Shown: positions 1-64,000 of the stretch, one piece after another
Layout of the letters: each line of letters opens with the position of its first letter
Position numbering within the stretch: the stretch's first letter is position 1
Program-made: the position numbers and the translations under genes
Notes under the pieces: model-generated
The model's database searches: none
Seen by the model: only the letters and a program-made list of their open reading frames with translations
Told to the model about the DNA's origin: nothing
NCBI GenBank assembly: GCA_027263115.1
Contig: GCA_027263115.1_3656.1
Source: a phage
Length of the DNA: 64,000 nt
Reading direction: 5' to 3' (one strand)

Positions 1-10
1 AAAAAAAAAA

Positions 11-37
11 AGGGGGGCCGTTTGGCCCCTTTCTTTT
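11..37. terminator. bidirectional intrinsic terminator hairpin
   Basis: GC-rich inverted repeat aggggggccgtttggcccct with an A-run upstream and T-run downstream; lies just past the stop of the leftward gene ending at 43. Confidence 0.6.
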
Positions 38-42
38 TATAG

Positions 43-243
43 TTAGTAATACTCCCAACATGCCCCATCTTCAGACGGCTTGACGCGCTTACCTTTATGG
101 TCAACATAGGTATAGCCACAACCTTCACAAATAACAGGTGCTGCATAGCCTTCCTTCCACTGATCCTCAGTGATCAGACCTTCCAAATCTTTGCAGTCAA
201 AGCCAAACAACTCTTCAGAGCAATCTTTACAAAAATCAGCCAT
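43..243 (-). CDS. hypothetical Cys-rich zinc-ribbon-like protein
   Basis: 66-aa ORF with two CxxC pairs; shares a GYAAPxxCExC motif with the ORF at 18873-19355. Confidence 0.5.
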   Translation of the reverse strand: MADFCKDCSEELFGFDCKDLEGLITEDQWKEGYAAPVICEGCGYTYVDHKGKRVKPSEDGACWEYY

Positions 244-246
244 TTA

Positions 247-693
247 TCAGTCCTCGCATTTAACAAATTTTTCTACAGATCCACCAAGCACAGCTTGTTG
301 TTTGATGGCACTTTCTTCATCATAGTGGATAGACTTATGTTCCGTACCTCCAAACTTACCTGTGTGGAAGGTGTGCACCCAAATCTCTTTAGGAAGGGAT
401 TTATTCTCTTCTTCCACCAACTCCCACATTCCCCATAAGTGATCTGTGATATCTCTGATGAAATATCCCTCGCCGAGGTTTGTATTCACACTATAAGCTG
501 ATTCGTGATCTCCACAAATATAACGGAAGGCGGTGTACTCTTTCCCTGGCGTGAAGTGGGTATCCATTAGTATAGCTGTTAAAGAATTAGGGTCTCGAAA
601 TCCCAAAAACTTTAGTTTAACAATTTCGACGTTCACATTTGCAAGATTATCCATGACGATCTCCTCTGTTTGGTTGGTGAGATAATCATACAT
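247..693 (-). CDS. hypothetical protein (weak metallophosphoesterase-like motifs)
   Basis: 148-aa ORF; GDHE and VHTFH motifs loosely resemble calcineurin-like phosphoesterase motifs, order incomplete. Confidence 0.45.
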   Translation of the reverse strand: MYDYLTNQTEEIVMDNLANVNVEIVKLKFLGFRDPNSLTAILMDTHFTPGKEYTAFRYICGDHESAYSVNTNLGEGYFIRDITDHLWGMWELVEEENKSLPKEIWVHTFHTGKFGGTEHKSIHYDEESAIKQQAVLGGSVEKFVKCED

Positions 694-818
694 AGATCTG
701 ATGTTGGGGTCAAGCTTAATTTTAAACGATTTTGGGGAGGTATTTTGTTCAGGAGGGTAATCACATAAGGTAGGGCAATTTATGAAGGCACAGGCCTCGT
801 TTGAGGCCTTAAAACAGA

Positions 819-1199
819 TTATGACGCTTTGACGTAGCGCTCTGACAAAGCTGGGAAGCCAAAAGCAGCACCTACACTACCGTACGCTATCCACCATTGA
901 AGTTCATCGTGACACCATTTTCCGATCAGAAAGGTGCTTGGGTAGCGGGTCAGTATTTTGGCATAAGCTTTAGGGTCTGCATCTTCTGGGATAATGATGC
1001 TTGGAACATCTTTGTTGTGACCACAGCAGCAGTTTAGAGTTTTCAATCCTGCTGCCCATAGACTCATAATAGGCTTAACCATGCACTTATCAAGGCACAC
1101 ACGTTTTTTGCCGTCACGGAGCTTTTTAGGCACATCAACGATAACATTTGGATGCTTGGCACCTTTCACTTTCCAATTATAGGATTTACACTTGCACAT
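819..1199 (-). CDS. hypothetical Cys-rich protein
   Basis: 126-aa ORF with CKCK and NCCCGHN motifs; no confident family. Confidence 0.45.
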   Translation of the reverse strand: MCKCKSYNWKVKGAKHPNVIVDVPKKLRDGKKRVCLDKCMVKPIMSLWAAGLKTLNCCCGHNKDVPSIIIPEDADPKAYAKILTRYPSTFLIGKWCHDELQWWIAYGSVGAAFGFPALSERYVKAS

Positions 1200-1502
1200 T
1201 TAATCAGTCTCCGTCTAGAAAGCTATGTAACTAAAAATGACGCACAAAACTACCTAGCAATGCAATCTTATACCTGCGGTGAGTTAAGTGCGCTGCAGGG
1301 GCTCCTGTTGCGTTTTAAGTCATATCTTACTTAAAGTCTTTATCACCTGCCACGATTGCATGAATCCACTCATTGTGATGCTCAATAGCGGTGAGATGTA
1401 GCATGATGTAGTGATCGTCATTGCCAAACATGGTATGATAGGCTTTGGCAGCATTTTGATATAACTTCCACATCAGGTAATGATATCTTCGCCTCATGGC
1501 TC

Positions 1503-1973
1503 TTACTCCGGTTCAGGATCTGGGTAATCTTCAATAATAAAGGGCCATCCGTTCCGCTTAGCCTCAGACTTATACTCGATCTCCTTCATTGCAAACTCTA
1601 ACTGATTCTTAGCCGGAATACATGCCGGAGAATCATCAATCCAGATATCTGGGTAGATATCAAACTGCGCCAGATAGGCTGCCTTCTGAACACCACCAGT
1701 ATAAAACACACCAACATTGAGCTCCTTGCGCCAATACTCGATGTCTACATTGTCTTGAGTAATGAATCGGAAAGTCACAAGGTAGACTGTCCACCCCTCT
1801 TTCTTCAGATCCCTGATCAGGCGGGAGAAGATGAAAGGGCTCGCATTAAACGTTCCATCAAAGTCAATGGCGATGATGTGCGTGCCGTGGCGAGTCTCAT
1901 ATGGATTGCTTGTGGTAAGATTGCTGTAGTTAAAAGGGACCTCTTCCCCGCAGTAGCTGTAGTCCATATTCAC
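1503..1973 (-). CDS. HAD-superfamily hydrolase, possible nucleotidase
   Basis: IAIDFDGT near N-terminus matches HAD motif I (DxDGT); 156 aa. Confidence 0.55.
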   Translation of the reverse strand: MNMDYSYCGEEVPFNYSNLTTSNPYETRHGTHIIAIDFDGTFNASPFIFSRLIRDLKKEGWTVYLVTFRFITQDNVDIEYWRKELNVGVFYTGGVQKAAYLAQFDIYPDIWIDDSPACIPAKNQLEFAMKEIEYKSEAKRNGWPFIIEDYPDPEPE

Positions 1974-2245
1974 ACCTTCTCGTTGATAAATTTACGGGCG
2001 GTTTGGTGAGTTGTTTCTGCTGTCTTCAGAATGATATTAATTTTATCGTCAAGATCATTCATCTCAGCAGTTAATTCAGGAATCTCTCCGGCATGCATGG
2101 TGAAATCATACATAGACATGCCCAGGATCTCATTGATGCGGCGGTTGCATTCTGCAGCACGCTGGTTCATTTTCCAAGCTAACACCAAAGCCTCCTGCGT
2201 AGCCTCTAGTGCAAAATCTAATACGTCGGCCTCTTCTTTCGTCAT
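1970..2245 (-). CDS. hypothetical protein
   Basis: 91-aa ORF, stop/start overlap with neighbour. Confidence 0.45.
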   Translation of the reverse strand: MTKEEADVLDFALEATQEALVLAWKMNQRAAECNRRINEILGMSMYDFTMHAGEIPELTAEMNDLDDKINIILKTAETTHQTARKFINEKV

Positions 2246-2302
2246 CTTAGTCTCTCCTGTTGTATTGTTGGTAGGTGTATGAATACCTTATAACTCACCT
2301 TT

Positions 2303-2869
2303 TTATTCAAACTGCAATAGTAAGTCCACCACCGCGCTAGGTCTGTCAACAAATTCCCCAGGTCCACATGCCCACAGAGGGTATCCGTCTACATACCGCC
2401 AAATCCAACCTGCAGTGTGGAGTTCGAGCAGGGCAGTACCGTCCTTACTGTCAACCACTCTTTCCCACAGTGTCGGGCAGCGAAGCTTGAGGATCGGATC
2501 CCCTCCCTTATACCCATCCATGTAGATACCCATTGCAAAGTTCAGCATCATCTTTTTGTGCACTGATCTTTTACTGAGGGTACTCATCACTTCCTCTTTG
2601 TGAATGTTTGTAAGCTTCTCCTTGGCTACCCGCAGATCGTTGCAACCATTGTTCAGCAGATCTTCCAGACACTTGATCCGAAGGTCGTGAATGTCTTTGT
2701 CGTGTACCGTTGGCACAGGGTCGTAGCGGTATAGCACTGTTGATACAAGGTTGCTCGGGTGTGGGTCTGACAGCAACCCATAACCCCAATACTCTTCTGT
2801 ATCTGAAAGGACAAGACACCCAATGTCTCTGTCAAGCTTTCCTGTGTTGTAAGCCACATTGACCGCCAT
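2303..2869 (-). CDS. hypothetical protein
   Basis: 188-aa ORF in co-oriented gene block. Confidence 0.5.
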   Translation of the reverse strand: MAVNVAYNTGKLDRDIGCLVLSDTEEYWGYGLLSDPHPSNLVSTVLYRYDPVPTVHDKDIHDLRIKCLEDLLNNGCNDLRVAKEKLTNIHKEEVMSTLSKRSVHKKMMLNFAMGIYMDGYKGGDPILKLRCPTLWERVVDSKDGTALLELHTAGWIWRYVDGYPLWACGPGEFVDRPSAVVDLLLQFE

Positions 2870-2871
2870 GA

Positions 2872-3117
2872 CTATAGCTCCACTAGCAAAGTGCTTTCAA
2901 AGTGCCGTTCATGCAAACCGTTGTAAGGGACCACTTCTACAACGCCATCACGGACATATGGGGCCATCATGGTGGTATAATCTCCAAACGGGTTGGTATT
3001 GTCACTAACCACAACCACCTTCTGCCCTTCCTTGGCAGAGTGCCAAATAGATCTGCACTTCATCAGGTGTTCGAGAGCTCCAGGTAAAATTTTGTTACGT
3101 TCTTTACGGGTCTTCAT
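2872..3117 (-). CDS. hypothetical protein
   Basis: 81-aa ORF, tight spacing with neighbours. Confidence 0.45.
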   Translation of the reverse strand: MKTRKERNKILPGALEHLMKCRSIWHSAKEGQKVVVVSDNTNPFGDYTTMMAPYVRDGVVEVVPYNGLHERHFESTLLVEL

Positions 3118-3563
3118 AACAGATATAGCTCCTTATGAAAGTGGTCTTTTAATTTCTCACTGAGAAACTTCTTGATACCTTCCTCTAAAGTGTTTTCGAT
3201 GTAGTCCAGCTTAACTGCTTCGATGGACATATCATAGATCGCCAGCTCTAAGCTGTCAAGTCCCATCATAGCATGAACCATAAGATTTTCATCTTCAGAT
3301 ACATTCAGGGGGCTTCCTATAACATCTGGAGGCAGAATAGTTTCCCAATTATTCTGGGCGGTAGTTCTCCCTCCCTCTACTTTACGGCGCAGTTCGAATG
3401 TGTTCTTAGTGTAGAACACTTCATAAGAAACGATACGACTGTCGCTCTCATAATAAACGAAGTTCAGGTAGGAGCCTAGCCGCAGTCGGCAAACTTCCAC
3501 CCCAAACCATTGTTTCTTATAAGAATTCAGGCTAATGCTGTCGCATTCACGTTTGCTCAACAC
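3114..3563 (-). CDS. hypothetical protein
   Basis: 149-aa ORF, overlaps upstream stop. Confidence 0.5.
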   Translation of the reverse strand: MLSKRECDSISLNSYKKQWFGVEVCRLRLGSYLNFVYYESDSRIVSYEVFYTKNTFELRRKVEGGRTTAQNNWETILPPDVIGSPLNVSEDENLMVHAMMGLDSLELAIYDMSIEAVKLDYIENTLEEGIKKFLSEKLKDHFHKELYLL

Positions 3564-3578
3564 GGCTCTCTCCTTTTA

Positions 3579-3812
3579 TTAATCTTCGTAAATCAGGATT
3601 TCTGCTTTAGGTTTTCGTGCTTTCAGGTCCAGCTCTATCCAGTGCACCATAGCTGTTTCAAGAAAAACAGCTTGGATGCATCCGTCCTCAGCGTGCCCCA
3701 CCAACATAACGAGATCTTCACCTTCGTCATCTGCATCACGAACATAAAGAATCTCTCCAGATTCAAAGTCTTTCACAACCTGATTGCTAGATAATTTACG
3801 AATTTTTGCCAT
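3579..3812 (-). CDS. hypothetical protein
   Basis: 77-aa ORF. Confidence 0.45.
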   Translation of the reverse strand: MAKIRKLSSNQVVKDFESGEILYVRDADDEGEDLVMLVGHAEDGCIQAVFLETAMVHWIELDLKARKPKAEILIYED

Positions 3813-3813
3813 A

Positions 3814-4077
3814 TCAGAAACCCTCTAAAAAGCTCTTGTAGAAAACAATCTCAGTATCCACACCAGTCACAATCTTGTCGTTCCTGATTTCATCGGTAAG
3901 ATAGGTGTCAAAACGCAGAACCTGTGTGGTGTTGTCACACATCCACTCAGCTGTGACCATTGCGAAAATCTTAGCATCTTCATTATCTGGTGTGAATGTT
4001 ACCACCTCACCGCACTTAAACTTTTCGATAGGTTGAGTGTTAGCTTTCGGTTCTGCGATAGTGATTTTTGTGGTCAT
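3814..4077 (-). CDS. small protein, tandem paralog 3 of 3
   Basis: 87 aa; same length as the two upstream ORFs, shared N-terminal pattern, ATGA overlap. Confidence 0.55.
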   Translation of the reverse strand: MTTKITIAEPKANTQPIEKFKCGEVVTFTPDNEDAKIFAMVTAEWMCDNTTQVLRFDTYLTDEIRNDKIVTGVDTEIVFYKSFLEGF

Positions 4078-4340
4078 TATTCTCCTCCTTCTTTTGAATA
4101 GCTTGTCTCTCCAAGGATGGTAATTTTGGTGTCAAGCTCTGTAACTTTCATGTTTGGTGGCAGATCGTACAACTCATTATTTTCTAAATCGAACCCCCAC
4201 ACACAATGTTCTCCTGTTTTGACAATCATAACTATGTTTTGAATGCCGTCTCCGTCGCAACTTACCACGGTCCCACACGGAAAGCTGTCTGCACGCTTTT
4301 TGTTCTTCACCTTAGAATTGAATACAATGCTGGTAGCCAT
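4077..4340 (-). CDS. small protein, tandem paralog 2 of 3
   Basis: 87 aa; MATxxxFxSxxKxKK start shared with the 4340-4603 paralog. Confidence 0.55.
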   Translation of the reverse strand: MATSIVFNSKVKNKKRADSFPCGTVVSCDGDGIQNIVMIVKTGEHCVWGFDLENNELYDLPPNMKVTELDTKITILGETSYSKEGGE

Positions 4341-4603
4341 TATTGTTCCTCCACCATAACTTCGCCAAGAATTTCTATGCAGGCATCCATTTCTGTAACA
4401 ACCAAACTGTGAGGTAGTTCTACAAACACCTTTCTGAACAGGTCAAATACCCCAACATATATGTTTGCAGGATGTGATTTTACAACAAGTGCTGTATTCA
4501 CATCCCCAAGTTCATCAACAAACATCACCACAGTGCCTGGAGCTACTGAGGACAGATACTTCTTAGTTTTACGGTTTGATGCAAATTTTAACTCTGTTGC
4601 CAT
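4340..4603 (-). CDS. small protein, tandem paralog 1 of 3
   Basis: 87 aa; first of three head-to-tail paralogs. Confidence 0.55.
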   Translation of the reverse strand: MATELKFASNRKTKKYLSSVAPGTVVMFVDELGDVNTALVVKSHPANIYVGVFDLFRKVFVELPHSLVVTEMDACIEILGEVMVEEQ

Positions 4604-4635
4604 AAATAACCTCCTCTCTTACTTAGCGTACTCGA

Positions 4636-6099
4636 TTAATTCCACAGTTTTCCCAAAGCTCGGGATATAATTTTTATTATACCCCTCAGTGAGGACCCAT
4701 AGAGTATCGTACTTTTCCACTTGTTGTCAACAACCTTTTGTTCAAAGTTATGCTCAAAGTATAGGTCGGTCAGGACGATGACATCTTTTGCATTAGGTAT
4801 GTTGGCATCCAGATACTCGAACACGCAAGCAGCTGTTGTGCCCCATGTTGAGTGGACCTCATAGTTGATCATCTCGTCTATGTTGCCGCGAGTGTATACT
4901 TTAACCTCTCCAACCTCAGTTGACCAACAGAACATTGTAACCTTAAACTCTTTATACAGATTGCACAATCCGGTGATTTCATTGAACATTTTCTTTAAAG
5001 TTCTTTGAGAGATCGAGCCAGAAACGTCTAAAGCCACCACAATATCTATAGTGTTTTCCGGATTACGACCAGGAACAATAACGTGCTGGTTCTTGTTTAT
5101 AGCCCCAACTTTTCGCATTGTGCTGGTCAAAGACCCAGATCGGCGACCAGGTTTTCTGTAGGTCAGTTCGGCCTTTCTTTTAGACAACATGCGTTGCTTA
5201 ATGATGTCTATATAGTTGATTACAGGTTTACCTCTGTTCTTGACAAACTCACGCACCGCCTCAGGGCAACGGCCTCCGGACGCTTGCATTGCTGCCTCCA
5301 GCATATCACCAGAGTCCTGCATGGCCTGATCTTTATCAGATTGGCTGATTACAGGTTGTGGCTGATCATACCCCATAGCCTTTCCAAGATTATCGCTGGT
5401 GCCACCGTTCCCACTCATGTGATCATCGGTTTGTCGCTTATCACTTTGAGAGTTCTCACCTTTACCGTTCTTACTTTTACCGTTATTCTGATCTCTTTGC
5501 TTATCAAGAACTGCATAAACGTTCTCAGCAATCCATCCATGAAACTTCATGTCGCAGTAGCAGCTGGCTAAGAAGCCAAAAGGCTTACCTTTCACGAACG
5601 TAGTGCTTTTCCCCTTCGGGAAGAAAACACAAGGAGGTTTGCTAAAGTCAACCACAAGGCCTGTGTTGATAACGTGATCACAAGCAATATTGAACAGTTC
5701 CGGCTCAAAGCTTTTACCACGGACTAGGTGATCACAGATAATATGCCCCACCTCATGTGACAGAAGGAAGGCCACCTCTTTCACAGATTTTGGGGAATAG
5801 AAAACTTCAGCCATCTCAAACTGCTCGTCAGTTAGAGAAGCCTTAAGAATAGCCTTGCGTTCATCAGCCAATCCCATAATGAACTCAGGACTGTAATAGA
5901 TGCGTTTATGGTCGGTTGCCATGGTGGAGCACCATGTGTGGTTTTCTACGAACTGCAACCCTGACAGTAGTGTGCCATAGAACGGCAGCTTTTCAAGGAG
6001 ATACATACGTGCAGCCTGCAACATTCTCAGGGCATCATCTTTCTGCGAGGCAATGATTTCTGAACTTCTGCTATCCATTAAAACTCCAGAAGGGGCCAT
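4636..6099 (-). CDS. vWA domain protein with N-terminal HExxH putative metallopeptidase domain
   Basis: HEVGH zinc-peptidase motif plus VVALDVSGSIS MIDAS-type vWA motif; real start may be the internal Met near 6078 preceded by GGAG. Confidence 0.65.
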   Translation of the reverse strand: MAPSGVLMDSRSSEIIASQKDDALRMLQAARMYLLEKLPFYGTLLSGLQFVENHTWCSTMATDHKRIYYSPEFIMGLADERKAILKASLTDEQFEMAEVFYSPKSVKEVAFLLSHEVGHIICDHLVRGKSFEPELFNIACDHVINTGLVVDFSKPPCVFFPKGKSTTFVKGKPFGFLASCYCDMKFHGWIAENVYAVLDKQRDQNNGKSKNGKGENSQSDKRQTDDHMSGNGGTSDNLGKAMGYDQPQPVISQSDKDQAMQDSGDMLEAAMQASGGRCPEAVREFVKNRGKPVINYIDIIKQRMLSKRKAELTYRKPGRRSGSLTSTMRKVGAINKNQHVIVPGRNPENTIDIVVALDVSGSISQRTLKKMFNEITGLCNLYKEFKVTMFCWSTEVGEVKVYTRGNIDEMINYEVHSTWGTTAACVFEYLDANIPNAKDVIVLTDLYFEHNFEQKVVDNKWKSTILYGSSLRGIIKIISRALGKLWN

Positions 6100-6112
6100 T
6101 GGCCCCTGTTAT
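6087..6112 (-). terminator. intergenic hairpin, possible leftward terminator or attenuator
   Basis: inverted repeat aggggccattggcccct between the 6112-7155 stop and the next gene; weak U-tract. Confidence 0.35.
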
Positions 6113-7155
6113 TATTTAACGTGTTTGAAAATACCTGCCAACTCGGTCATTGTCATGCGGGTGGTCTTCATAAGATCTGTCATAGCTTTCTCCATAATTG
6201 GAGATACTACCATAAAGTTTCCTTTAGTGAAACCTTTATTCCAGTCGGTCACCAACAGAGGTTTAAGTCCAGCTCCAAGACGTTCACCAGTTAAAGCACA
6301 GCATTTGCGAATATACGAACTCTTAAATTGGCTGAACGACAGATCAACTTTCATACCTACATCGTAGAACGTTTGACAATAGAAAGTGTAAGCTTTGGCA
6401 ATCTCAACATCATCAGGTAGTGCAGGAACCTCTTCTGTAAGCTCCTCTTCGACCTCCTGAGTCTCTTTTTCCTCTTCATGCACCTGTTGCGTCATTTCTT
6501 CAATCTCTTCTGTGATAGGCTCGTTTACAATGTCGGAAATGTGCTTCTTGGGTGCACGATAAGTAACTTTAGACATCGGTAGCATATCTTCCTCCTCTTC
6601 TTCGTCAAAGAGTGCTAGTTTATCCTCTTCCGTTCCATATTGCAAGATGAAATCTTCAAAAGTATAATCACCTTTCAATTTCTCCATACGCTCTTCGCTC
6701 AGGTGGAGCATCATCTGCTGGACAATTTTTCGATCAGTTTCGTCTTTAATCAAGACTGCAGTCTTTTTATCTACCAGACAGTCCTTTAGAGAGTTGCATC
6801 TCAATCCCACCACACAACAGTTATCAACCGCATAAGGACCTTCATCATCTATCCGCTCCAGAGATGGGTAGAAAGGATTTCCCAGCCCGTTTTCATCTGT
6901 GTGCATGTCAAAAGGTATAAGGGTATAGTCGCATACTCCATCTCCTAAAAGTTTTTTACCAAATAGGAGGTATTCTTCCCATGACAGGTCGAACTCTATA
7001 TCTCGTTTCCGTGCGTTATTCTGTTTGCGTCTATATTTTTTGAGCAAGCGCTCTAACTCTTCTGGTGTATAATATTTTTCAAGATTCATGAGTCGTCTCT
7101 CGTGCTCTGTAAGTGAAGAAATCGTATCAATTGTCTCAACAGATGTCAACATCAA
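6112..7155 (-). CDS. HNH-like endonuclease domain protein with acidic C-terminal region
   Basis: N-terminal region carries an SLERID...PY..DN....CN..K pattern typical of a phage HNH variant; possible internal start at MSKVTYRA (see inverted repeat finding). Confidence 0.45.
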   Translation of the reverse strand: MMLTSVETIDTISSLTEHERRLMNLEKYYTPEELERLLKKYRRKQNNARKRDIEFDLSWEEYLLFGKKLLGDGVCDYTLIPFDMHTDENGLGNPFYPSLERIDDEGPYAVDNCCVVGLRCNSLKDCLVDKKTAVLIKDETDRKIVQQMMLHLSEERMEKLKGDYTFEDFILQYGTEEDKLALFDEEEEEDMLPMSKVTYRAPKKHISDIVNEPITEEIEEMTQQVHEEEKETQEVEEELTEEVPALPDDVEIAKAYTFYCQTFYDVGMKVDLSFSQFKSSYIRKCCALTGERLGAGLKPLLVTDWNKGFTKGNFMVVSPIMEKAMTDLMKTTRMTMTELAGIFKHVK

Positions 7156-7162
7156 AAACGTG

Positions 7163-7191
7163 TTGACTTTACTCTAACTCCACAATATAGT
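7163..7191 (+). promoter_or_regulatory. sigma70-type promoter
   Basis: TTGACT-17nt-TATAGT in the divergent intergenic region upstream of the 7232 gene. Confidence 0.6.
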
Positions 7192-7231
7192 GCACCCATT
7201 CGAAAGAAAACTAACATAGGAGCACTTACTT

Positions 7232-8131
7232 ATGGCAAATCTTAACAGTTTTAGTACGCGGTGGAAACAGGACATAACAACCAATCTTTCAGCTGGGGAC
7301 ATCCTTTCTGCAATTTACGAGGCTTTAGATGATAAAGCTACTTCAAAAGCGGTTTGTACCAACCCACTAATTCCTGTAGTGATGAAGGTTATTGAGCGTA
7401 GATTGGTATCTGGGTCTGATAAGTGGACATATTTAGATAATGAAGGACACACCTATTCCAATGGGTACGTCGATATAAAAGTAGAATACGCGGTATCATA
7501 CCGCCGGAGCGGTTCTGTAACTTTCAACTTCTCTGGAGGTTTTCGATCTCTGGCTACCTCACCTTTTGTTTCCTCAGAGGAGAAGTATGAGCTGCCATTT
7601 CTTTGGATGATGGCTAACGCGACAGGAAAAACCCCCGTTAGCATCCGAGTAAAATACAACTACAACGGATCTAGTAAGATCTATGCCGAAAGTGTCTCAG
7701 CAAGTTTTTATTTTGTGATGGGGGATGGAATCCTCAAACATATAAAGATGTGCGATATGCATGATGTTATAAATGAAGTGACTGATAAGAATGTTCTAGT
7801 GAAAGACCTCAACAATTTTTATACACCCGGAGACTATTACGTCAGCCGTCCACTGTGCATCTTTAATGCCGCACACCCTCTAGGTGAGTATTTGATCGCC
7901 AATAGTGATATTGCCAATAACCGCTTCGAGGTAGCAAGAGTTCAGAATGAGGTATTGACATCTTGCAAGAGCGGTGATAAGTTTACCGAAGAAGAGATGG
8001 GTGTTTTAGAAATGATGGGATATAAGTGTAGCCTTTGGGTAGATGAGGTGTTTAATGATTGCATCTATGGACAGGATATTTACCCATTAAAGAAGTATAC
8101 TGATACAAGTTTAATTTATGCGAGGGTTTGA
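7232..8131 (+). CDS. hypothetical protein
   Basis: 299-aa ORF with TAGGAG RBS; first gene of the rightward block. Confidence 0.6.
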   Translation: MANLNSFSTRWKQDITTNLSAGDILSAIYEALDDKATSKAVCTNPLIPVVMKVIERRLVSGSDKWTYLDNEGHTYSNGYVDIKVEYAVSYRRSGSVTFNFSGGFRSLATSPFVSSEEKYELPFLWMMANATGKTPVSIRVKYNYNGSSKIYAESVSASFYFVMGDGILKHIKMCDMHDVINEVTDKNVLVKDLNNFYTPGDYYVSRPLCIFNAAHPLGEYLIANSDIANNRFEVARVQNEVLTSCKSGDKFTEEEMGVLEMMGYKCSLWVDEVFNDCIYGQDIYPLKKYTDTSLIYARV

Positions 8132-8406
8132 CTATGATGAAGGCATGTGGTAATGTATATTACGTCGGTGAACATGTTCAGGCAGACAGTGTGTGGAAAT
8201 CTATTAAGTCCACCACTGACGATGCCTTTCTGAGTGGACTATGTTTCCCCAATCCGGGAGACATCCTCCCTCATCCTGGAGATTTTGTTGTCAACAAGAT
8301 GGACGGTTATACCGTGTGCCTGATGGTTGAAAAAATCTTTTTAGACACTAGACACAATCACCGTCTTGTGTTAAAATTTCAAGAATGTAAAATGACAATT
8401 GCCTAA
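8128..8406 (+). CDS. hypothetical protein
   Basis: 92-aa ORF, ATGA overlap. Confidence 0.5.
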   Translation: MTMMKACGNVYYVGEHVQADSVWKSIKSTTDDAFLSGLCFPNPGDILPHPGDFVVNKMDGYTVCLMVEKIFLDTRHNHRLVLKFQECKMTIA

Positions 8407-8419
8407 GGAGACCTTACCG

Positions 8420-8776
8420 ATGTCTAAAGTTACTTATCGTGCAGCTATTTACTGCAATGAACACCCAATCAATAATGATGGTCACTGCCTTTTTAAAGAA
8501 AATCAATTGGGCTGTATTGTCCTCCCTGATGAAGGGGAAGGTTATCTGATTGCATTGACAGGGTTTGAACCTGAGGCTCTGGAAGCCAATCTGGACTACC
8601 TGGTAGAAGAGGGTGCTGCAGACCTGGTTGCCAATGGCCTCTCCATAAGCCTTGACGAAGTAGAGCGCTTCATGGGCAATTACCGTGTAGTGCGTGAGTT
8701 TACTATCGAGGTGGAAACTCCCGAGTGGGGTAGCCATGAAACTAATGCCGAAGAAAAAGAAGAGGAGGTAGAATAA
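8420..8776 (+). CDS. hypothetical acidic protein
   Basis: ATG preceded by AAGGAGA; track start 8399 is a TTG and less likely. Confidence 0.5.
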   Translation: MSKVTYRAAIYCNEHPINNDGHCLFKENQLGCIVLPDEGEGYLIALTGFEPEALEANLDYLVEEGAADLVANGLSISLDEVERFMGNYRVVREFTIEVETPEWGSHETNAEEKEEEVE

Positions 8777-9033
8777 TGAAAGTGCAGATCTTGACTAATG
8801 CCGAGAAGATGTTTATTGAAGATACACCTTTTGAAGCTGGTGAGCTACAGTTCGTTTATTTTGTTGACTTAGATAAGGTGTTTCCTGCACTGAATCTAGG
8901 TTTGGATGAAGTTCCTCATAAGGTTTTGTGCCAAGTTGTTCGTGCCTTAGCGGCAGAGGGGGAGTTCCACACCCTTCAAGATGTCCAGACCTACGGGTAT
9001 CTTGAACTACAACGAGAAGAAGAGGTGGACTGA
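8776..9033 (+). CDS. hypothetical protein
   Basis: 85-aa ORF, overlapping stop/start. Confidence 0.5.
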   Translation: MKVQILTNAEKMFIEDTPFEAGELQFVYFVDLDKVFPALNLGLDEVPHKVLCQVVRALAAEGEFHTLQDVQTYGYLELQREEEVD

Positions 9034-9035
9034 TA

Positions 9036-9416
9036 ATGGCTCAGTGGAAGACAACAGTTGACCTTCATGATCAGTGGTTAGGACGCATCACTGAAGACGG
9101 GAAGCTAGTGGAGTGGGACAATAAGCATGTTAGCGAGTTGGCAAGTATTGTGGCTGGCAAGTTACGCTCCAAGTTCCCTGAACAACTGGATCCTGATAGT
9201 TCAAAGTTCGATCCTGAGTTGGAGGATGTTGTATACTACTTCGATACCGTGGATGACTACGATGCGTGGTTTGCAGCACGGGAGCTTTACCCACAAGGCT
9301 CTGCTATGCGCCAGATGGAAGAAGATTATCCTCCGTGTGAGCAATTCAATAGTGCAATGACTTGCCTCTATGATTGGGCAGATAAGAACCTTGTCTGGAT
9401 TCGGACTGCATTTTAG
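9036..9416 (+). CDS. hypothetical protein
   Basis: 126-aa ORF. Confidence 0.5.
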   Translation: MAQWKTTVDLHDQWLGRITEDGKLVEWDNKHVSELASIVAGKLRSKFPEQLDPDSSKFDPELEDVVYYFDTVDDYDAWFAARELYPQGSAMRQMEEDYPPCEQFNSAMTCLYDWADKNLVWIRTAF

Positions 9417-9460
9417 TGGGCAGGAATGGCGGCAAGGATGCTGCTTAAGGAGTAGTAGAG

Positions 9461-9730
9461 ATGTTATACCAGCAATATGAACTTCGTGCAGAAAAAGAGT
9501 TAAATTTTGACAAAGATATTCACAGATATTATTATGGGAAAGTTAGAGGGCAAGCAAGAAAGTGTACTCCAACACTCTTTTATGCCAGCAGACGACTAGC
9601 GCCAGAAGAGGCAACAGCAGAAAGGGTTGCATACAACTGGGAAGTTGTGTACGATATTGACAGATCCGATGTGATATCTGTTTTGGAAAACTTTGAAAAC
9701 ACTTACACACAAGTAGAGGACTTTTACTAA
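9461..9730 (+). CDS. hypothetical protein
   Basis: 89-aa ORF. Confidence 0.5.
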   Translation: MLYQQYELRAEKELNFDKDIHRYYYGKVRGQARKCTPTLFYASRRLAPEEATAERVAYNWEVVYDIDRSDVISVLENFENTYTQVEDFY

Positions 9731-10914
9731 TGTCAAGAAACGTATTTGAAAGTGGTCAAATCACTGTCCGTGAGTTGCCAGCTATCATTCAGTTTGCCCA
9801 GCGTCATAACCGATCTGTCCTGATTTTAGGACCAATGGGTGTGGGAAAGAGTCAGGTGATGAAGCAGATCGCTGATAATATGTTCGGTGAGCGAGATGAC
9901 AACCTGGTTGACGTGCGGCTGTCAGATAAAGATCCTGCCGACTTATCTGGGCTACCTATCCCTGTAGAAGCGGATGGGACTACACGTACAGTGTTTGCAA
10001 TCCCAGAATTTTGGCCTGCGGATCCTGACTGGAGCGGAATTGTCTTTCTGGATGAGCTCACTCATGCAGATAACTACCTGCAAAAGGTTGCAATGCAGAT
10101 TATGCTCGACCACAAGTGCGGCACCTATGCATTCCCTAAGGGCTCTGTTTTTGTAGCTGCAGGTAACCGTTCTACAGATGGTGCTGTTCTTTCGGCGCTC
10201 GAAGCCCCTCTGGCTAACCGCTTTATCATTGTAGAAGTTACAAGCAACGCAGAGGTGTTTATTGAGGACTACGCATTCCTTAATGGGGTGCACTCCTCTG
10301 TAATTGGATATCTGAAAAGAGTTCCATCAGCTATTGATAATTATGAGGCCATGGCTGAGATTAATTGTCCATCTTTTGCCACACCGCGATCTTGGGTTGC
10401 TGCATCTGATATCTTGCACGATTTTGACAGCGGTATTATTTCTGACGCTATGGCCCGTGTTCTTCTACAAGGTGCTATTGGTCACACTGCAGCGGTAGAG
10501 ATCTGGACTTACCACACCAAGAAACGCAACTTACCGGAAATCGGTCGGATTATGGCAGGAGGTTGCAAAGAATACGTAGGCCCTAAACAGCCAGACATCT
10601 TGTGGATTCTTGGATCTGAAGGTTGTATCGCTATTCGTAATATGATGGAAAATGCAAGTATCTCCGACGAAGATCTTGTTAGCTGTGTGGCAAACTTCCT
10701 CGATTTCCTTTGGGAAAACTTCAAGGACGAGAACCGAGATTTTGTATTCTCAGTCTTTATGGCGATGATGAAACCTAATGCCTTAGGAAATGCCTTGCTT
10801 ATCGGTAAAGGTCGTGACAAGATTGTTGCTCAGCTGATCAAAGCATACCCAAACCTGATGAAGATTGTAAAAGAGTTTGGTGAAGAGTTTAGCGCCATTT
10901 TGGCTAAAGCTTAA
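9730..10914 (+). CDS. MoxR-like AAA+ ATPase (AAA_5 type)
   Basis: Walker A LILGPMGVGKS, Walker B IVFLDEL, and sensor region VFVAAGN typical of MoxR/CbbQ ATPases. Confidence 0.8.
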   Translation: MSRNVFESGQITVRELPAIIQFAQRHNRSVLILGPMGVGKSQVMKQIADNMFGERDDNLVDVRLSDKDPADLSGLPIPVEADGTTRTVFAIPEFWPADPDWSGIVFLDELTHADNYLQKVAMQIMLDHKCGTYAFPKGSVFVAAGNRSTDGAVLSALEAPLANRFIIVEVTSNAEVFIEDYAFLNGVHSSVIGYLKRVPSAIDNYEAMAEINCPSFATPRSWVAASDILHDFDSGIISDAMARVLLQGAIGHTAAVEIWTYHTKKRNLPEIGRIMAGGCKEYVGPKQPDILWILGSEGCIAIRNMMENASISDEDLVSCVANFLDFLWENFKDENRDFVFSVFMAMMKPNALGNALLIGKGRDKIVAQLIKAYPNLMKIVKEFGEEFSAILAKA

Positions 10915-10923
10915 GGAGGTTGT

Positions 10924-11304
10924 ATGGCTAAAGTAGGTAAGCGGGGAAACTACCTGGTGGTATTGACCGAGGAGCCGGAGAAGGAGTACGAATGCAGCTC
11001 CACTTGCGTGATCGATATCCGAGAAAAAGATGTAGATGAAATCTGGTTTAAAATATTGGACGCTTGCGATAGCAGTGATTATTTCTTCATCTATGTCAAC
11101 GATAAGGCTGGGTTCTTCCATGACGACGGAGAGTTGCCGTATGAAATCTATGAACTTGTAGAGGCTTGCCATCGTGGAGATGCGGAGTTGTTTGGCTTAC
11201 GGCTGAAAAGCGGTAAATTCTTCTATCAAGATGAGTGCATGAATCTTCATAACTTTGTAGAGGGAACTTGCAACGATGGAGAGATTTTGGCACACTACGA
11301 TTAA
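10924..11304 (+). CDS. hypothetical protein
   Basis: 126-aa ORF with AAGGAGG RBS. Confidence 0.5.
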   Translation: MAKVGKRGNYLVVLTEEPEKEYECSSTCVIDIREKDVDEIWFKILDACDSSDYFFIYVNDKAGFFHDDGELPYEIYELVEACHRGDAELFGLRLKSGKFFYQDECMNLHNFVEGTCNDGEILAHYD

Positions 11305-11352
11305 TTTCTAATACCACCCCGCTTCGGCGGGGATTTTCTATTTGGAGTTATT

Positions 11353-11853
11353 GTGAAAATTAAGATCTTTGCTATTATTTTGAGCGCATTTTTATCGCTG
11401 CCTGTTGTTGCAGCACCAAAACAAAAAGTATATCATACTTGCAAGCCCTCAGATACTAAGGAAAACATTTTGGCATGTAATATCTACAGGGAAGCTAGAG
11501 GGGATGGCACGATGGGTATGCTGGCATCTGGGTTTGCCACATTAAACAGGAAATCTCACCCTAAATACCCAGACACTATAAGAAAGATTGTCTACCAACC
11601 TAACCAGTTTTCGTGGACAAACCACGGCAAAACTTTTAAGGTGACAGAAAAAGATTCATGGGATCACGCTAAAAGTCTTGCAAAGATGCTTCTAAAGGTC
11701 TATAATAACAACCATGTTGCATACATGGCTATGGATATAACAGGTGGAGCAACACACTACCATACAACCAAAGTACGACCGAAATGGGCAAAAAAGATGC
11801 AGAGGACAGCTCAATTCGGGAGCCATATCTACTACAAGGAGCGCAATAAATGA
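11353..11853 (+). CDS. secreted cell-wall hydrolase, SleB/CwlJ family
   Basis: N-terminal signal-like peptide MKIKIFAIILSAFLSLPVVA; YREARGDG...LNR...YPDTI...QPNQFSW and ATHYH motifs match the Hydrolase_2 fold. Confidence 0.7.
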   Translation: MKIKIFAIILSAFLSLPVVAAPKQKVYHTCKPSDTKENILACNIYREARGDGTMGMLASGFATLNRKSHPKYPDTIRKIVYQPNQFSWTNHGKTFKVTEKDSWDHAKSLAKMLLKVYNNNHVAYMAMDITGGATHYHTTKVRPKWAKKMQRTAQFGSHIYYKERNK

Positions 11854-13832
11854 TTGTAAACAGTAATGAAACTAAAGCAGTGCTAACCGGAAATATGGAG
11901 GTCACCAGGGGCTCAATTTCTCTGAACAAAGAGACTTTTGGGCTAATCATTAAAGGGATTTACGAAGATAAGGTGCTGGCAAGCTGCCGTGAACCAATCT
12001 TCAACGCTGTAGACTCCCATGTTGAGTCTGGACGGGGTGATGTACCGATCATCATTCACTCTCCTACAGACCTTGAACCATACTTCTTTGTGCAGGACGT
12101 TGGATTGGGCATGTCAGAAGAGATGGTCCGCAACACGTTCATGAACCTTGGAGAGTCAACCAAGCGCAACAGTAACGCTCTGGTAGGTAATAAAGGTGTT
12201 GGTTCAAAGGCTCCGTTCAGCATGGTGGACACTTTCGATGTTATCAGTGTGCACAATGGTGTTGAAAGCACATATCTATTGTTCTTGGATCAGGGTATCC
12301 CAAACGTTACCAAGATCCGCGAGCGGAAGACTGAAGAGCACAACGGGGTAAAAGTTCAGTTTCATGTTAAGAAAGAGCATGTCCTGAAATATCGCACTGC
12401 TATTGCATCGTGCTTACGCTATGCGAAGTTTCCGTTCACCGTCACCGATCCCATGACCAGTAAGATGTTAGAAGGTGACAAGGTTGAGGCACAGTATCAT
12501 TACGAGAAGGATGGCTGGAAAATGACCATCCTGAAAGGTTATACCAGTTCTGATGAGAGCCGTGTTGTGATGGGTCACCAACCTTACCGCTCTAAGTTCC
12601 TGGAGACATTGACCGATTACCCTGCAATCTGCGTGGAAATTCCTATCGGGGATTGCAATATTAACCCTGGGCGTGAATGGACCATTGAGGGCCATGACGA
12701 CGGTGGATTCCAGGATCGCCTGGAGGCCTTTGTTAAAGAAGGTATACGTCTTCGCGGGGCAGAAGTTGTTGCAGAACTGGAGACGGCAAAAACCTCAGCA
12801 GAAGCACGTGAAATGATGAAGAATAGTGGGGTGTTCGGACACATCTTCGGCAAAAACTTTATGTGGAACCGTTGGGAAGAAACAGGGCTTGGCGACTTAG
12901 GCGATTGTGAAATTTTCGCTGGCGGCTTAAATAAAGGCCGCATAGGCTATGCTCGTTACGGAAAGTCGGAGTTCTTACGAGGTGTATACCTTGTATTTAA
13001 CGACGGAGACGGCAAATATAACCGAAATAAGTGTAACTACTTAAGCGAGATCACCGGACGCAACGTTTTCTATTGCCGTAACACGGATCTGGTGGAAGAG
13101 TTTAAAGAAGCGGCACACCACCCGTTCTTTGCAGATACGGTCAAATTGTTATCAGAGCTCCCTCGCCGACCTGCGAAGAAAGGTGAAACAAAAACTCATT
13201 ACGAGCCAGGTTATTGGGTTAAAAAGCTTGAGAAGGATGGTTACTTCCGTCGTGAACGTATTACTAAGGCAGAGTTCAAGAAGATTAAGCACTGCATTCC
13301 TTATGAGGGTGATATCCAACGTGGAAGTTGTTGGCTGGGACAGCTGAGTAACATCTACCAGCAAAATTATGACCGTGTGCGTGCGGCACTCCAGATTCCT
13401 GAAGGGGAAGACCTGTACCTGGTATCAGAATCCCGTCTGCTTTGGACTAATCCTGATTGCCAGTATGTTACAGAGAAAAATGTGGAACATTTGTTGAAAG
13501 AGGACGCCTGGAAATTCTTACTGACTCGCGCAGCAAATGAAACTTCATATGACAGCCTGTATAGACAATTAGGGAAAATTATCCCCATGCAGGATTTTGG
13601 AAATTATCGGCCACATTTCCACAAGTGGGAAGGTAACACCGCGTGGAAGCACAGTGAGCTAAATCATCGTGCCAAAATCTTAATCGCCAACCGGGTTAAG
13701 TGCGGGAAGGCCTATATTGCAAGATTGGAAAAGAAATATCCACTTTTGAAGCATGTGGGCTTGAAATATTGGGACACTCCTGCTATGATTGAATACCGTG
13801 AACTGATCGATACAAAGAATAACATCAAATAA
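11850..13832 (+). CDS. rIIA: rIIA-like protein with GHKL-type ATPase domain
   Basis: VQDVGLGMSEEMV and GNKGVGSKAPFSMVDTFDVISVHNG align with the T4 rIIA N-terminal ATPase-like region as recalled; followed by rIIB. Confidence 0.8.
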   Translation: MIVNSNETKAVLTGNMEVTRGSISLNKETFGLIIKGIYEDKVLASCREPIFNAVDSHVESGRGDVPIIIHSPTDLEPYFFVQDVGLGMSEEMVRNTFMNLGESTKRNSNALVGNKGVGSKAPFSMVDTFDVISVHNGVESTYLLFLDQGIPNVTKIRERKTEEHNGVKVQFHVKKEHVLKYRTAIASCLRYAKFPFTVTDPMTSKMLEGDKVEAQYHYEKDGWKMTILKGYTSSDESRVVMGHQPYRSKFLETLTDYPAICVEIPIGDCNINPGREWTIEGHDDGGFQDRLEAFVKEGIRLRGAEVVAELETAKTSAEAREMMKNSGVFGHIFGKNFMWNRWEETGLGDLGDCEIFAGGLNKGRIGYARYGKSEFLRGVYLVFNDGDGKYNRNKCNYLSEITGRNVFYCRNTDLVEEFKEAAHHPFFADTVKLLSELPRRPAKKGETKTHYEPGYWVKKLEKDGYFRRERITKAEFKKIKHCIPYEGDIQRGSCWLGQLSNIYQQNYDRVRAALQIPEGEDLYLVSESRLLWTNPDCQYVTEKNVEHLLKEDAWKFLLTRAANETSYDSLYRQLGKIIPMQDFGNYRPHFHKWEGNTAWKHSELNHRAKILIANRVKCGKAYIARLEKKYPLLKHVGLKYWDTPAMIEYRELIDTKNNIK

Positions 13833-13842
13833 GGAGACCAAG

Positions 13843-15048
13843 ATGATTTTCATCTACGAACATTTCAAAACTCGTAAAGAAGCACGTGACCGCCGTGCAG
13901 AACTTGAGAAGAAGGGTTTCACATGTGCCATTGAGAAAGGCGACACAACCTGGACACTGGCAGTTGGTGCCCCAGAGTTGTTCGATCCTGACCGTGACAG
14001 CGTCTGCTACACCCGTGAGGATTTTGAAACCCGTGAAGAGGCCCGTTTATTTAGATATGGGCTGGAAGATAACGGTAAGTACGCCATGATCTTAGACTTA
14101 GGCGAAGGTTCCGTTAAACGTTGGGGCGTGGTATACCCACTGTGTGTTGTTCACGGTGTGGGGTTTACTGGGGTAGCAATCAAGTCAGAAGAACCTTTAG
14201 TAGAAGTCAAAGATCCGGTGCTGGAAGTGGTGAGCAGTGTGTCTCAGCAACAGACTCGAAGCATCGAGCCTTTGGTAGTTATTTGCGGGGAACTCCTCCA
14301 GATCACCTGCAACGAAGGAATTTTTGAAATTCGCCGCAGCGAAAGTGAGGAAGTTTACCAGAAAGTCTTCGACCATATCTCTGTTCAGGAATATGATGAG
14401 GCAATTGGTGAAATCCTTGTCTGGCTGGAACGCAAGAGTGAGTTCACCACACTTGCAGACAACCTGATCATGAAAGATGGTAAGCTCTACTACTACGGTG
14501 TAGAGATGCGATCCACCATTGCAAAGAAAATTGAGAAAGATTATGCAGACGGAACGCTGGATGACCGCTATGTGAAATTCCTCGTTCGCCTGCTACGCAA
14601 TCCTTCTGCAAAATCTGTAAACATGCTCTACGATTTTATGCAGGCCAATGATATTCAGATTGCAGAAGATGGTCGAATCATTTGCTACAAAGGGGTTCAG
14701 TTTAACGGCAGCAAGTGGGTGGATTGGCACAGTGGTAAAGTCCCACAATACCAAGGTGCTTTTGTATCCATGCCTCGTAACTTTGTAGAGGATGATCCTG
14801 AAGCTGCGTGCTCCTATGGCTTACACTGCGCCAGCAAAGAGTATGCAAAGAGCTACGGCACTGTAATGACTGTCATGGTTGACCCTGCAGATGTAGTTAG
14901 TGTGCCATATCAACACAATAGCGCTAAGTGCCGTGCATGCCGCTATGAGATTGTGGTAGCTCCGGAAGCACGCAAAGATGGAGACCCTATTGAATATGTA
15001 GTTGATCGTGACGGTAACACTATCGACATTCTTTACGAGGAGGCGTAA
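13843..15048 (+). CDS. rIIB: rIIB-like protein
   Basis: LYDFMQANDIQIAEDG, CSYGLHCASKEY and SMPRNFVEDD resemble conserved T4 rIIB blocks as recalled; sits directly after rIIA. Confidence 0.8.
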   Translation: MIFIYEHFKTRKEARDRRAELEKKGFTCAIEKGDTTWTLAVGAPELFDPDRDSVCYTREDFETREEARLFRYGLEDNGKYAMILDLGEGSVKRWGVVYPLCVVHGVGFTGVAIKSEEPLVEVKDPVLEVVSSVSQQQTRSIEPLVVICGELLQITCNEGIFEIRRSESEEVYQKVFDHISVQEYDEAIGEILVWLERKSEFTTLADNLIMKDGKLYYYGVEMRSTIAKKIEKDYADGTLDDRYVKFLVRLLRNPSAKSVNMLYDFMQANDIQIAEDGRIICYKGVQFNGSKWVDWHSGKVPQYQGAFVSMPRNFVEDDPEAACSYGLHCASKEYAKSYGTVMTVMVDPADVVSVPYQHNSAKCRACRYEIVVAPEARKDGDPIEYVVDRDGNTIDILYEEA

Positions 15049-16418
15049 TGGAAAAAGGGCAGTATGATGTAGGCACAGATGCTGCCCTCGTTGCAATCAT
15101 GAGCGGTGAGAATGTCTTCGTTTCAGGACCTGCAGGTTGTGGGAAGACGTATCTCATCAACATGATCCAGTCAATGTATGGAGACTCTTGCATAACGGTT
15201 GCCCCGACAGGGGTAGCCGCTTTAAACGTTAATGGAGCAACAGCACACCGAACCTTCGATCTTGCAGCAGGTGTGAGCATGGAGTCAGACTGGACCGCAA
15301 TAAGGGCAAAAACAGCAAAGCCTTTGAAAAGCAAGGCATTTACCATCCTAATTATCGATGAAATCTCTATGATCCGTGCTGATAAGTTTATAGAGATGGA
15401 TAGGAAACTTCGCTTCCTTCGAAAAAATGACAAACCTTTCGGAGGCATACAGGTCATATTGTTTGGCGACTTTTACCAGGCACCTCCTGTTGTCTCTTCT
15501 ATGGAGAAGGAAGCCTACTTCAACTTCTACCATACGGACCTGTGTTGCTATACCGAATCTTGGAAAGAGCTTGACCTCCACAACATAGCCCTAGTAGATC
15601 AGTTCCGACAGGAGTCTATTCGATTTGCCACAATGCTCAACTGTGTTCGTGAGGGTCGTCGCATAAAAGAGGTTGTAGCAGAACTTAATGCTCGCTGTTA
15701 CAAAGGTGGTGTACCAACAGATGCTCTCACAATTTGCGCCACCAACAAACAAGCAGAGGAAGTAAACAGAAGGTTCTATGATGCCATCAACGCCCCAGAG
15801 AAGGTATACACTGGTGAAATGAAGGGTAAGTTTCCCTCCACCCTGCCAGTTGAGCAGGAGATGAAGTTGAAAATTGGCATGAAAGTTATGATAACCGCCA
15901 ACGATGTTGACCCGACGCACAAAGTACCTTATTATGTTAACGGAACACGTGCCACAATTGTTAAATTTAAGAACAAGGCGGTGGTGGTAGAGCTTGAAGA
16001 TGGAACACAGGTTGACATAGAGCAGAGGTTGTGGGAGAATAACGAGTATAAGCCCTCTCAGAGATACAATATTGCAGAAAGGAAGATGGAGAAGTTTATA
16101 GAGAGGGTAGTGATTGGGTCATACAAGCAACTTCCTCTGAAATCTGGGTACGCCGTAACATCTCATAAAAGTCAAGGACTTACGCTAGATTGTTACAACC
16201 TAGACCTTGGAAAGAACGGAGCTTTCTCTCCGGGGATGACGTATGTTGCTTTGAGTCGAGTTAAGACAATACAAGGAATAAACTTGTTGCGTCCACTAAG
16301 AGAAGTTGACATTATTGTTGACCCGCGAGTCGTAGAGTTTTACAATACAACATTCCCTGACTTAGACAAAATTGTCAGGAAAGATTTTGAAACCAGAGCA
16401 GAAGAGGGGGACGTATGA
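15048..16418 (+). CDS. dda: Dda-like SF1B DNA helicase (RecD/Pif1 family)
   Basis: Walker A VSGPAGCGKTY, motif Ia APTGVAA, Walker B LIIDEISM, and C-terminal SHKSQG and ALSRV motifs. Confidence 0.8.
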   Translation: MEKGQYDVGTDAALVAIMSGENVFVSGPAGCGKTYLINMIQSMYGDSCITVAPTGVAALNVNGATAHRTFDLAAGVSMESDWTAIRAKTAKPLKSKAFTILIIDEISMIRADKFIEMDRKLRFLRKNDKPFGGIQVILFGDFYQAPPVVSSMEKEAYFNFYHTDLCCYTESWKELDLHNIALVDQFRQESIRFATMLNCVREGRRIKEVVAELNARCYKGGVPTDALTICATNKQAEEVNRRFYDAINAPEKVYTGEMKGKFPSTLPVEQEMKLKIGMKVMITANDVDPTHKVPYYVNGTRATIVKFKNKAVVVELEDGTQVDIEQRLWENNEYKPSQRYNIAERKMEKFIERVVIGSYKQLPLKSGYAVTSHKSQGLTLDCYNLDLGKNGAFSPGMTYVALSRVKTIQGINLLRPLREVDIIVDPRVVEFYNTTFPDLDKIVRKDFETRAEEGDV

Positions 16419-16756
16419 GTTTGTGGAGAAATATCGTTAACTACGTGTGTGGCAATCCAACTCCTGAAGAGAAGGATGTTGTGATTCACGATTTTACTAA
16501 AAGATCTCGTGAAAAAGATCTACTGCTAACAAAGGTGACTGATAAAGATCCTGCAGTAGGGGACTGGGCAGGTTTTGCGTTTACATCGGACAAATACACC
16601 TTTAACAAAGGTGACTATCTTGTTGTGGATTTTAACGAAGACATCGAGGGTGCTGAACCTTACTATCAGACCCTTATCGTTGCAGGGTGTGTTGATCTCT
16701 CTGCAGGTATGCACAGTTTGATTCTTTTTGAGCTTGACTCTGAAGACCTCCAGTAG
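16415..16756 (+). CDS. hypothetical protein
   Basis: 113-aa ORF, ATGA overlap. Confidence 0.5.
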   Translation: MSLWRNIVNYVCGNPTPEEKDVVIHDFTKRSREKDLLLTKVTDKDPAVGDWAGFAFTSDKYTFNKGDYLVVDFNEDIEGAEPYYQTLIVAGCVDLSAGMHSLILFELDSEDLQ

Positions 16757-16817
16757 TAAGATGTAAGTATAAAGGGGAGGCACTCCTCCCCACAAAAACT
16801 AAGGAGAGCACCAAACG

Positions 16818-18143
16818 ATGAGTAAAACCAAATTAGAACTTACCTGGATAGGTAAAAACGAGCGCAAAAAGTTAGAGCCGCACATTTTGTTAGAAGATTC
16901 TAGCAAGTCTTACCACAGCCAGAAAGTGACCGAAAACGATATTTTTGATAATAAACTGATTTTTGGAGATAACTTATTAGCATTGAAGGCGCTAGAGCAA
17001 GAGTACGCAGGCAAAGTGAAGTGTGTTTACATAGACCCACCATTCAATACCGGGAGGGCTTTTGAGCACTACGATGATAGCCTGGAGCATTCCATTTGGC
17101 TGGGCTTAATGAGGGATAGGTTAGAAATAATTCGTAATCTTCTAAGTGATGATGGGGTAATATTCGTTCACTTAGATGATTGCGAAATGGCGTATTTAAA
17201 AGTTTTGATGGACGAGATTTTTGGTCGTGCAAATCAGTTAAATACCATATCGATGACCACAAATTCCCCTTCGGGATTTAAGGCAACGGGAGCCACAGTT
17301 TTCTCCACAGCAAACTTTTTGCTTGTATATGCAAAAGATCGCACCCAGAAACCGCTTAACAAAATCTATATACCTAAAGGGTATGATACCGGATATAACA
17401 AATACCTATTAAACCCGGATGATCATTATAAAAATTGGACGTGGTGCGGTATTGCCGATGCGTTTGCAAAGGCCAATGGCTATAAAGATGCAAAAGAAGC
17501 CAAGAAAAAACTGCCTGACACATTCGATGATGAATTAGCACAATTTGCAATTGATAATGCAGAACGTGTATTTCAATCTGTTGCAATTGGTGGTGGTGCT
17601 AAAATAAAGAGAAAAGAAACTATAGAGAAGTCAAAGAAAGATAGGGATAAGGTTTATGTACATCCAAATGAGGATGTTGAAGGATTTTATATCGCAAATG
17701 GTAGGCAAATGGTCTTTTACTCCAACAGGCTTTTGGAAATTGACGGTGATATGCAACCTGCGGAACTAATAACTGATGTTTGGACAGACATTAGTTGGAA
17801 TGGAATAGCAAATGAAGGCGGCGTTAGTTTCAAAAATGGGAAAAAACCAGAAGCGCTTTTGAAGCGGATTTTCGAAATGTGTACGCGAGAAGGTGATTTG
17901 GTATTGGATTCATTCGGTGGTTCGGGAACTACTGCCGCTGTAGCTCACAAGATGAAAAGACGTTGGATCTCCATCGAGATTGGTGATCATTGCCATACCC
18001 ATATTATTCCGCGCTTGGAAAAAGTGATCGATGGGGAAGATCAAGGTGGTATTTCTAAGTCTGTAAACTGGCAAGGTGGTGGTGGCTTCCGTTATTACAA
18101 ACTTGCCCCGACCTTAATTGCGAAAGATAAGTCTGATCAATAA
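16818..18143 (+). CDS. DNA methyltransferase, beta class (N6-adenine or N4-cytosine)
   Basis: DPPF motif IV early in protein and FGGSGTT motif I near the C-terminus (beta-class order). Confidence 0.8.
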   Translation: MSKTKLELTWIGKNERKKLEPHILLEDSSKSYHSQKVTENDIFDNKLIFGDNLLALKALEQEYAGKVKCVYIDPPFNTGRAFEHYDDSLEHSIWLGLMRDRLEIIRNLLSDDGVIFVHLDDCEMAYLKVLMDEIFGRANQLNTISMTTNSPSGFKATGATVFSTANFLLVYAKDRTQKPLNKIYIPKGYDTGYNKYLLNPDDHYKNWTWCGIADAFAKANGYKDAKEAKKKLPDTFDDELAQFAIDNAERVFQSVAIGGGAKIKRKETIEKSKKDRDKVYVHPNEDVEGFYIANGRQMVFYSNRLLEIDGDMQPAELITDVWTDISWNGIANEGGVSFKNGKKPEALLKRIFEMCTREGDLVLDSFGGSGTTAAVAHKMKRRWISIEIGDHCHTHIIPRLEKVIDGEDQGGISKSVNWQGGGGFRYYKLAPTLIAKDKSDQ

Positions 18144-18156
18144 AGAGTACAATCAA

Positions 18157-18462
18157 ATGATGAAACGTTATAAACCATACACTTTTGAAATAGATTTCGA
18201 ACTTGACGATATGTTCACTGTAGAAGCTCAGGCAGTTGTCCAGTTGCCAGACCCGGAGTGCCGTGATTCTGATGTTGACTATTACGGATTTAGACAGATC
18301 ACTGATGTGCATGTTTACCACAACGGTGAAGAGGTGGACTTCCACCAACTGCCAAACGATATTCGCCACTCAATTTACAAACGTGCAGCCCGTGAACTAG
18401 AGTCCTATCTGGATGCAGCGACGACAGCAGCTGCATTTGCCGAAGAAGTGGGAGGTTTCTGA
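18157..18462 (+). CDS. hypothetical protein
   Basis: ATG with AAAGAG RBS; track start 18118 overlaps the methyltransferase. Confidence 0.45.
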   Translation: MMKRYKPYTFEIDFELDDMFTVEAQAVVQLPDPECRDSDVDYYGFRQITDVHVYHNGEEVDFHQLPNDIRHSIYKRAARELESYLDAATTAAAFAEEVGGF

Positions 18463-18860
18463 TGATTACAGGTGTGAAGATTCTCCAATACCACTTAACC
18501 AAATTGGAAGATGCTGAAAAAGAGCTTGCAGAAGTTCTGAATAGTGGATATACTTTGCTATCATGCGCCTGCTCAGACACCTACGTTGTGTGGACACTTA
18601 TCCGGAAGGAAGAGCCTGCAGGGATCTTGGTGCCAAACCCTAAGATTATTAGTGAGGTGGATGACTATTCCCAGGACGGCCTGCCAGAAGGCTGGGAAGT
18701 ATGGGAAGGTGGTGAAAACCCTGCACCAGGTAAGTGGGTAAAATATAAACTACGTAGTGGTGCACAGTACGCTGACTACTCTGATGACCTAGACTGGAGT
18801 CATTCTTCACCAGGATCGTCTGCAAGTTCATATGATATCGTTGCTTTTCAGGAAGAATAA
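18462..18860 (+). CDS. hypothetical protein
   Basis: 132-aa ORF. Confidence 0.5.
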   Translation: MITGVKILQYHLTKLEDAEKELAEVLNSGYTLLSCACSDTYVVWTLIRKEEPAGILVPNPKIISEVDDYSQDGLPEGWEVWEGGENPAPGKWVKYKLRSGAQYADYSDDLDWSHSSPGSSASSYDIVAFQEE

Positions 18861-18872
18861 GGAGATAGTGTT

Positions 18873-19355
18873 ATGTCAGATTTTATGTGGAAAGTAGGTT
18901 ACGCAGCTCCTGAAATGTGTGAGGCTTGCTTTGTGAAAATAGGCCGCGAGGATATCGACAAAGTGATCCTTAAGTTTCGTGATGTGGCTGTGATCGGCAA
19001 CCGAGTGCTTAAGCACTTAAAGAATCTGAAGCTCACCAAAAAGAAATTCTTCGGGCTTTTCGAAGAGAAAGTTGATGCTTGGACCCATTGCATTCAGGAA
19101 GCTAAATCTCACTACAGTGCTATCGTTACCCCAGAACGGGTAGCCAAGATGGAAGGACTCATCAACAGCACAGAGTTTGAGTGTCTGAAAGCTGCACTCG
19201 ATAGTTATCCGAAATGCCTCAAGCACTTGGACAAGTATGTAGAAAAGGATGGGGAAATGTATCTCACCCTGGACGCATATTATGAGATGCAAGAAATTTT
19301 AAATTTAGATTTGACATTGGTATCCACCGAGTATACAATAGGTATCCGGGTTTAA
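18873..19355 (+). CDS. hypothetical protein
   Basis: 160-aa ORF with AAGGAGA RBS. Confidence 0.55.
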   Translation: MSDFMWKVGYAAPEMCEACFVKIGREDIDKVILKFRDVAVIGNRVLKHLKNLKLTKKKFFGLFEEKVDAWTHCIQEAKSHYSAIVTPERVAKMEGLINSTEFECLKAALDSYPKCLKHLDKYVEKDGEMYLTLDAYYEMQEILNLDLTLVSTEYTIGIRV

Positions 19356-19362
19356 CACTAGG

Positions 19363-19389
19363 CCCTGCCCGAAAGGGTGGGGCTTTTTG
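19363..19389 (+). terminator. intrinsic terminator
   Basis: gccctgccc-gaaa-gggtggggc hairpin with GNRA-type loop followed by TTTTT; identical hairpin recurs at 31012. Confidence 0.7.
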
Positions 19390-19396
19390 CATTAGG

Positions 19397-20171
19397 AGAC
19401 AGCAAATTGAAATTTATCTACAAAGAACACTACCACAAAGGTGTTGTGTGGAGCCTATTTGACGGATCTGGTGGTGCAGTCATTGACTGGGCAAAAGCTG
19501 GATATCTGTGCCTGTGCTTTAACGCAGAAGGTGCTGACCACGGCAGTTATGCAGAGGTGATCACCGATCATCCAAATATTCACTATGTAGATTATTGGAT
19601 TGATCCATGGTTCCCTCAGGAAACTTTCTGCATGTACCCAGCTCCGGACTTTGTTCTTGCATTTCCTCCGTGCACCCACTTAGCGGTGTCAGGTGCTGCA
19701 CACTTTAAGAAGAAGCTGGCTAAGGACCCGTTGATCCAGATTAATGCTGTAAAGGATGCTCGGGTTGCAGAAGAGTTGGGAGAGATTTACGATTGCCCGT
19801 GGCATGTAGAGAATCCTGTGGGTGTTATGTCCACACTGTGGCGCAAACCTGATTACCGTTTTCACCCTTCTGACTATGGCGGGTATTTACCGGAGGATGA
19901 TGTAAACCCCTGGTTTCCTGAATTTATAGCTCCACGTGATGCCTATCCAAAAATAACTTGCGGCTGGATAGGTAAGGGATTTATAATCCCGGCCACAAAA
20001 CCTGTCCCGCAAATAGTTGACGCGGTTAGCGGGTATTCCATGCAACACGCCAAGCTGGGTGGAAAGAGTGCAAGAACGAAGATGATCCGAAGCCTCACAC
20101 CACGTGGCTGGGCAAAAGCCGTATTCTTAGCAAACGAGCCTGTAGTAAGGAGCAGAATTAATGGGAAGTAA
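19397..20171 (+). CDS. putative DNA cytosine-5 methyltransferase-like protein
   Basis: FDGSGG (motif I-like), PPC...SG (motif IV-like) and ENPVG (ENV motif VI); probable TTG start 7 nt after AGGAGA, track GTG start lies inside the terminator. Confidence 0.55.
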
Positions 20172-22239
20172 ATTTATGGCATCTGCATACAACCGTTTCG
20201 GTGAGCCAAACCCGAAAGCAACTAAGTATAAAAGTGGGGGAAGTGTGAAACGAGACTATCGTGATGAAAAAGAGGTTGAAACTGTAGAGACTGTTTTAGA
20301 AAATACTAAAATTGTCCCTGTTCCACAACAAAATATCGGTCTGATGGCTGCACAATATTTTGGTGTGCGATCAGCATTGTCTCAAGAAGACGGTGTGACA
20401 GTTACTGCAACATATTTCCCATATTACGACCGCTACGGAAATCTGTCAGGTTTCAAAAAGCGTGACTGGACGATTCCTAAAGAGCAAAGGGGCCATTTCT
20501 CAGTTGTTGGCATAGTAAAGGCTAACTCCCAGATGTTTGGTCAAAAGCTGTGTGCATCTTCCAACAACCGTAAGCAGATTAATGTTTGTGAGGGAGAAGG
20601 TGATGTTATTGCAGCATGGCAGGCTGCATATCAAATACAAGTAAAAGGGATTCTCACCAACGCTAAAGCCCCGGCAAAGGTGAAACAGTGGGCTAAAGAG
20701 GTCCAGGACGGGATCGATGCAGTTATCAACGGGGGTGATTTGGCAGGAAAACCCTGCCTGCCTTTTGTCGGAATTAACTGTGGATGTGCAAACGCAGTAG
20801 ATACTTTTGCAAACAATGAGAAATTTATCCGTAGCTACGGAACAGTGGTCCTTGCAATGGACAACGATGCGGCTAACGAGGTAGAGAAGCAAAAACACGT
20901 TATCAAAGGTGTTGAAGCCACACATAATATTGCAGCATTTTTGATGGCTGACAACGTTTACCACGTGGAATATCCTGGCGAGGTAAACGACCCTGATGGT
21001 GTAAAAGATATCCGTGACATGCTGAAGGCTAAAAAGCTGGAAGATATTGTAAACATGTTCCGGCATCCTGTTAAGTATGTGCCTGATGCTGTGTCGGATT
21101 TAGAAGACTTCTCTATCGAATCTTTGCGGAAAAAGACTTCCAACGGGGTAGATATCAGCGCAGAGTTTCCAAAACTGCAAAAAATGCTAAAAGGCTTGCA
21201 CAAAGGGACACTCGTAATGCTTACAGGTCCATCAGGAGGTGGTAAAACAACTGTAGCCAAAAAACTGGAACACTGTATTGCAAGATACCTAATGGACCCG
21301 ACATGTCCAAAGGCCGATGACTACGAAGAGGATGATCGTCTATGCATGATTCATCTTGAGGAGGACCCAGAGGAAGCAATTAACTCCTTGTATGCAAACC
21401 AGTTAGGGTTTGATGTTAAAGAGTTTGTTGAAGATCCTAGCCAGTTTTTAACTGATCAAGAACATGCAGAGATTCACCAATCATGGGCAAAAGCTGGAAA
21501 AATCAAAGTGTTCAAACATTTCGGGTCTATTCCAGTGGACGAGTTGATTACCAAGCTTAAGCAAATGGTCTGCCTGTACCATTGTCGCTATATTGTGCTG
21601 GATCACCTGTCTATGGTAATTTCAGGGCTTAATGTTAAAGATGAGCGAAAAGAACTGGACATGGCTATGACTCAGCTGGCTGCGTTTTGTAAGCAGTTTA
21701 ACGTGTTTATCTTGGTGATCGCTCACCTCAAACGTACAGAGATTGTGCCTCCTAAGGACAAGGATGGTAACCCATTACCTTTCTGGTATCCTGTGCGAAA
21801 AGAGAATTTGCGAGGATCGGCTGGGCTTGAACAGTTGAGTTGGGTAGTCATAGGTGTCGAGGCCGAAGAAATGGTGGATCGTTCTCGTGGGCGTGTCCGT
21901 CTGGTAGGTCTTAAAAACCGTCCAGCAAAAACTTTAGGTATTGCTGACACTTTAGTTATGGACCCACATACAGGTAAGTTCCATGATGCCAGTAATTGGT
22001 ACTGGGACAAAGAAATGCAGATGTTTACAGACGGAGAAGGTGGGGAGGTTGTTTGGAGACCTCAGGCCATGTTTGAGGACCAAGAGCATGCAGTTGTAGA
22101 AACACCTATGGGCAAGGTTGTAGCCGATAAGGTTGTAACTCCTACTATTAAGCCTGTTGACACGCAGGAAGACCTCCAGTACGATGATCCATCCTCTGAT
22201 CCGGTCCCCGGTTTTGAGGGTGATGAAACACCTTTTTAA
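20161..22239 (+). CDS. DNA primase-helicase (Toprim plus DnaB-like helicase)
   Basis: Toprim-like EGEGD and MDNDAANE in the N-terminal half; Walker A GPSGGGKTT and Walker B IVLDHLS in the C-terminal half; acidic tail. Confidence 0.75.
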   Translation: MGSKFMASAYNRFGEPNPKATKYKSGGSVKRDYRDEKEVETVETVLENTKIVPVPQQNIGLMAAQYFGVRSALSQEDGVTVTATYFPYYDRYGNLSGFKKRDWTIPKEQRGHFSVVGIVKANSQMFGQKLCASSNNRKQINVCEGEGDVIAAWQAAYQIQVKGILTNAKAPAKVKQWAKEVQDGIDAVINGGDLAGKPCLPFVGINCGCANAVDTFANNEKFIRSYGTVVLAMDNDAANEVEKQKHVIKGVEATHNIAAFLMADNVYHVEYPGEVNDPDGVKDIRDMLKAKKLEDIVNMFRHPVKYVPDAVSDLEDFSIESLRKKTSNGVDISAEFPKLQKMLKGLHKGTLVMLTGPSGGGKTTVAKKLEHCIARYLMDPTCPKADDYEEDDRLCMIHLEEDPEEAINSLYANQLGFDVKEFVEDPSQFLTDQEHAEIHQSWAKAGKIKVFKHFGSIPVDELITKLKQMVCLYHCRYIVLDHLSMVISGLNVKDERKELDMAMTQLAAFCKQFNVFILVIAHLKRTEIVPPKDKDGNPLPFWYPVRKENLRGSAGLEQLSWVVIGVEAEEMVDRSRGRVRLVGLKNRPAKTLGIADTLVMDPHTGKFHDASNWYWDKEMQMFTDGEGGEVVWRPQAMFEDQEHAVVETPMGKVVADKVVTPTIKPVDTQEDLQYDDPSSDPVPGFEGDETPF

Positions 22240-22297
22240 TGTTTAACAAAGAGTGGGAGGGGTAGTACAACCGCCTCCCCTTTAAGGAGAACTGTAT

Positions 22298-24721
22298 ATG
22301 AGCATGTGGTCGTTCGACTTTGAGTCATCCGGTTTGCTGGAAGACCCAGATCTTTATTATCACTGCGGCCTGTTTAAAGAGCTGAATAAGAACCGTTTTA
22401 TGCTGTTCCTTCCTCTAAATGACCGCACACACTACTCCGAGGAGGATATAGAAAAGGCTAAGAACTTCATTCTGGCAAAGAAAACTCTTTATAAAGATTT
22501 TGAAGTTCGCATAGCAGATTTTTCAGAGTTGGAAGGTTGGCTTACAGGAAATTCTGACTGGTCACCAACAGCTTTGAACTGCCATAACTGCTACAGTTAT
22601 GACTTTATGCTGATGGAAAGATTATCTGGTATTCATTTTGATATGTTCCGTGATCCTAAATGTATGGGGACTATCAACGATCACCAGGTTAACCTGTTTG
22701 ATACGTTGGCGATGAGCCGAATCTTGTGGCCTGATCGCCCTTTACCAAAAGGTTGTCCGGACTCTGTATTCAACCCGGTTACTAAGAAAATGCAGCCTGT
22801 TGGTCCTCACGGCCTTATGGCATGGGGCTACGCCCTTGGTAACCAGAAAGTTCAAATTGATGACTGGCGCGATCTTCCGTTATGGAAGTATGTGGATCGT
22901 GTATTTGAGGACGTTATCATCCAGGAGCTGCTCTGGAAAGAGCTGGTAGCGGAATCAAAAGGTGTATTCTACGGCAAATCTGACATGCAGAACTTTATGT
23001 ACGATCCTGCCAAAGAGAAGCCGAAAGGGTTCAAGAAGATCACCTGGAAGAACGCATTACGTCGAGGCATGTTGCAGCACTTCCTGATGGAGCTGCAGGC
23101 CCGTCAGGGTGTATACTTCGACATAGATGGAGCTATTGCTTTACGTGACCGTTGCGATGCGTGGATGAAAGAAATCGCTGATCGTGTTGAACCACAACTG
23201 CCTTTAAAAGAGCTGTCAATGTCTCAGCGGCCCAAGTTCCCTGAAAAGCCGTTTAACCAAGATGGGACAATCTCTAATAATGGTTGGAAATGGTTAAAAG
23301 ATAAGCTTGGCTATCCTGTGGACATGAGTGCTTTAGAGTTCAAAGCCCCACCTAAGCGAGCATTTACCTCTACAGGAGATGTCAGTAAGATGGGGATAAA
23401 ATGGTGTGAAGAGATGGGCTGCAAAGACCACGATAAGATGGCTGATTTCTTGAGAGGCTATATTAAGGGCACCTCCACACCACAACCTTTACCTAAAGAG
23501 CTAATGGATCAGGCAATAAGTGATCTACAGCAGAAGCGAATGCCGGACTGCAAGATACCTATGAAAATCAGCAATCAGGACGACATTAAGCGATACCTGA
23601 TCAGTGCTGGTTGGCTTCCGACAATGTGGAGAACTAAGGATGTAACTAAAGACAGCAAGAAGAAAGCTTTACCTGATGCAGATGTTGATGCACGAGTATA
23701 TGCATATATGGACGAGCTTTTGGAGTCAGAGTATTGTGACCTAATTATCAACTTCTGGAACAAAACTGATGCTAAGTTCCAGACAACCGTGCACAAGTTC
23801 CGAAGCTTTCCTAACTCCGAAAGGATTAAAAAGGAAGTATTCGGGAAAATACGTAGAAAAGCTAGGGCACTTATTACTTCTCCGCAACTGAAAGATACGT
23901 TTGGACACCTGTGTCCGAATCTTGAAAAATTGAACGGAGAGATGGCTAAAGATATCGTCTTATGGTTATCATTGCGAAACCGCAGATCGGTACTTGATCC
24001 AATCAAGGAGGATAAGGTTGACACTGGTCTTCTTAATCACCCACGTTTGAAGATTGACCATAAGCTTCCTGCTAAAAGCTCTGGATTAACAAACACTTCC
24101 AGACAGAAACACAGTATTTGTGCAAACATGCCTAAACCCTCTCCTAAAGTGGTTATGGGTAAAGAGATGCGTAGCTTGTGGGGTGTTCCTCCAGGATACT
24201 TTGAGATCGGTATCGACGGGTCCAACTTAGAGCAGCTTATCGGGGCTTGGGGTGCCTTTGAGTTCGACAACGGCCTGTATTACGATGTTGTAAGTAACGG
24301 AGACGCACACCAAAACAATGCTGAGGCATATACAAAAGTAGCAGGCAGAGAGGTGTCCCGTAACGACGGTAAACCTATCACGTATGGGGTTATGTACGGG
24401 GCACAAAAAGATAAAGTTGCAGATATGCTGGACATCTCTCCAGAGTTGGGACAAAGGGTAATCGATGCGCTTTGGGATGCCAACCCTGGTCTTAAGGGCC
24501 GTAAAGAGGATCTGGAGAAATTCTGGGAAGCAACGGGTAAGAAGTTTATCTACTCTTTTGATGGTCATGCCATCTGGACCCGATCTAAACACTCTTTACT
24601 TAATGCATACCAACAGAATGGTGGTGCATCGCTGTGTGACTTGGTTGGGATACTTATGCACCACCAAATGGTGAAGCGTGGGTGGTACGATGAAGGTGTT
24701 CGTCGTATTATTTATTACCAT
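22298..24721 (+). CDS. family A DNA polymerase, exon 1 (3-5 exonuclease and polymerase motifs A and B)
   Basis: T7-like exo motif DFESSGLL...HCG, HGLMAWGYALG, motif B RNDGKPITYGVMYG; exon end placed at 24721 after His codon. Confidence 0.8.
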
Positions 24722-25564
24722 AAATAACATTGTGGCTTCATAGAGTGATCTATGTCGAATAACCTCTTTAATTGACGGGAAAGCTAAGTTGACTTTTACA
24801 CCTGAGTATGGTAAAAGCTCAATATGCTAATCCGCAGCGAAGACTAAAGGGGTGTAGTTAAAATGGCTAGAACAGCTGATTATCACGGGTATACCGTGTT
24901 TGATGATGGAACAATACCTTTATCGAAACGTGATCATACAACAATGTTTTGTTTTGATAATGGTAGAGGTTACCTTTGCGTAACCATGCTAATCGAGGGG
25001 AAGCAGTGCACAAAAGGTGTCCACCACCTGGTTGCTGAATGCTTTGTATCAAACCCAGATCCTGAAAGGCTCACATGGGTGAACCATAAGGATGGGAATA
25101 AGTACAACAATGCATACTGGAACCTGGAATGGACCACCCCTGGTGGAAATATCAAGCACGCCTATGATAATGACCTCAGAGTAAGGCCAGTTGGTGAGTA
25201 TAATGCCAACGCTGTGCTGACAGAAGATGAGGTAATAGAGATTTGCGAACTGTTGCAGAGTGGTCTACGACAATGCGAGATTAGGGATCTTGGATATCCT
25301 TATGAGACCGTCAGGGCTATAAAGCAAAGAAGACAGTGGAAACATATCTCTAAAAACTACACCTGGTAGTAACGTTCAGAGACTATCGAAAGCATAGCTC
25401 CAACACAGGTTGGTGTGAAGAAGCGAGTAGAGTAGGCCAGCAAGTGCGGTCGAAATGGGAGGTGCCTTGTTACCAAGGCAGTGAGGTAGTCCGATCCATA
25501 CAGGAAACTGTATGGCTATGCACGTAATGGTGCGGGGTAGCTTAACGACCTACCTGAACAGATG
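24722..25564 (+). mobile_element. group I self-splicing intron with embedded homing endonuclease ORF
   Basis: P element aattgacgggaaag (24770-24783), Q aatccgcagc (24839-24848), R gttcagagacta (25374-25385), S tagtcc (25487-25492); 5-prime exon ends in U, intron ends in G; 843 nt, multiple of 3. Confidence 0.75.
24863..25369 (+). CDS. HNH homing endonuclease (intron-encoded)
   Basis: HHLVAECF and VNHKDGNKYNNAYWNLEW match the HNH_3 family; own RBS. Confidence 0.85.
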   Translation: MARTADYHGYTVFDDGTIPLSKRDHTTMFCFDNGRGYLCVTMLIEGKQCTKGVHHLVAECFVSNPDPERLTWVNHKDGNKYNNAYWNLEWTTPGGNIKHAYDNDLRVRPVGEYNANAVLTEDEVIEICELLQSGLRQCEIRDLGYPYETVRAIKQRRQWKHISKNYTW

Positions 25565-25918
25565 GATGAGTACCAACTTCAGGTCCCTGACACGCCTAAG
25601 TATAAGACTGTGTACACCTTCGACACAATTGAAGAACTGGAAGCATTTAAGGCAGAGCAGGAAGCCAAACTTCATGTGTTCGACGGTCATAAGTACAAAA
25701 AGGCACGCAAGGATGAGGACGGAAACGAAGTGGTTGACAGAGATGGAAACACGGTGTACGATCCTATCCTGAACGATGACGGAAAGCTTGAACTTATCTG
25801 GAGCCCTGTGGGTGAAATGGTGGTGCATTGCTTCTGGCAAGCTTCTAAAATGATGGGCGTCCCGTTCCAGATCACAGGTGAATACCTGTGTGGTCGTAAT
25901 TGGGGGGATTGTCACTAA
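25565..25918 (+). CDS. family A DNA polymerase, exon 2 (motif C Asp-Glu and C-terminus)
   Basis: begins DEYQLQV giving spliced ...YYHDEYQLQV (motif C); ends GRNWGDCH like T7 GPNWAICH and Pol I GENWDQAH as recalled. Confidence 0.7.
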   Translation, partial: DEYQLQVPDTPKYKTVYTFDTIEELEAFKAEQEAKLHVFDGHKYKKARKDEDGNEVVDRDGNTVYDPILNDDGKLELIWSPVGEMVVHCFWQASKMMGVPFQITGEYLCGRNWGDCH

Positions 25919-25967
25919 TGTAAACTATCAACACATGGAAGTGTTGTTGAGCAAAGAGGAGACTTTT

Positions 25968-26285
25968 ATGGTAGTAGAACCAACAAAAACATTTACATCC
26001 ATGACTATCCCTGTTATTATGCAGGTGGAGTGTGTTCAGGTATCTCAAGTGTGGCCAGGCACTAAAATCCCAACAGGGCCTGATTTCTTTCAGGTTGGGA
26101 AAGTGTACAATGTCTGGAAGGCACCAGATTGTCACCCTTTCATTAAAGAGAAGGCACCAAATTGCTACCCTTTCATCAAAGATGACCGTGGAATGCTGTG
26201 GTATCTTGGAAATGATTTGACACTGCACCTTGGGAATGCTATTATTGCAGTATTCAGACTTAACAAGAAGGAGACTGATCAATGA
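25968..26285 (+). CDS. hypothetical protein with internal tandem repeat
   Basis: AAAGAGGAG RBS; KAPDCHPFIKEKAPNCYPFIKDD internal duplication. Confidence 0.5.
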   Translation: MVVEPTKTFTSMTIPVIMQVECVQVSQVWPGTKIPTGPDFFQVGKVYNVWKAPDCHPFIKEKAPNCYPFIKDDRGMLWYLGNDLTLHLGNAIIAVFRLNKKETDQ

Positions 26286-26509
26286 CGACTTTGGTTAAAG
26301 CTACCTTTGTAGAAGAAAAGATGACAGACCTGTCATTCTTTAAAGAAGGAAAGACCTACGAGGTTTATTACGATAAAGCTCGTGCAAACAAGATGATTAA
26401 AGACGAGGAAGGGATTGCCTGGTTTATCTCCCATCTGGCAAACGGTGAGTATCATATCTACGGAACCACCCTGCTTGCCAAGTTTGTAGCTGTTGAAGAG
26501 GACCTATGA
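26282..26509 (+). CDS. hypothetical protein
   Basis: 75-aa ORF, ATGA overlap. Confidence 0.5.
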   Translation: MTTLVKATFVEEKMTDLSFFKEGKTYEVYYDKARANKMIKDEEGIAWFISHLANGEYHIYGTTLLAKFVAVEEDL

Positions 26510-26700
26510 AAGTAAAGTATCTGGCTGAGGGTATGAGTAGGTATTTCACCCTTGGTGAAGAATATTGGCCCTTTACAAGCAACGGCGATGTCTACGTGAA
26601 AGATAATTTCGGCACGCCGTGGTTTCTGCACCCTAATGGGCTGGGATACTCCATTTACTGCGGTGCAGTGAACAACACAACACTTGCAGAGTTTGTATAG
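26506..26700 (+). CDS. hypothetical protein
   Basis: 64-aa ORF, ATGA overlap. Confidence 0.5.
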   Translation: MKVKYLAEGMSRYFTLGEEYWPFTSNGDVYVKDNFGTPWFLHPNGLGYSIYCGAVNNTTLAEFV

Positions 26701-26710
26701 AGGAGGTAGA

Positions 26711-27082
26711 ATGTTAGTAAAAGGTACCCACACAGTCAAACAACGTATTGAAGTTGAGATTGATGACTGCGAGCTGAAGCATATTTTACGGTCATGCTCC
26801 AACGTTTTGCTCCTTAGCATTCTTCAGGAGCGAGCAGAGAACGAGTTCTTAAATGCACTGGCAGGCCGTCCTGGTGACTTCTGTGTGCGTAAGCGTGGTG
26901 ACAACAAGTCATGGCTGTGGGAAATCGATGCCGACTGGGATTACCACAAAAATGAGGGTATAGATGAGCCTATTCGTGAACTGACTGACAAAGAGATTCA
27001 GATGTACAATGAAGTTTGTCATTGGGCAACACGCCAACAAATTTACCTAGACCCTGTGTGGCTGATTGAAAATAGCCATTGA
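26711..27082 (+). CDS. hypothetical protein
   Basis: ATG after AGAGGAGG RBS; track start 26684 less likely. Confidence 0.5.
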   Translation: MLVKGTHTVKQRIEVEIDDCELKHILRSCSNVLLLSILQERAENEFLNALAGRPGDFCVRKRGDNKSWLWEIDADWDYHKNEGIDEPIRELTDKEIQMYNEVCHWATRQQIYLDPVWLIENSH

Positions 27083-27107
27083 CAAGAAGTAAGATTAGAT
27101 ATAAGAT
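27079..27107 (+). promoter_or_regulatory. sigma70-type promoter
   Basis: TTGACA-17nt-TAAGAT upstream of the 27159 gene. Confidence 0.5.
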
Positions 27108-27158
27108 GCTTCGCACAAACAGAGTGTTGATTTTTAAATAACTAAGGAGACTGCTAAG

Positions 27159-27413
27159 ATGAAAATTACTTTGAAGTCAGAATGCGTTGCAAATGACCGA
27201 GCTTTTAAAGATTGCACAGTCGGTGCAATTTATGAAGCAGAGTTTTGTGAGAACCCTCTGGTAAAAGCCCTCCTGGAAGAAGGGGCCCCTTTATCACAAG
27301 AAGAGATCGATGAGCTGGAAAACTCAGCACAGTGCCTTACCTTTAAAGATGATGAAGGAGACTCTGTCTGGTGCACTGTTAATGAAGTAGTTTTTGTAAA
27401 ACCTGAACATTAA
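27159..27413 (+). CDS. small protein, paralog of 27478-27737
   Basis: 84 aa; shares AFKDCT and DDEGDSVWCT-type motifs with the next gene. Confidence 0.55.
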   Translation: MKITLKSECVANDRAFKDCTVGAIYEAEFCENPLVKALLEEGAPLSQEEIDELENSAQCLTFKDDEGDSVWCTVNEVVFVKPEH

Positions 27414-27416
27414 TAC

Positions 27417-27445
27417 TTGACAACAGTGATGGAGCCTAATATAAT
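27417..27445 (+). promoter_or_regulatory. sigma70-type promoter
   Basis: TTGACA-17nt-TATAAT; lies inside the track ORF 27417-27737, indicating the real start is the downstream ATG. Confidence 0.65.
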
Positions 27446-27477
27446 GGCCCTATCAAAACGAAAGGGGACCACAGCAA

Positions 27478-27737
27478 TGACCAAACAATACCAACGAATT
27501 AAAGCCAAGGTTAAGCCAGACTATCTGGAGAAAGACTCTGCTTTTCGGGACTGCACAGCCGACAAAGTTTACACAGGGGCTGTCCTGTTGAACGATAAAC
27601 TTGAAGTAGATGTGCTGGGTAAAGAGGCCGTTATCGAGGATGACAACGGTGACTGTGTTTTCTGCACCACACGGGAGCTAGAAGTCTTAGAATACTTCGG
27701 TGAAATCTTCAACTCTTTAGACGACGAGGAAGCGTGA
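27478..27737 (+). CDS. small protein, paralog of 27159-27413
   Basis: ATG after AAAGGGGA RBS; AFRDCT and DDNGDCVFCT motifs. Confidence 0.55.
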
Positions 27738-28126
27738 TGAAAAATATTTGGGATATTGATATCTTTGAAGCCTCTAAGCTTGACGGTGCTGATGGAGTTA
27801 TTATGGTGTCTGATGGCAAGGCAACACTAACTTCCGGAGATATCATCTATGCCTTGGACGAGCTGGCGCTTCTGAAATCTACCGGTAACACTTTAGAGGA
27901 GCGTCTTCAAGGCTTCGCCTTCAAAGAAGGCACAAATACCGCCATGATGTGCACCACACGGACAGTTCAGGTTGGTAACGGTGTCTATATGATCATTGCG
28001 GTGTGTCCTAAATTCAGCAACGTCAATAAAGATGATGCTGACGCTGTCAACGATGTGGTTGTTCTCTTCGTAGGTGACGCTATGGCAGACCTGATGAATG
28101 CAGGAGAAGCGGCAAATGAAGACTGA
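27734..28126 (+). CDS. hypothetical protein
   Basis: 130-aa ORF, ATGA overlap. Confidence 0.5.
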   Translation: MMKNIWDIDIFEASKLDGADGVIMVSDGKATLTSGDIIYALDELALLKSTGNTLEERLQGFAFKEGTNTAMMCTTRTVQVGNGVYMIIAVCPKFSNVNKDDADAVNDVVVLFVGDAMADLMNAGEAANED

Positions 28127-28418
28127 AAACATTACCCCAGCAGGGTTCTTAAAAGTATACCGTGAACTGCTATATACTACAGAGGACAGTGTTCTAGAGT
28201 ATCCAGAATATCTTTTGCTGTATAAGTATCTGCAGGAGGCTGGTGAAAATCTGCCAGTTAGTGCAGAAGGTGGTCCGAACTGGATATACAGCGCATGGAG
28301 AAAGGTTGACATTCTCCCAGATCCAGGTAAAGATATGGTAGTTTGGCAGCTTATCAACAACATTGGGATTCCAATCTTTGATGAAGCTGTTAAAATCTAT
28401 TTTGAACTTGACGATTAA
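28116..28418 (+). CDS. hypothetical protein
   Basis: ORF; start uncertain between 28098 and 28116. Confidence 0.45.
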   Translation: MKTENITPAGFLKVYRELLYTTEDSVLEYPEYLLLYKYLQEAGENLPVSAEGGPNWIYSAWRKVDILPDPGKDMVVWQLINNIGIPIFDEAVKIYFELDD

Positions 28419-28435
28419 TATCAGGAGACCTTAAG

Positions 28436-28681
28436 ATGACTGAAGTAGTTGCTCGCGCAGGACAGAAAGTACGTTGTGTTGAAGTAGGTTTTGGTGGCAA
28501 AGGGTGTCAAAACTTGACTCAAGGTAAGGAATACGCTGTTATTTCTGGTGGTGGCGACGAAAGTATTGTGTTCGAGGGCCACATCCTGGATGCTGAAAAC
28601 TTTGAAATCTTTGACGACGATGGGGATCCGATCACCTGCCTGCTGGACGGGAATTGGGGAACTTTCGAAGTGATTGGCTAA
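28436..28681 (+). CDS. hypothetical protein
   Basis: 81-aa ORF with CAGGAGA RBS. Confidence 0.55.
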   Translation: MTEVVARAGQKVRCVEVGFGGKGCQNLTQGKEYAVISGGGDESIVFEGHILDAENFEIFDDDGDPITCLLDGNWGTFEVIG

Positions 28682-28764
28682 CAAATACCTATTGTAATTT
28701 GCAGAAGGGGATGCTAAAATAGTGTCTCCTTCTATGTTGTTCAAATAAAATCGGAGATTCCATA

Positions 28765-29130
28765 ATGGAACAAATGAACGATCAAGCGTCGGTTGCGATG
28801 AACGAGCAAGAACAACCTCAAGAATTTTTCTTAGGGTTAAGTAAAGATCAAGTGTCTCTTCTACTAGTGCTTTCTTCTTTCATGGGAAGACTTCAGGAGC
28901 TCACACAACAACCAGAGGCTGAACAATTATTTCAAGCTCTGCGTGAAGAAGAAAAATATCGTCGTTTGGACTATGCCTTAGGTTGGGTAGCTCAACAACG
29001 AGATATGCTGATGGCCCTCTCTGGGACCACAAGTTTTGCAATGGGGCTGTTGGCTCAAGTTCAGGACAAATTAATTCAAGCAGGGTTTGCACACACGGCA
29101 AACACTAACGAAGAACAAGGAGACAAATAA
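28765..29130 (+). CDS. hypothetical protein
   Basis: 121-aa ORF. Confidence 0.5.
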   Translation: MEQMNDQASVAMNEQEQPQEFFLGLSKDQVSLLLVLSSFMGRLQELTQQPEAEQLFQALREEEKYRRLDYALGWVAQQRDMLMALSGTTSFAMGLLAQVQDKLIQAGFAHTANTNEEQGDK

Positions 29131-30401
29131 TGAGCGTTATTCAACAATTCGCTAACCCGATGAATCCGCGTGAAACTGTTTTACTGGCTCACGGCATGAT
29201 TAAACGTGTCAGCATCAAGCCTATCAAAGGTGCTGATCCTACAACAGGTATTAAAACCACTGTGTGGCAAGGTAAGAAAATTGAATCCAGCCACACCATC
29301 TCTTTACTGATTTCTGAACTGGATTCCTCTGATAACCTGCTTCAAGGTGGTGAAGAAGTTTGGATCAGCATGGGTGATAAGCTGCTTAAACCGGGGCATC
29401 AAGACTCTGTCTCTGTTAAGATTGATGACAAGTGGGAAACCGTAACGCCAGGATGGATCGTAAATATTCCTTTGAAGGCAAACGAGCATAACGGTAAGAC
29501 CTATTACAAAGGCTCACTGGCTAAGATGGTTAAGCTGGGTGTAGGAGAGGCTCCAGCAGCGACTCAGCAGCAAAAACAGCAACAAGGTGCACAATCACAA
29601 GGCCAGAAGCAGAAACCTCAGCAGAATGCCAATCAGGACGTTTTACGCATCTATGGTGATGTGACTCAGATTGTTGGCAACGTGGTTACTGTTAATGACC
29701 ACAAGATTGGCGAAGGTGCTATGGTTGTAACTGATGAGCAGCTTAAAGACCTGGTGGTAGGTGGTCGTGTTGCAGCCATTGTTGACAAAGACACCGGAAA
29801 CATTATCAGTGGTTTCAAGGCCTATCCTCCTAAGGCAGAGAACGGCACTCAAGGCTCTGGTGGCAAGCGTAAATCCTCTTACGACCCTATCGGTGTGGAA
29901 ACGGGGCATAGCATCAATGCGTTGCAAATCATCCTGGATCGCGGGTTTAAGGTAGACGACCCACTAGGAGTGGCTAAAACACTACACGTAGTCACTATTG
30001 AGCTTAAGAAAGAGTATGCTCAAGCCACCAACCGAACTGAAGATGAAGTAGGTGCCAGTGTCGGTAATGCGGTGTTGAACGCTTGTCGCCGTATTGACAA
30101 GAAAACTAAAGTTGATGATTTTGCAGCGGCAATTACTGCAGAAGCAAAAGATGTCTTGACTAATCTGGCTGAGCCGTTGTACGATTGGATCAAGAACGGT
30201 GCTGGGTCAACTGACCATCAAGAACCTCAGGCTGCCAAACAGGAAGCAGCTCCACAGCAAAACACTGTAGACGCTCCTCCTGTAAATGATGAGGAAGATG
30301 ACCCAATGGATCAGAATCCAGCACAGTATGACTTCTGTGATGACATACCTTTCGCTCCAGTGGGTTTGCAATATGGCAAAAGTAGAATCCACGCATTGTA
30401 A
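29130..30401 (+). CDS. putative ssDNA-binding protein (SSB-like acidic tail)
   Basis: Gln-rich linker and near-C-terminal YDFCDDIPF resembling the E. coli SSB tip MDFDDDIPF, followed by 15 extra residues; OB-fold not confirmed. Confidence 0.4.
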
Positions 30402-30996
30402 GAGGTGCATCAAGTGCGGAGAGGTGAAAAACCTCTCCGAGTTCTACAAACACCCAAAGATGTCTGACGGTCATCTTAATAAGTGCAAAGAGTGTTGTAA
30501 GAAGGCCAGTAGGGAGGCTGACCAGTTTTCCCACGACTCTTCAGAAAAAGGTGTAATACGCGTGTTGTACAAGGCTCAAAAGTGCAACAGCAAGCAAAGA
30601 GGTCACCCTCCTCCGACTTACACCAAAAAAGAGTTTAAGGAGTGGCTATACCTGAACGGTTACAAAGAGTTGTATGACCAGTGGGTAGCCAGCGGATACG
30701 ACAAAAGGAAAAAGCCTTCTTGTGACAGGATAGATGATTTCAAAGGGTACTCTTTTGATAATATCCGTTTAACGACCTGGGGAGAAAATAAAGACAAGCA
30801 GACGGAGGATATTCTGTTGCATAGAAGCACCAGCGGTAGACGGTGTAAAAATGTAAGGAGGCTGGACATGAATGGAAACGTTCTTAAAGAATGGGTATCC
30901 CACAATTCTTGTAGAAGAGAAACCGGAATATGTGTTGATTACTACATTCATGAAAAAATTCCAGCCCCCGATGGATACCTCTACGAATACTTTTAG
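30372..30996 (+). CDS. HNH-like endonuclease with N-terminal zinc ribbon
   Basis: CKRCIKCG...CKEC ribbon and [19 protein letters not shown]...EN motif; start taken at internal ATG 30372. Confidence 0.5.
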
Positions 30997-31011
30997 CACC
31001 TAGTTAACATA

Positions 31012-31040
31012 GCCCTGCCCGAAAGGGTGGGGCATTTTTG
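31012..31040 (+). terminator. intrinsic terminator
   Basis: same gccctgcccgaaagggtggggc hairpin as at 19363, followed by ATTTTTG. Confidence 0.7.
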
Positions 31041-31058
31041 TATAAGGAGATCTAAAAA

Positions 31059-31475
31059 ATGACATTAGAAGATATCATTGTTAAACCTGAGAACTATGAC
31101 CAATACAACCTGTCAACTCAATCTGTAGACCTTGGATGCGCCACGGTCAGTGCGTGGCTGGTTAACGGAAAAGAGCTGGATAAATGCTTAGAAGCTCACA
31201 TGTCTATTAACAAGTTTCTGGATGAAAATACTCACTGGCTTGAGGGTGCAGGAGTATATGCTTCATGGTTGGAAAGTATGGGATTCGACTACCAATCTGA
31301 AGAAGGGTGGTGGAGCTATTTAGCTATCTGCCCAGAGACGCTGCAATGCTTCATGAAATATTCTGAAGATTTGGAGTACCGGGCGGTGGTTGATAGTGCT
31401 ATTGCCCGTTATAGCCGTAAACCTTTTTCCCACGACATTAAAACTGTGGAAGAGTTTGTTGAAGTTTTCTGTTGA
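31059..31475 (+). CDS. hypothetical protein
   Basis: 138-aa ORF with AAGGAGA RBS. Confidence 0.55.
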   Translation: MTLEDIIVKPENYDQYNLSTQSVDLGCATVSAWLVNGKELDKCLEAHMSINKFLDENTHWLEGAGVYASWLESMGFDYQSEEGWWSYLAICPETLQCFMKYSEDLEYRAVVDSAIARYSRKPFSHDIKTVEEFVEVFC

Positions 31476-31500
31476 CACAGGTGGAAAGGTGTGCAATTAT
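31472..31500 (+). promoter_or_regulatory. sigma70-type promoter
   Basis: TTGACA-17nt-AATTAT. Confidence 0.5.
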
Positions 31501-31571
31501 AACTTCATAGAACGGGAGGACGTGATGAACGAAGAAAACTGGGATGTATAACTAACAGGAGGCCACTGCCC

Positions 31572-31769
31572 ATGATTTATCGAATCCGTGTAAGAGAAGA
31601 TGCACCAGGCTGTTACTTTGACTGGCGTGGGTGGTGGTTTCTCCACCCAATGGATGGACTCACAGATAGAATGCTGGATGCTGCCCTTTATACAGATACC
31701 GACATAGAATATAATCTCTATCTGAAGGACGGTATAGATAACGGCCTGTTTGAAGCAATTCCTGTGTAA
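31572..31769 (+). CDS. hypothetical protein
   Basis: 65-aa ORF with AGGAGG RBS. Confidence 0.5.
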   Translation: MIYRIRVREDAPGCYFDWRGWWFLHPMDGLTDRMLDAALYTDTDIEYNLYLKDGIDNGLFEAIPV

Positions 31770-31837
31770 GAGACTGTGATAGCTATGTTTTATGATCTTC
31801 CTGTAGCACCACCACCTGTTGAACCCGGAGAACTAAG

Positions 31838-32263
31838 ATGATCTATGAAATGCCAAAACTGATTCGTGACGATGCCCAAAACGCCCACACCTTTATCATG
31901 GGCAAGCGCATGGATATTATTTGTCATAAAGATTTCTGGGAAGGTAGTTACTTCACAGAATATTTTGGTAAACTGGATAATGGTCTGCTGATCCAGTTCT
32001 ACACCGATGCGGAAAACAATATCTGCTGGGAGTTCGAAACTGAAGATATCCATAAACTTTTCACCTTCCTAGGTATTAAGGTTGAGGCCAAGTTTGAAGA
32101 AGGCGAGTGCGACGATTGTGGATTCTACGAGGTAACAGATTTCTATCTCCCAAGTGGTGAGAACCTTTACTATGAAAGCCACTTCGGCAACTCAAATATG
32201 CCACAAGGTTGGGATGAGTTTTTTGAAATTGCGGAAGAGGAGCTGACATACCGTGATTATTGA
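31838..32263 (+). CDS. hypothetical protein
   Basis: 141-aa ORF. Confidence 0.5.
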   Translation: MIYEMPKLIRDDAQNAHTFIMGKRMDIICHKDFWEGSYFTEYFGKLDNGLLIQFYTDAENNICWEFETEDIHKLFTFLGIKVEAKFEEGECDDCGFYEVTDFYLPSGENLYYESHFGNSNMPQGWDEFFEIAEEELTYRDY

Positions 32264-32711
32264 TACTGTAGCGGGAGATTTAATCTCCCTTTTTAAGAGC
32301 GGTGCTGGTCACCTGATCCACGGTTGTAACTGCTTTCATACAATGGGTGCAGGCATAGCGAAAGATATTGCCCGTGAGTTCCCTCAAGCACTGGCAGCCG
32401 ACAAAGAGACTGCCTATGGTAATCTGGACAAGCTGGGTATGTTTTCTTGTTGGGAGCATTTTGCCAAGAACAGGGTCGTATATGGAATCAACCTGTATAC
32501 CCAGTTCTACCCAGGGCCCAATGCTGAATACTTCTCAATAATGAAAGGTTTTGAGCGAGTCAACGAGGTATTCAAAGGTGTGTCATTGCCGTTCTACATT
32601 CCTAAAATTGGATGCGGTATTGGCGGTCTAAAGTGGGAACATGTAGAAGATGTAATTAATCTTGCAACCACAGATATTGATGTGGTTGTAGTAGAGTACA
32701 AAAAGTGTTGA
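32253..32711 (+). CDS. macro-domain protein (ADP-ribose binding or hydrolase fold)
   Basis: GDLISL...LIHGCNCFHTMGAGIAKDI..FP and later IPKIGCGIGGL resemble the macro-domain N-A-A-N / GGGV and ISTGIYG blocks. Confidence 0.6.
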   Translation: MIIDTVAGDLISLFKSGAGHLIHGCNCFHTMGAGIAKDIAREFPQALAADKETAYGNLDKLGMFSCWEHFAKNRVVYGINLYTQFYPGPNAEYFSIMKGFERVNEVFKGVSLPFYIPKIGCGIGGLKWEHVEDVINLATTDIDVVVVEYKKC

Positions 32712-32961
32712 CGACCATCTTCTGAGGTGATATAGTTTCCACAACAACTAAGAGAGGAGAGCACTGTGGAGACTAAAATCTTAATTCTTGCTGTGGTAGA
32801 TACAACCGAAGGAGCTATATTCGAATCTGCAGGGGGGTATTTCTACCTACCATACGGAAAAAGAACTTCCGAGCCAAGTAAAGATTCAATCCTCAAGGTG
32901 TTCCCGTGTGCTTTCTGGCTGGAGATTTTGGTATAAGATTGCAGAGGATTTGGGAGAGAAT

Positions 32962-33157
32962 TATGAGAAACAAGAAAGAGCTTTACTCTGGTGAGTGGAT
33001 CAACGATCAACAGGTGGGAGAGGTAACCTGCTTCAGATGTTTTACCAGGTACAATCTTAAAACTGCACCAAAAAGTGTTCCAAAGACTGATGGTTATTAC
33101 ATAAAAGAACCTCATTGCCCAAAATGTAAATGCCGATTGTACTGGAGCAATCTGTAA
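32962..33157 (+). CDS. small zinc-ribbon protein
   Basis: CFRC...CPKCKC; ATG start at 32962 within track ORF 32906-33157. Confidence 0.45.
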
Positions 33158-33161
33158 GAGG

Positions 33162-33189
33162 TTGACATCTGAAAACTGCAGTGTATAAT
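33162..33189 (+). promoter_or_regulatory. sigma70-type promoter
   Basis: TTGACA-16nt-TATAAT. Confidence 0.7.
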
Positions 33190-33220
33190 ATACGCATAAA
33201 CTAACAGAGAGCGATGTATT

Positions 33221-33412
33221 ATGGTAATTTTTAACCGGGATGGTATCATAGTTAGACAGCACCCGTTCCTTGAATACTATCAAATTGAGCAATGGTGCTA
33301 CGGGGATTGCAATCACTCCTATGGGCAAAGTTGGGGATATCGTACAGTTTTTGAATCAACAGATCTTGACAAAGTAAGACAGAGAGTTTTAGAACTTATT
33401 AACAACAAGTGA
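33221..33412 (+). CDS. hypothetical protein
   Basis: 63-aa ORF. Confidence 0.5.
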   Translation: MVIFNRDGIIVRQHPFLEYYQIEQWCYGDCNHSYGQSWGYRTVFESTDLDKVRQRVLELINNK

Positions 33413-33419
33413 GTATGAT

Positions 33420-33755
33420 ATGGTAACATTAGAAAGACGTAAAGCTATCGCCGCCACACTGGCAGACATCTTTTGGGAGTGCAATTTAAAAGATACCCGA
33501 TATTGTGGCGCATCTGTAGATGCATTATTCCCACGGCCCACTATTGTTGCAATGGGAAACCTGTCAAACGTGGTGTATGGAGCATGGGACAAAGAAGGTG
33601 GATTTTATATCTGGCAACCTGACTACGGGACCTGGAAAGAGGTAAGGGGTGCGGATGACTTTGGGCCTGCAGTTGCCAAAACGATGGATGGCTGGCAAAT
33701 TTATGTTGGAAATGACATGAAGCTGAAAGGCGAGATTGTTTACTGGTTACCTTAA
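33420..33755 (+). CDS. hypothetical protein
   Basis: 111-aa ORF. Confidence 0.5.
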   Translation: MVTLERRKAIAATLADIFWECNLKDTRYCGASVDALFPRPTIVAMGNLSNVVYGAWDKEGGFYIWQPDYGTWKEVRGADDFGPAVAKTMDGWQIYVGNDMKLKGEIVYWLP

Positions 33756-33775
33756 GAAAGTGCAGGAGATAAAGT

Positions 33776-34021
33776 ATGAACAAAGGGTGGACATTTGTAG
33801 ACGGCGTTGAAAACATGCCTCTAGGAAAGTATATTGTAGCCATGGCAGATGAGAATGGCAAGGTTGATTTCGGAGCTTGCGAGATTGTTCTTGCAGGATC
33901 TGGTGACCATGTGCACAAAACTGGGATAATTAACGGTCATTTCTACTTTGATTACAACCCTGTTGTGGCGTATATGGCTATGCCAGAGTTAGAGCTCCCA
34001 AAGGAGGGTGCAGATGTTTAA
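33776..34021 (+). CDS. hypothetical protein
   Basis: 81-aa ORF with GCAGGAG RBS. Confidence 0.5.
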   Translation: MNKGWTFVDGVENMPLGKYIVAMADENGKVDFGACEIVLAGSGDHVHKTGIINGHFYFDYNPVVAYMAMPELELPKEGADV

Positions 34022-34211
34022 GCTTAAATCTGCATGGAACATCGCTGTGGGGGACGAGATCCGCATCCCAGGTGGAAAGACCATTATGAAGATATCACGT
34101 ATCGAGTATGAAGGTGATCGTGTATTTCATATCTTTGCAGAAGATGGTCGAGAAATTTATATACAGGCAGGCTCTCACATCTATATCCATAAGAAAGGGG
34201 ACGACAAATGA
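34014..34211 (+). CDS. hypothetical protein
   Basis: ATG after AAGGAGGG RBS. Confidence 0.45.
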   Translation: MFKLKSAWNIAVGDEIRIPGGKTIMKISRIEYEGDRVFHIFAEDGREIYIQAGSHIYIHKKGDDK

Positions 34212-34540
34212 CAGAGATCATCGTTTCAACTGCAGGGTATGTATTCCTGACAATCATTGCGTTGGCTATTCTGGTGGCGGTGTATGGATTTGTTATCCTG
34301 CCTATTCTTGAGACATTTAGCTTGTGTCGGTGTTGGAGAAAAGCTTACGGACCACAACCGTGGAAAGACTGGTTTCATTTGGTGCGTATAGCGTTCTCTT
34401 ATGCCTATGATCACTCCAGCAGTGCATGCGTAACCGGGTACCATGCCTACAACTGGAACTGGGAAGGGCTGGGGAGATGGACTGTTACAAAAACTATACC
34501 CTTACGGTTGTATAAAGGAAAGAACACACTGGGAGCCTGA
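34208..34540 (+). CDS. hypothetical membrane protein
   Basis: N-terminal hydrophobic helix VFLTIIALAILVAVYGFVILPIL. Confidence 0.5.
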   Translation: MTEIIVSTAGYVFLTIIALAILVAVYGFVILPILETFSLCRCWRKAYGPQPWKDWFHLVRIAFSYAYDHSSSACVTGYHAYNWNWEGLGRWTVTKTIPLRLYKGKNTLGA

Positions 34541-34570
34541 TATTTTAAGTTATCAGGTTGCCAGAGATCA

Positions 34571-34605
34571 GGAGGATTTCTAAAATGGATTTCCTCCTTT
34601 TGATA
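34571..34605 (+). terminator. intrinsic terminator
   Basis: ggagga...tcctcc hairpin followed by TTTT. Confidence 0.5.
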
Positions 34606-34839
34606 TTTTACCTACCAGGATATTTTAAAATCCTTAGAAAATCAGAAAATGGATCGAAAACTAAAATGGATTTTTCAGAGCAGGCACGACGAGATGAACC
34701 ACTCATCCTATCGTCTGCACCATATTCCAGACCACCATTACAGATTTCCCGCACATGCTCACACCCTTCTACTAGAACTTCCCCCACTTACCCTTGACCT
34801 TTTATAGTAATAATCCAACCACTACCTTGAAGTTGTGGC

Positions 34840-35110
34840 GCAGCTTTCCAAGTACTCGATCTGTTTTTCGTTTCAAAGATTGAATTTTCTGAAAATTTTT
34901 CTCGATAAATTTCTCAGTACTCGATCTGTTTTTCGTTTTCTGAATCTGATTTTCTGGAAATCGTTCCGGCTCTCGACCTGAAATTTTTGGGGACGAAATC
35001 GATTTTTCGTTTTCAGAAATGGATTTTTAAAATTTCTATATGGGAATATTTTAGTGGATACTATTTTATAGGAAATTGTTACGGAGGGTAATTAGCGTGC
35101 TAATTAAATT
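34840..35110. repeat. non-coding direct-repeat region
   Basis: 23-bp direct repeat agtactcgatctgtttttcgttt at 34851 and 34916; tttttcgttttc motifs; palindrome taattagcgtgctaatta at 35089-35106. Confidence 0.6.
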
Positions 35111-35175
35111 TATTAAATGCGAGGAGTTCTCATTTAGAATTTTGAATGATAATCATTCTCGTTTGCAGAATAACG

Positions 35176-35198
35176 GGCAGGCCCGGTGATTGTCTCCC
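35176..35198 (+). repeat. copy A of palindromic ggcaggcccggtgattgtctccc element
   Basis: 23 bp identical to the reverse complement of part of 44620-44662. Confidence 0.6.
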
Positions 35199-35314
35199 GG
35201 CCCCTACTGCCCCGGCTTGTTATTATAGTAACACACAGGACAAAGAAAGCAAGAAGTTTTTGCATAAATTTTTAGACGATAATGATAATCGTTCTCATTT
35301 CATGCAGCGCCCAT

Positions 35315-35351
35315 CCCCGGTGGTTGTCTCCCCCGTCACCGGTGCCTGCCG
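35315..35351 (+). repeat. copy B of the same palindromic element (right half)
   Basis: ccccggtggttgtctcccccgtcaccggtgcctgccg, about 90 percent identical to the reverse complement of 44620-44662. Confidence 0.55.
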
Positions 35352-35554
35352 TCCTTTCGATAGGTATATTTTGCCACCTGGCGGGGCCGCTGTCAACACT
35401 TTTCAAAAAAATTTCTAACCTGATGCGCTGACCGCTGCAACCTGGCGGGGCCAGCCTGGCAGGGCCTAACTGACCAGGTAGGAGAGAATGAAGGCTTGCA
35501 AACCTGGTGGGCCTATGCTATAGGATAGGTAACAATTGAAGAGGAGGTACAAAA

Positions 35555-35731
35555 ATGGAAGGTAATATGATCCCCCTGGAAAATGTAGCTATTAATGACG
35601 CTGAGGCTATCGCCCTGGTTGAAAAGGCTATGGCGGGAGCGTTGGAACATAAAGAAGAGTACGAAAAAATGATGGTTAACCTGGCAGGGGCGGCGGCTGG
35701 AGAATTCTACCCAAAAAATAATTTTAACTAA
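35555..35731 (+). CDS. small hypothetical protein (58 aa)
   Basis: ATG 8 nt after GAGGAGG; below the ORF-track length cutoff. Confidence 0.45.
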   Translation: MEGNMIPLENVAINDAEAIALVEKAMAGALEHKEEYEKMMVNLAGAAAGEFYPKNNFN

Positions 35732-35734
35732 TGG

Positions 35735-35763
35735 TTGACAGCTCGGACAGTTCTTGTTATTCT
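35735..35763 (+). promoter_or_regulatory. sigma70-type promoter
   Basis: TTGACA-17nt-TATTCT. Confidence 0.5.
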
Positions 35764-35816
35764 TATCCTCGCAAGGTGAACAACACCACACTAATTAACA
35801 GAGAGGATAAAAAATC

Positions 35817-36014
35817 ATGAACGCCTACGGAATTAAAGTACGTCGCAACACTCGCCAGGTGGTCACCAATCAAGTGATTTGCCGGGTGGATGTAACCATC
35901 AACAACGGGCAAGGCCTTTATAAATTTCGTCGCGGTCATAGCTATACCCTGCAACAGCTTAACCGTTGCGCCCTGACAAAAGGTCAGATCAACCACTGGT
36001 TTAATAAAAAATAA
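35817..36014 (+). CDS. hypothetical protein
   Basis: 65-aa ORF with AGAGAGGA RBS. Confidence 0.55.
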   Translation: MNAYGIKVRRNTRQVVTNQVICRVDVTINNGQGLYKFRRGHSYTLQQLNRCALTKGQINHWFNKK

Positions 36015-36016
36015 TG

Positions 36017-36045
36017 TTGACATATGGTCTGACACAAAATACACT
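36017..36045 (+). promoter_or_regulatory. sigma70-type promoter
   Basis: TTGACA-17nt-TACACT. Confidence 0.55.
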
Positions 36046-36077
36046 GAAATCGCAAAAGACACTAAGAGGATAAAATC

Positions 36078-36476
36078 ATGAAAACCACTACCTTTAATTT
36101 TGATAATGCGGACTTTTCTTTTTCTGATGTCAAGAACTGCCGCCGTGATCGTGGATTTTACAAGGCTTATAATCTGGTGGGCCTGGACGATGACAATAAT
36201 TTGCACGAAGTAGCTGAGATCCGGTATTATGCCGCCGCCAGTGGTAACACTCACTACTGCGTGTTTTGGATTCACGACAACAAGAACAATAAGTACGGTT
36301 ATACTGGCGGCAAGGCGAGCGGTCACGGTTACGATAAAGCTAACGCAGCACTTGAGAGTGCATTAAATGCTATGGGGATCACTGCCGACGGCTGGATCTA
36401 CGAAGAAGAGTTTTTGTCGGCACTTGCTGACCACCTGGGCTATAAAAAGCACATTGTGACATGCGCCCACGAATAA
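36078..36476 (+). CDS. hypothetical protein
   Basis: 132-aa ORF with AAGAGGA RBS. Confidence 0.55.
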   Translation: MKTTTFNFDNADFSFSDVKNCRRDRGFYKAYNLVGLDDDNNLHEVAEIRYYAAASGNTHYCVFWIHDNKNNKYGYTGGKASGHGYDKANAALESALNAMGITADGWIYEEEFLSALADHLGYKKHIVTCAHE

Positions 36477-36483
36477 AAATCAT

Positions 36484-36511
36484 TGACACGCTGCAAAATT
36501 TAAGTAAACTA
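36484..36511 (+). promoter_or_regulatory. sigma70-type promoter
   Basis: TTGACA-16nt-TAAACT. Confidence 0.55.
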
Positions 36512-36558
36512 GACACAAAAGGCGGGGATGTTTCCCGCCAGCACAAAGGAAAAAGATC

Positions 36559-36954
36559 ATGAATAAGAACGTACGCCGCATCATGAACGAACTGGCAAAC
36601 GATGAAAAAATTATTGACATGCATTTATTCAACATTTGCCGCCGTTGTGTAACATATAACAACCGCGCCGCAAAAGCGCGTGAGATGAATGCGAAAGGCA
36701 CCTTAAAGCCCTTTCAGGTGGTTGTAAAATCTATAACCAGTGCAGCAGGCCAGGCGCATGACCACAACAACGAGAGCGCTAATATTGATCCGTCTTACGT
36801 AATGAAACGGATCCGGACTTGCAAGAATAAAGAGCAGGTGTATAACGTCATAGATTGGCTGGACTCCCTGGGTGATGTGGTTTACAATAGGTTTTCTGCA
36901 GCTATCGAGATCCAGCTTGACAGATTGGACGGGAAAGTACTGAAAACTTACTGA
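36559..36954 (+). CDS. hypothetical protein
   Basis: 131-aa ORF with AAAGGAAA RBS. Confidence 0.55.
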   Translation: MNKNVRRIMNELANDEKIIDMHLFNICRRCVTYNNRAAKAREMNAKGTLKPFQVVVKSITSAAGQAHDHNNESANIDPSYVMKRIRTCKNKEQVYNVIDWLDSLGDVVYNRFSAAIEIQLDRLDGKVLKTY

Positions 36955-37002
36955 GTTTATTTTTAGATGGCCTTGACTCCAGGGCCATCAATAAAGTAAA
37001 CT
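36955..37002 (+). promoter_or_regulatory. repeated palindromic promoter-like element, copy 1
   Basis: tttatttttagatggccttgactccagggccatcaataaagtaaac; 7-bp stem gatggcc/ggccatc with TTGACT in the loop and TAAACT about 18 nt downstream. Confidence 0.5.
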
Positions 37003-37033
37003 AACCACAGTTGAGCGGAAAGGGGGCTTAAAG

Positions 37034-37153
37034 ATGAGTACTACACGCCAGCACACAAAGGTAACTATTATCGTTTGCATCATTGGTTACATCCTGGCGC
37101 AAATGTTGATGGGTAGCGCCAACGGTATCGCAAAATTTTTCTTAAACTTTTAA
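37034..37153 (+). CDS. small hydrophobic peptide (39 aa)
   Basis: AAAGGGGG RBS; predicted single TM helix; C-terminal SANGI motif shared with the 43512 peptide. Confidence 0.4.
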   Translation: MSTTRQHTKVTIIVCIIGYILAQMLMGSANGIAKFFLNF

Positions 37154-37181
37154 TTGACAAGCTAACTTAGATCAGTATACT
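37154..37181 (+). promoter_or_regulatory. sigma70-type promoter
   Basis: TTGACA-16nt-TATACT. Confidence 0.65.
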
Positions 37182-37231
37182 AAACACATAAACGGGAAAA
37201 CTTCCCAGAACACACAAAAGGAGAAAACACC

Positions 37232-37573
37232 ATGACTACTATGACCGCCGCAGAAAAAGCTATGCAGATCGCCGCGCTGAAAAAACAGATCGCAGACCTT
37301 GAGAATAAGATCGATAACTTTGAAATCGACGAGGACAAGTACGACGAAAACTATGATGAATGGTTAGACGAGATCTACGGCGAAATTATGATCGGAAACA
37401 TTTCTTTTCTTCCGTCGCGTATCCTCAAGGAGCTAGATCCTATCGCTTACCGCTGCGGATTTAGCGACTACATCGACAGCTTGGATATTGAGGACGATGA
37501 AGAATACCAGGAATTGCATACAGAGCTTGAAGAAGTGAAAGAAGAGCTTGCAGAACTGGAAGAAAACGAGTAA
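37232..37573 (+). CDS. hypothetical acidic coiled-coil protein
   Basis: 113-aa ORF with AAGGAGA RBS. Confidence 0.55.
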   Translation: MTTMTAAEKAMQIAALKKQIADLENKIDNFEIDEDKYDENYDEWLDEIYGEIMIGNISFLPSRILKELDPIAYRCGFSDYIDSLDIEDDEEYQELHTELEEVKEELAELEENE

Positions 37574-37620
37574 ATTTATTTTTAGATGGCCTTGACTCCA
37601 GGGCCATCAATAAAGTAAAC
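37574..37620 (+). promoter_or_regulatory. repeated palindromic promoter-like element, copy 2
   Basis: identical to the 36955 element; immediately follows a stop codon. Confidence 0.5.
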
Positions 37621-37662
37621 TTTATACTGTTAACACTGAACTAATGCATAGGAGTTAAAACC

Positions 37663-37908
37663 ATGGCAGCACTAATCACCAAATATTATGCCCCTACCAA
37701 CACCAAAAGCGCCCGTATCATGGTAAAAGGCTTCGGACGTAAAAAGGTTTACACCTGGGATTATGCCTTAGACACGGAAGACAACTACACCAACGCGATG
37801 ACCGATTTTATTAATGACCTGAACACGCGGATCTTGACAAATTATCAAATTACCGATATTGCCTATATAGGGGAAGGCGGGATCTGTTTTGTCGGTATCG
37901 TCAAATAA
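37663..37908 (+). CDS. hypothetical protein
   Basis: 81-aa ORF with TAGGAG RBS. Confidence 0.55.
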   Translation: MAALITKYYAPTNTKSARIMVKGFGRKKVYTWDYALDTEDNYTNAMTDFINDLNTRILTNYQITDIAYIGEGGICFVGIVK

Positions 37909-37983
37909 GCTGGTTTTTCGGTGGTCCTGGTAGCAGGGCCATCTATAAAGATAGTTTATCAACACAATGAAAGGAGAAAGTAC

Positions 37984-38331
37984 ATGATCAGCGGGGCTAG
38001 TTTTATTATTGGCGCTATTGCTACGGCTTTAATTGTAAACAAGATCCAGGATAAAAAGGAAAGTACCGCCCTTGCAGAATATCCATTTTGGACATTCAAC
38101 GATAATGAAGATTATATTATAAAGTATAAAAATAAAGAAGGTGACCAAGTAACACCGCGACCGATCCCGGCTTACAAAATGCAGGAAACACTGTACCGCC
38201 TGGAAGCGGGGGGCGCAAAAATTGTAGACTTTTGGGGATACGATCACACAGATCAGGAAGTTATAAAGCGCCGTATCCGGGCTATTCAGGCCAATATTGA
38301 AGTTAGCAAGGGGGGAATATATGAAGATTAA
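37984..38331 (+). CDS. hypothetical membrane-anchored protein
   Basis: ATG after AAAGGAGA; N-terminal hydrophobic helix; track start 37921 less likely. Confidence 0.5.
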   Translation: MISGASFIIGAIATALIVNKIQDKKESTALAEYPFWTFNDNEDYIIKYKNKEGDQVTPRPIPAYKMQETLYRLEAGGAKIVDFWGYDHTDQEVIKRRIRAIQANIEVSKGGIYED

Positions 38332-38518
38332 TTTTGAGAAGATTGTAAAGCGATCTCATGATTCCGAAGATCTGCCGGAACGACGCCAGCGTAACAATAA
38401 ACTGAATAAGCCAAAAAGATTTGGGAAGATCTGGCGAAATCATTATGATCGTAAACTGCCGGGCCTGCTTTTGGAACGTGAACGACAGGCGGAACGATAC
38501 CGCCACAAAGACAAATAG
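38321..38518 (+). CDS. small basic protein
   Basis: ATG after AAGGGGGG; Arg/Lys-rich. Confidence 0.45.
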   Translation: MKINFEKIVKRSHDSEDLPERRQRNNKLNKPKRFGKIWRNHYDRKLPGLLLERERQAERYRHKDK

Positions 38519-38526
38519 CAACCAAC

Positions 38527-38551
38527 GCCCCGCCATTGTGCGGGGCTTTTT
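38527..38551 (+). terminator. intrinsic terminator
   Basis: gccccgc-cattgt-gcggggc hairpin followed by TTTTT. Confidence 0.7.
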
Positions 38552-38698
38552 ATTTCTATCCCGCCGATAGCGCCCCTGGTTGGCCCTACAAGCGCCATAA
38601 AGGCCCCTACCTATGCAATCCCCTTTATTAACCTGAAAACATCGCCCAGGGCCGTTTTATGGTGTTAAAATATTATTGATAGTTATTTTATTTAAAGC

Positions 38699-38727
38699 TT
38701 GACACCTTGGAATAGTCCGGATATACT
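38699..38727 (+). promoter_or_regulatory. sigma70-type promoter
   Basis: TTGACA-17nt-TATACT. Confidence 0.65.
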
Positions 38728-38762
38728 AACCACATCAAAGCAAGAAGGAAGGAGTAAACGCC

Positions 38763-39032
38763 ATGCGTAAATTAAAAAATTTTGATAAAGTTGATATTGT
38801 CCTGAATAATTTTTACTACTGCAATAACAAGGCCGTTTGGTGGCGTGATAGTTCCACCGATAAAGTCAAGGCGCGCTTTCTCCAGGGGCACTGGCAAGGC
38901 CGCCCAGTGATTAAAATCATGGGGCAATTGGTAGCGTTTAAAAATTGCCGCCGTGTTGATGACGTTGAAGAGATTTTAAACATTTTGCGCCACAATAATT
39001 TAAAAATAGTGTTGACAAGTAAATCTCAATAA
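38763..39032 (+). CDS. hypothetical protein
   Basis: 89-aa ORF with AAGGAAGGAG RBS. Confidence 0.55.
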   Translation: MRKLKNFDKVDIVLNNFYYCNNKAVWWRDSSTDKVKARFLQGHWQGRPVIKIMGQLVAFKNCRRVDDVEEILNILRHNNLKIVLTSKSQ

Positions 39033-39039
39033 GTATAAT
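39012..39039 (+). promoter_or_regulatory. sigma70-type promoter
   Basis: TTGACA-16nt-TATAAT, overlapping the 3-prime end of the preceding gene. Confidence 0.65.
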
Positions 39040-39096
39040 TAAAAACACAGGCGGGAAAACTTACCGCCACTAACAAAGAAAACAGGAGAAAATATC

Positions 39097-39720
39097 ATGA
39101 CCACCGTTAACATTACCACAGGTTGCAATTTATCTTTCGACGTGCTGACCGACGAACAAAAAGAAAAAGCTATTGAAATGGTCCGCGAAAGAGAAGAACA
39201 CAGCGGAGAGGATTTTTTCGCAGAAAGTGTAATTGAATATTATAAAGAACAAGTTTTTCCAGAGTACGGCCTTGAAGATACCGATGTACATTGGTCCGGC
39301 TTTTGGTGCCAGGGTGACGGCGCGTCAATCAGTGCTGAAAACGTGGATTTAGAAAAATTCTTGCGTAAAGTAAAGGCCCTGACCAAGTTCCGATCAATTC
39401 GTCACTTGTTTGGCACAATGCACGATGGCGAGTTATCAGCCAGTATTGAACGCGACAAGTACAGCCATTACAGCCATGAAAACACTGTAAGCGGATACAT
39501 TGATACCACCTGGCTAGATCTGACCGCCAAACAAGAAAACAAAGTGGAAGACCTGGAAGAGCTGATCACCGAGACGGTACGGGAGCTATCCCGCAAGGTT
39601 TACGTAGACCTGGAGGAGGCCTATCTAGAACAGTTCACTACCGAAAACCTGATCGGCCTTATTGAGGCCAATGATTGGCGGTTTGATGTGGATGAATATG
39701 GAGAGATGAGTTTTTCATAA
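39097..39720 (+). CDS. hypothetical acidic protein
   Basis: 207-aa ORF with CAGGAGA RBS. Confidence 0.55.
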   Translation: MTTVNITTGCNLSFDVLTDEQKEKAIEMVREREEHSGEDFFAESVIEYYKEQVFPEYGLEDTDVHWSGFWCQGDGASISAENVDLEKFLRKVKALTKFRSIRHLFGTMHDGELSASIERDKYSHYSHENTVSGYIDTTWLDLTAKQENKVEDLEELITETVRELSRKVYVDLEEAYLEQFTTENLIGLIEANDWRFDVDEYGEMSFS

Positions 39721-39809
39721 ATAAAGTGTTGCAATAATCTAAAAACCTGCTATATTAAAACTCAAGGGGGCAAGACGTTTGCCCCACACAAAACAAAGAG
39801 GAAAACATT

Positions 39810-40190
39810 ATGAAAAACACTACTAAAGCTATTGACACCGTTATGTTTAACCTGGTTACCTTTCGCGAGGATATGAAAGATCTTCCACGTGAAACAGTGT
39901 GCGATCACATTGAAAACTATCGCAAACTAATCAAAGAGTTGCCTTTAAAACGTGACCAGTATGCGGCTAACGCTATGCTCAACGCCATGATCAAAAAGAT
40001 GATTCAGTGTGATTTAACCCTGGCCTATGATTATGCAGGTGGTCGTTTTGCAGTATACAATCAGCCCGTGCCTGGTATGGGCACCACCGAAGAATTGCAC
40101 GCGCTCAATCTAAAACAAGACGTGTGGGATAGTATGCCCCGCGTGGTGGTGTGGGCAGAAAGCGGAAAGATTTACGGCGATAATTTTTAA
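39810..40190 (+). CDS. hypothetical protein
   Basis: 126-aa ORF with AAGAGGA RBS. Confidence 0.55.
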   Translation: MKNTTKAIDTVMFNLVTFREDMKDLPRETVCDHIENYRKLIKELPLKRDQYAANAMLNAMIKKMIQCDLTLAYDYAGGRFAVYNQPVPGMGTTEELHALNLKQDVWDSMPRVVVWAESGKIYGDNF

Positions 40191-40197
40191 TCAGGTA

Positions 40198-40228
40198 ACA
40201 GGCGGCATATTTGCCGCCTTATTGTTAA
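40198..40228 (+). terminator. intrinsic terminator
   Basis: ggcggcatatttgccgcc hairpin followed by TTATTGTT. Confidence 0.6.
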
Positions 40229-40254
40229 ACAGAACTGCAAAAGAGGTACATAGA

Positions 40255-40626
40255 ATGGAATTTATTATTTTGGCCGTATTAGTTGCCTTGTTTAACGCCT
40301 GGATCGCTGGCAAGATGGGTAGATCCGCCTTTTTATGGTTTATTATATCTATTTTCCTGGGGGTGGTTTCAACTATTGTACTTGTTATCCTTGCAATTGT
40401 TGACAAAGGTGATAATAGAAAGGGTAAAGTATTTTCCGACCTGTATGACGCGCAAACATTTGTCAACGCCTATTATAGTGATCTTCCAGTCTCCCTACGC
40501 TGCAGCCTTGCACAACAGGTTTTCGATGAAGCTAAAACCAGAGATCACGCCCATGAGATTTGTTTAACTGAGGCGGATCGCCTATTTGAGAGGAATAGAA
40601 AATATGTGGGCCAGCCGTTTAAATAA
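40255..40626 (+). CDS. hypothetical membrane protein
   Basis: start at internal Met of track ORF 40222-40626 after AAAGAGG; two predicted TM helices. Confidence 0.5.
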   Translation: MEFIILAVLVALFNAWIAGKMGRSAFLWFIISIFLGVVSTIVLVILAIVDKGDNRKGKVFSDLYDAQTFVNAYYSDLPVSLRCSLAQQVFDEAKTRDHAHEICLTEADRLFERNRKYVGQPFK

Positions 40627-40849
40627 TACCACGTTAATTAATCCCTTTGATGAAGATTTGAAGCCAGCCGCCTGGCGTGATGGATTCAATAACGAACGCT
40701 TTATTTTCAGGCCTGATCTTAAGGAATTTTATAACAATGGATCGAACAACGACAGAGATAATTTTTCTTGTGATGTGCGTGGTGATGGTACTCCTGGGGG
40801 CCATTGTAAACCACGTCACTACTACCAGGATGAAAGGGGGAGACGATGA
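40604..40849 (+). CDS. hypothetical protein
   Basis: ORF; start uncertain between 40586 and 40604. Confidence 0.45.
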   Translation: MWASRLNNTTLINPFDEDLKPAAWRDGFNNERFIFRPDLKEFYNNGSNNDRDNFSCDVRGDGTPGGHCKPRHYYQDERGRR

Positions 40850-40965
40850 CAACCAAGGATAAGCCCCGCACCGATAAGGTGCGCCGGGTTATGGTATGGC
40901 TTGAGATCATCGCCCTTGAAATATTGTTAGGCGTAGGGATGTATTTTATCGCTGTAAGTAACTGA
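40846..40965 (+). CDS. small hydrophobic peptide (39 aa)
   Basis: ATGA overlap with upstream stop; predicted TM helix. Confidence 0.4.
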   Translation: MTTKDKPRTDKVRRVMVWLEIIALEILLGVGMYFIAVSN

Positions 40966-40968
40966 TAA

Positions 40969-41010
40969 CGGCCCCCGATCCCTGGGGGCCTAACTTTTTA
41001 AAATTTTTTT
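40969..41010 (+). terminator. intrinsic terminator
   Basis: ggcccccgatccctgggggcc hairpin followed by a T-rich tract. Confidence 0.65.
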
Positions 41011-41106
41011 TCTCCCTGAGTGTTGCAATCCGATCCAGAATATGGATAATAATAATCAACGGGGAGCTAATCCCCACCAACACAAAAACCAGAAAGGAGA
41101 AACAAA

Positions 41107-41307
41107 ATGAGCAACAATATCCGCGTTATTAACTTCAAAAAAGAAGAAAAAATTGCCGTGCTGATTGACGGTCAAGAAATCTTCAAGGGCTATTATGAAG
41201 ATCATCAAACGGCGATTAGTATCACTCGCGTGATTGGTTACCATAATTTTTACCCCCAAGGCGCTGAGGCGGCGGTTAAACGAATCAAAGAGATTGTAGG
41301 CCTGTAA
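41107..41307 (+). CDS. hypothetical protein
   Basis: 66-aa ORF with AAAGGAGA RBS. Confidence 0.55.
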   Translation: MSNNIRVINFKKEEKIAVLIDGQEIFKGYYEDHQTAISITRVIGYHNFYPQGAEAAVKRIKEIVGL

Positions 41308-41355
41308 AATTTATTTTTAGATGGCCTTGACTTCAGGGCCATCAATAAAGTAAAT
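41308..41355 (+). promoter_or_regulatory. repeated palindromic promoter-like element, copy 3
   Basis: variant of the 36955 element (ttgacttcagggcc); immediately follows a stop codon. Confidence 0.5.
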
Positions 41356-41400
41356 TTAAACCCTGTTAAAAGACCACGCAGTTAACAAGGAGTGATAGAC

Positions 41401-41700
41401 ATGTTTATCCAGGCTAATAATCTTTATTTCTTTGATGGTCAGATCGTAGATGGTGTGGAAGTGGAGATCACCGGGTGCCCTGGCGGTCAGGCTATGACTT
41501 TTCGGAATAATGCCTTTGATGATTCTCATATCGTTATGAGAATGGAAGTTACGAAGCTGGACGACAAGAAAACACTTATTGACTATTCTGTGAAAGATCA
41601 TCCAGACTACCACATGATCTATGGTGATTTGTGCGTTGTTGACCGTGACAAGGTGGGCGGCATTGTGATCGCTATTGTGAACGATGTTTTCTCAAACTAA
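41401..41700 (+). CDS. hypothetical protein
   Basis: ATG after AAGGAGTG; track start 41392. Confidence 0.55.
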   Translation: MFIQANNLYFFDGQIVDGVEVEITGCPGGQAMTFRNNAFDDSHIVMRMEVTKLDDKKTLIDYSVKDHPDYHMIYGDLCVVDRDKVGGIVIAIVNDVFSN

Positions 41701-41717
41701 TTTCAGCAGGTGATTTT

Positions 41718-42068
41718 ATGAAAATAAAACTATATTACCTTAATGAGCTTAACCCCCTTGCCCAGGTCCGCGCCATAGCTAATACCTTGATTTGTGAGAA
41801 ATCTGTATATTGTGTTGAGCTTAACGCCATGCGTGAACGTCTCAAAGGTGGTTACTTTGACATCCATACTGCAATCAACGGCCTGAATATGGAATTTATA
41901 CGCTTACGTAACAGCCGCTGGAATCTGGCAAGAATGGAACAAGATCCGGCCTACCTTCGTAAGCTGGTTATTGAAAATCATCTGATGTTTAATGCCGAGG
42001 GTGATTATTACCATTTTCACCGCAGACGCTGGTACCGTGGCGGCAATACAGGCAAGAATGCAAAATAA
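41718..42068 (+). CDS. hypothetical protein
   Basis: 116-aa ORF. Confidence 0.55.
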   Translation: MKIKLYYLNELNPLAQVRAIANTLICEKSVYCVELNAMRERLKGGYFDIHTAINGLNMEFIRLRNSRWNLARMEQDPAYLRKLVIENHLMFNAEGDYYHFHRRRWYRGGNTGKNAK

Positions 42069-42103
42069 GGCCCCTAGCAGGGCCTGCAGCAATATAATCA
42101 CAT

Positions 42104-42136
42104 AAAGGCCATGCAACCGCATGGCCTTTATTATTT
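42104..42136 (+). terminator. intrinsic terminator
   Basis: aaaggccatgcaaccgcatggccttt hairpin followed by ATTATTTT. Confidence 0.65.
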
Positions 42137-42270
42137 TGGCGTTACAACGGCATACGGGGCGCTTAAAAAATTTTTAAAGAAGTACTTGCATCATTCCCGA
42201 CAATATGGATAATAAGAGTTGTCGAGGGGGAGGCCCCCAATCGTTGACCAGATAGATAGGAGTTAAAATC

Positions 42271-42555
42271 ATGGCTATTGTTACCGCTGGCGATGTAGTA
42301 GAAATGGAAGCAAAATACTTAAAAGCGGGTATGCACATCCTACGGAATGATCAAGAGTTATTATTAACGATGGTTGACTATAATCCCGGCCAGGATTATC
42401 CAAGCATCGACTACTTTTTTGAGTATGTTGATGAAGAGTTGAAAGAGGATGAGGCATATTGCGGTGAGTTCTGCAACTTCTTTTGTCCTGATGAGGTTGT
42501 AAAGGTTATTTATCAACCTGGCGTACCTTTCCCACTGCACGCTATCAATAAATAA
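42271..42555 (+). CDS. hypothetical protein
   Basis: 94-aa ORF with TAGGAG RBS. Confidence 0.55.
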   Translation: MAIVTAGDVVEMEAKYLKAGMHILRNDQELLLTMVDYNPGQDYPSIDYFFEYVDEELKEDEAYCGEFCNFFCPDEVVKVIYQPGVPFPLHAINK

Positions 42556-42609
42556 ACCTGGCGGGGCCGAAAAGGCCCCAATTATGAAAATAAAGAGAGG
42601 TAAATCATC

Positions 42610-42843
42610 ATGATGGAACAAATTAAACGCGCTGAGGCTATTAATGGCAATGTGATCTATTTTGTCAGCAAAAACGAAAAAGGCGTACCATATGCGGCGG
42701 TAATAGTACAACCTGACGGCGATTATTGGTTTACTGTGTACGGCGCTTATTCTTTTGGGCGTCCAGTGCATGATAAAATTTTGAAAGTAGCGAACCCTAC
42801 CGGGAAGAATATCACAGCAGAAAAATTTTTTGAAAATAGTTGA
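42610..42843 (+). CDS. hypothetical protein
   Basis: 77-aa ORF with AGAGAGG RBS. Confidence 0.55.
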   Translation: MMEQIKRAEAINGNVIYFVSKNEKGVPYAAVIVQPDGDYWFTVYGAYSFGRPVHDKILKVANPTGKNITAEKFFENS

Positions 42844-42868
42844 CATGACCATATAAGACTGTAATATA
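42840..42868 (+). promoter_or_regulatory. sigma70-type promoter
   Basis: TTGACA-17nt-AATATA. Confidence 0.5.
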
Positions 42869-42918
42869 TAAATCAAAGGGGGCAACAAGCCCCACCAACC
42901 ACAAAGAGGATAAAAATC

Positions 42919-43098
42919 ATGGCTATTATTGCAAAGACTGAGATCGTAGGCTTAGATTCTATTCTACTCGCATATGAGGAAGCTATAGAAATGTATGTGG
43001 TTTCCTACGGTGAATATATCCGTGAATATAAATCTATTGATCTAGCTTTTGAATGTTATATTCGCCAGGTCAATAAAGCATATGATGATTATCGTTAA
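42919..43098 (+). CDS. small hypothetical protein (59 aa)
   Basis: ATG after AAGAGGA; below ORF-track cutoff. Confidence 0.45.
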   Translation: MAIIAKTEIVGLDSILLAYEEAIEMYVVSYGEYIREYKSIDLAFECYIRQVNKAYDDYR

Positions 43099-43189
43099 AA
43101 TAGTTTGACAACAAACAACCATCTAACAAAGCATAATACATAAGGTGGTAGAATGATCCGCCACCTGGAACAAAGAAGAGGTAAACACC

Positions 43190-43435
43190 ATGAAAAGCAA
43201 TAAAGGTTATAACGGTTACAAAAACAAAACTCATTGGAATGTAAGCCTTTGGATTAATAACGATGAGTCATTGTACCGGTTGGCCCAAGGCTTTATTAAC
43301 GCCAATGCTAATCGTAATGATGCGGCGCGGGATATGATGCTTTTTCTGGAGCTAACCGGACAAGATAAGACCCCGGACGGCTTCAAGTACAGCACTACGG
43401 CGATCCGTGCCGCGATGGTTGGAATGAAACACTAA
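43190..43435 (+). CDS. hypothetical protein
   Basis: 81-aa ORF with AAGAGG RBS. Confidence 0.55.
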   Translation: MKSNKGYNGYKNKTHWNVSLWINNDESLYRLAQGFINANANRNDAARDMMLFLELTGQDKTPDGFKYSTTAIRAAMVGMKH

Positions 43436-43511
43436 AAGCATATAGCCGCCTTACCCTGGGGCCGCTGCTACGGCCCCATGAATAAGGTTACTAACAGAAG
43501 AGAATAAACAC

Positions 43512-43616
43512 CATGAAACAAAAATTAATTGATGCTGTGATCCTGGTTATTGCCTTAGGTATTGGCCTGATTGCAACCATGGCTAATGTGATCTTGTCTT
43601 CCAACGGTATCGGGTG
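43512..43616 (+). CDS. small hydrophobic peptide (34 aa)
   Basis: predicted TM helix; C-terminal SSNGIG similar to the 37034 peptide. Confidence 0.4.
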
Positions 43617-43626
43617 AGGTTGACAA

Positions 43627-43842
43627 ATGATCACTAACAAAACAGGAAAAACAGAATTTTTACGCAACTTACAGATCGGCAAGCCTGAGATCTGGCATTG
43701 CACTAAAACACCACGTGACGAAATGAAAGACTTCACCGCCACGCTGCAACGGGTAAAGATATCCATCACGCAGAAAAAGGCCTTGCTAGTGGTGGAAGGT
43801 GAGATCCCCCAAACCGTTGTTATAGTTGAGCGTACAGCATAG
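43627..43842 (+). CDS. hypothetical protein
   Basis: 71-aa ORF. Confidence 0.5.
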   Translation: MITNKTGKTEFLRNLQIGKPEIWHCTKTPRDEMKDFTATLQRVKISITQKKALLVVEGEIPQTVVIVERTA

Positions 43843-43933
43843 TTTAATTTATAGAGATACCTGAAAATTAACCAATAAAGCATAAACAGGCGGTTACCGC
43901 CGCCTTAAACGTAGCAGAAAGAGGATAGACACA

Positions 43934-44218
43934 ATGAAAAAGATGATCGCAGTGGTTGCCCTAGTTGTTGGACTTAATGCGCCTGTAATGGCTAAAGAGC
44001 TGGCAAAAGAGGTTAATCTAACGGATATTCATGCCGTCAATCAAATCGGGGTTACTTATCGCTTATGCCTTGCCGCTAAAACTTTTAATGACGGCACAAC
44101 AGAGTACTACGGATTCGAGGGTATCCGGTGCGGTGAGCTTGCTCGCGACCTTAAGGAAGATCCAGATCTGGAAGATCTACCCATCACCGTAAACGGTAAA
44201 GCTTACGTAAACCGTTAA
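43934..44218 (+). CDS. hypothetical secreted protein
   Basis: signal-peptide-like N-terminus MKKMIAVVALVVGLNAPVMA; AGAGGA RBS. Confidence 0.55.
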   Translation: MKKMIAVVALVVGLNAPVMAKELAKEVNLTDIHAVNQIGVTYRLCLAAKTFNDGTTEYYGFEGIRCGELARDLKEDPDLEDLPITVNGKAYVNR

Positions 44219-44220
44219 CC

Positions 44221-44355
44221 ATGAGAAAGATAATCATCACCTTGGGGATTGTGGTAGCAATACTGGCGCTCTTTCCCCTTATGGTTAGGTATGTGCTGAT
44301 CAGTGTTGTCCTGATAGTCAGCGATCTATTGGAAACGGTTGGCACCTTGTTTTAA
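44221..44355 (+). CDS. small hydrophobic peptide (44 aa)
   Basis: two hydrophobic segments; begins 2 nt after upstream stop. Confidence 0.4.
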   Translation: MRKIIITLGIVVAILALFPLMVRYVLISVVLIVSDLLETVGTLF

Positions 44356-44368
44356 AGAGCGATAAAAA

Positions 44369-44560
44369 ATGAATATCGAACAAGTTAGAAAGGTATTAGC
44401 GGTACTGCGTTATCATAATCATAGAAAGGTCATAGACGATCCTGATTATGTTGATTCAAGTCTAGAAGAGGATACACTACAAGCCATAAGTAACATGCAA
44501 GAATTGCTAAAGCGCATGACAGAGAAAAACAGACCGGACTACATAGGCGAAAAAATATAA
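44369..44560 (+). CDS. hypothetical protein
   Basis: 63-aa ORF. Confidence 0.5.
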   Translation: MNIEQVRKVLAVLRYHNHRKVIDDPDYVDSSLEEDTLQAISNMQELLKRMTEKNRPDYIGEKI

Positions 44561-44578
44561 TATTTATAAACTACAAAA

Positions 44579-44606
44579 CAGGGCTTGCAATGGCCCTGTT
44601 TTTGTT
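44579..44606 (+). terminator. intrinsic terminator
   Basis: cagggc-ttgcaatg-gccctg hairpin followed by TTTTTG. Confidence 0.7.
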
Positions 44607-44619
44607 ATACTTATTCTAC

Positions 44620-44662
44620 GGCAGGCACCTGGCGACGGGGGGAGACAATCACCGGGCCTGCC
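44620..44662 (-). repeat. copy C (inverted, complete) of the palindromic ggcaggc...gcctgcc element
   Basis: reverse complement begins ggcaggcccggtgattgtctccc (identical to 35176-35198) and continues like 35315-35351. Confidence 0.6.
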
Positions 44663-44687
44663 TGTCATACAAGAACTATAAAAACCG

Positions 44688-44716
44688 TTGACATCTGCCA
44701 TGGGGTGGGGTAACAT
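44688..44716 (+). promoter_or_regulatory. sigma70-type promoter
   Basis: TTGACA-17nt-TAACAT. Confidence 0.6.
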
Positions 44717-44770
44717 TTATCTTGAAGGGGCAAAAGTGCCCACACAACAACCAGGAGAGAGGAAAACATT

Positions 44771-45043
44771 ATGTCAAGCTGGATTAATCAAGAAGTCGAA
44801 TCACGTTTTAATGCTATATGGGATCTCATCGAAAAAGAGGACGGAACATCAAGCCCCTACCTCAACAATTTGGAATTCCATTTTGTGGAAGCGATGAACG
44901 CAGAACATGATCACGAAGGTGGCGCGGATGAGTTCGCTAAAGGTTATGGCTTTAACAATGCCAACGAAATGATCGAGGCGGTTGTACTCCAGGCTGAGGA
45001 AGATTATCAATTAAAAACGCTTGAATTCTGCCGCCGTAAGTAA
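44771..45043 (+). CDS. hypothetical acidic protein
   Basis: 90-aa ORF with AGGAGAGAGG RBS. Confidence 0.55.
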   Translation: MSSWINQEVESRFNAIWDLIEKEDGTSSPYLNNLEFHFVEAMNAEHDHEGGADEFAKGYGFNNANEMIEAVVLQAEEDYQLKTLEFCRRK

Positions 45044-45103
45044 TAAGATAATGACACGGGCCAAAAGGCCCACTAATCAGAACCACACAAAGGGAGAAAG
45101 AAA

Positions 45104-45322
45104 ATGACAACCCGTAAAATTAAAGTTGTTTGCATTGAATCGACTGGGGGCGCTTTTGTAGTTGGTCAGGAATATAATGCGGTTTTAATGGGTACGGATT
45201 GGAAGGTTAAAGGCCTTAATGGTTACGAGTACGGCACTACTTGCGGCTTGCGTGGTCGAATCGGATACGTGAGTTTAGACAATAAAGAAAAATTTGTTTT
45301 CGACACCCTTGTGAGTAAATAG
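45104..45322 (+). CDS. hypothetical protein
   Basis: 72-aa ORF with AAGGGAGA RBS. Confidence 0.55.
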   Translation: MTTRKIKVVCIESTGGAFVVGQEYNAVLMGTDWKVKGLNGYEYGTTCGLRGRIGYVSLDNKEKFVFDTLVSK

Positions 45323-45400
45323 CATGAATTGCTAAAGACTGATCTGCGAACTGCTGTATTATCAACTAATCAAAACGAACCACATAAAGAGGTAAACATC

Positions 45401-45664
45401 ATGAAACGTCTTGATCAGCTCAAACTAGTTCAGTACATGGCCTACAGAATTCTTGAAGTCCAAAAAGGTAGCAAAAAAGAGGTTTGCGAGAAAGCTTATA
45501 AGATCTTTACCCGCAAAAAAGATGACTGGATGCTACGCCAGACCAAAAAGGCTGACATCTTGGGGTACCTGGAAGAAGAGATCCGCCTTGAAGAGCAAGA
45601 AGAGATCCGCCGCAGTGAAGCAGATTATCAGGCAGCTTGGGAAAACTGGATGAATAACAAATAA
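45401..45664 (+). CDS. hypothetical protein
   Basis: ATG after AAAGAGG; track start 45329 less likely. Confidence 0.5.
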   Translation: MKRLDQLKLVQYMAYRILEVQKGSKKEVCEKAYKIFTRKKDDWMLRQTKKADILGYLEEEIRLEEQEEIRRSEADYQAAWENWMNNK

Positions 45665-45728
45665 TACAACAAGTTACGGTCAGGGGGCAATAAAGCCCCT
45701 TGATCACATAAAAATTATGCTATCCTTA

Positions 45729-45757
45729 TTGACAAGGATCGGCAGTTTTGCTATATT
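45729..45757 (+). promoter_or_regulatory. sigma70-type promoter
   Basis: TTGACA-17nt-TATATT. Confidence 0.65.
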
Positions 45758-45806
45758 CTTTTTTAAAGGGAAGTTGTAAGAAAATTAACTAAGAGGTAAA
45801 AACACC

Positions 45807-46226
45807 ATGAACATTAAATCTAATAATCCGGCATATAGCTTTGATAACGCTTTTTGTCACGGTCCGGCGGCGAAAGGATTCGAAATCGATGGTAAACTAA
45901 TTATTGTCAATGTTGACGGGGAAGAGGTTGCAGTATATCCGGTGGCAGACGTAAAAAGCCGTTTACAATGCCGCATTGATGTTACCGCCTATCAGCTTGA
46001 TCCGGTCCGCATAGTTGCCCTGGTCCTGGAAGAAGAAATTAAAGCCATGCACCATAGCAACAGGTTTATTGGTGACGCTCAGGATAATATGAAGGTGTGC
46101 CGCCATAAAGTTAATGAAGTGCTTAAAGAGTACGGCTATAAAGATCTTATGATCAAACGTGATGAAAAATTCCGGTACCGTAACGACCTGGCAAATCGAA
46201 TCTATGAAATATACGAATCATTATAA
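45807..46226 (+). CDS. hypothetical protein
   Basis: 139-aa ORF with AAGAGG RBS; last gene of the rightward block. Confidence 0.55.
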   Translation: MNIKSNNPAYSFDNAFCHGPAAKGFEIDGKLIIVNVDGEEVAVYPVADVKSRLQCRIDVTAYQLDPVRIVALVLEEEIKAMHHSNRFIGDAQDNMKVCRHKVNEVLKEYGYKDLMIKRDEKFRYRNDLANRIYEIYESL

Positions 46227-46244
46227 TTTTTTAACTGAATTATC

Positions 46245-46269
46245 AAGGGGCTTAGGCCCCTTTCTTTTT
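46245..46269 (+). terminator. intrinsic terminator
   Basis: aaggggc-ttag-gcccctt hairpin followed by TCTTTTTG. Confidence 0.7.
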
Positions 46270-46880
46270 GTCTGATCTTCCCCCTACCATAAACGGCCCT
46301 ACCTGGCAAGTGGAATAATTGACGAGCCATCAACCCCACACACTGTACAAATATACATGTAAAATAACTATTGCATAACTTTTCATTGTGTGGTAGCAGG
46401 GCTATTTTTACCCGTTTTTCCTTCCAAAATTGCACGTAATGCAGCTATTGCACAAAATTTAACCTGATGCATATCTTCAGTGTCTTGTCAACAACTAAAA
46501 ATCTTTATAAGTCATGCACTTACATAACCACAAAAGCGTGCTCTACGTGAAAAATCGAGTATAACTATAGCCGCCAGATCTCAGAATTTACGTACGCTCA
46601 CCATTCTATAGTCTGCTAAGTATTTATTCCAACCATAGAATAACGGAATAGTCAATACCTGCATAAAATAATTATTCGTGTAAACTGCATAACATAAATC
46701 AGCTTAGGTGTCAACATTTTTCGTAAACAGTCTGAAATTATCACGATGAGTTATCATAAACAGAGAAATCTTTAGTCGTCTAATGTTTACTGTACGTTAC
46801 TATACTAACTGAAATCATTAGATGACTAATAGAAAGATAAGAAATAATTAACAATACAATTATTTTATCTGTAACAATAA

Positions 46881-47166
46881 GGCAACTATGCAAACGAATG
46901 GCATGGCGCGACGGAGTCGCGACATAATATAAAAGCAGTAACCATCACCCCCGTGATAGTTTGTCTGCAATCTATTAATCAGATCATAGTTGCCTTGTAT
47001 TTAGTTAATCATGACATAACAAGCAAGGCAACTATAGATCTGCTAATAGTTGCCCTGCTTTTATATTATGTCATAGGAACGCCCGAAGGGGTGACCTAGT
47101 CACCTGGCATAGCCAGCGAAAGATTATTAACTTGGTAATAGTTATCATGCAAACGAATGGCATGGC
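46881..47166. repeat. nested inverted-repeat structure flanked by 20-bp direct repeats
   Basis: direct repeat atgcaaacgaatggcatggc at 46888 and 47147; 18-bp inverted repeat gacataatataaaagcag (46921) vs ctgcttttatattatgtc (47055); 12-bp inverted repeat atagttgccttg (46986) vs caaggcaactat (47024). Confidence 0.6.
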
Positions 47167-47177
47167 TTATCATCTCT

Positions 47178-47300
47178 GTGTAAACAGTCAATCATGTAAA
47201 CTATTAGATATGTAAACAGTAAAGGGCGTGAACAGTAAGCGAGGGAATAGTAATAGCGTGAATAGTGACAGCGTAAACAGTGACAGCGTAAACAGTCAGG
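47178..47300. repeat. iteron-like GTAAACAGT repeats
   Basis: at least six copies of GT(A/G)AA(C/T)AGT, including two tandem 15-bp units gacagcgtaaacagt at 47267-47296. Confidence 0.6.
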
Positions 47301-47400
47301 CATGTCAATTATGTCATATTGTGTCACCATTATGTCACTATTGTGTCACCAGTATGCCCAGTATGTCAATTGAGTCTAAAGTGTCAAAGGTGTCAGACAA
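47301..47400. repeat. 10-bp-periodic TGTCA tandem array
   Basis: about ten units (catgtcaatt, atgtcatatt, gtgtcaccat ...) each containing TGTCA or a near variant at helical-turn spacing. Confidence 0.6.
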
Positions 47401-47859
47401 GTTTTTCTCCTCTTTGTCAAGTGCTGCATGAAAAATTTACAAGCTTGTATGGTAGCATTTTTGCGGCCCGTTTACATTCAGTGATGTATGTATAACCCTT
47501 GTTGTGTGGGAGTTTAGACGTCTAGACGGTTGGAAGTCTGCAGGTCAATATCTAATCTATCGGCTGCTAACTATATCCCACACAAATAGTAAGAAATATA
47601 ATTGTTATATGTGTAAACAGTAACTCATGTTATCAATCCCTGTATGGATCGCCAGTGGTGCGCATAATGGGTATTATGTTAAATTGCCCGTAATGATAAC
47701 AGTTCTCACAATGATAGGTATTCTCATTCATCCACACAAAATAGGTTGCAAATGTTGTGCCACTGTGTGAACGGCCTGGCCTATTAATTTCTCTCACTGC
47801 CTCGATATTTGAGGATTGTTATAAGAATGAGAAGTATTCCCATTCCGTCCGCCTGGCAG

Positions 47860-48180
47860 CGCTCCTGTAGGTCCTGCAAGGACTCTAGCTGAAAGCTAGA
47901 CCCTTCGGGCCTCCCTGTAGGTCAGGTCAAAATCGTGGCAGAACTGAGCCTGTTCAGATATTTCTGGCTGACTCTTCAGGTCTGTGTGGGAAAAGCCAAC
48001 CTCTCCGGCGGGGCAGGGGAGGGAGGTAAATTAAAAAATTTACGTGGTGTATGAAGCGCTCTTCAGGTAAGGCAGGTATTATGTGATGAAACCCTCTTCA
48101 GGCAATGATATTTGTGGGTGTGATATTTGCTGGAAAGCCAGATATGACGGGACTCCCGGCGGGGCAGGGGTAGTACAGAC
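47860..48180. repeat. G-rich direct repeats
   Basis: CCGGCGGGGCAGGGG at 48004 and 48155; CCTGTAGGTC at 47864 and 47914; CTCTTCAGG at 47972, 48059, 48094 (also 48508 and 49156). Confidence 0.5.
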
Positions 48181-48866
48181 GGGGGAAATATGGGGATGTA
48201 GTTGGGGAAATTGATCAGGCAGGTAGAGTATGGAATATGTTACAAGTATGTTAAATATGGAGGTTGAATATCTGTAGGATTTGTGTGTAAAATCAAAGAC
48301 TTAAGTGGTGTTGTGGTATTTTCTATAAATAATTCAAGTTTAATAGGTAATATTTGCCTCTATCCACTTTGTGTGGTAAACAGATTCAGATGAGATTAGT
48401 TTACAAGTGTATACATAATATACAAATTAAAGATACAAGAAACCCCCCTCCCCCCTTCGGCTACCATTCACCTTTTCCTCTGACTGGTACTTAAACACTT
48501 ATTCAGACTCTTCAGGTTATCACCCATATATCATATGGCAGTGACTGGTGTCCTCCGGCCCCTCTTTCGTCACCCGTCCGCTTCGCCATGCTAATGCCAT
48601 AGCTAATGGTTCGGTTGTTCACCCTGTTCACTCAGGTGTATCTCTATACCCCTTCAAACCGAAGAGAACAGAAAACCCGAATTACTCGGTAAAAGAAAAG
48701 AGAAGAACTTAATTTTATCAGGATAGGCAAGAATGTCAAGGCATGACTGCTCACTAAACAAGCAAACAGTCATGTGTGGGAGGTAAGTGATTGTGGTGGT
48801 AGGAAATTTAGTTGAAAGATGTGTTATAGGTGCTTCCAGCACTTTAGCCGGGCAGCTAATTGTGTG

Positions 48867-49082
48867 TCAGTCCAGCGGTTCATCCTCTACTTCACTGAAA
48901 TCAATGTTCATGGTCTCTTCCCAACCATCGATCTCAGCACAAGAGTGGAGTTCTTTAGGGTTTACTCCCAAAGCCTCAGCAACAGAGTCTATATTTAACA
49001 CCTCTGGCAGGTATGATTCATCGAATTCAAGGTAAATCAGGCCACGAGTGTTGTCAGCTCCACCAAATATCTCTATCTTCAT
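48867..49082 (-). CDS. small acidic protein
   Basis: 71-aa ORF, last gene of the leftward block. Confidence 0.55.
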   Translation of the reverse strand: MKIEIFGGADNTRGLIYLEFDESYLPEVLNIDSVAEALGVNPKELHSCAEIDGWEETMNIDFSEVEDEPLD

Positions 49083-49203
49083 AAAATCTCCTCTGGGAAT
49101 GAAAGTGTGAACAGGGTTTTATACGTTCTAATGCACAGGAATTATACACGTTTGCCTCTTCAGGCCATGCTTTAGCATGAGGAACCTGTGTGGGCTCGGT
49201 GCT

Positions 49204-49416
49204 TCATAGTCTACCACCTCTGAACTCTTCGTGCTCAGGCATAATAGAGAACCAGATATCTACGATGTCCTCCCACGTCAGGTCATCAGCCTCAGGATCT
49301 GTCTGGGACGAAGATGAAGAGTCCTCAGAATCTAAGTTTTCCTCTTTAACTGGCTCATCCAAGGGACATATGGTCACTCCTTCGGATGTCTCTTCAGATG
49401 CATGTGTGTTGATCAT
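49204..49416 (-). CDS. small acidic Ser-rich protein
   Basis: 70-aa ORF. Confidence 0.5.
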   Translation of the reverse strand: MINTHASEETSEGVTICPLDEPVKEENLDSEDSSSSSQTDPEADDLTWEDIVDIWFSIMPEHEEFRGGRL

Positions 49417-49776
49417 GTTCCACCCGTGAGTATTCCGGCAACAGCCGCTATGGAAGTAATGATCATCAGGATCACCACTAAAACTTCAGACAATGTTCTC
49501 ATTGTGTATTCCATATTCTCCAAACTGTGTGTGGATACTATCACGGGAGCGGTAATGTGTCAACAGCAACGCCGCGAGGGTTTGGTTAAAATCCGAGCGT
49601 ATGGTGATTTGGGTCAAAACGGACGTGCGTTCTCGCTACGCTCGAAAGAGAGACTTGTTTGTAGAAAGCTCTTAAACGCTCTGTAACGAGATTATCTGTC
49701 CAAGGTATGCAATCGTGCACCAGATAAAGAAAAGGACGCCACAGAGCGTCCTAGGTGTCTTAAATTTGATATTTTG

Positions 49777-50088
49777 CTATACCCATGATGGCTTATCAAG
49801 GTTGGAGTAGCTGAAAGGTGTCAAAAGGTGACTGTCAAAATCTCTCAAACTATCCAGATCTTTTTCCTCGTCCTGACACCATCTGTGCCTGCATTTATTG
49901 TTGTAGTGCATAGAATGCATGGCGTTCTGCAACTTAACAGGCACAAGTGATTCCGGAGTAGATAGTATTGTTGGGTATGCCAGAACCACCTCAAACAGTG
50001 GAAACACATCGAAACTAAAATCTACCTCTGCAGAGGTTGATGGCATGTAGGAGTATTTAGCCGTCTTTGTAGACATAATCCACCTCAC
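49777..50088 (-). CDS. hypothetical protein
   Basis: 103-aa ORF. Confidence 0.5.
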   Translation of the reverse strand: MRWIMSTKTAKYSYMPSTSAEVDFSFDVFPLFEVVLAYPTILSTPESLVPVKLQNAMHSMHYNNKCRHRWCQDEEKDLDSLRDFDSHLLTPFSYSNLDKPSWV

Positions 50089-50411
50089 ACAGGTTTGATA
50101 ATACCTTTACCGAATAATTCTTCGTATCTAATCTTATCCGGATCCCACTCTTGGATAATTTCGAAGACAATATCCAACCCAGGGATAATCACTTCTCCAG
50201 TGTCAAGTTTGGCAAGAACAAAACCAGAAGGCTGAATGGTTTCCCAGTTGCGCCGATTGGAATAGAAGACCTCGAAAATATCGCCGACCTTTATCTGTTG
50301 ATCAAGATGTTCAAGATTCTCTTTCATATAGACGCAGCGGATTTTTCGTGCAGGCCATAGACCACCTGCATCACGTTCATTTAGCTCTTTTACAGTAATC
50401 GGTATACCCAT
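50085..50411 (-). CDS. hypothetical protein
   Basis: 108-aa ORF, ATGA overlap. Confidence 0.55.
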   Translation of the reverse strand: MGIPITVKELNERDAGGLWPARKIRCVYMKENLEHLDQQIKVGDIFEVFYSNRRNWETIQPSGFVLAKLDTGEVIIPGLDIVFEIIQEWDPDKIRYEELFGKGIIKPV

Positions 50412-50434
50412 CTCAAATCTCCTTCATAGATAGT

Positions 50435-50462
50435 AAAAAGAGGGGCCCAAGCCCCCCCTCTT
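50435..50462 (-). terminator. intrinsic terminator (leftward)
   Basis: on the minus strand, hairpin agagggggggcttgggcccctct followed by TTTTT, just past the stop of the 50468 gene. Confidence 0.6.
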
Positions 50463-50467
50463 TGTCA

Positions 50468-50773
50468 TTATTCTACAGAGCGTTTGAACAGAATGTCTGC
50501 CTCAGACATGTGCTCAACCTCTTCTTCGATTTTAGCGCGACGTTTTTCAGCCTCATAGCGAATATCGAACTCGGTAGCCACCAGAGATTTGATGAATTTA
50601 GGAGAATACAGGTGATCCTGCTTCTCAACGAGAATGATATCCTTAATGGCATCTTTCAGATCTTTAATCTGAAGTTGGAGTTCTACCAGTTCTTCGATTG
50701 TTTTGCGAAGGCGATCACGCTCTGCAGTGTCAGAAGGAAGAGAGGTGAACAGTTCAACTTTAGATTTAGCCAT
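50468..50773 (-). CDS. hypothetical coiled-coil protein
   Basis: 101-aa ORF with AAGGAGAC RBS. Confidence 0.55.
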   Translation of the reverse strand: MAKSKVELFTSLPSDTAERDRLRKTIEELVELQLQIKDLKDAIKDIILVEKQDHLYSPKFIKSLVATEFDIRYEAEKRRAKIEEEVEHMSEADILFKRSVE

Positions 50774-50801
50774 AGTAAGAGTCTCCTTATGTTGTTTTAA
50801 A

Positions 50802-51053
50802 TTAACGTTCTACAAAAATACCGTTCAGTTCAATAACCAGGAATTTCTGGTCTTCACTATCGTCTCGTGCCAGCACCTCACAGACGTATCGGTCATCCCC
50901 ATCATCATCGCAGTCAAATACAAGACTGAGGACTTTATCATGGTAAACCTTCGCCACTACCGCCTCGTAAGTATTGCCGATTGTGAATCCAAGATAATCT
51001 CCGATGCATTTGACAACAACATGGTCTCCAGCATTTAAGTCAATCTTCGTCAT
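50802..51053 (-). CDS. hypothetical acidic protein
   Basis: ATG after AAGGAG; track ORF 50802-51119 extends upstream. Confidence 0.5.
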   Translation of the reverse strand: MTKIDLNAGDHVVVKCIGDYLGFTIGNTYEAVVAKVYHDKVLSLVFDCDDDGDDRYVCEVLARDDSEDQKFLVIELNGIFVER

Positions 51054-51208
51054 TACTGCGCTCCTTGGGTAATAATACTGTATGTAAAACTTTAACCAGA
51101 GATGTGAATAACGCCCCAAAACACACCGATAGCGCTAAAACAGACAAGGCCATCATTAAAGCTTCAGTAAAATCAGTCATTCCTCACCTCTTGTTAGTCA
51201 CTATACTA

Positions 51209-51472
51209 TCATTTATCCTTGTCGTCAAGAACTTTTTTAAATCTTTCAGGGATATCTCCCGTTCTTAGATAGTTCATGACCTCGCAAGGTTCCCACTTGA
51301 ATTTCTTACAGAGCAGGGCGGCTGAGATTGTTTCATTGCGAAAAGAAAGGATATTAATATCCCACTCTGAGAACCCCAACTTCCGAAGGGTAGCTACAGA
51401 AATCCTCACCGCAACCCAGCAGCAAAAACATGCAACAAACGCCACTGCTACAACCCACATCAGGATGTTCAT
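51209..51472 (-). CDS. hypothetical membrane protein
   Basis: N-terminal hydrophobic segment ILMWVVAVAFVACFCCWVAV. Confidence 0.5.
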   Translation of the reverse strand: MNILMWVVAVAFVACFCCWVAVRISVATLRKLGFSEWDINILSFRNETISAALLCKKFKWEPCEVMNYLRTGDIPERFKKVLDDKDK

Positions 51473-51561
51473 ATAAGCACCTTACTGAAATACAAGACAC
51501 AGTGTTAAGGTTACTGACCAGCAAATAATTAACAGTGCCGTTGCAACCTTGGCAAGATTTA

Positions 51562-51849
51562 TCATAGTGCCTCTAAGATTTCATATCCTTCGGGTCGGAA
51601 TACAAGCCACTCCGTGGCTCCGTTTGGTCGATACGCTTTATACAGAACAACCTGGTCTCGGCACATGCACATGGCTACATAGTTTTCATCCACACCTGCA
51701 GCCTGCATTGCATCTTCTTCTCCGGCAACTGCTTTGCTTACAACTTCCTTGGTAGGCAGGTGTGCGATCAGCTCGTCACCATCATTAATTCCAAAATGGC
51801 TGAGTTCGCCGTTGGTATCTTTAATCTTAATCTTAACCAGATCTTTCAT
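51562..51849 (-). CDS. small acidic protein (possible distant member of the MKVK family)
   Basis: 95-aa ORF, ATGA overlap. Confidence 0.5.
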   Translation of the reverse strand: MKDLVKIKIKDTNGELSHFGINDGDELIAHLPTKEVVSKAVAGEEDAMQAAGVDENYVAMCMCRDQVVLYKAYRPNGATEWLVFRPEGYEILEAL

Positions 51850-52178
51850 TAGTCTTCCCCCAGGTTCAAAGGTCCTAAGATTTCATATGCCAGATTAGAA
51901 GTTACAAGAGGGTCTTCTGCGTCTTTAGTATTATACCACCCGTGAATAACCAGAGTCCCACTTTGTTTCATGTCCAACTGGAACTCTTCTGCCGTTTCCT
52001 CATCCAGCTCCAAGATTTCCATAAGGTATTTGATGTTAGGGAGGTATGCAGCTGTTACAGTCCCCTCTACCAGACCTTCAGGCCAACCTACATCTGGATG
52101 ACAAGTAGGAACCAGGTTGGTCAGCTTAATGGTGTACGCTTTTTCTGCACGAGCCTTCAGTAACGGGTCAATCTTCAT
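51849..52178 (-). CDS. small acidic protein
   Basis: 109-aa ORF, ATGA overlap. Confidence 0.5.
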   Translation of the reverse strand: MKIDPLLKARAEKAYTIKLTNLVPTCHPDVGWPEGLVEGTVTAAYLPNIKYLMEILELDEETAEEFQLDMKQSGTLVIHGWYNTKDAEDPLVTSNLAYEILGPLNLGED

Positions 52179-52528
52179 TATTCGTCCTCCTCTTCGGTAC
52201 CTGCTTCCAGTAATAAGTTAAGAATATCTTCTGCACAAGGTTCATAGAACTCTTGGCCTTCATTATCGATGATTTTGTAGTCATCTCCACGAATAATCAG
52301 GGGATCACTCTCAAAATTATCGAGACCTTTAACAACGACAACACGATCGATTGCCATCATTGTAAGAACTTTATCGACATCTTCCTCTGCTACACCATAC
52401 TGCAGCAGAATGTCTTTGGTAGGAGGAACAGCATCCACCACAACGCCGTTACCAAAACCTTCTGGAAGTTTAGCTAAAATATCTTCCGGAACCACATTCA
52501 CATCAAAACCGGTAATTTCTACTTTCAT
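52178..52528 (-). CDS. small acidic protein (MKVE start, family-like)
   Basis: 116-aa ORF, acidic C-terminus. Confidence 0.5.
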   Translation of the reverse strand: MKVEITGFDVNVVPEDILAKLPEGFGNGVVVDAVPPTKDILLQYGVAEEDVDKVLTMMAIDRVVVVKGLDNFESDPLIIRGDDYKIIDNEGQEFYEPCAEDILNLLLEAGTEEEDE

Positions 52529-52789
52529 TTACAGCACCTCTTCGTCAACTACTTCATAAAAATGGCCTGGGATTGCAATAGCGTTCTCACCTTCACCTAC
52601 AAACACAGTTCCGTCAAGAATCAACATCATAAGAATTTCTGTAATATCCTCTTCCGGAACGTTGCCAAAACCTTTAATCAGCTCGTAGGTTGGAATATTT
52701 ACCTCTAAGATGTCACCATCTTTAGAACGGAAATCAACACCGTCCTGAATCTCTGCCGTTTCAAGGTTTTTCAATTTAATCTTCATCAA
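52529..52789 (-). CDS. small acidic protein (MKIK start, family-like)
   Basis: 86-aa ORF ending ...VVDEEVL. Confidence 0.5.
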   Translation of the reverse strand: MMKIKLKNLETAEIQDGVDFRSKDGDILEVNIPTYELIKGFGNVPEEDITEILMMLILDGTVFVGEGENAIAIPGHFYEVVDEEVL

Positions 52790-52865
52790 TCGGTCCCCTG
52801 TCTTGTTAAGATGAAGGTATTATTTCACACAGGGTTGGCGTTGTCAACACCTGTGTGCAAGAAAA

Positions 52866-53261
52866 TTACTGAAACAGTGCGGATAAATTACCTTCTGGTG
52901 GGAACTTATCTGCCAAAAACGGTGTTAGCACAGTAGCCTTCTGAAGATCTGGGGTCCACTCGTTGTTCAGAACATCCCAGTAGTACGCAATGTTGCTGTG
53001 TGGGTGCCGCATTACGAACTTTTTCCCTTCGTAGTCATCTGAAACCTCTACAGAAGAAATAACAACAGAATCTTCAAGGGTTTCTTCATAGAAAGATCCA
53101 CCTTCAAATTTCCAACGAGATGCAAGAGCCCCTGCCTTGAACGCTGCAGATAACGGACTGTCGGCAAGAACATACATTTCTTGCACTCTGTCGCTGCGAT
53201 CTTTGCTTCTTACGTTGTATACAGTATCTGAGCTATACTCAACACGGTATAGGCTTACCAT
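52866..53261 (-). CDS. hypothetical protein, paralog of 55068-55466
   Basis: RHPHSNIAYYWDVLNNEWTP vs HPDSRVKHYWNARTKTWTP in the paralog. Confidence 0.55.
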   Translation of the reverse strand: MVSLYRVEYSSDTVYNVRSKDRSDRVQEMYVLADSPLSAAFKAGALASRWKFEGGSFYEETLEDSVVISSVEVSDDYEGKKFVMRHPHSNIAYYWDVLNNEWTPDLQKATVLTPFLADKFPPEGNLSALFQ

Positions 53262-53620
53262 TACCGCACCTCCTCAATAACTTCCACATCTGAACCTACC
53301 ACAAATGCAAAAGGACAGGTTTCATGAAAGATATCCGGATCGCCGCCAAGCTTGCTAACAATTTCTCCACCACTAATAAACACAAGCTCACCGATATTCA
53401 TCAGATTGCTGAAATAGTACCCATAATGATTAAAGAATGCAGCAGGGTCAGGTAGACTAGTAGCCTCAAGCACTACATCGGTTGAGGTTACTTTCTTATC
53501 ATAACCTCTCGCCTTTTGAGATGCAAGATCTGCAGAATCCTCAGGCGACCGGAGATGCATAGGAATTGTTTCACCAATAAAGCGTACTTTCATATTATCA
53601 CCCAACAACCATAGCTTCAA
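53261..53620 (-). CDS. small acidic protein, MKVK family
   Basis: likely starts at internal MKVRFIGE; ends ...DVEVIEEVR. Confidence 0.5.
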   Translation of the reverse strand: MKLWLLGDNMKVRFIGETIPMHLRSPEDSADLASQKARGYDKKVTSTDVVLEATSLPDPAAFFNHYGYYFSNLMNIGELVFISGGEIVSKLGGDPDIFHETCPFAFVVGSDVEVIEEVR

Positions 53621-53861
53621 AAGGAGTCATGAACGAATAAACGGCATCATCATCTGCTTCAGGGAATGCTCCCAAAGACTTCATATCTGAGCCCTTGACA
53701 AATACAAGGTTTTGATCAAAGGCTTCTTGGGGGTCAATCCGATACATATTTCGTAAAATATCGCTTACCTCCTCATCAAGAGGTGAGTATGCTGTGCACG
53801 TTTTTCCGATCAAGCTTTGAGAATCAGGGTATCCACCTGAAGTTTTAAAATAAACAATCAT
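53598..53861 (-). CDS. small acidic protein, MKVK family
   Basis: GYPDSQSLIGK...VFVKGSDMKSLGA resembles the 59276 and 55479 members. Confidence 0.5.
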   Translation of the reverse strand: MIVYFKTSGGYPDSQSLIGKTCTAYSPLDEEVSDILRNMYRIDPQEAFDQNLVFVKGSDMKSLGAFPEADDDAVYSFMTPFEAMVVG

Positions 53862-53952
53862 ATAGTATCACCTCTGGTAAGAGATTGGGACTCCTTTCCC
53901 ACAAATAATTACAAATCTTCCTTAGCGAGGAAGTATGCTAATCCAAGCAGGA

Positions 53953-54222
53953 TTATTCCTCTACAATCTCATACACATCAGGAGTTACAATCAACTCTTC
54001 TCCGTTACCCGGTGCAACAAACACCACCAAACCTTCAGGTGTGTGCTTTTTAGCCATCTCGATAACATCTTCTCGCAGAGCTGGCTCCATCAGATCAAAA
54101 CCTTCACCTAGGGCATCACGAACCACCTTCATATAGTCCACTGGTTGTGCTTCAACAATCATGCCTTCAACCAGTCCACAATTTTTGTCTGCCAGCTCAG
54201 TTTGGAATAATTTAATTTTCAT
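53953..54222 (-). CDS. small acidic protein (MKIK start, family-like)
   Basis: 89-aa ORF ending ...YEIVEE. Confidence 0.55.
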   Translation of the reverse strand: MKIKLFQTELADKNCGLVEGMIVEAQPVDYMKVVRDALGEGFDLMEPALREDVIEMAKKHTPEGLVVFVAPGNGEELIVTPDVYEIVEE

Positions 54223-54248
54223 TTAGAGGTCTCCTCAATTATTTGATA

Positions 54249-54350
54249 TTAATAGCCGTAACCTAACACATTAACTACAACTGCGATTGCAAACATAATT
54301 TCAAAGCATGCAATCTCTACACTTGGGACTAATTTCTTAATCACGCCCAT
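54249..54350 (-). CDS. small hydrophobic peptide (33 aa)
   Basis: ATG after GAGGTG; hydrophobic core. Confidence 0.35.
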   Translation of the reverse strand: MGVIKKLVPSVEIACFEIMFAIAVVVNVLGYGY

Positions 54351-54359
54351 TGTAGCACC

Positions 54360-54677
54360 TCATTCTCCAAAGTCAATCTTTACTTTTCCTTTCCCTTTAC
54401 CTTTCTTTCCACCGCATTTAGCCAGCTGACGTGCTGCAACATCTACCATACGGTCAGTTGCCTCGTAAGCATCACTGCCTTTAGCTTTGGCAATAACTTC
54501 TTTTCCAGAAGTGTCAAAAATGAACGCCATAACTTCCTGGTGATCATTTTCAACTTTTACACTTACACGTGCATGATTTACAGAAGGATGTAGACGCTCC
54601 AGTTTTGACATTTTGTGGGAAATGAAAGACACCATACCTTCGGTGATTTCTACGTTGCCAGTAATCTCAATTTGCAT
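54360..54677 (-). CDS. ribosome hibernation factor, RaiA/HPF (YfiA) family
   Basis: MQIEITGNVEITEGM...KLERL...V.VKVE...A.GSDAYEA.D...D...RQLAK aligns with E. coli HPF/RaiA as recalled; Lys/Gly-rich tail. Confidence 0.8.
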   Translation of the reverse strand: MQIEITGNVEITEGMVSFISHKMSKLERLHPSVNHARVSVKVENDHQEVMAFIFDTSGKEVIAKAKGSDAYEATDRMVDVAARQLAKCGGKKGKGKGKVKIDFGE

Positions 54678-54759
54678 AACGTGTTCCTTTTAAAGAAGAG
54701 AGAATAACTCTCTCTTTGAAAACAATAATACTATAACTGAAGCGTTGTGTCAACAGTTT

Positions 54760-55050
54760 TTACAGATTGTTGTCGATAGTATTTAAAATATCTACAGCAA
54801 GATCTGCCATTTTTCGAACATACTCTGCAAACTCAACAGGATCCTTGATCAAAGAATTCACAGGGTCGTACCCTAGAGCGTTTAAAATGGCTGCAGCATC
54901 TACAACCTTCTCATCATTTGCGAAGATCTCTCCGTCAAACTTGTAGGTCCATTTTGAGTCAACCTTAGCAGAGCAGGGTTTGTCCATGCTTGTTACACCA
55001 TCGTCTTTAAACTCTCCTGCGTTATCAATATTTAGAATTAAATCCATCAT
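54760..55050 (-). CDS. hypothetical protein
   Basis: 96-aa ORF. Confidence 0.55.
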   Translation of the reverse strand: MMDLILNIDNAGEFKDDGVTSMDKPCSAKVDSKWTYKFDGEIFANDEKVVDAAAILNALGYDPVNSLIKDPVEFAEYVRKMADLAVDILNTIDNNL

Positions 55051-55067
55051 GGTGACACCTCACTGTT

Positions 55068-55466
55068 TCAGTTTAGCTTTTCTTCAACAACCCCATAACT
55101 TGGGGCAGAGTCAAGAGCTTTCTGGTTTAAAAGTGGCGTAGCAGAATCTGCAAACGGTGTCCAAGTTTTTGTTCTGGCATTCCAGTAATGCTTCACTCTG
55201 GAATCTGGATGCACTATAACAAAAACTTTTTCACTTGTCAACACATTAATTTCTTCTACACCCTTGCTGATAATTTCTCCGTCATAGCCCCCAGTCTGGT
55301 ATCCTTCGTACCAGGTTCTTGCATAGGCATAGCCAGCCTGCCAGCATGCAGCCTCCTCCGAGGTGGAGACTACGTAGAAGTCTTTCTCAAATTCTGGAAT
55401 ACGCCCTTGCTTTACGCTCCAAGCCCCGCGAATTTTCATTGTAACTTTAAACAGTTTATTTTTCAC
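55068..55466 (-). CDS. hypothetical protein, paralog of 52866-53261
   Basis: 132-aa ORF; see paralog. Confidence 0.55.
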   Translation of the reverse strand: MKNKLFKVTMKIRGAWSVKQGRIPEFEKDFYVVSTSEEAACWQAGYAYARTWYEGYQTGGYDGEIISKGVEEINVLTSEKVFVIVHPDSRVKHYWNARTKTWTPFADSATPLLNQKALDSAPSYGVVEEKLN

Positions 55467-55478
55467 AACGGTTACCCA

Positions 55479-55733
55479 TCACAGCTCTACAATATCTGCA
55501 TCTGACCCTACCCCAAAGGCATAGTAGGACTCTTCCCCGAAATAATATTCAGGTGCACCAGCGGTGATCAGGTCTGATCCCAAGATAAACACCACGTTGT
55601 GGCCTACATAACTGTGATGTTGCCGCACAGGATCATCCCACGGCAACCCTTCAAAGTATACCGCAGGAACGACCTTTCCATTCAGGAAGGATTGTCCCAA
55701 GTAGACGTTAGAATCAAGAATTTTAACCTTCAT
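55479..55733 (-). CDS. small acidic protein, MKVK family
   Basis: MKVKILDSNVYLGQ...LITAGAPEYYFGEE. Confidence 0.55.
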   Translation of the reverse strand: MKVKILDSNVYLGQSFLNGKVVPAVYFEGLPWDDPVRQHHSYVGHNVVFILGSDLITAGAPEYYFGEESYYAFGVGSDADIVEL

Positions 55734-55950
55734 GATCGTCCTCCACTACCTCTACATCCTCACCTAGGGCAAAGTTATAGGTCCACTGACTGTCAAAGCA
55801 TTCCTGAGATGCACCAGCGGCAATAAGATCTGCTCCTTTTATTTTTAAAAGGTCAGGGTAATCTTCGTTAGGGACAGCAGTAAACACTTTTCCTACTAAA
55901 GGCTCCTGACCAATATAGAAGCTTGAATCTAAAACTTTAACTTTCATCAA
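55723..55950 (-). CDS. small acidic protein, MKVK family
   Basis: MKVKVLDSSFYIGQ...LIAAGASQECFD. Confidence 0.5.
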   Translation of the reverse strand: MMKVKVLDSSFYIGQEPLVGKVFTAVPNEDYPDLLKIKGADLIAAGASQECFDSQWTYNFALGEDVEVVEDDHEG

Positions 55951-56234
55951 CGGTCTCCATCAGGTGGTTGTGGGACGTAAACACTGTTACGAATATCGTC
56001 AGCAGTGTAGTAATAAGTGGTTCCAACCCTGTCTCGGGCTGCAATGTACTCTGCTATACCAATAAGTGCCATTGATTTGGTGGCGTATCTTCCCAACTCG
56101 TTAGCTCCCCAGTAGAATTTAGACCAGTAGGGAATAAGACCGAACAAATATACCTTTTGACGAACTTCCCAGTAAGTGCCTTTTCCGACAAGTTTAAACT
56201 CTACTTCACTACTGTTAATCTTTTTCATTATCAA
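55947..56234 (-). CDS. hypothetical protein
   Basis: 95-aa ORF, ATGA overlap. Confidence 0.5.
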   Translation of the reverse strand: MIMKKINSSEVEFKLVGKGTYWEVRQKVYLFGLIPYWSKFYWGANELGRYATKSMALIGIAEYIAARDRVGTTYYYTADDIRNSVYVPQPPDGDR

Positions 56235-56527
56235 TCTCCCTCTACCGTGGTCGGATTGTCAGTAAGAAATTGAGCATTGGCTGGAGGCACGCCTGACATT
56301 TTCCACACAACCATAAGTTTGTAACCAGGCACTCTATTAAGTGCAGATCGAGTAGAGTTTGTGCACGTATACTTTCGCTTTCCAAACCCGTTCTCCATCA
56401 TAATCCAGTACCCAGTATCTTTGTCACCAGGTATCGGTAGACCACCTTCATCAACCCACTGAATGGACCACGGCACGATGGCTACAGCTTTATATTTAAA
56501 CTTTTTAAACCACTCAAAAAGTTTCAT
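56231..56527 (-). CDS. hypothetical protein
   Basis: 98-aa ORF, ATGA overlap. Confidence 0.5.
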   Translation of the reverse strand: MKLFEWFKKFKYKAVAIVPWSIQWVDEGGLPIPGDKDTGYWIMMENGFGKRKYTCTNSTRSALNRVPGYKLMVVWKMSGVPPANAQFLTDNPTTVEGD

Positions 56528-56712
56528 AATTCAGCCTCGCTTGGCAACTCTTCTACCTTAACATGCCGAAAAGTGTTACCGTAATGGTTGATCCATGACA
56601 TCAGCTCGCTTTCTTGCTCTTCCTCTGGGATGAACTCTCGAATGCTGACAAGTTTTAAGAAAACCCAATCACAATCTGCACCCATTCTACCAGACAGGCA
56701 ATAGTGCTTCAT
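56524..56712 (-). CDS. hypothetical protein
   Basis: 62-aa ORF. Confidence 0.45.
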   Translation of the reverse strand: MKHYCLSGRMGADCDWVFLKLVSIREFIPEEEQESELMSWINHYGNTFRHVKVEELPSEAEL

Positions 56713-56730
56713 AAAACCCTCCTGCCTGGT

Positions 56731-56925
56731 TTAGAATATTGCTTCTTCCATTGCGCCTGAGAGCAACAAAGAGGTGATCTGGCTAACATTCATCTCAGAC
56801 TCTACTTCCTCCCCTTTGAAAGGTTCGCGGCAGAATAGGACTGTTTCAGGACTTTTACTTCGAACAATATAATACAAATCATTCAATGTGTTGTAGTAAT
56901 AAGTGTTAAAACGTAAGTTTTTCAT
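56731..56925 (-). CDS. hypothetical protein
   Basis: 64-aa ORF. Confidence 0.45.
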   Translation of the reverse strand: MKNLRFNTYYYNTLNDLYYIVRSKSPETVLFCREPFKGEEVESEMNVSQITSLLLSGAMEEAIF

Positions 56926-57209
56926 TTTCTAGTCCTCTTCTTAGATTTTTGGGGAGAAACGCTTTCTGCAATACGAGACAGACGTTCTTCTGAAGCCTTA
57001 CCTACTCCAGGTTTTTTGAGTGGATTATCTTTATGACCACAATCCAACTGGATATTGGATACCTCTCCAACTTTGTAAGTCAATTCTAGCAAAAGGTTGT
57101 CGTCCTTGTCAAATGTTTTTACGATAAATTTTTTATCGTTCTCCTGAACTTCATATCTGGTACCTGCAGTATACAGCATGGTGCCATCAGCATAGGATAT
57201 CCAGATCAT
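56922..57209 (-). CDS. hypothetical protein
   Basis: 95-aa ORF, basic C-terminus. Confidence 0.5.
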   Translation of the reverse strand: MIWISYADGTMLYTAGTRYEVQENDKKFIVKTFDKDDNLLLELTYKVGEVSNIQLDCGHKDNPLKKPGVGKASEERLSRIAESVSPQKSKKRTRK

Positions 57210-57553
57210 TGAGCCTCCTTTTGCTGCAACAGCATTAACTCTTTGTTAGAGATCTTTACTGCTGTTTTTATTGTTCCATCTTCACGAAACCACGACCAGA
57301 ACTCTACAGTGTCACCACTATCAAGTAAAGCATGCCCATGGTAAAAATCTTTGTCCTTAGACAGTTTCTCATCTATATCTGCATCAACACATTCGTGATC
57401 CATAGCATTTTGCCTGAACGCATCGGTTATGCCAATGCACGCCTTGCTCTCAAGACTGGTATATCCGATATCTTTTAATTCAGTTTCCCAAGTCCAGTAC
57501 CCTATAAAAGCTAAAACAGCTACCCACAGTAATAACGTTTTAATCTTTGGCAT
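57206..57553 (-). CDS. hypothetical protein with N-terminal signal or TM segment
   Basis: MPKIKTLLLWVAVLAFIGYWTW hydrophobic N-terminus. Confidence 0.5.
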   Translation of the reverse strand: MPKIKTLLLWVAVLAFIGYWTWETELKDIGYTSLESKACIGITDAFRQNAMDHECVDADIDEKLSKDKDFYHGHALLDSGDTVEFWSWFREDGTIKTAVKISNKELMLLQQKEAQ

Positions 57554-57615
57554 TCTCTCTACCTCTTTCTTAGTTTATTTCACTATGGCACATCCTTTGT
57601 GCCATATCTCAACTA

Positions 57616-58086
57616 CTACTTAAATAGTAGTTCAAAATAGTGCAAAATTAACAGAAGTTGAACTACACCTAGTGCAACGGCGAGTATGTTAATCTTAGAA
57701 TCGAAAAACTTCTTAACTTTTACTCTAAAAGGTTCCTTAATGTCCTTTACGATCCTATCTATAGATGACCTCATATCTCTGATTACCATCCTGAACATTA
57801 AAGACGGATGCTCCCCCATCTCTGTAACGGAATCGAAAACATACTCTCTTCGGTCATAAGGGCCGCCAGCTCTGCGTATTAACCTCTCCACAGAGACCTC
57901 GAACGTCACACCTGTAACGTAATCATCTATAACAAGTCGTGACGGGTCTTTACCTTTACTATCAAGAGGTATCAAAGTTATCTTTCCAGATTTTGTTAAA
58001 ATTTCCCCTTTTTCAAGCAAGGTGTACCAATGCTCTCTGCCAAGACTGTTGAGGCACGTTTTTACATATTTAACAAACATCGTCAC
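57616..58086 (-). CDS. hypothetical protein with C-terminal TM segment
   Basis: 156-aa ORF; C-terminal LAVALGVVQLLLILHYF. Confidence 0.5.
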   Translation of the reverse strand: MTMFVKYVKTCLNSLGREHWYTLLEKGEILTKSGKITLIPLDSKGKDPSRLVIDDYVTGVTFEVSVERLIRRAGGPYDRREYVFDSVTEMGEHPSLMFRMVIRDMRSSIDRIVKDIKEPFRVKVKKFFDSKINILAVALGVVQLLLILHYFELLFK

Positions 58087-58286
58087 CCCTCATCGCACGT
58101 CTGATATAACCACTCTATAAAATCTTGATACCATTCGCCCTCTGAGCGCTCCGTAGGCCAATAATCTTCACCCTCTCGTGCATTAAAATCTGAGTATTCA
58201 ACTTTCCACTCCTTTACCAGCTCGTGGAGAAGGTTTTCAGCCTGCTCTAAAGATTTATTTTTTACCATTGCTGTCTCCTTTTTCAA
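58083..58286 (-). CDS. hypothetical protein
   Basis: 67-aa ORF, ATGA overlap. Confidence 0.45.
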   Translation of the reverse strand: MKKETAMVKNKSLEQAENLLHELVKEWKVEYSDFNAREGEDYWPTERSEGEWYQDFIEWLYQTCDEG

Positions 58287-58487
58287 GATAGTTATACATC
58301 AGAACTGCACCACCTAAGATGGCTACCAGTAACAATATCCCAGATAGCATCTCAATAAACATGGCTTGAAACACTGGAAGGTCTCCCTAAATTAACGCAC
58401 CATTTTAAATACATGCTCTTTTCCCATAAAGGTGCCTGGCTAAGATCTGCGTAGAACGCAATCTCTTTAAGAACAGTATAGATAGTT

Positions 58488-58715
58488 TTAGGTGCGGTCT
58501 CCATCCCTACTCTCCTTCCTGATATTCTTGTAGTAATCAACTAGGCACATTATTACGATGAAGATAACAACAGGCCAAAAAGGTGCAGCAGTGATGATGG
58601 TGATAAAATCATCAAACTTCACCCTTCGTCTGGACACGATGCATACACCTGTCAAGAATACCGCTGTTATAACGGACATTACCAGGTAACCTATTAGCAC
58701 AACATTTATACTCAT
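58488..58715 (-). CDS. hypothetical membrane protein
   Basis: two hydrophobic helices. Confidence 0.5.
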   Translation of the reverse strand: MSINVVLIGYLVMSVITAVFLTGVCIVSRRRVKFDDFITIITAAPFWPVVIFIVIMCLVDYYKNIRKESRDGDRT

Positions 58716-58745
58716 TGGTCCTCCCTTTGTAGGTTAAATTGTATA

Positions 58746-59279
58746 CTACAAATGGTCGCTGAGGGTGTCAAGAAAATTATCCCGTTCTTTCTCAGAGTTT
58801 TCATGTGTGTAGCTGAAAAACATATCGAGAATAACCTTATTGATATATTCCAGCTCCTCTGTGTTCAGATGCTTAGCAGGATCTACAATGACATCCCAAA
58901 TATCATACAGACCACACTCATGATACCCATAACGCCACTCAATTGTCAAGCTGAGCGGCAAATCTTTACCTTCACAAACAACCTTCCATCTACATATGTT
59001 GGTATCTGGTCGTACCTGTGCACGGTACACCTGCACAAAATCCAATTTGAATTTGAGGTACTCGTCATACAATTTAAGCACAAAGCTCTCGATTTGTGGA
59101 GACACTTTTGCAGCAAACTGTGCGTATTTGTACTTGCACTGGATGATCTTTCTGCGTTTTGCAGTTAAATTTTTTGCCGCCAGTTGTTCTTCAGTGTATC
59201 TCCACCTACGATCAACAAACGCAACAGGGTCTTTGTCCCCATAGAGGTCTTCCCAGTTAATCAGAAGCATACCTGTCAC
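58746..59279 (-). CDS. hypothetical protein
   Basis: 177-aa ORF. Confidence 0.55.
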   Translation of the reverse strand: MTGMLLINWEDLYGDKDPVAFVDRRWRYTEEQLAAKNLTAKRRKIIQCKYKYAQFAAKVSPQIESFVLKLYDEYLKFKLDFVQVYRAQVRPDTNICRWKVVCEGKDLPLSLTIEWRYGYHECGLYDIWDVIVDPAKHLNTEELEYINKVILDMFFSYTHENSEKERDNFLDTLSDHL

Positions 59280-59509
59280 TCCTCCACAACTTCAAGGCCT
59301 TTACCGCCTCGCTCTGGCAGATTACTTAAAGATAGGTAATACATATAATCAGGAGAGATCCTGCCAGACTCTGCACCTGCAGCTAGTAAATCCTTCCCTT
59401 TAACCAGGACAACATTCTCGTTTGCAGATAGCCGTTTTGCTTCCACAATTTTACCAACACAGTCAACCAAGGAAGGGTACCCTAAATCTGTAAGAAATTT
59501 AACTTTCAT
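59276..59509 (-). CDS. small acidic protein, MKVK family
   Basis: MKVKFLTDLGYPSLVDCVGK...LLAAGAESG...EVVEE. Confidence 0.55.
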   Translation of the reverse strand: MKVKFLTDLGYPSLVDCVGKIVEAKRLSANENVVLVKGKDLLAAGAESGRISPDYMYYLSLSNLPERGGKGLEVVEE

Positions 59510-59546
59510 GCTACCTCCTACCTACCGTCCCTGGTAAGATAAATTA

Positions 59547-59945
59547 TTACTGAACAGAGCGCGGTGCTGGGAAGGATAACTCTTCTAAAGAGAAGATTTC
59601 ATTTCCTACCACCCAAGTTGCTGGGTCATCTGGATCAACAGGTTGGATAATCATTACCTCATCCGCCTCGCACACACGTTTCCCACCCATAGTAGCGTCA
59701 GCCACTAACATACGCGGCTCTTCAGAAATGCACAGGTAGCCACCTCGGCCCACTGTTCCTTCCACGGGATCCTGCCCTTTGACCACAATGAATACCTTCT
59801 CTCCTGTGGAGATATTACTTTTCACACTAACAGTTTGACCAACTTTAGATGTACCGATCTTGGTGGCTTCAAACATTAAATCCCGAATTACTGTTGCATA
59901 GTTGCCGGACACTTTCTTACCTTCTTTAGTAATCTCAATCTTCAT
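59547..59945 (-). CDS. hypothetical protein
   Basis: 132-aa ORF. Confidence 0.5.
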   Translation of the reverse strand: MKIEITKEGKKVSGNYATVIRDLMFEATKIGTSKVGQTVSVKSNISTGEKVFIVVKGQDPVEGTVGRGGYLCISEEPRMLVADATMGGKRVCEADEVMIIQPVDPDDPATWVVGNEIFSLEELSFPAPRSVQ

Positions 59946-60217
59946 AATCTAGGCTCCTTAAATGAATCTATGTAATCAATTAAATCCCAAGCATCGCGAT
60001 GGGCTGTCAGAGGGTATACTTCTCCGAGAGGGATCATAGCAATAAGTCTATCAAAAACCCAGTCTGGACGCAACATTTTATGGTGATATTCCCACTCACC
60101 TTCCACAGATTTTTTCTGAGTGATCAGGATCTCTGTGTAGTGTTTCGCCTGTCTTGAGTAGATTGAAAATGACTTGTACATAAATGACCCCCTCTTGTTG
60201 AAAACAACAATACACAA
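59942..60217 (-). CDS. hypothetical protein
   Basis: 91-aa ORF, ATGA overlap. Confidence 0.5.
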   Translation of the reverse strand: MCIVVFNKRGSFMYKSFSIYSRQAKHYTEILITQKKSVEGEWEYHHKMLRPDWVFDRLIAMIPLGEVYPLTAHRDAWDLIDYIDSFKEPRL

Positions 60218-60532
60218 CTACCAGGTTACTGTCAAGTAGGCAACCGTATTATTTTTCTCTGGGGAGATGCCAACAACATCTACCTGCAGACCTCCTGCCC
60301 TTAAATCTCCAACAATGTGCGGGAAGTAATCTGAGAGATGCGAGGGTAGATTTATCGAAAATCCGCACCCCAGAAAGCCTGCTAACGCTTTATTTTGTAT
60401 CTCCCCTACAATCGCATCATAAATGGAGTTAAGCTCGTCAGGGAGCGTTACAGGGCGTTTTAGCGCTAGCTGGTGTAATTTGTCCTTAGCACTCATTTTC
60501 ATTTCAGGTCTACCTCTGGGGGTGCCAACCAC
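60218..60532 (-). CDS. hypothetical protein
   Basis: 104-aa ORF. Confidence 0.5.
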   Translation of the reverse strand: MVGTPRGRPEMKMSAKDKLHQLALKRPVTLPDELNSIYDAIVGEIQNKALAGFLGCGFSINLPSHLSDYFPHIVGDLRAGGLQVDVVGISPEKNNTVAYLTVTW

Positions 60533-61032
60533 ATAAACGGCGGCAAGTCTAAACGGTTTTTCTTATCCCACACAAAATATGCATATGCTTGCCCGTCAGT
60601 TCTGCCGTTTGATTGAAATGATGGACGCTTAGATATTGTGATCACAGTAGTAGGTGCATTATCAAGCCACCATTCAAATCTGGCTTTGCTTTCCAGAAAA
60701 TTAAGACGCAAAAGCATAATAACTACGTCAGCATCTTTCAACGCCTTGTCTACAAACTCACGAGCCAGGCTGTATGGTGGGTTGGTGATAATACAGTCAA
60801 CATGGTTGTATTCTGTATTCAGATAGTCAACACCTTCTTGTATTTCTCCCCATGCAGATCCTAACGGCATACGGGAGTAGAACACACCTGAGGCACTATT
60901 CCTGCAAGGCTCTAAGTAGGTCCAGTCTTCTGGGAACGGAATAAGGTCATACAGCCCTTCTGCACACCACTCCGGTGTCACATACTCATCGTAGGCGTTA
61001 CGTTGTTCATCAGGTTTTCTAGCACAAGTCAT
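60499..61032 (-). CDS. small Dam-like DNA N6-adenine methyltransferase
   Basis: IITNPPY motif IV (NPPY); 177 aa, typical of compact phage Dam-family enzymes. Confidence 0.65.
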   Translation of the reverse strand: MTCARKPDEQRNAYDEYVTPEWCAEGLYDLIPFPEDWTYLEPCRNSASGVFYSRMPLGSAWGEIQEGVDYLNTEYNHVDCIITNPPYSLAREFVDKALKDADVVIMLLRLNFLESKARFEWWLDNAPTTVITISKRPSFQSNGRTDGQAYAYFVWDKKNRLDLPPFMWLAPPEVDLK

Positions 61033-61083
61033 GCAAATCTCCAGATCATAAAAGCCCTCCGAAGAGGGCTTTAGAATTAATGT

Positions 61084-62133
61084 TTAAGCTTCTTCGACAA
61101 TTCCTGCACCCAGGATTTTTTCATTGAGCTCTTTTGCTGTTTTAATAATATTGTCCACCAGACGCTTGCGAGTCTTATCTTTCACCTTAACCTCTTCACC
61201 GCCGTTCAGAGTAGTCTTCAATTGAGACAGAATATCCTGAAGTTCAACGACAGAGAATCTCTGCAGATCTTCTGAAGTAATCTCACTCAGGGCAATTCTG
61301 ACGGTCTCGCCACTTTCCATCTGCAGATTCAGGAACACAGTGTGAACATCACCTTTCGAACCACCCGCTTTTGCAGATTCAACAGCATGAACTAACTCAT
61401 CTAAAGATGTGCACTGGTGAATCTCCGGAAGACCTGCTTCACCTAACACGCCTTCTTCATCACCTTTTGCCAGAAGCTTTTTCGGTTTTTGTCCGTTCTG
61501 GATGCGTTGTATGTTGCCTTCATCCAGAATAATAGCTCCAGTGCGTGCTGCCAGCTCTTCTCCGTCCAACCACACTTCGCCACCAGCTGTGATGGATGCG
61601 ATCTCATCTTCTGTCAGCACCCCACCGTAGTATTTTTCGATCAGGCGTTCAAAACGTTTTTTCCAGTAGCTGACCTGAGTATTCATGTTCACACCGTTAC
61701 CATAAGTGCCACCTTGATAGTAGTGGAACATAAACTCTGTGTCCGGAGCCACAGTACGTTCTTTACAACCAAGCCATAAGATTGTTCCAGCAGAGCAGCA
61801 CATCCCTTCAGCATGTGCAACAACGCTTGCCTGAGACTCTCGGAATGCCTGCAGATAAGCCATTGCAATGTGCACGCAACCCCCAGGGCTATTGATGATC
61901 ACCCGAATGCTTTCTTCCGGCTGAGCCATACGGATCGTCTGCAGACGAGACATATGATCTTGTAAGTCTTCCAAATCGTCGATATAAAGAACGTGGTCAA
62001 CAACAGGTGTTGGGTAGCTGTATGTTTCCATGATACCGCCCGGCATACCAAACATTTTATTACTCATAGGTTCGAAACCGTTCTGTTTTTCTTTCATGCC
62101 GTGTACCATGGTGCTGCGAGGTGTTAAATTCAT
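61084..62133 (-). CDS. ClpP-like serine protease (S14/S49 fold)
   Basis: INSPGG, catalytic Ser context GMCCSAG, His in FMFHYYQGG; long C-terminal extension. Confidence 0.7.
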   Translation of the reverse strand: MNLTPRSTMVHGMKEKQNGFEPMSNKMFGMPGGIMETYSYPTPVVDHVLYIDDLEDLQDHMSRLQTIRMAQPEESIRVIINSPGGCVHIAMAYLQAFRESQASVVAHAEGMCCSAGTILWLGCKERTVAPDTEFMFHYYQGGTYGNGVNMNTQVSYWKKRFERLIEKYYGGVLTEDEIASITAGGEVWLDGEELAARTGAIILDEGNIQRIQNGQKPKKLLAKGDEEGVLGEAGLPEIHQCTSLDELVHAVESAKAGGSKGDVHTVFLNLQMESGETVRIALSEITSEDLQRFSVVELQDILSQLKTTLNGGEEVKVKDKTRKRLVDNIIKTAKELNEKILGAGIVEEA

Positions 62134-62193
62134 GAGAAATCCTTAATATTGGAAGTTGAAAGCTATTTATTTAAACCTGATTCACATTTACCT

Positions 62194-62505
62194 TTATTTA
62201 GCAATCACTATGGAATACTTACGATTGTCAGAAGCATCACAGCTCAATGATTGCCAGTCTACCACATACCACGTATCATTGTCAACAATTACTTTATCGC
62301 CTGTTCTGTAGCAGGTGCTGCTTTCAATAATCCGAGACTCGATAAAGAATCTGTGTCGGCGCTCACGTAGCAACGCTAAGTTGATTATATTACCACCACT
62401 GTCCTTGATCCACACATTCTTGGATCCTTTATTTGCCAAAATTGTCTCGCCGTTATAGACAAACAGGCAGTATATTTTATTCAGTCTCTCTTGTATTGTA
62501 GCCAT
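62194..62505 (-). CDS. hypothetical protein
   Basis: 103-aa ORF. Confidence 0.5.
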   Translation of the reverse strand: MATIQERLNKIYCLFVYNGETILANKGSKNVWIKDSGGNIINLALLRERRHRFFIESRIIESSTCYRTGDKVIVDNDTWYVVDWQSLSCDASDNRKYSIVIAK

Positions 62506-62535
62506 ACTATCTCCTTCTCCTTGTCTTGTCCGATA

Positions 62536-62564
62536 ATAATATCTAAAGCTTACCTGTTTGTCAA
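62536..62564 (-). promoter_or_regulatory. sigma70-type promoter (leftward)
   Basis: minus-strand TTGACA-17nt-TATTAT between phoH and the downstream gene. Confidence 0.55.
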
Positions 62565-62608
62565 CAACTGTTTTAGATATTTAAGGGTGGAATAACCACC
62601 CTTCTGTA

Positions 62609-63397
62609 TTACTCGGAAACAGGGGTCCAAATATGATTTGCACGATCCTCAATAAGATTGAGTGCAATCTGACGACCCAACCCGGAACGAACAACATCGT
62701 CTGGACTATCAAAGCTGATCATTCCAACCTCAGGGTCTGGATGACGAGTAAAGAAATCCGTCACCCATGCAAGGCCAGATTTACCAGGGATGTCACGTTG
62801 GCTATTATCGCCCATAATTACAAGGGTGGCCTGATCAGAGATCCTTGTGATAATTGACAACATTTCTTCAGGGTTAGTTTGCTGTGCCTCGTCAATCAGG
62901 ACAAAGCATCGCTCATCGAAACTACGACCACGAATGCTTTCAACCTCACAAATCTCGATACGGCTGTTCTGACCGTCTCCCAGCATTGCGGCAAAAGCAC
63001 CTTTGCCAACACGACGACAAATCGTGTCCATCATGCTTCGAAGATAGGGCCACAGTTTCTGCATTGCATTTCCAGGTTTAAATCCTGAAGTCTTTCCTGT
63101 CTGAACGTAAGGACGTGCAACAATGATCTTATCAATCTCGTTCTTACGCAGAAGATCACCTGCATATGCAGATGCCATGAATGTCTTACCGGATCCAAAC
63201 ACACCGTTTACAATGATAATCTTACGTGACCCTAGATAATCAAGATACTTTTGCTGCTTCTTATTCATTGGTCGGAGAGCTGGAGCGGTGTGCTCTCTTT
63301 CGTCAGCAAATTTCTCAGCAGCCTTGCGCAGGCGATCAGATTTGCGAGCCTCTCTAGCTTCATCACGCATGCGTTTTGTTTCTTTAGCTCGACCCAT
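62609..63397 (-). CDS. phoH: PhoH-like ATPase
   Basis: Walker A GVFGSGKTF, Walker B CFVLIDEAQ, IMGDNSQRD block; matches the PhoH family pattern. Confidence 0.85.
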   Translation of the reverse strand: MGRAKETKRMRDEAREARKSDRLRKAAEKFADEREHTAPALRPMNKKQQKYLDYLGSRKIIIVNGVFGSGKTFMASAYAGDLLRKNEIDKIIVARPYVQTGKTSGFKPGNAMQKLWPYLRSMMDTICRRVGKGAFAAMLGDGQNSRIEICEVESIRGRSFDERCFVLIDEAQQTNPEEMLSIITRISDQATLVIMGDNSQRDIPGKSGLAWVTDFFTRHPDPEVGMISFDSPDDVVRSGLGRQIALNLIEDRANHIWTPVSE

Positions 63398-63435
63398 GTT
63401 GGGACTCCTTTCAGATTGAGATGTGCCAAGTACTT

Positions 63436-63786
63436 TTACTGCAACAGTTTTTCAATAGCCGCTTCCATGCTGCTTGCAACAGCCTGAACTCGGATATTCA
63501 TCTCTTCTTGGTGGATCAGCTCCTTAAGCTCTTTAATGGTAAATTCTTTAGAGAAACCTTCCACCATAATCTTGTGTAAGGCTTCTTGCGTATCTACTTG
63601 CAAGAACTTTTCCAGTTTGTTGGCAGAGGCTTCTAAATCAGCCCGAATGCGAGGGTCATCTGTGCGATTCAGCATTAGGCGTAAGCCATCAAGATTAGTA
63701 GAAATAGCGTCTGCATGTTGAGTAACTAACCGTGGCAAAATGAGATCTACAAACTTATTAGCCAAATCGATACGTTCTTGTGTCAC
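63436..63786 (-). CDS. hypothetical protein
   Basis: 116-aa ORF, GTG start overlapping upstream stop (GTGA). Confidence 0.5.
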   Translation of the reverse strand: MTQERIDLANKFVDLILPRLVTQHADAISTNLDGLRLMLNRTDDPRIRADLEASANKLEKFLQVDTQEALHKIMVEGFSKEFTIKELKELIHQEEMNIRVQAVASSMEAAIEKLLQ

Positions 63787-63896
63787 TGTTGCACCCCCTC
63801 TTCATCCTCATGATGTTTCTTTTCACGCTTGTGTTTTTTCTTGAGCTCAAGCGCAATTTCTTTTTTGTACGCCTTCTTCAAGGCTTTTTTAGCCAT
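63783..63896 (-). CDS. small basic protein (37 aa)
   Basis: ATG after GGAGGTG; Lys-rich; below ORF-track cutoff. Confidence 0.35.
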   Translation of the reverse strand: MAKKALKKAYKKEIALELKKKHKREKKHHEDEEGVQQ

Positions 63897-63927
63897 TTGG
63901 CACCTCCTCTGCTTTCATTTTACGATA

Positions 63928-63957
63928 ATTATACCTATCTAAACAAAGCTTTGTCAA
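63928..63957 (-). promoter_or_regulatory. sigma70-type promoter (leftward)
   Basis: minus-strand TTGACA-18nt-TATAAT upstream of the small basic ORF. Confidence 0.6.
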
Positions 63958-64000
63958 CAGCTAGTCTACCTGAACCCAACCGCCTGATACTTTTTTAAAC

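Follow-up and report, generated by a model that had tools for sequence, protein, structure and literature searches.

A cassette-like block of small, mostly uncharacterised and probably early genes in an rV5-like coliphage

The phage DNA analysed here (a stretch of 64,000 nucleotides from contig GCA_027263115.1_3656.1, below called the window) belongs to a Vequintavirus, an rV5-like coliphage, and, across 35500-46230, shares 96% identity with phage FFH2. From 35555 to 46226 it carries a dense block of 31 plus-strand genes (Table 1), the counterpart of about genes 164-195A of rV5. A sequence-only reading of this DNA had described about 30 tiny genes with strong ribosome binding sites. Both statements are borne out: the median product length is 81 aa, 22 of the 31 products are shorter than 100 aa and six shorter than 60 aa, and a Shine-Dalgarno (SD) sequence is present for 28 of the 31 genes. 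The array does lie at the proposed 35500-46230, but its organisation is not confined to these limits, as the plus strand from 8 to 34.5 kb and the minus strand from 50 to 64 kb of the same window have similar promoter densities. The block as such is a known one in rV5-like Escherichia coli phage, and its small genes are mostly uncharacterised and probably early; the field of small open reading frames (ORFs) and nine of the promoters have been described in the rV5 genome paper (PMC3606486). New here are the layout of promoter, hairpin, leader and SD, the promoters within a palindrome termed D1, the insertion and deletion junctions within these elements and a module common with Phapecoctavirus.

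Table 1. Positions of genes and regulatory features in the block (window coordinates).
Feature	Position	Strand	Description
g01	35555..35731	+	58 aa, acidic; SD GAGGAGG; phrog_21957
g02	35817..36014	+	65 aa, basic (+11); phrog_7119; intact 8/8 relatives, pN/pS 0.29
g03	36078..36476	+	132 aa; phrog_7028; intact 8/8 relatives, pN/pS 0.06
g04	36559..36954	+	131 aa; phrog_13245; pN/pS 0.10
g05 (peptide 1)	37034..37153	+	39 aa, single-TM, TM-like residues 10-28; phrog_16391; SD AAGGGGG
g06	37232..37573	+	113 aa, net charge -26; phrog_9294; pN/pS 0.12
g07	37663..37908	+	81 aa; phrog_3199; pN/pS 0.12
g08	37984..38331	+	115 aa; N-terminal membrane anchor, TM-like residues 1-19; phrog_12734
g09	38321..38518	+	65 aa, T7 gp1.1 family; pN/pS 0.03; 11-nt overlap with g08
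g10	38763..39032	+	89 aa, basic; phrog_11241
g11	39097..39720	+	207 aa, the longest in the block; net charge -26
g12	39810..40190	+	126 aa; phrog_7352; pN/pS 0.04
g13	40255..40626	+	123 aa; TM-like residues 1-19 and 30-48; phrog_13090; pN/pS 0.10
g14	40604..40849	+	81 aa; truncated in 6/8 relatives
Candidate fifth hydrophobic peptide	40737..40862	+	41 aa, unannotated, alternative frame overlapping g14 and g15
g15 (peptide 2)	40846..40965	+	39 aa, single-TM; phrog_13629; SD AAGGGGGAG
g16	41107..41307	+	66 aa; phrog_12347; pN/pS 0.06
g17	41401..41700	+	99 aa; phrog_7366; pN/pS 0.16
g18	41718..42068	+	116 aa; dispensable; missing from FV3, bov11CS3; pN/pS 0.69
g19	42271..42555	+	94 aa, acidic (-12); phrog_12610; pN/pS 0.08
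g20	42610..42843	+	77 aa; phrog_9227; pN/pS 0.09
g21	42919..43098	+	59 aa; pN/pS 0.03; replaced in FV3
g22	43190..43435	+	81 aa; DUF7249, Pfam PF23907, E=7e-13; mobile cassette
g23 (peptide 3)	43513..43617	+	34 aa, single-TM; phrog_14631
g24	43627..43842	+	71 aa; phrog_5988; pN/pS 0.10
g25	43934..44218	+	94 aa; signal-peptide-like N-terminus MKKMIAVVALVVGLNAPVMA; pN/pS 0.14
g26 (peptide 4)	44221..44355	+	44 aa, very hydrophobic; = rV5 gp165
g27	44369..44560	+	63 aa; pN/pS 0.06; missing from FV3
g28	44771..45043	+	90 aa, acidic (-12); phrog_7287; pN/pS 0.04
g29	45104..45322	+	72 aa; polymorphic inserted cassette
g30	45401..45664	+	87 aa; phrog_11701; pN/pS 0.05
g31	45807..46226	+	139 aa; pN/pS 0.11; missing from FV3
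Promoter, g02	35735..35763	+	TTGACA-17-TATTCT with TG, 10/12; = rV5 P195A
Promoter, g03	36017..36045	+	TTGACA-17-TACACT, 10/12; = rV5 P195
Promoter, g04	36483..36510	+	TTGACA-16-TAAACT, 10/12; = rV5 P194
Promoter, g05	36973..37002	+	TTGACT-18-TAAACT, 9/12; within D1
Promoter, g06	37154..37181	+	TTGACA-16-TATACT, 11/12; = rV5 P192
Promoter, g07-g09	37592..37621	+	TTGACT-18-TAAACT, 9/12; within D1
Promoter, g10	38699..38727	+	TTGACA-17-TATACT, 11/12; = rV5 P186
Promoter, g11	39012..39039	+	TTGACA-16-TATAAT, 12/12; -35 within g10 3' end; = rV5 P185
Promoter, g12	39729..39756	+	TTGCAA-16-TATATT with TG, 9/12
Promoter, g16	41023..41050	+	TTGCAA-16-GATAAT, 9/12
Promoter, g17-g18	41327..41356	+	TTGACT-18-TAAATT, 9/12; within D1
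Weaker promoter, g19-g20	42186..42213	+	TTGCAT-16-GATAAT, 8/12; layout as g16 promoter
Promoter, g21	42840..42867	+	TTGACA-16-TAATAT, 10/12; = rV5 P174; left junction of FV3 replacement
Possible promoter, g22-g27	43105..43134	+	TTGACA-18-AAGCAT, 9/12; -10 weak
Promoter, g28	44688..44716	+	TTGACA-17-TAACAT, 10/12; = rV5 P168
Weaker promoter, g29-g30	45021..45049	+	TTGAAT-17-TAAGAT, 8/12
Promoter, g31	45729..45757	+	TTGACA-17-TATATT with TG, 11/12; = rV5 P164
Class A leader hairpin, g04	36521..36539	+	GGCGGGGATGTTTCCCGCC, -14.1 kcal/mol; first pair 11 nt past -10; no T-run
Class A leader hairpin, g06	37193..37207	+	weak, -5.5 kcal/mol
Class A leader hairpin, g11	39050..39068	+	-10.0 kcal/mol; longer stem in relatives
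Class A leader hairpin, g12	39766..39785	+	-12.5 kcal/mol
Class A leader hairpin, g16	41061..41075	+	-9.3 kcal/mol
Class A leader hairpin, g19	42226..42238	+	-10.0 kcal/mol
Class A leader hairpin, g21	42878..42893	+	-10.5 kcal/mol
Class A leader hairpin, g22	43143..43166	+	-12.0 kcal/mol
Class A leader hairpin, g28	44727..44741	+	-8.8 kcal/mol
Class A leader hairpin, g29	45058..45071	+	-10.7 kcal/mol; serves g30 in relatives without g29
GC hairpin upstream of g20	42563..42579	+	no recognisable promoter
GC hairpin upstream of g23	43448..43467	+	no recognisable promoter
GC hairpin upstream of g25	43888..43905	+	no recognisable promoter
GC hairpin downstream of g30	45683..45699	+	left junction of FV3 g31 deletion
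D1 copy 1	36953..37003	+	begins at g04 stop codon; 6/51 columns variable in relatives
D1 copy 2	37572..37622	+	begins at g06 stop codon; 4/51 columns variable
D1 copy 3	41307..41357	+	begins at g16 stop codon; 2/51 columns variable
D1 degenerate copy	37907..37957	+	67% identity; hairpin retained, promoter hexamers gone
Intrinsic terminator, 3' of g09	38527..38546	+	7 GC pairs then TTTTTATTT
Intrinsic terminator, 3' of g12	40200..40219	+	= rV5 t184
Intrinsic terminator, 3' of g15	40970..40990	+	= rV5 t181
Intrinsic terminator, 3' of g18	42102..42131	+	= rV5 t177
Bidirectional terminator, 3' of g27	44575..44602	.	354-nt gene inserted here in 5 relatives
Intrinsic terminator, 3' of g31	46245..46262	+	block end; = rV5 t164

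All products are assigned to PHROGs, and most genes are conserved at a pN/pS of 0.03-0.29, g05, g15 and g23 among them. Pfam assignments are absent for 29 of the 31 products, including g03, g31 and g11; no structural relative of g11 was found either, and searches of PDB and PADLOC with g06 gave nothing above noise. The product of g09 matches Pfam PF08200 (Phage_1_1) with E=8.9e-12, exceeding the curated cut-off. Some ORFs deserve comment. Frameshifted or partly deleted in five of eight relatives and with a pN/pS of 2.4, g01 is weakly supported as a gene. Close to its 3' end, g10 differs by a 1-nt indel from all eight relatives. Constraint on g14 looks limited to its N-terminal half, pN/pS being 0.31 over 40604-40735 versus 1.10 over 40736-40822.

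Four hydrophobic ORFs had been singled out as a family of small peptides. All four exist, each with one strong hydrophobic segment, though the third had been placed one nucleotide off, at 43512-43616. They are found in 19-164 deposited phages, all are in PHROGs and intact in relatives, and their pN/pS lies between 0.12 and 0.48; by these sequence comparisons they are genuine conserved genes. Both g05 (pN/pS 0.23), which has its own D1 promoter, and g15 (0.16) are intact in eight of eight relatives and occur at full length in 113 and 119 phage records, respectively; g23 (0.12) is intact in all six relatives having a full match, and its FV3 orthologue (53% identity) is equally long and has the C-terminal SSHGIG. 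The start codon of g26 lies 2 nt past the g25 stop and lacks an SD; the gene is deleted in Murica and JLBYU08, is present in 164 phage records, Phapecoctavirus and Klebsiella phages included (pN/pS 0.48), and matches DUF7396 below threshold. Common ancestry of the four was rejected: they fall into four different PHROGs, BLASTP yields no pairwise alignment and the Smith-Waterman score is unremarkable (z=0.9). The supposedly shared C-terminal motif S(A/S)NGI is a chance match at four of five positions, equalled by 14% of shuffled pairs, and it is not conserved, as g05 orthologues read SANGV, SANSV, SANDF or SANSF at this position. The four are independently evolved single-pass membrane micro-proteins, g26 possibly spanning the membrane twice, and very probably membrane-inserted. 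No curated Pfam or NCBIfam model, whether of small toxins, holins or others, matched them. Their most likely site is the inner membrane, from which they may influence functions of the host envelope or exclusion, a proposal to which we give about even odds. The 41-aa candidate overlapping g14 and g15 is open in nine of nine genomes, has an AGGAA SD and shows conservative hydrophobic substitutions; its pN/pS (0.66) is not better than that of the third frame.

Nearly every gene had been credited with a promoter of its own. With a sigma-70 match of at least 9/12 and a -10 ending 25-65 nt upstream of the ATG as criterion, enrichment and placement are real (15 of 31 genes versus 1.7+-1.2 in random sequence), but only about half of the genes qualify, these 15 plus two weaker 8/12 look-alikes. 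Matches of at least 10/12 number 11 on the plus strand (2.3 expected) and none on the minus strand. Across eight relatives 4% of -35 and 7% of -10 columns vary, compared to 22-23% in spacers and the remaining intergenic DNA (Fisher p about 1e-7); judged by this variation, the hexamers are under purifying selection. The late-promoter motif proposed for rV5 has no exact copy in the block. About 19 transcription units are predicted, in which genes without their own promoter form operons of two to six genes; g08, for instance, has only the degenerate D1 copy upstream.

Downstream of nine of the 17 promoters, at a distance of 9-12 nt, lies a GC hairpin, followed by a CA-rich leader and the SD. By comparison, such a hairpin is present in 12.6% of 30-mers overall (p=8e-5) and in 25% of those from intergenic DNA (p=0.012); in the rest of the window, only 7 of the 44 promoter matches are followed by one. 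A stable hairpin is missing at eight promoters and a recognisable promoter at three hairpins. Many intrinsic terminators had been proposed, yet only six hairpins carry the T-run of a canonical terminator; most GC hairpins of the block lie in 5' leaders, downstream of promoters, and are devoid of a T-run. Three further promoters reside within copies of D1, a near-palindrome of 51 nt whose hairpin loop holds the -35 (three copies versus none expected; 8% of columns variable).

Gene content is hypervariable among close relatives, as gene-by-gene presence and absence reveals. The gene g22 is missing from I29, bov11CS3, Wec193 and FV3, and g29 is found in none of the eight panel relatives; rV5 is one of the 41 records, out of 161, that carry it. 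Indels of both genes are flanked by repeats of about 25 nt comprising leader, SD and ATG; the FV3 replacement begins at the -35 TTGACA, and the FV3 g31 deletion is a junction of two TCA(A)GGGGC stem-loops. The cassettes look exchangeable between phages. Of about 10 indel events, only 4 join within cassette elements, an excess over the intergenic fraction of about 22% that is not significant because events are so few. Selection for viable recombinants alone would likewise favour intergenic junctions, and the deletions of g18, g26 and g22-g24 and the partial deletion of g01 have little or no flanking homology.

Taken together, we consider it likely that the region is a hyperplastic, probably early, accessory-gene block of Vequintavirus built from cassettes. 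The cassettes align in register. Each opens with an AT-rich tract and a host sigma-70 promoter; a short stem-loop rich in GC and a CA-rich leader follow, then a strong SD and a small ORF, in place of which some hold a short operon of two to six abutting ORFs. The six true terminators divide the block. The stem-loop usually begins 9-12 nt past the -10, which would put it at about +2 to +5 from the presumed transcription start, and in the three copies of the 51-nt palindrome it wraps the -35 instead. Host RNA polymerase may transcribe the cassettes directly upon DNA entry, and the 5' hairpin may stabilise the short mRNAs or insulate adjacent units. The products would be accessory factors that the phage can do without and that act on the host in takeover, anti-defence or exclusion, and the similar regulatory segments could provide short homology for modular gene gain, loss and exchange. 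An early, host-takeover type of region, as already suggested by the sequence-only reading, fits the conserved host sigma-70 promoters, the hypervariable gene content and the presence of g09. We infer from these features that the block is probably expressed early; a takeover role of its products would fit as well. The rV5 authors gave the homologous block the same early/takeover-type reading (PMC3606486).

The block contains, in g09, a member of the T7 gp1.1 family, and T7 gene 1.1 sits in the early region, which host RNA polymerase transcribes. In ESCO5, a Phapecoctavirus of another subfamily, eight of nine promoters are followed by a hairpin according to the same design, and ESCO5 DNA is 93-96% identical to the FV3 module. 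The jumbo phages PBECO4 and G17 have g22 in common with the block, at 82-86% nucleotide identity. Finally, the promoter/stem-loop cassettes match the PeSL cassettes of T4-type phages, as defined in PMC2839356 and PMC4122927; a short-homology route for modular gene gain, loss and exchange has been proposed for those cassettes.

All 31 genes of the block at 35500-46230 (g01-g31, numbered from left to right) lie on the + strand, between 35555 and 46226, and the array of about 30 tiny genes that a sequence-only reading of this DNA had described was borne out. The products are small (median 81 aa; 22 have fewer than 100 aa and six fewer than 60 aa), the coding fraction is 78% and a Shine-Dalgarno (SD) sequence is present at 28 of the 31 genes. 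Escherichia phage FFH2 is 96% identical to the block at the nucleotide level over 97% of its length. Altogether 289 deposited phage records match the block, nearly all of them Vequintavirus (rV5-like coliphages), and 62 cover at least 80% of it. Gene-by-gene correspondence and synteny with rV5/FFH2 genes ~151-195, based on nucleotide homology, identify it as the Vequintavirus small-ORF block, where relatives annotate 26-31 'hypothetical proteins'. The same locus was described in rV5 as a small-ORF field of genes ~164-195A with promoters P164-P195A and terminators t164-t184 (Kropinski et al. 2013, PMC3606486). Nine promoters of the block (P164, P168, P174, P185, P186, P192, P194, P195 and P195A) and four terminators (t164, t177, t181 and t184) match Table S4 of that paper. 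The small-gene field and its strongest promoters are known from the rV5 genome, and all proteins, the tiny peptides included, are catalogued as families of unknown function; gene array, main promoters and small ORFs, already published or catalogued, are largely ordinary.

Upstream of the block, replication-type and small genes occupy the + strand at 7.2-34.5 kb. Downstream, an ORF-poor, repeat-rich stretch (46.2-49.7 kb) is followed by a convergent small-gene cluster on the - strand (49.8-64 kb). Directly adjoining the block upstream, about 0.9 kb of ORF-poor DNA (34560-35500) contains a 47-nt direct repeat in three copies (34842-35027) as well as structured segments rich in GC; dubious short ORFs are its sole annotations in relatives. 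The convergence zone at 46230-49700, the counterpart of the rV5 'non-coding' region 104013-106618, has many short direct repeats (GTAAACAGT..., TGTCAC... at 47177-47640). A GC-rich element of ~45 nt with the core CCGGTGATTGTCTCCC occurs three times (0.04 expected; Table), as two direct copies in the non-coding DNA upstream of the block and one inverted copy between a bidirectional terminator and the g28 promoter, which together bracket g01-g27. The stretch around the inverted copy (44603-44690) folds on the - strand with z=-2.8. Rfam and tRNA scans of the whole window gave no matches. About 20 records named Campylobacter phage (host C. jejuni; e.g. MG065674, MG065659) carry the E. coli Vequintavirus block at 93-95% identity, some of them as unannotated partial contigs; these look like mislabelled or contaminating rV5-like genomes.

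Features of the block and its surroundings
Feature	Position	Length	Intact in relatives	pN/pS	Phage records	PHROG	Net charge
g05, hydrophobic peptide	37034-37153	39 aa	8/8	0.23	113	16391	
g15, hydrophobic peptide	40846-40965	39 aa	8/8	0.16	119	13629	
g23, hydrophobic peptide	43513-43617	34 aa	6/6 with full match	0.12	19 (score-limited)	14631	
g26, hydrophobic peptide	44221-44355	44 aa		0.48	164	16005	
Candidate alternative frame over g14	40737-40862	41 aa		0.66			
g06	37232-37573						-26
g11	39097-39720						-26
g19	42271-42555						-12
g28	44771-45043						-12
g10	38763-39032	89 aa					
g22 (DUF7249)	43190-43435						
D1 palindrome (class B)	36953	51 nt					
D1 palindrome (class B)	37572	51 nt					
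D1 palindrome (class B)	41307	51 nt					
D1, degenerate copy	37907						
Canonical intrinsic terminator (class C)	start 38527						
Canonical intrinsic terminator (class C)	start 40200						
Canonical intrinsic terminator (class C)	start 40970						
Canonical intrinsic terminator (class C)	start 42102						
Canonical intrinsic terminator (class C)	start 44575						
Canonical intrinsic terminator (class C)	start 46245						
CCGGTGATTGTCTCCC element	35183-35198 (+)						
CCGGTGATTGTCTCCC element	35317-35332 (+)						
CCGGTGATTGTCTCCC element	44640-44655 (-)						
Minus-strand terminator-like call	36539						
Minus-strand terminator-like call	37207						
Minus-strand terminator-like call	39785						
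Minus-strand terminator-like call	42893						
Minus-strand terminator-like call	43905						

Promoters were counted where at least 9 of 12 positions matched TTGACA-N16-18-TATAAT and the -10 ended 25-65 nt before the ATG. Fifteen of the 31 genes have such a site, against 1.7±1.2 (maximum 5 in 300 trials) in first-order Markov random sequence; g19 and g29 have 8/12 sites in the same layout. Matches of at least 10/12 number 11 on the + strand, where 2.3±1.5 are expected, and 0 on the - strand. Across eight close relatives the alignment columns are variable in 4% of -35 and 7% of -10 positions, as compared to 23% in the spacers and 22% in other intergenic DNA (Fisher p about 1e-7). Hexamers that vary so much less than their surroundings are direct evidence for selection on promoter function. 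With six canonical intrinsic terminators, about 19 transcription units are predicted, 13 of them monocistronic and six with 2-6 abutting or overlapping ORFs. Promoter enrichment is therefore real, but the claim that nearly every gene has its own promoter goes too far. Moreover, neighbouring clusters of the window show similar promoter densities, so that promoters alone do not distinguish the block. The late-promoter motif proposed for rV5, TGGTAAAATA, was found with one mismatch only and at chance frequency. For the early genes of Vequintavirus, a literature search turned up no published transcriptomes, ribosome profiles or toxicity data. As a side observation, g10 differs from all eight relatives by a 1-nt indel near its 3' end, giving 89 instead of 86-87 aa and an altered C-terminus; the -35 of the g11 promoter, a perfect 12/12 match, falls within the end of g10 (38763-39039).

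The spacers between the genes are stereotyped and have a cassette anatomy with stem-loops of three classes. Class A is a stable GC hairpin (-8.8 to -14.1 kcal/mol) found after 9 of 17 promoters, its first paired base lying 9-12 nt past the -10 and thus roughly at +2 to +5 of the predicted transcript. A T-run is absent; an A-rich tract lies on the 5' side and a CA-rich leader with the SD on the 3' side. The background rate of such hairpins is 12.6% among all 30-mers of the block (p=8e-5) and 25% among intergenic ones (p=0.012). Elsewhere in the window a hairpin follows 7 of 44 strong promoter matches, and from the comparison with 9/17 the class A hairpin, unlike the promoters, is specific to the block. 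Ten class A cassettes stand in register in a MAFFT alignment; pairwise identity among cassettes, which random 95-mers equalled, was dropped in favour of this alignment and of positional tests. Class B, here called D1, is a 51-nt near-palindrome present in three copies. Every copy starts with the stop codon of the gene before it, and the loop of GATGGCCTTG/CAGGGCCATC holds its -35, TTGACT. Class C comprises the true terminators. Further GC hairpins, without a promoter, precede g20, g23 and g25 inside operons, and another follows g30.

By analogy with the promoter-early stem-loop (PeSL) cassettes of T4-type phages, we tentatively, and with less than even odds, read the promoter/5'-hairpin/CA-leader/SD units and D1 as mobile regulatory cassettes of rV5-like and phi92-like (Phapecoctavirus) phages. 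They would provide autonomous early expression and short homologies for swapping micro-genes within and between subfamilies and with jumbo phages, with membrane peptides among the cargo. Host sigma-70 RNA polymerase would fire the block promoters right after infection, and the 5' hairpin would shield each short mRNA from 5'-end-dependent decay or else insulate neighbouring units; the protective role is suggested by the fact that 5' stem-loops stabilise mRNA in E. coli. With their strong SDs, accessory proteins that are probably dispensable, inner-membrane micro-proteins among them, could be highly expressed, and the repeated regulatory segments may supply the micro-homology for exchange.

Other roles for the stem-loops have to be weighed. 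They might mainly be transcription attenuators or insulators between adjacent units, the function ascribed to the stem-loops of PeSLs, and not 5' mRNA stabilisers. We consider this reading rather unlikely even though PeSL stem-loops terminate transcription in reporter constructs (PMC2839356), the promoterless hairpins within operons and after g30 would suit it and the hairpin of D1 immediately adjoins the stop codon of the preceding gene. Without a + strand T-run downstream, and placed past the -10 of their own promoter, class A hairpins would be poor intrinsic terminators and would sit in the transcript of their own unit; furthermore, the block already has its six canonical terminators. Very improbable, in our opinion, is a function as terminators of antisense transcription that guards the block from convergent or spurious transcripts. 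With the A-rich tract on its 5' side, each class A hairpin does amount on the - strand to a hairpin with a T-run, and five terminator-like calls are made there (Table), but these T-tracts are interrupted, the block has neither genes nor promoter matches of at least 10/12 on that strand, and the fixed spacing from the + strand -10 would be left unexplained.

For D1 the conservation itself invites another explanation. Its three copies are 94-100% identical where chance predicts 0, its columns vary among relatives in 8% of cases versus 22% for other intergenic DNA, and its dyad GATGGCC-N10-GGCCATC is centred on the -35. All this would fit palindromes, above all D1, that serve as operators at which a DNA-binding regulator, of phage or host origin, times some promoters. 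We regard such a role as unlikely, since a structural RNA or DNA hairpin, or gene conversion between copies, predicts the same conservation, the degenerate copy retains the hairpin and has lost the promoter, and Pfam and PHROG searches found no DNA-binding protein among the block products.

The cassette reading also draws on gene flux. Among the eight relatives at least ten genes are variably present as modules, among them g01, g18, g21, g22, g23, g26, g27, g29, g31 and an extra gene after g27. The g29 cassette, which the present genome shares with 41 of 161 records (rV5 among them), is flanked by direct repeats of ~25 nt of leader and SD (ACTAATCAGAACCACACAAAGGGAG and ACTAATCAAAACGAACCACATAAAGAGG), and AACAAAGAAGAGGTAAACACCATGAAA and AACAGAAGAGAATAAACACCATGAAA border the g22 indel. 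In phage FV3, a replacement of g21-g23' starts exactly after the -35 TTGACA and brings in a cassette of the same design, and deletion of g31 has joined two TCA(A)GGGGC stem-loops. Junctions in cassette elements are found in 4 of ~10 events, those at g29 and g22 and, in FV3, the left end of the replacement and the deletion of g31. The sample is too small for a statistically secure junction preference beyond the intergenic expectation; the events at g18, g26, g22-g24 and g01 show little or no flanking homology. Modules are common to several phage groups: the module of FV3 matches, at 93-96% identity, DNA of Phapecoctavirus ESCO5, a member of a different subfamily, in which a GC hairpin with a stereotyped CACRTAGGGCGG start stands 11-12 nt after 8 of 9 gene-proximal promoters. 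At ESCO5 3272-9074 the cassettes are even more stereotyped (ATAAAAAG-TTGACA-N16-TAAGAT-GTATCACATAGGGCGG...CCGCC), and CAYRTAGRGMG occurs in nine copies on one strand within 11.5 kb of ESCO5 and in none in the window. The gene g22 shares 82-86% nucleotide identity with otherwise unrelated jumbo coliphages of ~350-390 kb (PBECO4, G17, BF17 and others), and homologues of g11, 58-60% identical, are found on contigs of 356-360 kb.

Four small hydrophobic ORFs had been pointed out in the block, and all four are present (g05, g15, g23 and g26; Table), the third displaced by one base. Each encodes one strong hydrophobic segment behind a positively charged N-terminus. Selection acts on most ORFs of the block, and the pN/pS of g05, g15 and g23 falls within the range of the neighbouring genes (0.03-0.29). 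Within the genus, the case for g26 is weaker: it has no SD and is coupled to the stop of g25, one relative has lost its ATG and in two the gene is deleted. Phapecoctavirus and Klebsiella phages nevertheless have this gene, which is rV5 gp165 (rv5_gp165), in full and with 64-82% identity. Intact frames, low pN/pS and wide occurrence identify the four ORFs as genuine, already catalogued micro-genes. That they are chance open frames in regulatory DNA seems hardly credible to us. What speaks for it is their very small size, the want of a good SD at g23 and g26, several annotations that skip such ORFs or call an antisense ORF in their place, and g26, which combines the highest pN/pS of the four with the lost ATG. 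However, the frames are intact in essentially all relatives, with pN/pS of 0.12-0.23 for all but g26, which itself persists at full length in two phage subfamilies; g05 comes with a promoter of its own and with a strong SD; and the FV3 orthologue of g23, only 53% identical, keeps the length, the hydrophobic core with its TM segment and the C-terminal SS(N/H)GIG.

The peptides do not form one family, as had been proposed, to judge from BLASTP, shuffle tests, orthologues and their four different PHROGs. BLASTP gave no alignment between g05 and g23, and Smith-Waterman comparison of all 21 pairs gave z of at most 2.8, with z = 0.9 for g05-g23. The shared C-terminal S(A/S)NGI motif agrees in 4 of 5 residues, a level attained by 14% of shuffled pairs, and at this position g05 orthologues have SANGV, SANSV, SANDF or SANSF, so that the motif is not conserved. 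On the whole, the sequence-only reading was right about array, promoter enrichment and small ORFs, overstated with 'nearly every gene' and wrong about the peptide family; its interpretation as early host-takeover genes is supported in part, without the family. The second half of g14 is overlapped, in another frame, by an unannotated hydrophobic ORF (MDRTTTEIIFLVMCVVMVLLGAIVNHVTTTRMKGGDDDNQG) that may be a fifth peptide of this kind. It has an AGGAA SD and is open in 9 of 9 genomes, and 6 of 8 relatives have a truncation in the frame annotated as g14; the other frames there have pN/pS of 1.10 and 0.53, and codon statistics favour none of the frames. Pfam and NCBIfam searches with the four peptides and the alternative-frame peptide returned 0 families, small membrane toxin, holin and exclusion models included. 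A UniRef label 'DUF3096' on a g26 orthologue is unsupported, g26 giving only a sub-threshold match to DUF7396.

Curated thresholds were reached by two products only, g22 (DUF7249) and g09, which belongs to the T7 gp1.1 family (Phage_1_1, PF08200; 45.7 bits where the gathering threshold is 21; E=8.9e-12). All 30 products scanned against PHROGs, g01-g30, fall into groups labelled 'unknown function', and g31 has no Pfam match. Seven products are of membrane or exported type (g05, g08, g13, g15, g23, g25 and g26). Strongly acidic composition is typical of DNA-mimic anti-restriction proteins. Four small products, g06, g11, g19 and g28, have a marked negative net charge (Table), and no profile or fold match speaks for or against their being DNA mimics. 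For the larger products, PDB sequence searches and PADLOC came back empty. No profile search backs the annotation of such products in some relatives as 'YeeU-like antitoxin', 'acetyltransferase', 'phosphonoacetaldehyde hydrolase' or 'Rel homology domain'.

The four micro-proteins, often skipped or mis-called in annotations, are under purifying selection; in rV5-like phages used for therapy it would be reasonable to screen them for toxicity or exclusion. For annotation and engineering of the region the cassette architecture offers a practical rule, consisting of the fixed-distance 5' hairpin, the conserved palindromic promoter and the leader/SD segments at indel junctions; its elements mark natural 'landing pads' and dispensable units.

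Several known systems resemble parts of this block. Like small hydrophobic toxins and membrane micro-proteins of phages (Hok/Gef, TisB, Ldr, Ibs, T4 Imm/Sp and lambda Kil), the four peptides have a single hydrophobic helix and a positively charged N-terminus in a size range of 34-44 aa, but the likeness is compositional only, the peptides being without a Pfam or NCBIfam match. The T7 class I early region consists of small early genes read by host RNA polymerase from strong sigma-70 promoters, as is probable for the block too, and with g09 the block has a member of the same Pfam family as T7 gp1.1. T7 uses three clustered promoters and one long transcript processed by RNase III, whereas in the block the promoters are many and dispersed and the hairpins are short. 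With stems of 5-8 bp, these hairpins are too small for a substrate of RNase III, for which reason T7-like processing sites were rejected. Lambdoid morons, too, are accessory genes that come singly and bring their own expression signals, and they are dispensable and vary in their presence. They are, however, isolated insertions in late operons of temperate phages, each gene lying between its own promoter and terminator with flanks that are not conserved repeats, as compared to tandem co-oriented units in a virulent phage here, with similar regulatory segments and six terminators only for 31 genes.

The rV5 field itself differs in gene content from the present genome, and its published account, restricted to promoters of at least 10/12, is without the leader hairpins, the D1 palindrome and the cassette-linked indels (PMC3606486). 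The closest described system is the PeSL of T4-type phages, the likeness being one of architecture only. A PeSL comprises an AT-rich tract, a sigma-70 consensus promoter, a polyG/polyC stem-loop, an SD and an ATG (Arbiol et al. 2010, PMC2839356; Comeau et al. 2014, PMC4122927). The position of the stem-loop is variable, including over the -35 or just past the -10; PeSLs concentrate in hyperplastic ORFan regions, where PeSL-PeSL crossovers delete, insert or replace ORFans (PMC2839356, PMC4122927). Features including promoter and terminator activity and mini-circles were assayed by reporter fusions and inverse PCR on infected cells (PMC2839356), whereas the cassettes described here are known from sequence. 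Our literature search did not find PeSL-type cassettes reported outside T4-type phages. Both systems share the composite including a GGGG...CCCC stem-loop, here as a repeated intergenic motif (ten class A cassettes in register, three D1), and the location in a hypervariable ORFan region (hairpins at 9/17 versus 7/44 promoters; ten variable genes). A further likeness may lie in ORFan indels and replacements that cross over at the promoter, in the stem-loop or in the stretch from the -10 to the ATG, seen here in 4 of ~10 events and with weak statistics. The lineage is another one, Vequintavirinae and Stephanstirmvirinae instead of T4-like phages, and the hairpin mostly lies past the -10, within the transcript. 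The PeSL-like reading is a modest, testable extension of a known field. If the analogy holds, the proposed mechanism of modular gene exchange extends beyond T4-type phages, and PeSL-type shuffling would be convergent and general in large virulent coliphages rather than a peculiarity of T4-like ones.

Follow-up and report, generated by a model that had tools for sequence, protein, structure and literature searches.

A repeated promoter-like hairpin as a probable boundary cassette between early genes of an rV5-like coliphage

In the early region of a Vequintavirus, an rV5-like coliphage, we identified a repeated element of about 50 nt that starts at the stop codon of one small gene and combines σ70-like promoter boxes with a conserved hairpin. 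We consider it probable that the element separates early ORFan genes as a composite boundary cassette, functionally similar to the promoter-early stem-loop (PeSL) cassettes, which joins a host σ70-type promoter, an RNA hairpin and a recombination point. At the DNA level, a UP-like AT-rich tract, TTGACT, 18 nt and TAAACT would form a host σ70-type promoter that restarts transcription for the next small gene. In RNA reading through from the promoter of the upstream gene, the same ~50 nt would fold into a two-tier hairpin that starts at the stop codon and delimits the upstream cistron at its 3′ end. Transcripts from the element's own promoter would start 3′ of the hairpin and would consequently lack it. 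The likeliest role of the hairpin would be that of an RNase III-type processing site, or else of a 3′-exonuclease barrier or attenuator, rather than of an intrinsic terminator. As near-identical direct repeats, the copies would also act in homologous recombination, which may delete, convert or exchange cassettes between copies, also with a different phage subfamily.

Repeated elements follow stop codons in a plastic early region

The window, the 64-kb stretch of phage DNA analyzed here, is 92–96% identical to rV5-like phages. The region around the repeats contains tiny hypothetical genes, all on one strand, together with numerous consensus σ70 promoters, and its gene content differs among related phages. 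Four copies of the element lie inside 4.4 kb of this array, in which the hypothetical genes encode 30–200 aa (Table 1). Among the seven proteins flanking the repeats, none matched a Pfam family above its cut-off.

The original prediction placed three copies of a 47-bp element immediately after stop codons, and a pattern search recovered exactly these three on the plus strand, with 0 matches in 100 shuffles. Copies 1 and 2 are identical at 47 of 47 nt (36956-37002 and 37575-37621). Copy 3 (41310-41356) matches at 45 of 47, with one C>T change in the loop, which reads ACTT, and another in the −10-like hexamer; the latter is matched on the paired side by an A instead of a G. These three copies are designated type A, and a diverged paralogue, copy 4, is designated type B. 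All four begin at the last base of a stop codon or directly after it: the first paired base of copy 1 is the last base of its TGA, copy 2 begins on the last base of its TAA, and copies 3 and 4 directly follow theirs. An SD sequence and the ATG of the next gene lie 25–45 nt 3′ of the copies.

Table 1. Coordinates of the repeat copies, their predicted substructures and neighboring features in the window
Feature	Position	Strand	Remarks
Early promoter TTGACA-16-TAAACT	36483..36510	+	upstream of copy 1; −10 segment AAGTAAACT common to the element
ORF ending at copy 1	36559-36954	+	stop TGA 36952-36954
Copy 1, type A	36954..37002	+	dG −25.1 kcal/mol, z −6.6
Copy 1 outer stem	36954-36963 / 36993-37002	+	predicted fold
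Copy 1 inner stem	36966-36975 / 36980-36989	+	loop 36976-36979
Copy 1 promoter-like boxes	36973-36978; 36997-37002	+	−35-like TTGACT; −10-like TAAACT
Cassette between copies 1 and 2	37003..37572	+	39-aa ORF, σ70 promoter, 113-aa ORF
39-aa ORF	37034-37153	+	between copies 1 and 2
Consensus early promoter TTGACA-16-TATACT	37154..37181	+	annotated P192 in rV5
113-aa ORF ending at copy 2	37232-37573	+	stop TAA 37571-37573
Copy 2, type A	37573..37621	+	dG −22.5 kcal/mol, z −5.8
Copy 2 promoter-like boxes	37592-37597; 37616-37621	+	−35-like; −10-like
81-aa ORF, copy 2 to copy 4 interval	37663..37908	+	ends in TAA
Copy 4, type B, diverged paralogue	37905..37959	+	directly after TAA stop of ORF 37663-37908
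ORF ending at copy 3	41107-41307	+	stop TAA 41305-41307
Copy 3, type A variant	41308..41356	+	dG −23.6 kcal/mol, z −4.3
Copy 3 promoter-like boxes	41327-41332; 41351-41356	+	−35-like; −10-like (TAAATT)

Hairpin conservation points to selection on sense-strand RNA

The palindrome had been described as a 7-bp stem enclosing a 10-nt loop. It is present but larger, with an inner stem of 10 bp (arms GAUGGCCUUG/CAGGGCCAUC, including one U·G pair) closed by a 4-nt loop. The T-rich tract 3′ of the stop codon pairs with AAAGTAAACT, the TAAACT region, in a second, outer stem of 10 bp, so the whole ~50 nt forms a single two-tier hairpin in the predicted fold, with a 2 × 3 nt internal loop between the outer and inner stems and a tetraloop at the tip. 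As plus-strand RNA, copies 1–3 fold at −22.5 to −25.1 kcal/mol, with z-scores of −4.3 to −6.6. Copy 4 keeps both stems through G·U and compensatory changes, carries a GTAG loop, and retains the 3′ arm CAGGGCCATC and ATAAAG unchanged; its predicted dG is −24.4 on the plus strand versus −10.5 on the minus strand.

The hairpin is conserved across 78 instances (52 distinct) from 26 sequence sources. Standard pairs occupy 98.5% of pair cells, compared with 93.9% in shuffles (0/500) and 35–56% when the partners are slid. Two-sided changes affect four outer-stem pairs, and all one-sided changes in the inner stem are to or from G·U. Overall, 134 pair cells hold G·U versus 6 that hold A·C, and the plus strand folds more stably than the minus strand in 52 of 52 distinct sequences. 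The G·U excess, the compensatory changes and the plus-strand stability therefore point to selection on a sense-strand RNA hairpin rather than on a DNA operator. The independent covariation events are few, because much of the variation reflects one old split, between types A and B, and gene conversion.

These data bear directly on the idea of a regulated promoter, in which a dimeric phage or host repressor would bind GATGGCC-N10-GGCCATC over the −35 and shut off the early genes. The inverted repeat brackets the −35, and a shut-off of the early genes is to be expected in phages of this kind; the rV5 paper (PMC3606486) raises the possibility of an Srd-like anti-sigma factor. We nevertheless regard a repressor-bound operator as very improbable. 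Stem changes are G·U-compatible on one strand only, which would be meaningless for the recognition of duplex DNA, and the AT-rich outer stem, which shows compensatory changes, brings the paired region to about 50 nt, far larger than an operator. The half-sites are also not conserved as symmetric DNA sequence: those of copy 4 are unequal (GGTGGTC versus GGCCATC), yet its RNA pairing is perfect. Moreover, neither this palindrome nor a similar inverted repeat overlies the −35 of any neighboring early promoter surveyed. Of the regulated promoter originally proposed, the σ70-like sequence stands (boxes, spacing, AT-rich tract, SD and ATG), whereas the operator over the −35 does not, as the stem tolerates G·U and not A·C.

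Promoter-like boxes overlap the hairpin

In the type A copies the predicted arrangement of TTGACT, an 18-nt spacer and a −10-like hexamer is present, the latter as TAAACT or TAAATT. Across instances, the type A pattern consists of TTGAC followed by T, A, G or C, an 18-nt spacer, TAAAYT, and an AT-rich tract upstream ((A)AATTTATTTTTA in the repeats); the boxes match the consensus at 9 of 12 positions, and the hairpin overlaps both −35 and −10. This layout suggests promoter activity. TAAACT fits the other early promoters of the phage, among which TAnACT hexamers recur, and in phage Gotham copies 2 and 3 were annotated as promoters by another group's PhagePromoter run.

Early promoters of the Vequintavirinae are σ70-like and carry UP elements (rV5: PMC3606486; Certrevirus CB7/CR3: PMC7344957). 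The element resembles them in its genome region, in the polymerase expected to read it and in its TTGAC-type −35 after an A/T tract; it is not included in the promoter lists of either paper, and no associated hairpin or recombination role is described there. Our search of the searchable literature found no transcript 5′ or 3′ end data for any Vequintavirus.

The element could instead be purely an RNA one, that is, an RNase III-type processing or mRNA-stabilizing hairpin that closes each upstream cistron at its 3′ end, with TTGACT and TAAACT fortuitous and no transcription start. Indeed, no feature is better conserved than the hairpin, and copy 4 retains it with CTGGTA in place of TTGAC. The 18-nt spacer is suboptimal, matches as good as 9/12 often arise by chance in this region (71 found versus 44 expected), and the element is absent from the rV5 authors' list of 33 promoters (PMC3606486). 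Each copy, furthermore, closes a unit for which an upstream promoter is already present; the promoter at 36483, for instance, would give a transcript reading into copy 1. Against a purely RNA element, which we judge rather unlikely, TTGAC is kept in 54 of the 56 type A (promoter-bearing) instances, while neighboring loop bases vary freely: any of the four bases occurs at the sixth −35 position, C or T at the loop base after it, and three of the four positions of the type B loop vary. Few independent mutational events underlie this conservation of TTGAC, part of which lies within the stem. The −10 segment AAGTAAACT is also reused in promoters that have no hairpin, namely the consensus-(−35) promoter at 36483, whose −10 is likewise TAAACT, and a site in phage PD114, where the AATAAAGTAAACT segment lies 16 nt 3′ of TTGCAA. 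In addition, a hybrid of copies 2 and 4, described below, reads TTGACA-17-GATAAT, and no other promoter-like site was found in the short intergenic spaces before the genes 3′ of copies 1–3.

Predicted fate of the read-through RNA

Intrinsic (Rho-independent) termination deserves almost no credence, as the original prediction had already anticipated. A stable hairpin immediately 3′ of stop codons would suit a terminator, and termination by PeSL stem-loops has been reported from reporter assays (PMC2839356). However, no U-tract follows either stem (AAUAAAG comes after the inner one, and AACCAC, UUAUAC or UUAAAC after the outer one), a terminator scan makes no call at the element, and the terminators annotated in phages EdH4 and Alma never coincide with it.

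An RNA processing site, the other role first suggested for the element, fits the strong evidence for selection on the hairpin. RNase III sites contain at least ~20 bp of (coaxial) helix, in which an internal loop is common, and the predicted fold has both features. A search for Rfam similarity of the hairpin found none. In coliphage T7, RNase III processing hairpins (e.g. R1.1) lie between the early genes. Like them, the element is an intergenic hairpin in which an internal loop divides some two turns of helix, and it lies between the end of one cistron and the ribosome-binding site of the next, in what would be a polycistronic early transcript synthesized by the host's RNA polymerase. Once cleaved, it would stay as a 3′ stabilizer of the upstream mRNA. 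The two differ in that no sequence similarity was found between them and that the element adds a σ70 promoter-like sequence; cleavage of the hairpin is here a prediction from the modeled fold.

Repeats as probable recombination substrates

Several related phages carry recombinant forms of this region, with the indel or replacement junctions at the elements. Phages ime, magaca and ECP26 have a single copy 1/copy 2 hybrid element and lack 619 bp, corresponding to the cassette between these copies plus one repeat. Phage 241Ecol014PP carries the copy 2/copy 4 hybrid and lacks the 81-aa ORF. In KKE7M, a phi92-like Justusliebigvirus, the P192 promoter, the 113-aa ORF and the element are present at about 97% identity; the homology starts within the promoter (left junction) and ends at the −10 of the element. 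Identical loop variants are found, in different genomes, at each of the three paralogous loci, a pattern suggestive of gene conversion. Together, these genomes argue that the repeats serve as recombination substrates at which small genes are lost or swapped, the direction of each event (deletion or insertion) being our reading of the sequences. In phage Gotham, copy 1 is disrupted by a 5-bp deletion; given this deletion and the loss of cassettes in viable phages, individual copies are dispensable. Two lab-evolved rV5 deletions nearby used unrelated microhomologies and not the element.

Dispensable copies, variants suggestive of conversion, hybrids that arise with the loss of a copy, and the one cross-subfamily transfer seen would all be compatible with a selfish or neutral repeat, a recombination scar or REP-/MITE-like palindrome kept similar through gene conversion and with no regulatory role. 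Such a repeat is improbable in view of its distribution. The copy number (3+1) is stable at fixed orthologous positions in about 120 genomes; no further copies were found elsewhere in the 64-kb window, and none in 185,579 bacterial species genomes or 5,426 E. coli genomes. The element always has one orientation with a stop codon at its start, and diverged copy 4 preserves its pairing by compensatory change. Bacterial REP elements stabilize upstream mRNA segments and act as recombination sites; they are chromosomal, number in the hundreds, occur in both orientations and have no promoters. Both REP/BIME sequences and the element are repeated imperfect palindromes that lack U-tracts and lie just 3′ of stop codons. 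In contrast to REP/BIME, the element is specific to phages, has 3+1 copies that all point the same way, and is absent from the bacterial genomes searched.

Relation to PeSL cassettes and implications

The boundary cassette that we favor most resembles in layout the PeSLs of the T4-like phages RB49/phi1, T4/PST and KVP40/nt-1 (Arbiol et al. 2010, PMC2839356; Comeau et al. 2014, PMC4122927). A PeSL comprises a stop codon in an AT-rich tract, −35 and −10 boxes, a stem-loop that may overlap the −35, an SD and an ATG, and PeSLs cluster among ORFans and border indels (PMC2839356; PMC4122927). The element likewise has a stop codon in an AT-rich tract, σ70-like boxes and a stable stem-loop followed by SD and ATG. 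It is repeated among ORFans in a plastic early region, and lies at indel and gene-replacement junctions between related phages, in some of which the DNA between tandem copies is missing.

There are also clear differences. PeSLs are described only in T4-like phages in these two papers, whereas the carriers here are all Vequintavirus plus one Justusliebigvirus; we therefore call the element PeSL-like by function rather than a PeSL by descent. It showed no sequence similarity to published PeSLs. The copies here are near-identical (45–47 of 47 nt), whereas the PeSL is a loose motif, and their hairpin is a ~50-nt two-tier structure reaching from the UP-like tract to the −10, whereas the PeSL stem is short and G/C-rich. 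Finally, the marks of the PeSL class include promoter and terminator/attenuator activity and mini-circles, whereas the present element is described here from its sequence.

A more far-reaching interpretation, which we offer as a tentative possibility, is that the 50 nt are dual-coded, acting as a σ70 promoter in DNA and as an RNase III-type hairpin in read-through RNA, with the UP-like tract and the −10 region serving as the outer arms. Every ORFan would then form a self-contained, insulated transcription unit made up of promoter, gene and 3′ hairpin, which homologous recombination at its borders could carry between unrelated phage subfamilies, and PeSL-type shuffling would be general in large virulent coliphages rather than peculiar to the T4-like ones. 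Should the hairpin prove to be a processing site that overlaps a promoter, it would be a compact case of a single sequence with different readings in DNA and RNA.

Most of the unknown host-takeover and anti-defense genes of large virulent phages lie in their early regions, which undergo rapid gene turnover. The natural recombinants place such turnover in rV5-like and phi92-like coliphages at conserved promoter/hairpin boundaries, a pattern documented until now only in T4-like phages. The element provides a rule for spotting cassette borders and predicting exchangeable ORFans, and its repeats offer natural ‘landing pads’ for engineering therapeutic phages of this group. The extent of the two-tier hairpin, copy 4, the recombination-point role and the PeSL match are points beyond the original prediction.

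Repeat copies, genomic setting and distribution

The 24-nt palindrome and a 44-nt pattern, used as queries, each gave exactly three matches in the window, all on the + strand, against none in 100 shuffles. The repeat, first put forward in the original prediction, is real and non-random, and its placement was also confirmed, with a TGA or TAA stop codon directly 5' of each copy. A Shine-Dalgarno sequence and an ATG follow 25–45 nt 3' of each. Copies 1 and 2 are the same at 47 of 47 nt (36956–37002 and 37575–37621), and copy 3 (41310–41356) differs from them at two positions. These three form type A; a diverged fourth copy, which lacks TTGAC, represents type B. Run with filters off, a covariance model found no copies beyond these four in the 64-kb window.

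Features of the element and its surroundings in the window
Feature	Position or composition	Strand	Basis
Copy 1 (type A)	36954–37002	+	
Copy 2 (type A)	37573–37621	+	
Copy 3 (type A)	41308–41356	+	
Copy 4, diverged (type B)	37905–37959	+	repeat search and covariance model; stop codon directly 5'
Stop codon before copy 1	TGA 36952–36954	+	sequence
Stop codon before copy 2	TAA 37571–37573	+	sequence
Stop codon before copy 3	TAA 41305–41307	+	sequence
Promoter upstream of unit closed by copy 1	36483	+	sequence
Promoter upstream of unit closed by copy 2	37154	+	sequence
Promoter upstream of unit closed by copy 4	copy 2 itself	+	sequence
Promoter upstream of unit closed by copy 3	about 41023	+	sequence
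Outer stem, 10 bp	A-GUUUAUUUU with AAAGUAAACU	+	predicted fold
Internal loop	2 x 3 nt, between outer and inner stems	+	predicted fold
Inner stem, 10 bp including one U.G	GAUGGCCUUG with CAGGGCCAUC	+	predicted fold
Tetraloop	ACUC	+	predicted fold
Promoter and 5'-UTR hairpin spacers	36476–36559, 37153–37232, 39720–39810, 42843–42919, 43098–43190		sequence

More than 100 rV5-like coliphages (genus Vequintavirus) share 92–96% identity with the region. The copies sit in the early region, an array of hypothetical genes of 30–200 aa on a single strand, where nearly all intergenic spacers contain a sigma70 promoter close to consensus that directly follows the stop, a small hairpin rich in G+C, or the two together. 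Among phages, 121 records carry the element, as a rule at three positions in each genome. We rejected a host origin or REP identity, because no copy was present in 185,579 bacterial species genomes (GTDB scan) or in 5,426 complete E. coli genomes (BLAST). Rfam contains no family matching the element. A pattern scan of IMG/VR with the inner hairpin unconstrained yielded 10 matches, with no rV5-like contigs among them; nine were dismissed as plain AT-rich chance and the remaining one as a look-alike in an unrelated low-GC phage. This look-alike (locus L006, 893–954, from the 190-kb low-GC viral contig IMGVR_UViG_3300042275_000518) consists of a stop, TTTATTTTTAG, an 8-bp hairpin (GGGACAAT/ATTGTCCT), CAATAAAGTAAAT, a Shine-Dalgarno sequence and an ATG; its flanks and layout match those of the element, but its inner hairpin differs. 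It may be a chance AT-rich match, as 18 of these bases were fixed by the scan, or may reflect convergence.

None of the seven flanking proteins reached a Pfam gathering score. A similar ribosome-site repeat (37637/42245) had raised the idea that the downstream genes are paralogues, which we rejected, as the proteins have no similarity. The 113-aa ORF (37232–37573), a small, coiled-coil-like ORFan, is a widely travelled early gene, with homologues 35–58% identical in phages of Vibrio, Klebsiella, Citrobacter, Aeromonas, Serratia, Acinetobacter, Pseudomonas, Proteus and Stenotrophomonas. The element does not accompany its distant homologues in phages Tr1 and FKP3, where ordinary promoter-then-hairpin spacers are found instead. 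Seventeen UNVERIFIED GenBank records, MG0656xx, labelled ‘Campylobacter phage’ (Campylobacter jejuni; e.g. locus L031), are 93–96% identical to this E. coli Vequintavirus region, and five further ‘Campylobacter phage’ records match the locus of the phi92-like phage KKE7M; the host labels look doubtful.

A two-tier hairpin conserved as sense-strand RNA

The sense-strand RNA of the element is predicted to form a two-tier fold, larger than the 7-bp stem first described, in which a 10-bp outer stem is stacked on a 10-bp inner stem. Fold energies range from -22.5 to -25.1 kcal/mol (z -4.3 to -6.6), and none of 200 shuffles was as stable. The final base of the stop codon is the first of the outer stem, whose 3' arm is formed by the -10-like TAAACT; TTGACT comprises the final three bases of the inner 5' arm and three loop bases. 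The antisense fold is far weaker, at -17 kcal/mol for copy 1 and at -10.5 for copy 4, against -24.4 for the sense strand of the latter.

A covariance model built on the four window copies collected 78 instances, 52 of them distinct, from the window, 17 GenBank phages and metagenomic contigs. Standard pairs occupy 98.5% of the pair cells across the 78 instances, compared with 93.9% in column shuffles (0/500 reach the observed value), and drop to 35–56% when the partners are slid by 1–3 columns. Two-sided changes occur at four outer-stem pairs. One example is the pairing of the nucleotide that follows the stop with position 5 of the -10 hexamer, which is G-C in copy 1 and A-U in copy 3; types A and B differ by U-A to C-G and A-U to U-A. 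The five variable inner-stem pairs all change on one side, always to or from G.U, and the pair cells overall hold 134 G.U against 6 A.C. The number of independent events is modest, because the covariation is largely one type A/B split, with gene conversion spreading variants. In all 52 distinct sequences the sense strand folds more stably than the antisense, and copy 4 keeps both stems despite a wholly different loop and the loss of TTGAC.

This pattern of conservation points to an RNA structure on the sense transcript and argues against a symmetric protein-binding DNA operator. The original prediction had offered either a regulated promoter with an overlapping operator or an RNA processing site, and each guess was half right: the promoter-like character stands and the RNA reading is well supported by pairing conservation, but the operator is disfavored by the G.U-type changes.

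Likely role of the hairpin

An intrinsic terminator was rejected, as no U-tract follows either stem and a terminator scan made no call, in agreement with the earlier view that the hairpin is not a simple terminator. Terminators annotated by others in phages EdH4 and Alma are never at the element. Every copy ends a unit with a promoter of its own upstream, and therefore only RNA that reads through would contain the hairpin, at the 3' end of the preceding cistron. Transcripts initiated at the promoter within the element would begin 3' of the hairpin. In size and shape, the two stacked helices of 10 bp each, separated by the internal loop, resemble RNase III sites in early phage transcripts. We infer that the hairpin most likely acts in RNase III processing or as a barrier to 3' exonucleases.

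Promoter features

The promoter status of the element can only be argued from sequence. TTGAC is retained in 54 of 56 type A instances, in which the sixth -35 position is T, A, G or C and the next loop base C or T; in the promoter-less type B loop, three of four positions vary. TAAACT has the critical A2 and T6, is in line with the local TAnACT hexamers (TACACT, TATACT, TATTCT), and is also the -10 of the promoter at 36483, which has a perfect TTGACA. The phi92-like phage PD114 has the AATAAAGTAAACT segment 16 nt after TTGCAA, with no hairpin. The tract 5' of the element is AT-rich and UP-element-like, and the short spacers after copies 1–3 contain no other promoter-like site. An independent annotation of phage Gotham, made with PhagePromoter, lists copies 2 and 3 among its promoters. 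Against a promoter, the match is 9/12 with a spacer of 18 nt, and matches of this quality often arise by chance in the region. The list of 33 promoters by the rV5 authors leaves the element out, and a literature search found no Vequintavirus transcriptome.

Recombination at the element

Recombination appears to be the best-documented function of the element, for which natural recombinants and a cross-subfamily cassette transfer provide what we consider good illustrative evidence. Phages ime, magaca and ECP26 each carry a single hybrid element, flanked on the left as copy 1 is and on the right as copy 2 is, and lack the 619 bp containing a 39-aa ORF, a sigma70 promoter and the 113-aa ORF; the flanking haplotype of ECP26 differs from that of the other two. 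In 241Ecol014PP, a copy 2/copy 4 hybrid reads TTGACA-17-GATAAT, the crossover lies inside the shared CAGGGCCATC-N-ATAAAG segment, and an 81-aa ORF is missing. KKE7M, a Justusliebigvirus of a different subfamily (Stephanstirmvirinae), carries the promoter at 37154, the 113-aa ORF and the element at ~97% identity. Relative to its close relative PD114, this block is a gene replacement, with its left junction within the shared promoter TTGACAAGATAACTAAAATC and its right junction at the -10 segment of the element, AATAAAGTAAAYT. At two loop positions, the same variants (A, G or T) recur at all three paralogous loci across genomes, as would be expected of gene conversion. In Gotham, a 5-bp deletion simply disrupts copy 1.

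Element-mediated deletion was rejected for the copies lost in the lab-evolved rV5_ev146, where both junctions fall at unrelated short microhomologies. Its two early-region deletions, of 510 bp and several kb (LR699804, locus L003, 6395–6660 and 7900–8010; window ~36536–37046 and beyond 38470), are bounded by short direct repeats that bear no relation to the element (CGCCAGCACA; ATCACCGGG..TGCCTGTC). Microhomology-mediated deletion thus also trims the early region.

Comparison with PeSL cassettes

In promoter-early stem-loop (PeSL) cassettes, the stop of the upstream gene lies in an AT-rich tract and is followed by sigma70-like boxes and then by a Shine-Dalgarno sequence and start codon, with five alternative positions for the stem-loop, one of them over the -35 (PMC2839356; PMC4122927). 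PeSLs are grouped among ORFans in hyperplastic regions and flank indels, and DNA between tandem copies is excisable (PMC2839356; PMC4122927). All the sequence-level features of a PeSL are found in the element, a likeness that concerns sequence only. The host group differs, however, as PeSLs are described in T4-like phages only (PMC2839356; PMC4122927) and the element belongs to Vequintavirus; we therefore file it as putatively PeSL-like by function, not as a homologue. Its near-identical copies and its two-tier hairpin, spanning the UP-like tract to the -10, are its own. Papers on Vequintavirinae describe sigma70-like early promoters only.

Other features of the window

Many early promoters are followed by a short G+C-rich hairpin in the predicted 5' UTR, for example GGCGGGGATGTTTCCCGCC, a pattern also found beside homologous genes in phi92-like phages (loci L032, L040 and L041). 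A weak Rfam match to the Clostridium-PBP RNA at 39742–39812 (36.8 bits, gathering score 94.4; E = 0.09) most likely reflects the hairpin in the 5' UTR that follows the promoter at 39729. Two long intergenic hairpins at 43445–43495 and 35460–35522 (~-24.6 and -25.5 kcal/mol), neither with an identifiable promoter or U-tract, may be additional elements that act on early transcripts at the RNA level, at 3' ends or in processing. Three to four tandem degenerate repeats of ~65–74 nt (TTTC..AGTACTCGATCTGTTTTTCGTTT..) lie at 34842–35027, in a stretch with tiny ORFs only, and may correspond to the ‘non-coding’ box of the rV5 genome map. The motif TGTGTAAACAGT..CATGTAAAC, which occurs several times in 460 bp near a strand switch (47177–47637) and also at 25901–25928, might represent iterons or a regulatory array.

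Follow-up and report, generated by a model that had tools for sequence, protein, structure and literature searches.

The 2.6-kb interval at positions 46270-48860 of the DNA analysed here is most probably the genome terminus, or T7-type concatemer junction, of a Vequintavirus, with the signals at which terminase would recognise and cut the DNA. We put the probability of this reading at roughly 0.8. Across the region the window (the whole 64,000-nucleotide stretch) is matched by 122 phage records at 90-99% identity, nearly all of them Vequintavirus, and by its sequence the source is a member of that genus, an rV5-like myovirus infecting E. coli. The segment 47396-47853 is the homologue of a direct terminal repeat that close relatives have been shown to carry at both ends of their virion DNA. 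Arrays of short repeats lie immediately outside one edge of this segment, and the last repeat unit ends exactly at the position of the cut.

That a terminus lies here is essentially known, having already been reported for close relatives. In rV5 the region is the 'non-coding' box at 104013-106618, left unexplained in the rV5 paper. In the Aionostat preprint (2025) the homologous 2.5 kb of phage Bas54 appear as the 'terminal repeat region', with coordinates that agree with the region mapped here. The additions made by the present analysis are the TGTCA array ending at the left cut, a TGYYA^RRC pattern at the repeat edges (^ marks the cut), and the contrast between variable arrays and cassette on the one hand and a conserved repeat on the other. 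The features of the locus, in window coordinates, are as follows.

46245-46269, + strand: Rho-independent terminator closing the rightward gene array, with a GC-rich stem of 7 bp ahead of a T-run
46270-46871, no strand: unique AT-rich DNA a short way in from the right genome end, in the lowest-GC kilobase, with no intact conserved ORF
46872-47072, no strand: nested palindrome module, from repeat calls and a single-stranded DNA fold
47179-47296, + strand: iteron array of about eight GTRAAYAGT units at 15-16 bp spacing
47299-47395, + strand: TGTCA array of eight units, the last abutting the left edge of the terminal repeat
47396-47853, no strand: equivalent of the 458-bp direct terminal repeat, by homology to the ends of HdK5 and EdH4
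47694-47726, no strand: two tandem AATGATAnnnnTTCTCA boxes inside the repeat, kept in 14 of 14 genomes
47854-47923, no strand: right repeat edge (CCGTCCGCC^TGGCAGC) and adjacent indel hotspot, from the 14-genome comparison
47965-48175, + strand: two copies of a G-rich repeat unit (CTCTTCAGG ... CCGGCGGGGCAGGGG), a short way in from the left genome end
48470-48866, - strand: block almost 100% conserved in the 14-genome comparison, including a predicted promoter

A gene-free interval between converging gene blocks

The preliminary description placed the interval where rightward and leftward transcription converge, and this arrangement was confirmed. The hairpin and T-run of the rightward terminator span 46245-46262 on the + strand, and a terminator is annotated at the equivalent place in the relatives Murica, HdK5 and EdH4. 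The last leftward gene occupies 48867-49082 on the - strand and has a coding signature across 14 genomes, with 5/4/17 variable columns at the three codon positions. The 2.6 kb between them are free of genes and dense in non-random repeats. The number of ORFs of 60 aa or more touching the interval, originally given as two, has to be corrected to four (46202-46435, -; 47145-47330, -; 47228-47431, +; 48654-48842, -), but the view that the interval contains no credible gene stands. Those of the four that were compared with relatives showed stops, frameshifts or flat codon-position variation. A PHROG search with the ten longest ORFs of the region gave no match, and a Pfam search with the ten longest gave a single sub-threshold match, an artefact of the TGTCA repeat. 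The ORFs that some annotators call at 47965-48175 are frameshifted in relatives. The only ORF inside the terminal repeat, 47627-47770, lacks a coding signature and is no gene by codon-position analysis; it is weakly similar to an ORF of the Klebsiella phage KPP-1. Decay of a coding segment, which the preliminary description had named as a finding in homologous phages that would count against its view, was looked for in related genomes, and the region was non-coding in all 14 compared.

The six flanking genes fall into PHROGs of unknown function. Pfam searches with these six genes returned nothing above threshold, and neither an initiator-like nor a terminase gene adjoins the region; the annotations of the three relatives examined place no terminase gene within 3 kb. 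The neighbouring gene nearest to the region, of 139 aa, is accessory. Covariation of this gene with iteron number was considered and ruled out, the gene being simply missing from 5 of 13 relatives. For the same reason the non-coding DNA cannot be called better conserved than the coding DNA that flanks it. On the side of the rightward array, the AT-rich DNA that follows the terminator includes the lowest 1-kb GC value of the 64-kb window (0.368 at 46001-47000). Its mean identity to the window is 90-98% across 14 genomes, and it contains an inverted pair of the GTAAACAGT motif at 46723 (+) and 46785 (-).

The terminal repeat and its edges

The ends of the window phage were assigned by homology to relatives with 92-96% identity. 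The GenBank records of HdK5 and EdH4 carry an exact 459-bp direct repeat at both ends; base 1 of these records corresponds to window position 47853 and their last base to 47396. In at least nine GenBank records the first or last base falls exactly at a position equivalent to one or other of these coordinates. Terminal redundancies of 458 bp were described for EdH4 and HdK5, with the ends placed where most reads stop abruptly (Korf 2019). For Gotham, another Vequintavirus, terminal repeats of 459 bp have been reported, and all virions share one start sequence. The physical ends of these relatives thus bound a 458/459-bp direct terminal repeat at positions homologous to those in the window, and of the functions suggested in the preliminary description it is the packaging or genome-terminus one that they support. 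Within the window the repeat sequence occurs once, as it would in a circular or concatemer map.

EdH4, HdK5, Gotham and Bas51/Bas54 carry homologous DNA at 92-96% identity, with identical edge sequences and with the iteron, TGTCA and palindrome families all present. They differ from the window only in repeat copy numbers and in a small cassette at 47863-47912. Published accounts of these phages give the length of the repeat, without the anatomy described here.

Among the 14 genomes the terminal repeat itself is conserved, and variation in copy number or by indels is found just outside its edges. At the left edge, TGTCA^GACAAG, the TGTCA array stops exactly at the cut. The longer sequence TGTCA^GACAAGTTTTTCTCC hardly varies: all 14 genomes have an identical cut site, and two genomes have single substitutions in the T-run. 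The right edge reads GCC^TGGCAGC in 13 of 14 genomes and GCC^AGGCAGC in rV5. Beside it, CCTGTAGG repeats enclose the small hairpin cassettes of the indel hotspot, which replace one another between genomes. Four states were seen among the 14: cassette A, which the window has, cassette B, an extended cassette B, and no insert at all. When the left-edge 26-mer was used to scan IMG/VR, one contig was found, in which the match is internal.

Read from outside to inside the repeat, the six known edges from three genera (those of the window homologues and of KPP-1, and positions 431 and 891 of the Vibrio phage ICP1) fit TGYYA^RRC, with one T replacing the A. In the 2.6-kb region the full pattern is found at the two edges only. 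Across the window the short consensus is not above chance, with 35 sites against about 31 expected.

The tandem boxes inside the repeat resemble the Fur-box palindrome TGATAATnATTATCA. KPP-1, ICP1 and the phi92-like phage BME3 also show an enrichment of similar boxes in their terminal regions.

Repeat families on both sides of the terminal repeat

The preliminary description had listed four repeat families (palindromes, iterons, a TGTCA array and G-rich repeats), and all four proved to be present above chance. Although the region makes up 4% of the sequence, 5 of the 26 rows returned by Tandem Repeats Finder for the window fall in it, and its repeat families are enriched 8- to 100-fold. GTRAAYAGT, for example, occurs eight times in the 2.6 kb and twice in the remaining 61 kb.

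The iteron and TGTCA arrays sit immediately outside the left edge of the repeat, and both are unstable. The iteron run at 47180-47296 consists of six exact GTRAAYAGT matches and two degenerate units. In the 10 genomes scored, exact copies range from 1 to 6, with degenerate copies in between, and both number and sequence differ widely between genomes that are otherwise 93-96% identical. The eight TGTCA units, all on one strand at 47303-47395, are spaced 9-11 bp or about 20 bp apart and are phased at about one helical turn; individual genomes have between 3 and 9 of them.

Further out lies the palindrome module, which contains four GGCAACTAT motifs in the order +,-,+,-. Its outer arms are a perfect 18 bp (46921-46938 / 47055-47072), and a 20-bp sequence, ATGCAAACGAATGGCATGGC, repeated directly at 46888 and 47147, brackets it. 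Folded as single-stranded DNA, 46865-47110 reaches -56.6 kcal/mol, compared with -23.7 kcal/mol for shuffles (z = -10.6). Thirteen genomes have the module in nearly invariant form, with arms too uniform for covariation to appear; it is absent from FV3, where the deletion sits between the two 20-bp direct repeats. Either the phage can do without the module, then, or the FV3 assembly lost it.

The G-rich units lie to the right of the repeat. In the region as a whole CCGGCGGGGCAGGGG occurs twice and CTCTTCAGG four times, and both are nearly absent from the rest of the window. The conserved block beyond them contains a predicted near-consensus sigma-70-type promoter on the - strand, at 48739-48712 (TTGACA-16-TAAAAT with TG), which faces the terminal repeat.

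A proposed route to the genome ends

The nick-and-displace model of end formation is taken from T7. Applied to the window phage, replication would yield head-to-tail concatemers in which a single repeat copy separates successive genome units, and the phage terminase would recognise the concatemer junction. The helically phased TGTCA units ending in the cut site are the likeliest sites for terminase assembly, and the iterons and GGCAACTAT palindromes are candidate sites for accessory proteins. Terminase would nick one strand at one edge and the opposite strand at the other, each time at the sequence 5'-TG-Y-Y-A^R-R-C, read inwards. The repeat would then be duplicated by strand-displacement synthesis over the 458 bp, leaving each packaged genome with a complete repeat at either end, the scheme put forward for T7. 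The terminators on the two flanks may serve to hold the converging transcription units out of the junction.

Comparison with other phages

A comparable locus is found in another genus. The Mydovirus KPP-1 has a 514-bp direct terminal repeat, with twofold read coverage over it and a T7-type call. As in the window, this repeat lies within a gene-free gap, here of 1.8 kb, at converging transcription. Aligned in exact register, the edges of KPP-1 and of the window are identical at 28/60 and 29/60 positions, the 99th percentile of the null being 26. The KPP-1 edges read TGCTA^GAC and TGCTA^AAC. A large palindrome with 21-bp arms lies 300-500 bp beyond one edge, at a distance similar to that in the window, and the opposite side of the repeat has G/C-run elements. 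KPP-1 and ICP1 were oriented against the window from their edge motifs alone, and the presence of C-runs on the KPP-1 top strand is consistent with the reversed orientation inferred in this way for the KPP-1 locus. Otherwise the two loci differ. Their overall sequences cannot be aligned, and the flanking genes are unrelated, those of the window giving no matches in KPP-1 or in ICP1. In place of tandem TGTCA or GTAAACAGT arrays, KPP-1 has dispersed copies of TTGCTA/TAGCAA.

In ICP1, the DNA termini lie in a 1.3-kb orfless, repeat-rich 'pac' region between gp1 and gp2. They map to 431 (+) and 891 (-), a distance of 461 bp, and the sequence at each is TGYY(A/T)^RRC. Unlike those of the window phage, these termini have been published as a headful pac site, the flanking genes diverge rather than converge, and beyond the cut-site pentamer the similarity to the window is marginal. 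The ICP1-like phage HNL01 has a terminal repeat of 383 bp, and the DNA polymerase of the window phage is 46% identical to that of ICP1. BME3, with a 342-bp repeat, was dropped as an edge comparison; its record has a duplicated terminal region with Ns.

The T7/T3 concatemer junction combines a short direct terminal repeat with flanking arrays of short repeats, pac signals and a hairpin intermediate. The window resembles it in having a gene-free, exact terminal repeat of a few hundred base pairs or less, with short-repeat arrays directly beside it and an inverted repeat nearby. A family-A DNA polymerase is also common to both, and rV5 encodes a gp4-like helicase-primase as well. There is no sequence similarity, however, and the window phage is a 137-kb myovirus rather than a 40-kb podovirus, with flanking genes that point toward the ends on both sides. 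Its promoters are of the host sigma-70 type and nothing points to a phage RNA polymerase of the single-subunit kind, so that a T7-style coupling of packaging to transcription by the phage's own polymerase cannot simply be assumed. In P1 pac and in SPP1 pacL/pacR, several helix-phased copies of a 5-7-bp motif flank the cleavage position. Helix-phased copies of a short motif around the cut are likewise seen in the window, but P1 and SPP1 package by headful and have permuted ends, whereas both ends of the window phage appear to be fixed.

Alternative explanations

A reading that competes with a fixed terminus is a pac site for headful packaging, in which packaging series would begin at this site with imprecise cuts, the genome would be permuted and there would be no fixed terminal repeat. 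Circular permutation is the description given in the rV5 paper, PhageTerm has returned 'circular permutated' or headful (PAC) for other vequintaviruses (the bov phages and BpE1AUH), and the published interpretation of ICP1 points the same way. Against these reports, two laboratories that inspected read ends obtained fixed ends and an exact 458/459-bp repeat, the coverage and T7-type call in KPP-1 agree with them, and both edges are sharp and conserved. Two 'pac' positions 461 bp apart on opposite strands, as in ICP1, are what a short terminal repeat would be expected to give, and no terminase gene adjoins the region. We therefore regard headful packaging from this site as very improbable. That the region is a functionless spacer or a decayed coding segment can hardly be credited. 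Some annotation pipelines do call many small ORFs in it, but their frames are not conserved, and searches against protein families gave nothing above threshold. Conservation is 90-100% over most of the region, the repeat families are strongly enriched, and a second genus, with almost no sequence in common, has the same architecture.

Two other functions had been suggested in the preliminary description. A replication origin, whether as the main or as an additional role of the region, is unlikely but carries some weight. On this view the GTAAACAGT iterons would be bound by a protein, of the phage or the host, that opens the AT-rich DNA next to them or drives extrusion of the palindrome; a late origin coupled to packaging is one possible variant. 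The support is circumstantial: about eight evenly spaced iterons adjoin the most AT-rich kilobase of the window, and a strong palindrome is at hand. An array of regularly spaced direct repeats is necessary for iteron-type origins but not specific to them. Coverage late in ICP1 infection peaks beside the analogous orfless terminal region, for which its authors proposed a rolling-circle origin linked to the pac site. Other observations tell against an origin. Cumulative GC skew is maximal at 48-50 kb, as at a terminus, and minimal at the divergent point near 7 kb; the rV5 authors noted that skew is confounded with transcription direction. No initiator-like gene lies beside the region, the iterons are unstable among closely similar genomes, and FV3 lacks the palindrome. 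A second non-coding stretch at 34540-35550, with three tandem repeats of 65-74 bp, is at least as origin-like. The other suggestion, a cluster of non-coding RNA genes transcribed, for example, from the leftward promoter at 48739-48712, was not upheld and seems improbable. The predicted promoter and the block in which it lies, together with several hairpins, would suit such a cluster, but there was no Rfam match in the whole window at the gathering threshold or in the region at permissive E-values, and there were no tRNAs. The conserved block (48425-48706) folds no better than shuffles (z = -1.4 on the - strand and 0.0 on the + strand), the conserved parts of the region are too invariant to show covariation, and a comparable promoter reading into the repeat was sought in KPP-1 and ICP1 and not found.

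Implications

For the genome-terminus reading, the correct placement of the ends matters in assembling, rotating and engineering the therapeutically popular rV5-like phages, and helps to tell true recombination breakpoints from assembly artefacts. As the type-phage paper and several PhageTerm reports still describe circular permutation, a precise placement of the repeat and its edges is useful. The new value is modest, and lies in a shared cut-site pattern and half-site arrays that together make a testable model of end formation for a group of phages.

In its widest form this model is tentative, with the odds somewhat against it. Vequintavirinae and ICP1-like phages would share a common end-making system, in which terminase nicks inverted 5'-TGYYA^RRC sites at the edges of a 380-510-bp repeat, guided by phased half-site arrays (TGTCA in Vequintavirus, TTGCTA in Mydovirus). 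A bolder addition, drawn from resemblance, would have host Fur or a conserved phage protein bind the Fur-box-like palindromes as an architectural or regulatory factor. If the common system is real, ICP1 would have fixed ends and a 461-bp terminal repeat and no headful pac site. The comparison suggests that the ICP1 'pac' data could be re-read as a short terminal repeat, and such a re-reading would bear on how the satellite PLE interferes with ICP1 replication and packaging.

Gene content and repeats

The rightward gene array is closed by a terminator, a hairpin and T-run at 46245-46262, and the leftward block ends at 48867, both as in the preliminary description. The last leftward gene has a real coding signature, with 5, 4 and 17 variable columns by codon position among 14 genomes. 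Mechanical counting gave four ORFs of at least 60 aa touching the region (46270-48860), rather than the two described previously, but the lack of credible genes was upheld. Those candidate ORFs that were compared with relatives are broken by stops or frameshifts, or vary evenly over codon positions, and searches of Pfam and PHROG gave no above-threshold matches. The adjoining gene at 45807-46226 (139 aa, phrog_12277) is accessory: it was found in 8 of 13 relatives examined, at 91-98% amino-acid identity, and is missing in HdK5, EdH4, A142, HMD-6 and FV3.

Counts against the rest of the window, and shuffled folds, showed the repeats already described to be real and non-random. As single-stranded DNA, the palindromic segment 46865-47110 is more stably folded than shuffled sequence, by 10.6 standard deviations.

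Repeats in the region and in the remaining 61 kb
GTRAAYAGT: 8 and 2 copies
CTCTTCAGG: 4 and 2 copies
GGCAACTAT, palindromic: 4 and 2 copies
CCGGCGGGGCAGGGG: 2 and 0 copies
47180-47296: iteron (GTRAAYAGT) run, about 8 units, 15-16 bp spacing
47303-47395: TGTCA run, 8 units, spacing 9-11 or about 20 bp

TGTGTGG/CCACACA is also about 8-fold enriched, with 8 copies within 46270-48860. Outside the region, CCACACA lies between terminator hairpins and ribosome-binding sites of rightward genes (39790, 44746 and 45089), and may be a 5′-UTR or processing motif.

Genome ends of relatives

A database search with the region matched 122 phage records, which are 90-99% identical and come almost without exception from rV5-like Vequintavirus; the rV5 counterpart sits between ORF163 and ORF164. 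Nineteen UNVERIFIED 'Campylobacter phage' entries (MG0656xx), which name C. jejuni as host, share 93-95% identity with rV5-like phages of E. coli over the region, and are probably mislabelled or from contaminated isolates.

Many homologous GenBank entries begin or finish within the region, at recurring positions. Korf et al. gave terminal redundancies of 458 bp for HdK5 and EdH4, with the ends placed at abrupt stops of most reads. Both ends of these two records were fetched, and in each record the two termini are formed by an exact repeat of 459 bp. Base 1 corresponds to position 47853 of the window, and the final base to 47396. By this correspondence the window holds the equivalent of the relatives' terminal repeat in single copy, at 47396-47853. 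Entries deposited by further submitters (bov10K2, bov11CS3, bov22_2, YN3, ECP2309 and EcoIv14a_Aya) start exactly at 47853 or 47396, and provide independent support for ends at these positions.

Variation around the edges

The region was aligned from 14 genomes to describe its anatomy relative to the ends. It is mostly 90-100% identical, and 48470-48870, which carries a predicted strong leftward sigma-70-type promoter, is almost invariant. The alignment contains three unstable segments.

47070-47119: unstable segment
47170-47370: unstable segment, iteron and TGTCA arrays
47863-47912: unstable segment

Array copy number differs by genome, from 1 to 6 exact iterons and from 3 to 9 TGTCA units. 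In every genome compared, the TGTCA array finishes as TGTCA↓GACAAGTTTTTCTCC, where the arrow marks the left repeat edge, and the right edge, CCGTCCGCC↓TGGCAGC, is likewise conserved. An indel hotspot lies 10 bases outside the right edge; small hairpin cassettes of at least three kinds occur there as alternatives, between CCTGTAGG repeats. The alignment, together with the array and cassette variation, thus indicates a stable repeat with fluid DNA directly outside each edge. At 47863-47912 and in the homologues L001-L015, an insert is absent or consists of one hairpin cassette out of several unrelated ones of 35-80 bp, flanked in each case by GCACT/CCTGTAGG repeats.

Thirteen genomes carry the palindrome module almost unchanged. 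FV3 lacks all of it, through deletion between its bracketing 20-bp direct repeats (window 46888-47166). Either the module is therefore not essential, or the FV3 assembly has lost it; the deletion could be real or a loss in assembly or cloning. In rV5 and LL12 the central loop of the palindrome has an additional 33-bp insert.

Terminal regions of other genera

The terminal repeat of Klebsiella phage KPP-1 (Mydovirus) is 514 bp long, and is supported by twofold coverage and by PhageTerm, which assigned it to the T7 type. As in the window, the repeat occupies a gene-free gap (1.8 kb) on which rightward and leftward genes converge. KPP-1 also has a palindrome, with 21-bp arms, at 300-500 bp beyond the corresponding edge, and elements of G/C runs on the other side of the repeat. 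In contrast, the flanking genes are unrelated and the terminal regions are not alignable overall. When 60 bp around each KPP-1 edge was compared in exact register with the opposite window edge, identity was 28/60 and 29/60, against a null 99th percentile of 26.

In Vibrio phage ICP1, Barth et al. placed termini at 431 (plus) and 891 (minus) in a 1.3-kb orfless space, and interpreted them as a headful pac site. In ICP1_2006_E the two positions lie on opposite strands at a distance of 461 bp, as expected from a short terminal repeat, and a terminal repeat of 383 bp is present in HNL01, a relative of ICP1. The spacing of the ICP1 termini, and an edge pattern that they share with the Vequintavirus and Mydovirus repeats, suggest that ICP1 may have a short direct terminal repeat rather than headful packaging.

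Edges, read from outside to inside the repeat
Window homologues: gTG-TC-A↓GAC; cTG-CC-A↓GGC
KPP-1 and ICP1: gTG-CT-A↓GAC; tTG-CT-A↓AAC; gTG-TT-A↓AGC; tTG-CT-T↓AAC

The pattern TG-Y-Y-A↓R-R-C fits all six edges with one exception, the chance of a fixed-register match being about 1 in 4,096 per edge. Within the 2.6-kb region the full pattern occurs at the two edges only. Across the whole window its frequency does not exceed expectation, which means that the pattern cannot act by itself.

The deposited genome of the phi92-like phage BME3 (PP239276) holds the terminal gene-free region about 2.5 times, with Ns; this duplication around the terminal repeat looks like an assembly artefact.

Four genera have Fur-box-like palindromes (TGATAATnATTATCA) inside their terminal repeats or close by. 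This phage has two conserved tandem boxes at 47694-47726, and 17 matches with up to 3 mismatches in the window (5.7 expected). Gene-free DNA at the termini of KPP-1, ICP1 and BME3 (L016 3400-4160, L019 713-800 and L017/L018) is strongly enriched in the motif: the KPP-1 gap has five matches within two mismatches (0.07 expected), ICP1 one site with one mismatch, and BME3 perfect sites. The half-site that they share is often TGAGAAT, in place of TGATAAT, so a phage protein rather than Fur could be what binds them.

Alternative functions

Of the three functions first proposed, a terminus or packaging site agrees with the mapped ends of relatives, and on these comparisons is the correct reading. 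The rV5 paper and some PhageTerm-based notes describe circularly permuted or headful-packaged genomes; studies that inspected read ends find fixed ends and were given more weight, making permutation improbable. A cluster of non-coding RNA genes is only slightly less so, since searches of Rfam, for tRNAs and by RNA folding gave no support. Decayed coding DNA or plain spacer can be rejected almost entirely on repeat enrichment, ORF comparison and the Pfam/PHROG results; the earlier preference against spacer was borne out, and relatives show no decayed coding segment.

An origin, as main or additional function, is unlikely, if less so than these. It would suit the iterons and AT-rich DNA and, by analogy, a late coverage peak near the analogous region of ICP1. 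However, skew polarity at the region is terminus-like, no linked initiator gene was found, the iterons are unstable between genomes, and another non-coding stretch, which lies at 34.5-35.5 kb and has three tandem repeats of 65-74 bp, looks at least as origin-like. The rV5 paper sought an origin by skew analysis; the skew changes, one at 104425-105475, fall at transcription-direction switches, and nothing further was found.

The stretch 34540-35550 is a second ORF-poor, repeat-dense segment, conserved in 122 Vequintavirus records, with a local dip in GC skew. It contains ACCTGGCGGGGCC twice, beside CCTGGCAGGGCC, and over 70 bp it is also matched by Enterobacter phage FENT2. Candidate functions are those of an origin or of a regulatory region.

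34842-35027: three tandem 65-74-bp repeats
35145-35200 and 35277-35340: Fur-box-like palindrome and GC-rich hairpin unit, two copies

Formation of the ends

The ends of close relatives lie in the region and the edges are conserved; the units of the TGTCA array repeat the outer half of the left cut site, in which the array ends. Terminase might assemble on the phased TGTCA half-sites and nick opposite strands, one at each of the inverted edge sites, and strand displacement over 458 bp would then duplicate the repeat. A scheme of this kind has been put forward for the processing of T7 concatemers.

The terminus is already in the literature for congeners, and is a known, ordinary feature of the genus. 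The edge consensus, the relation of the array to the cut site and the re-reading of ICP1 would be small new points, drawn from sequence comparison.
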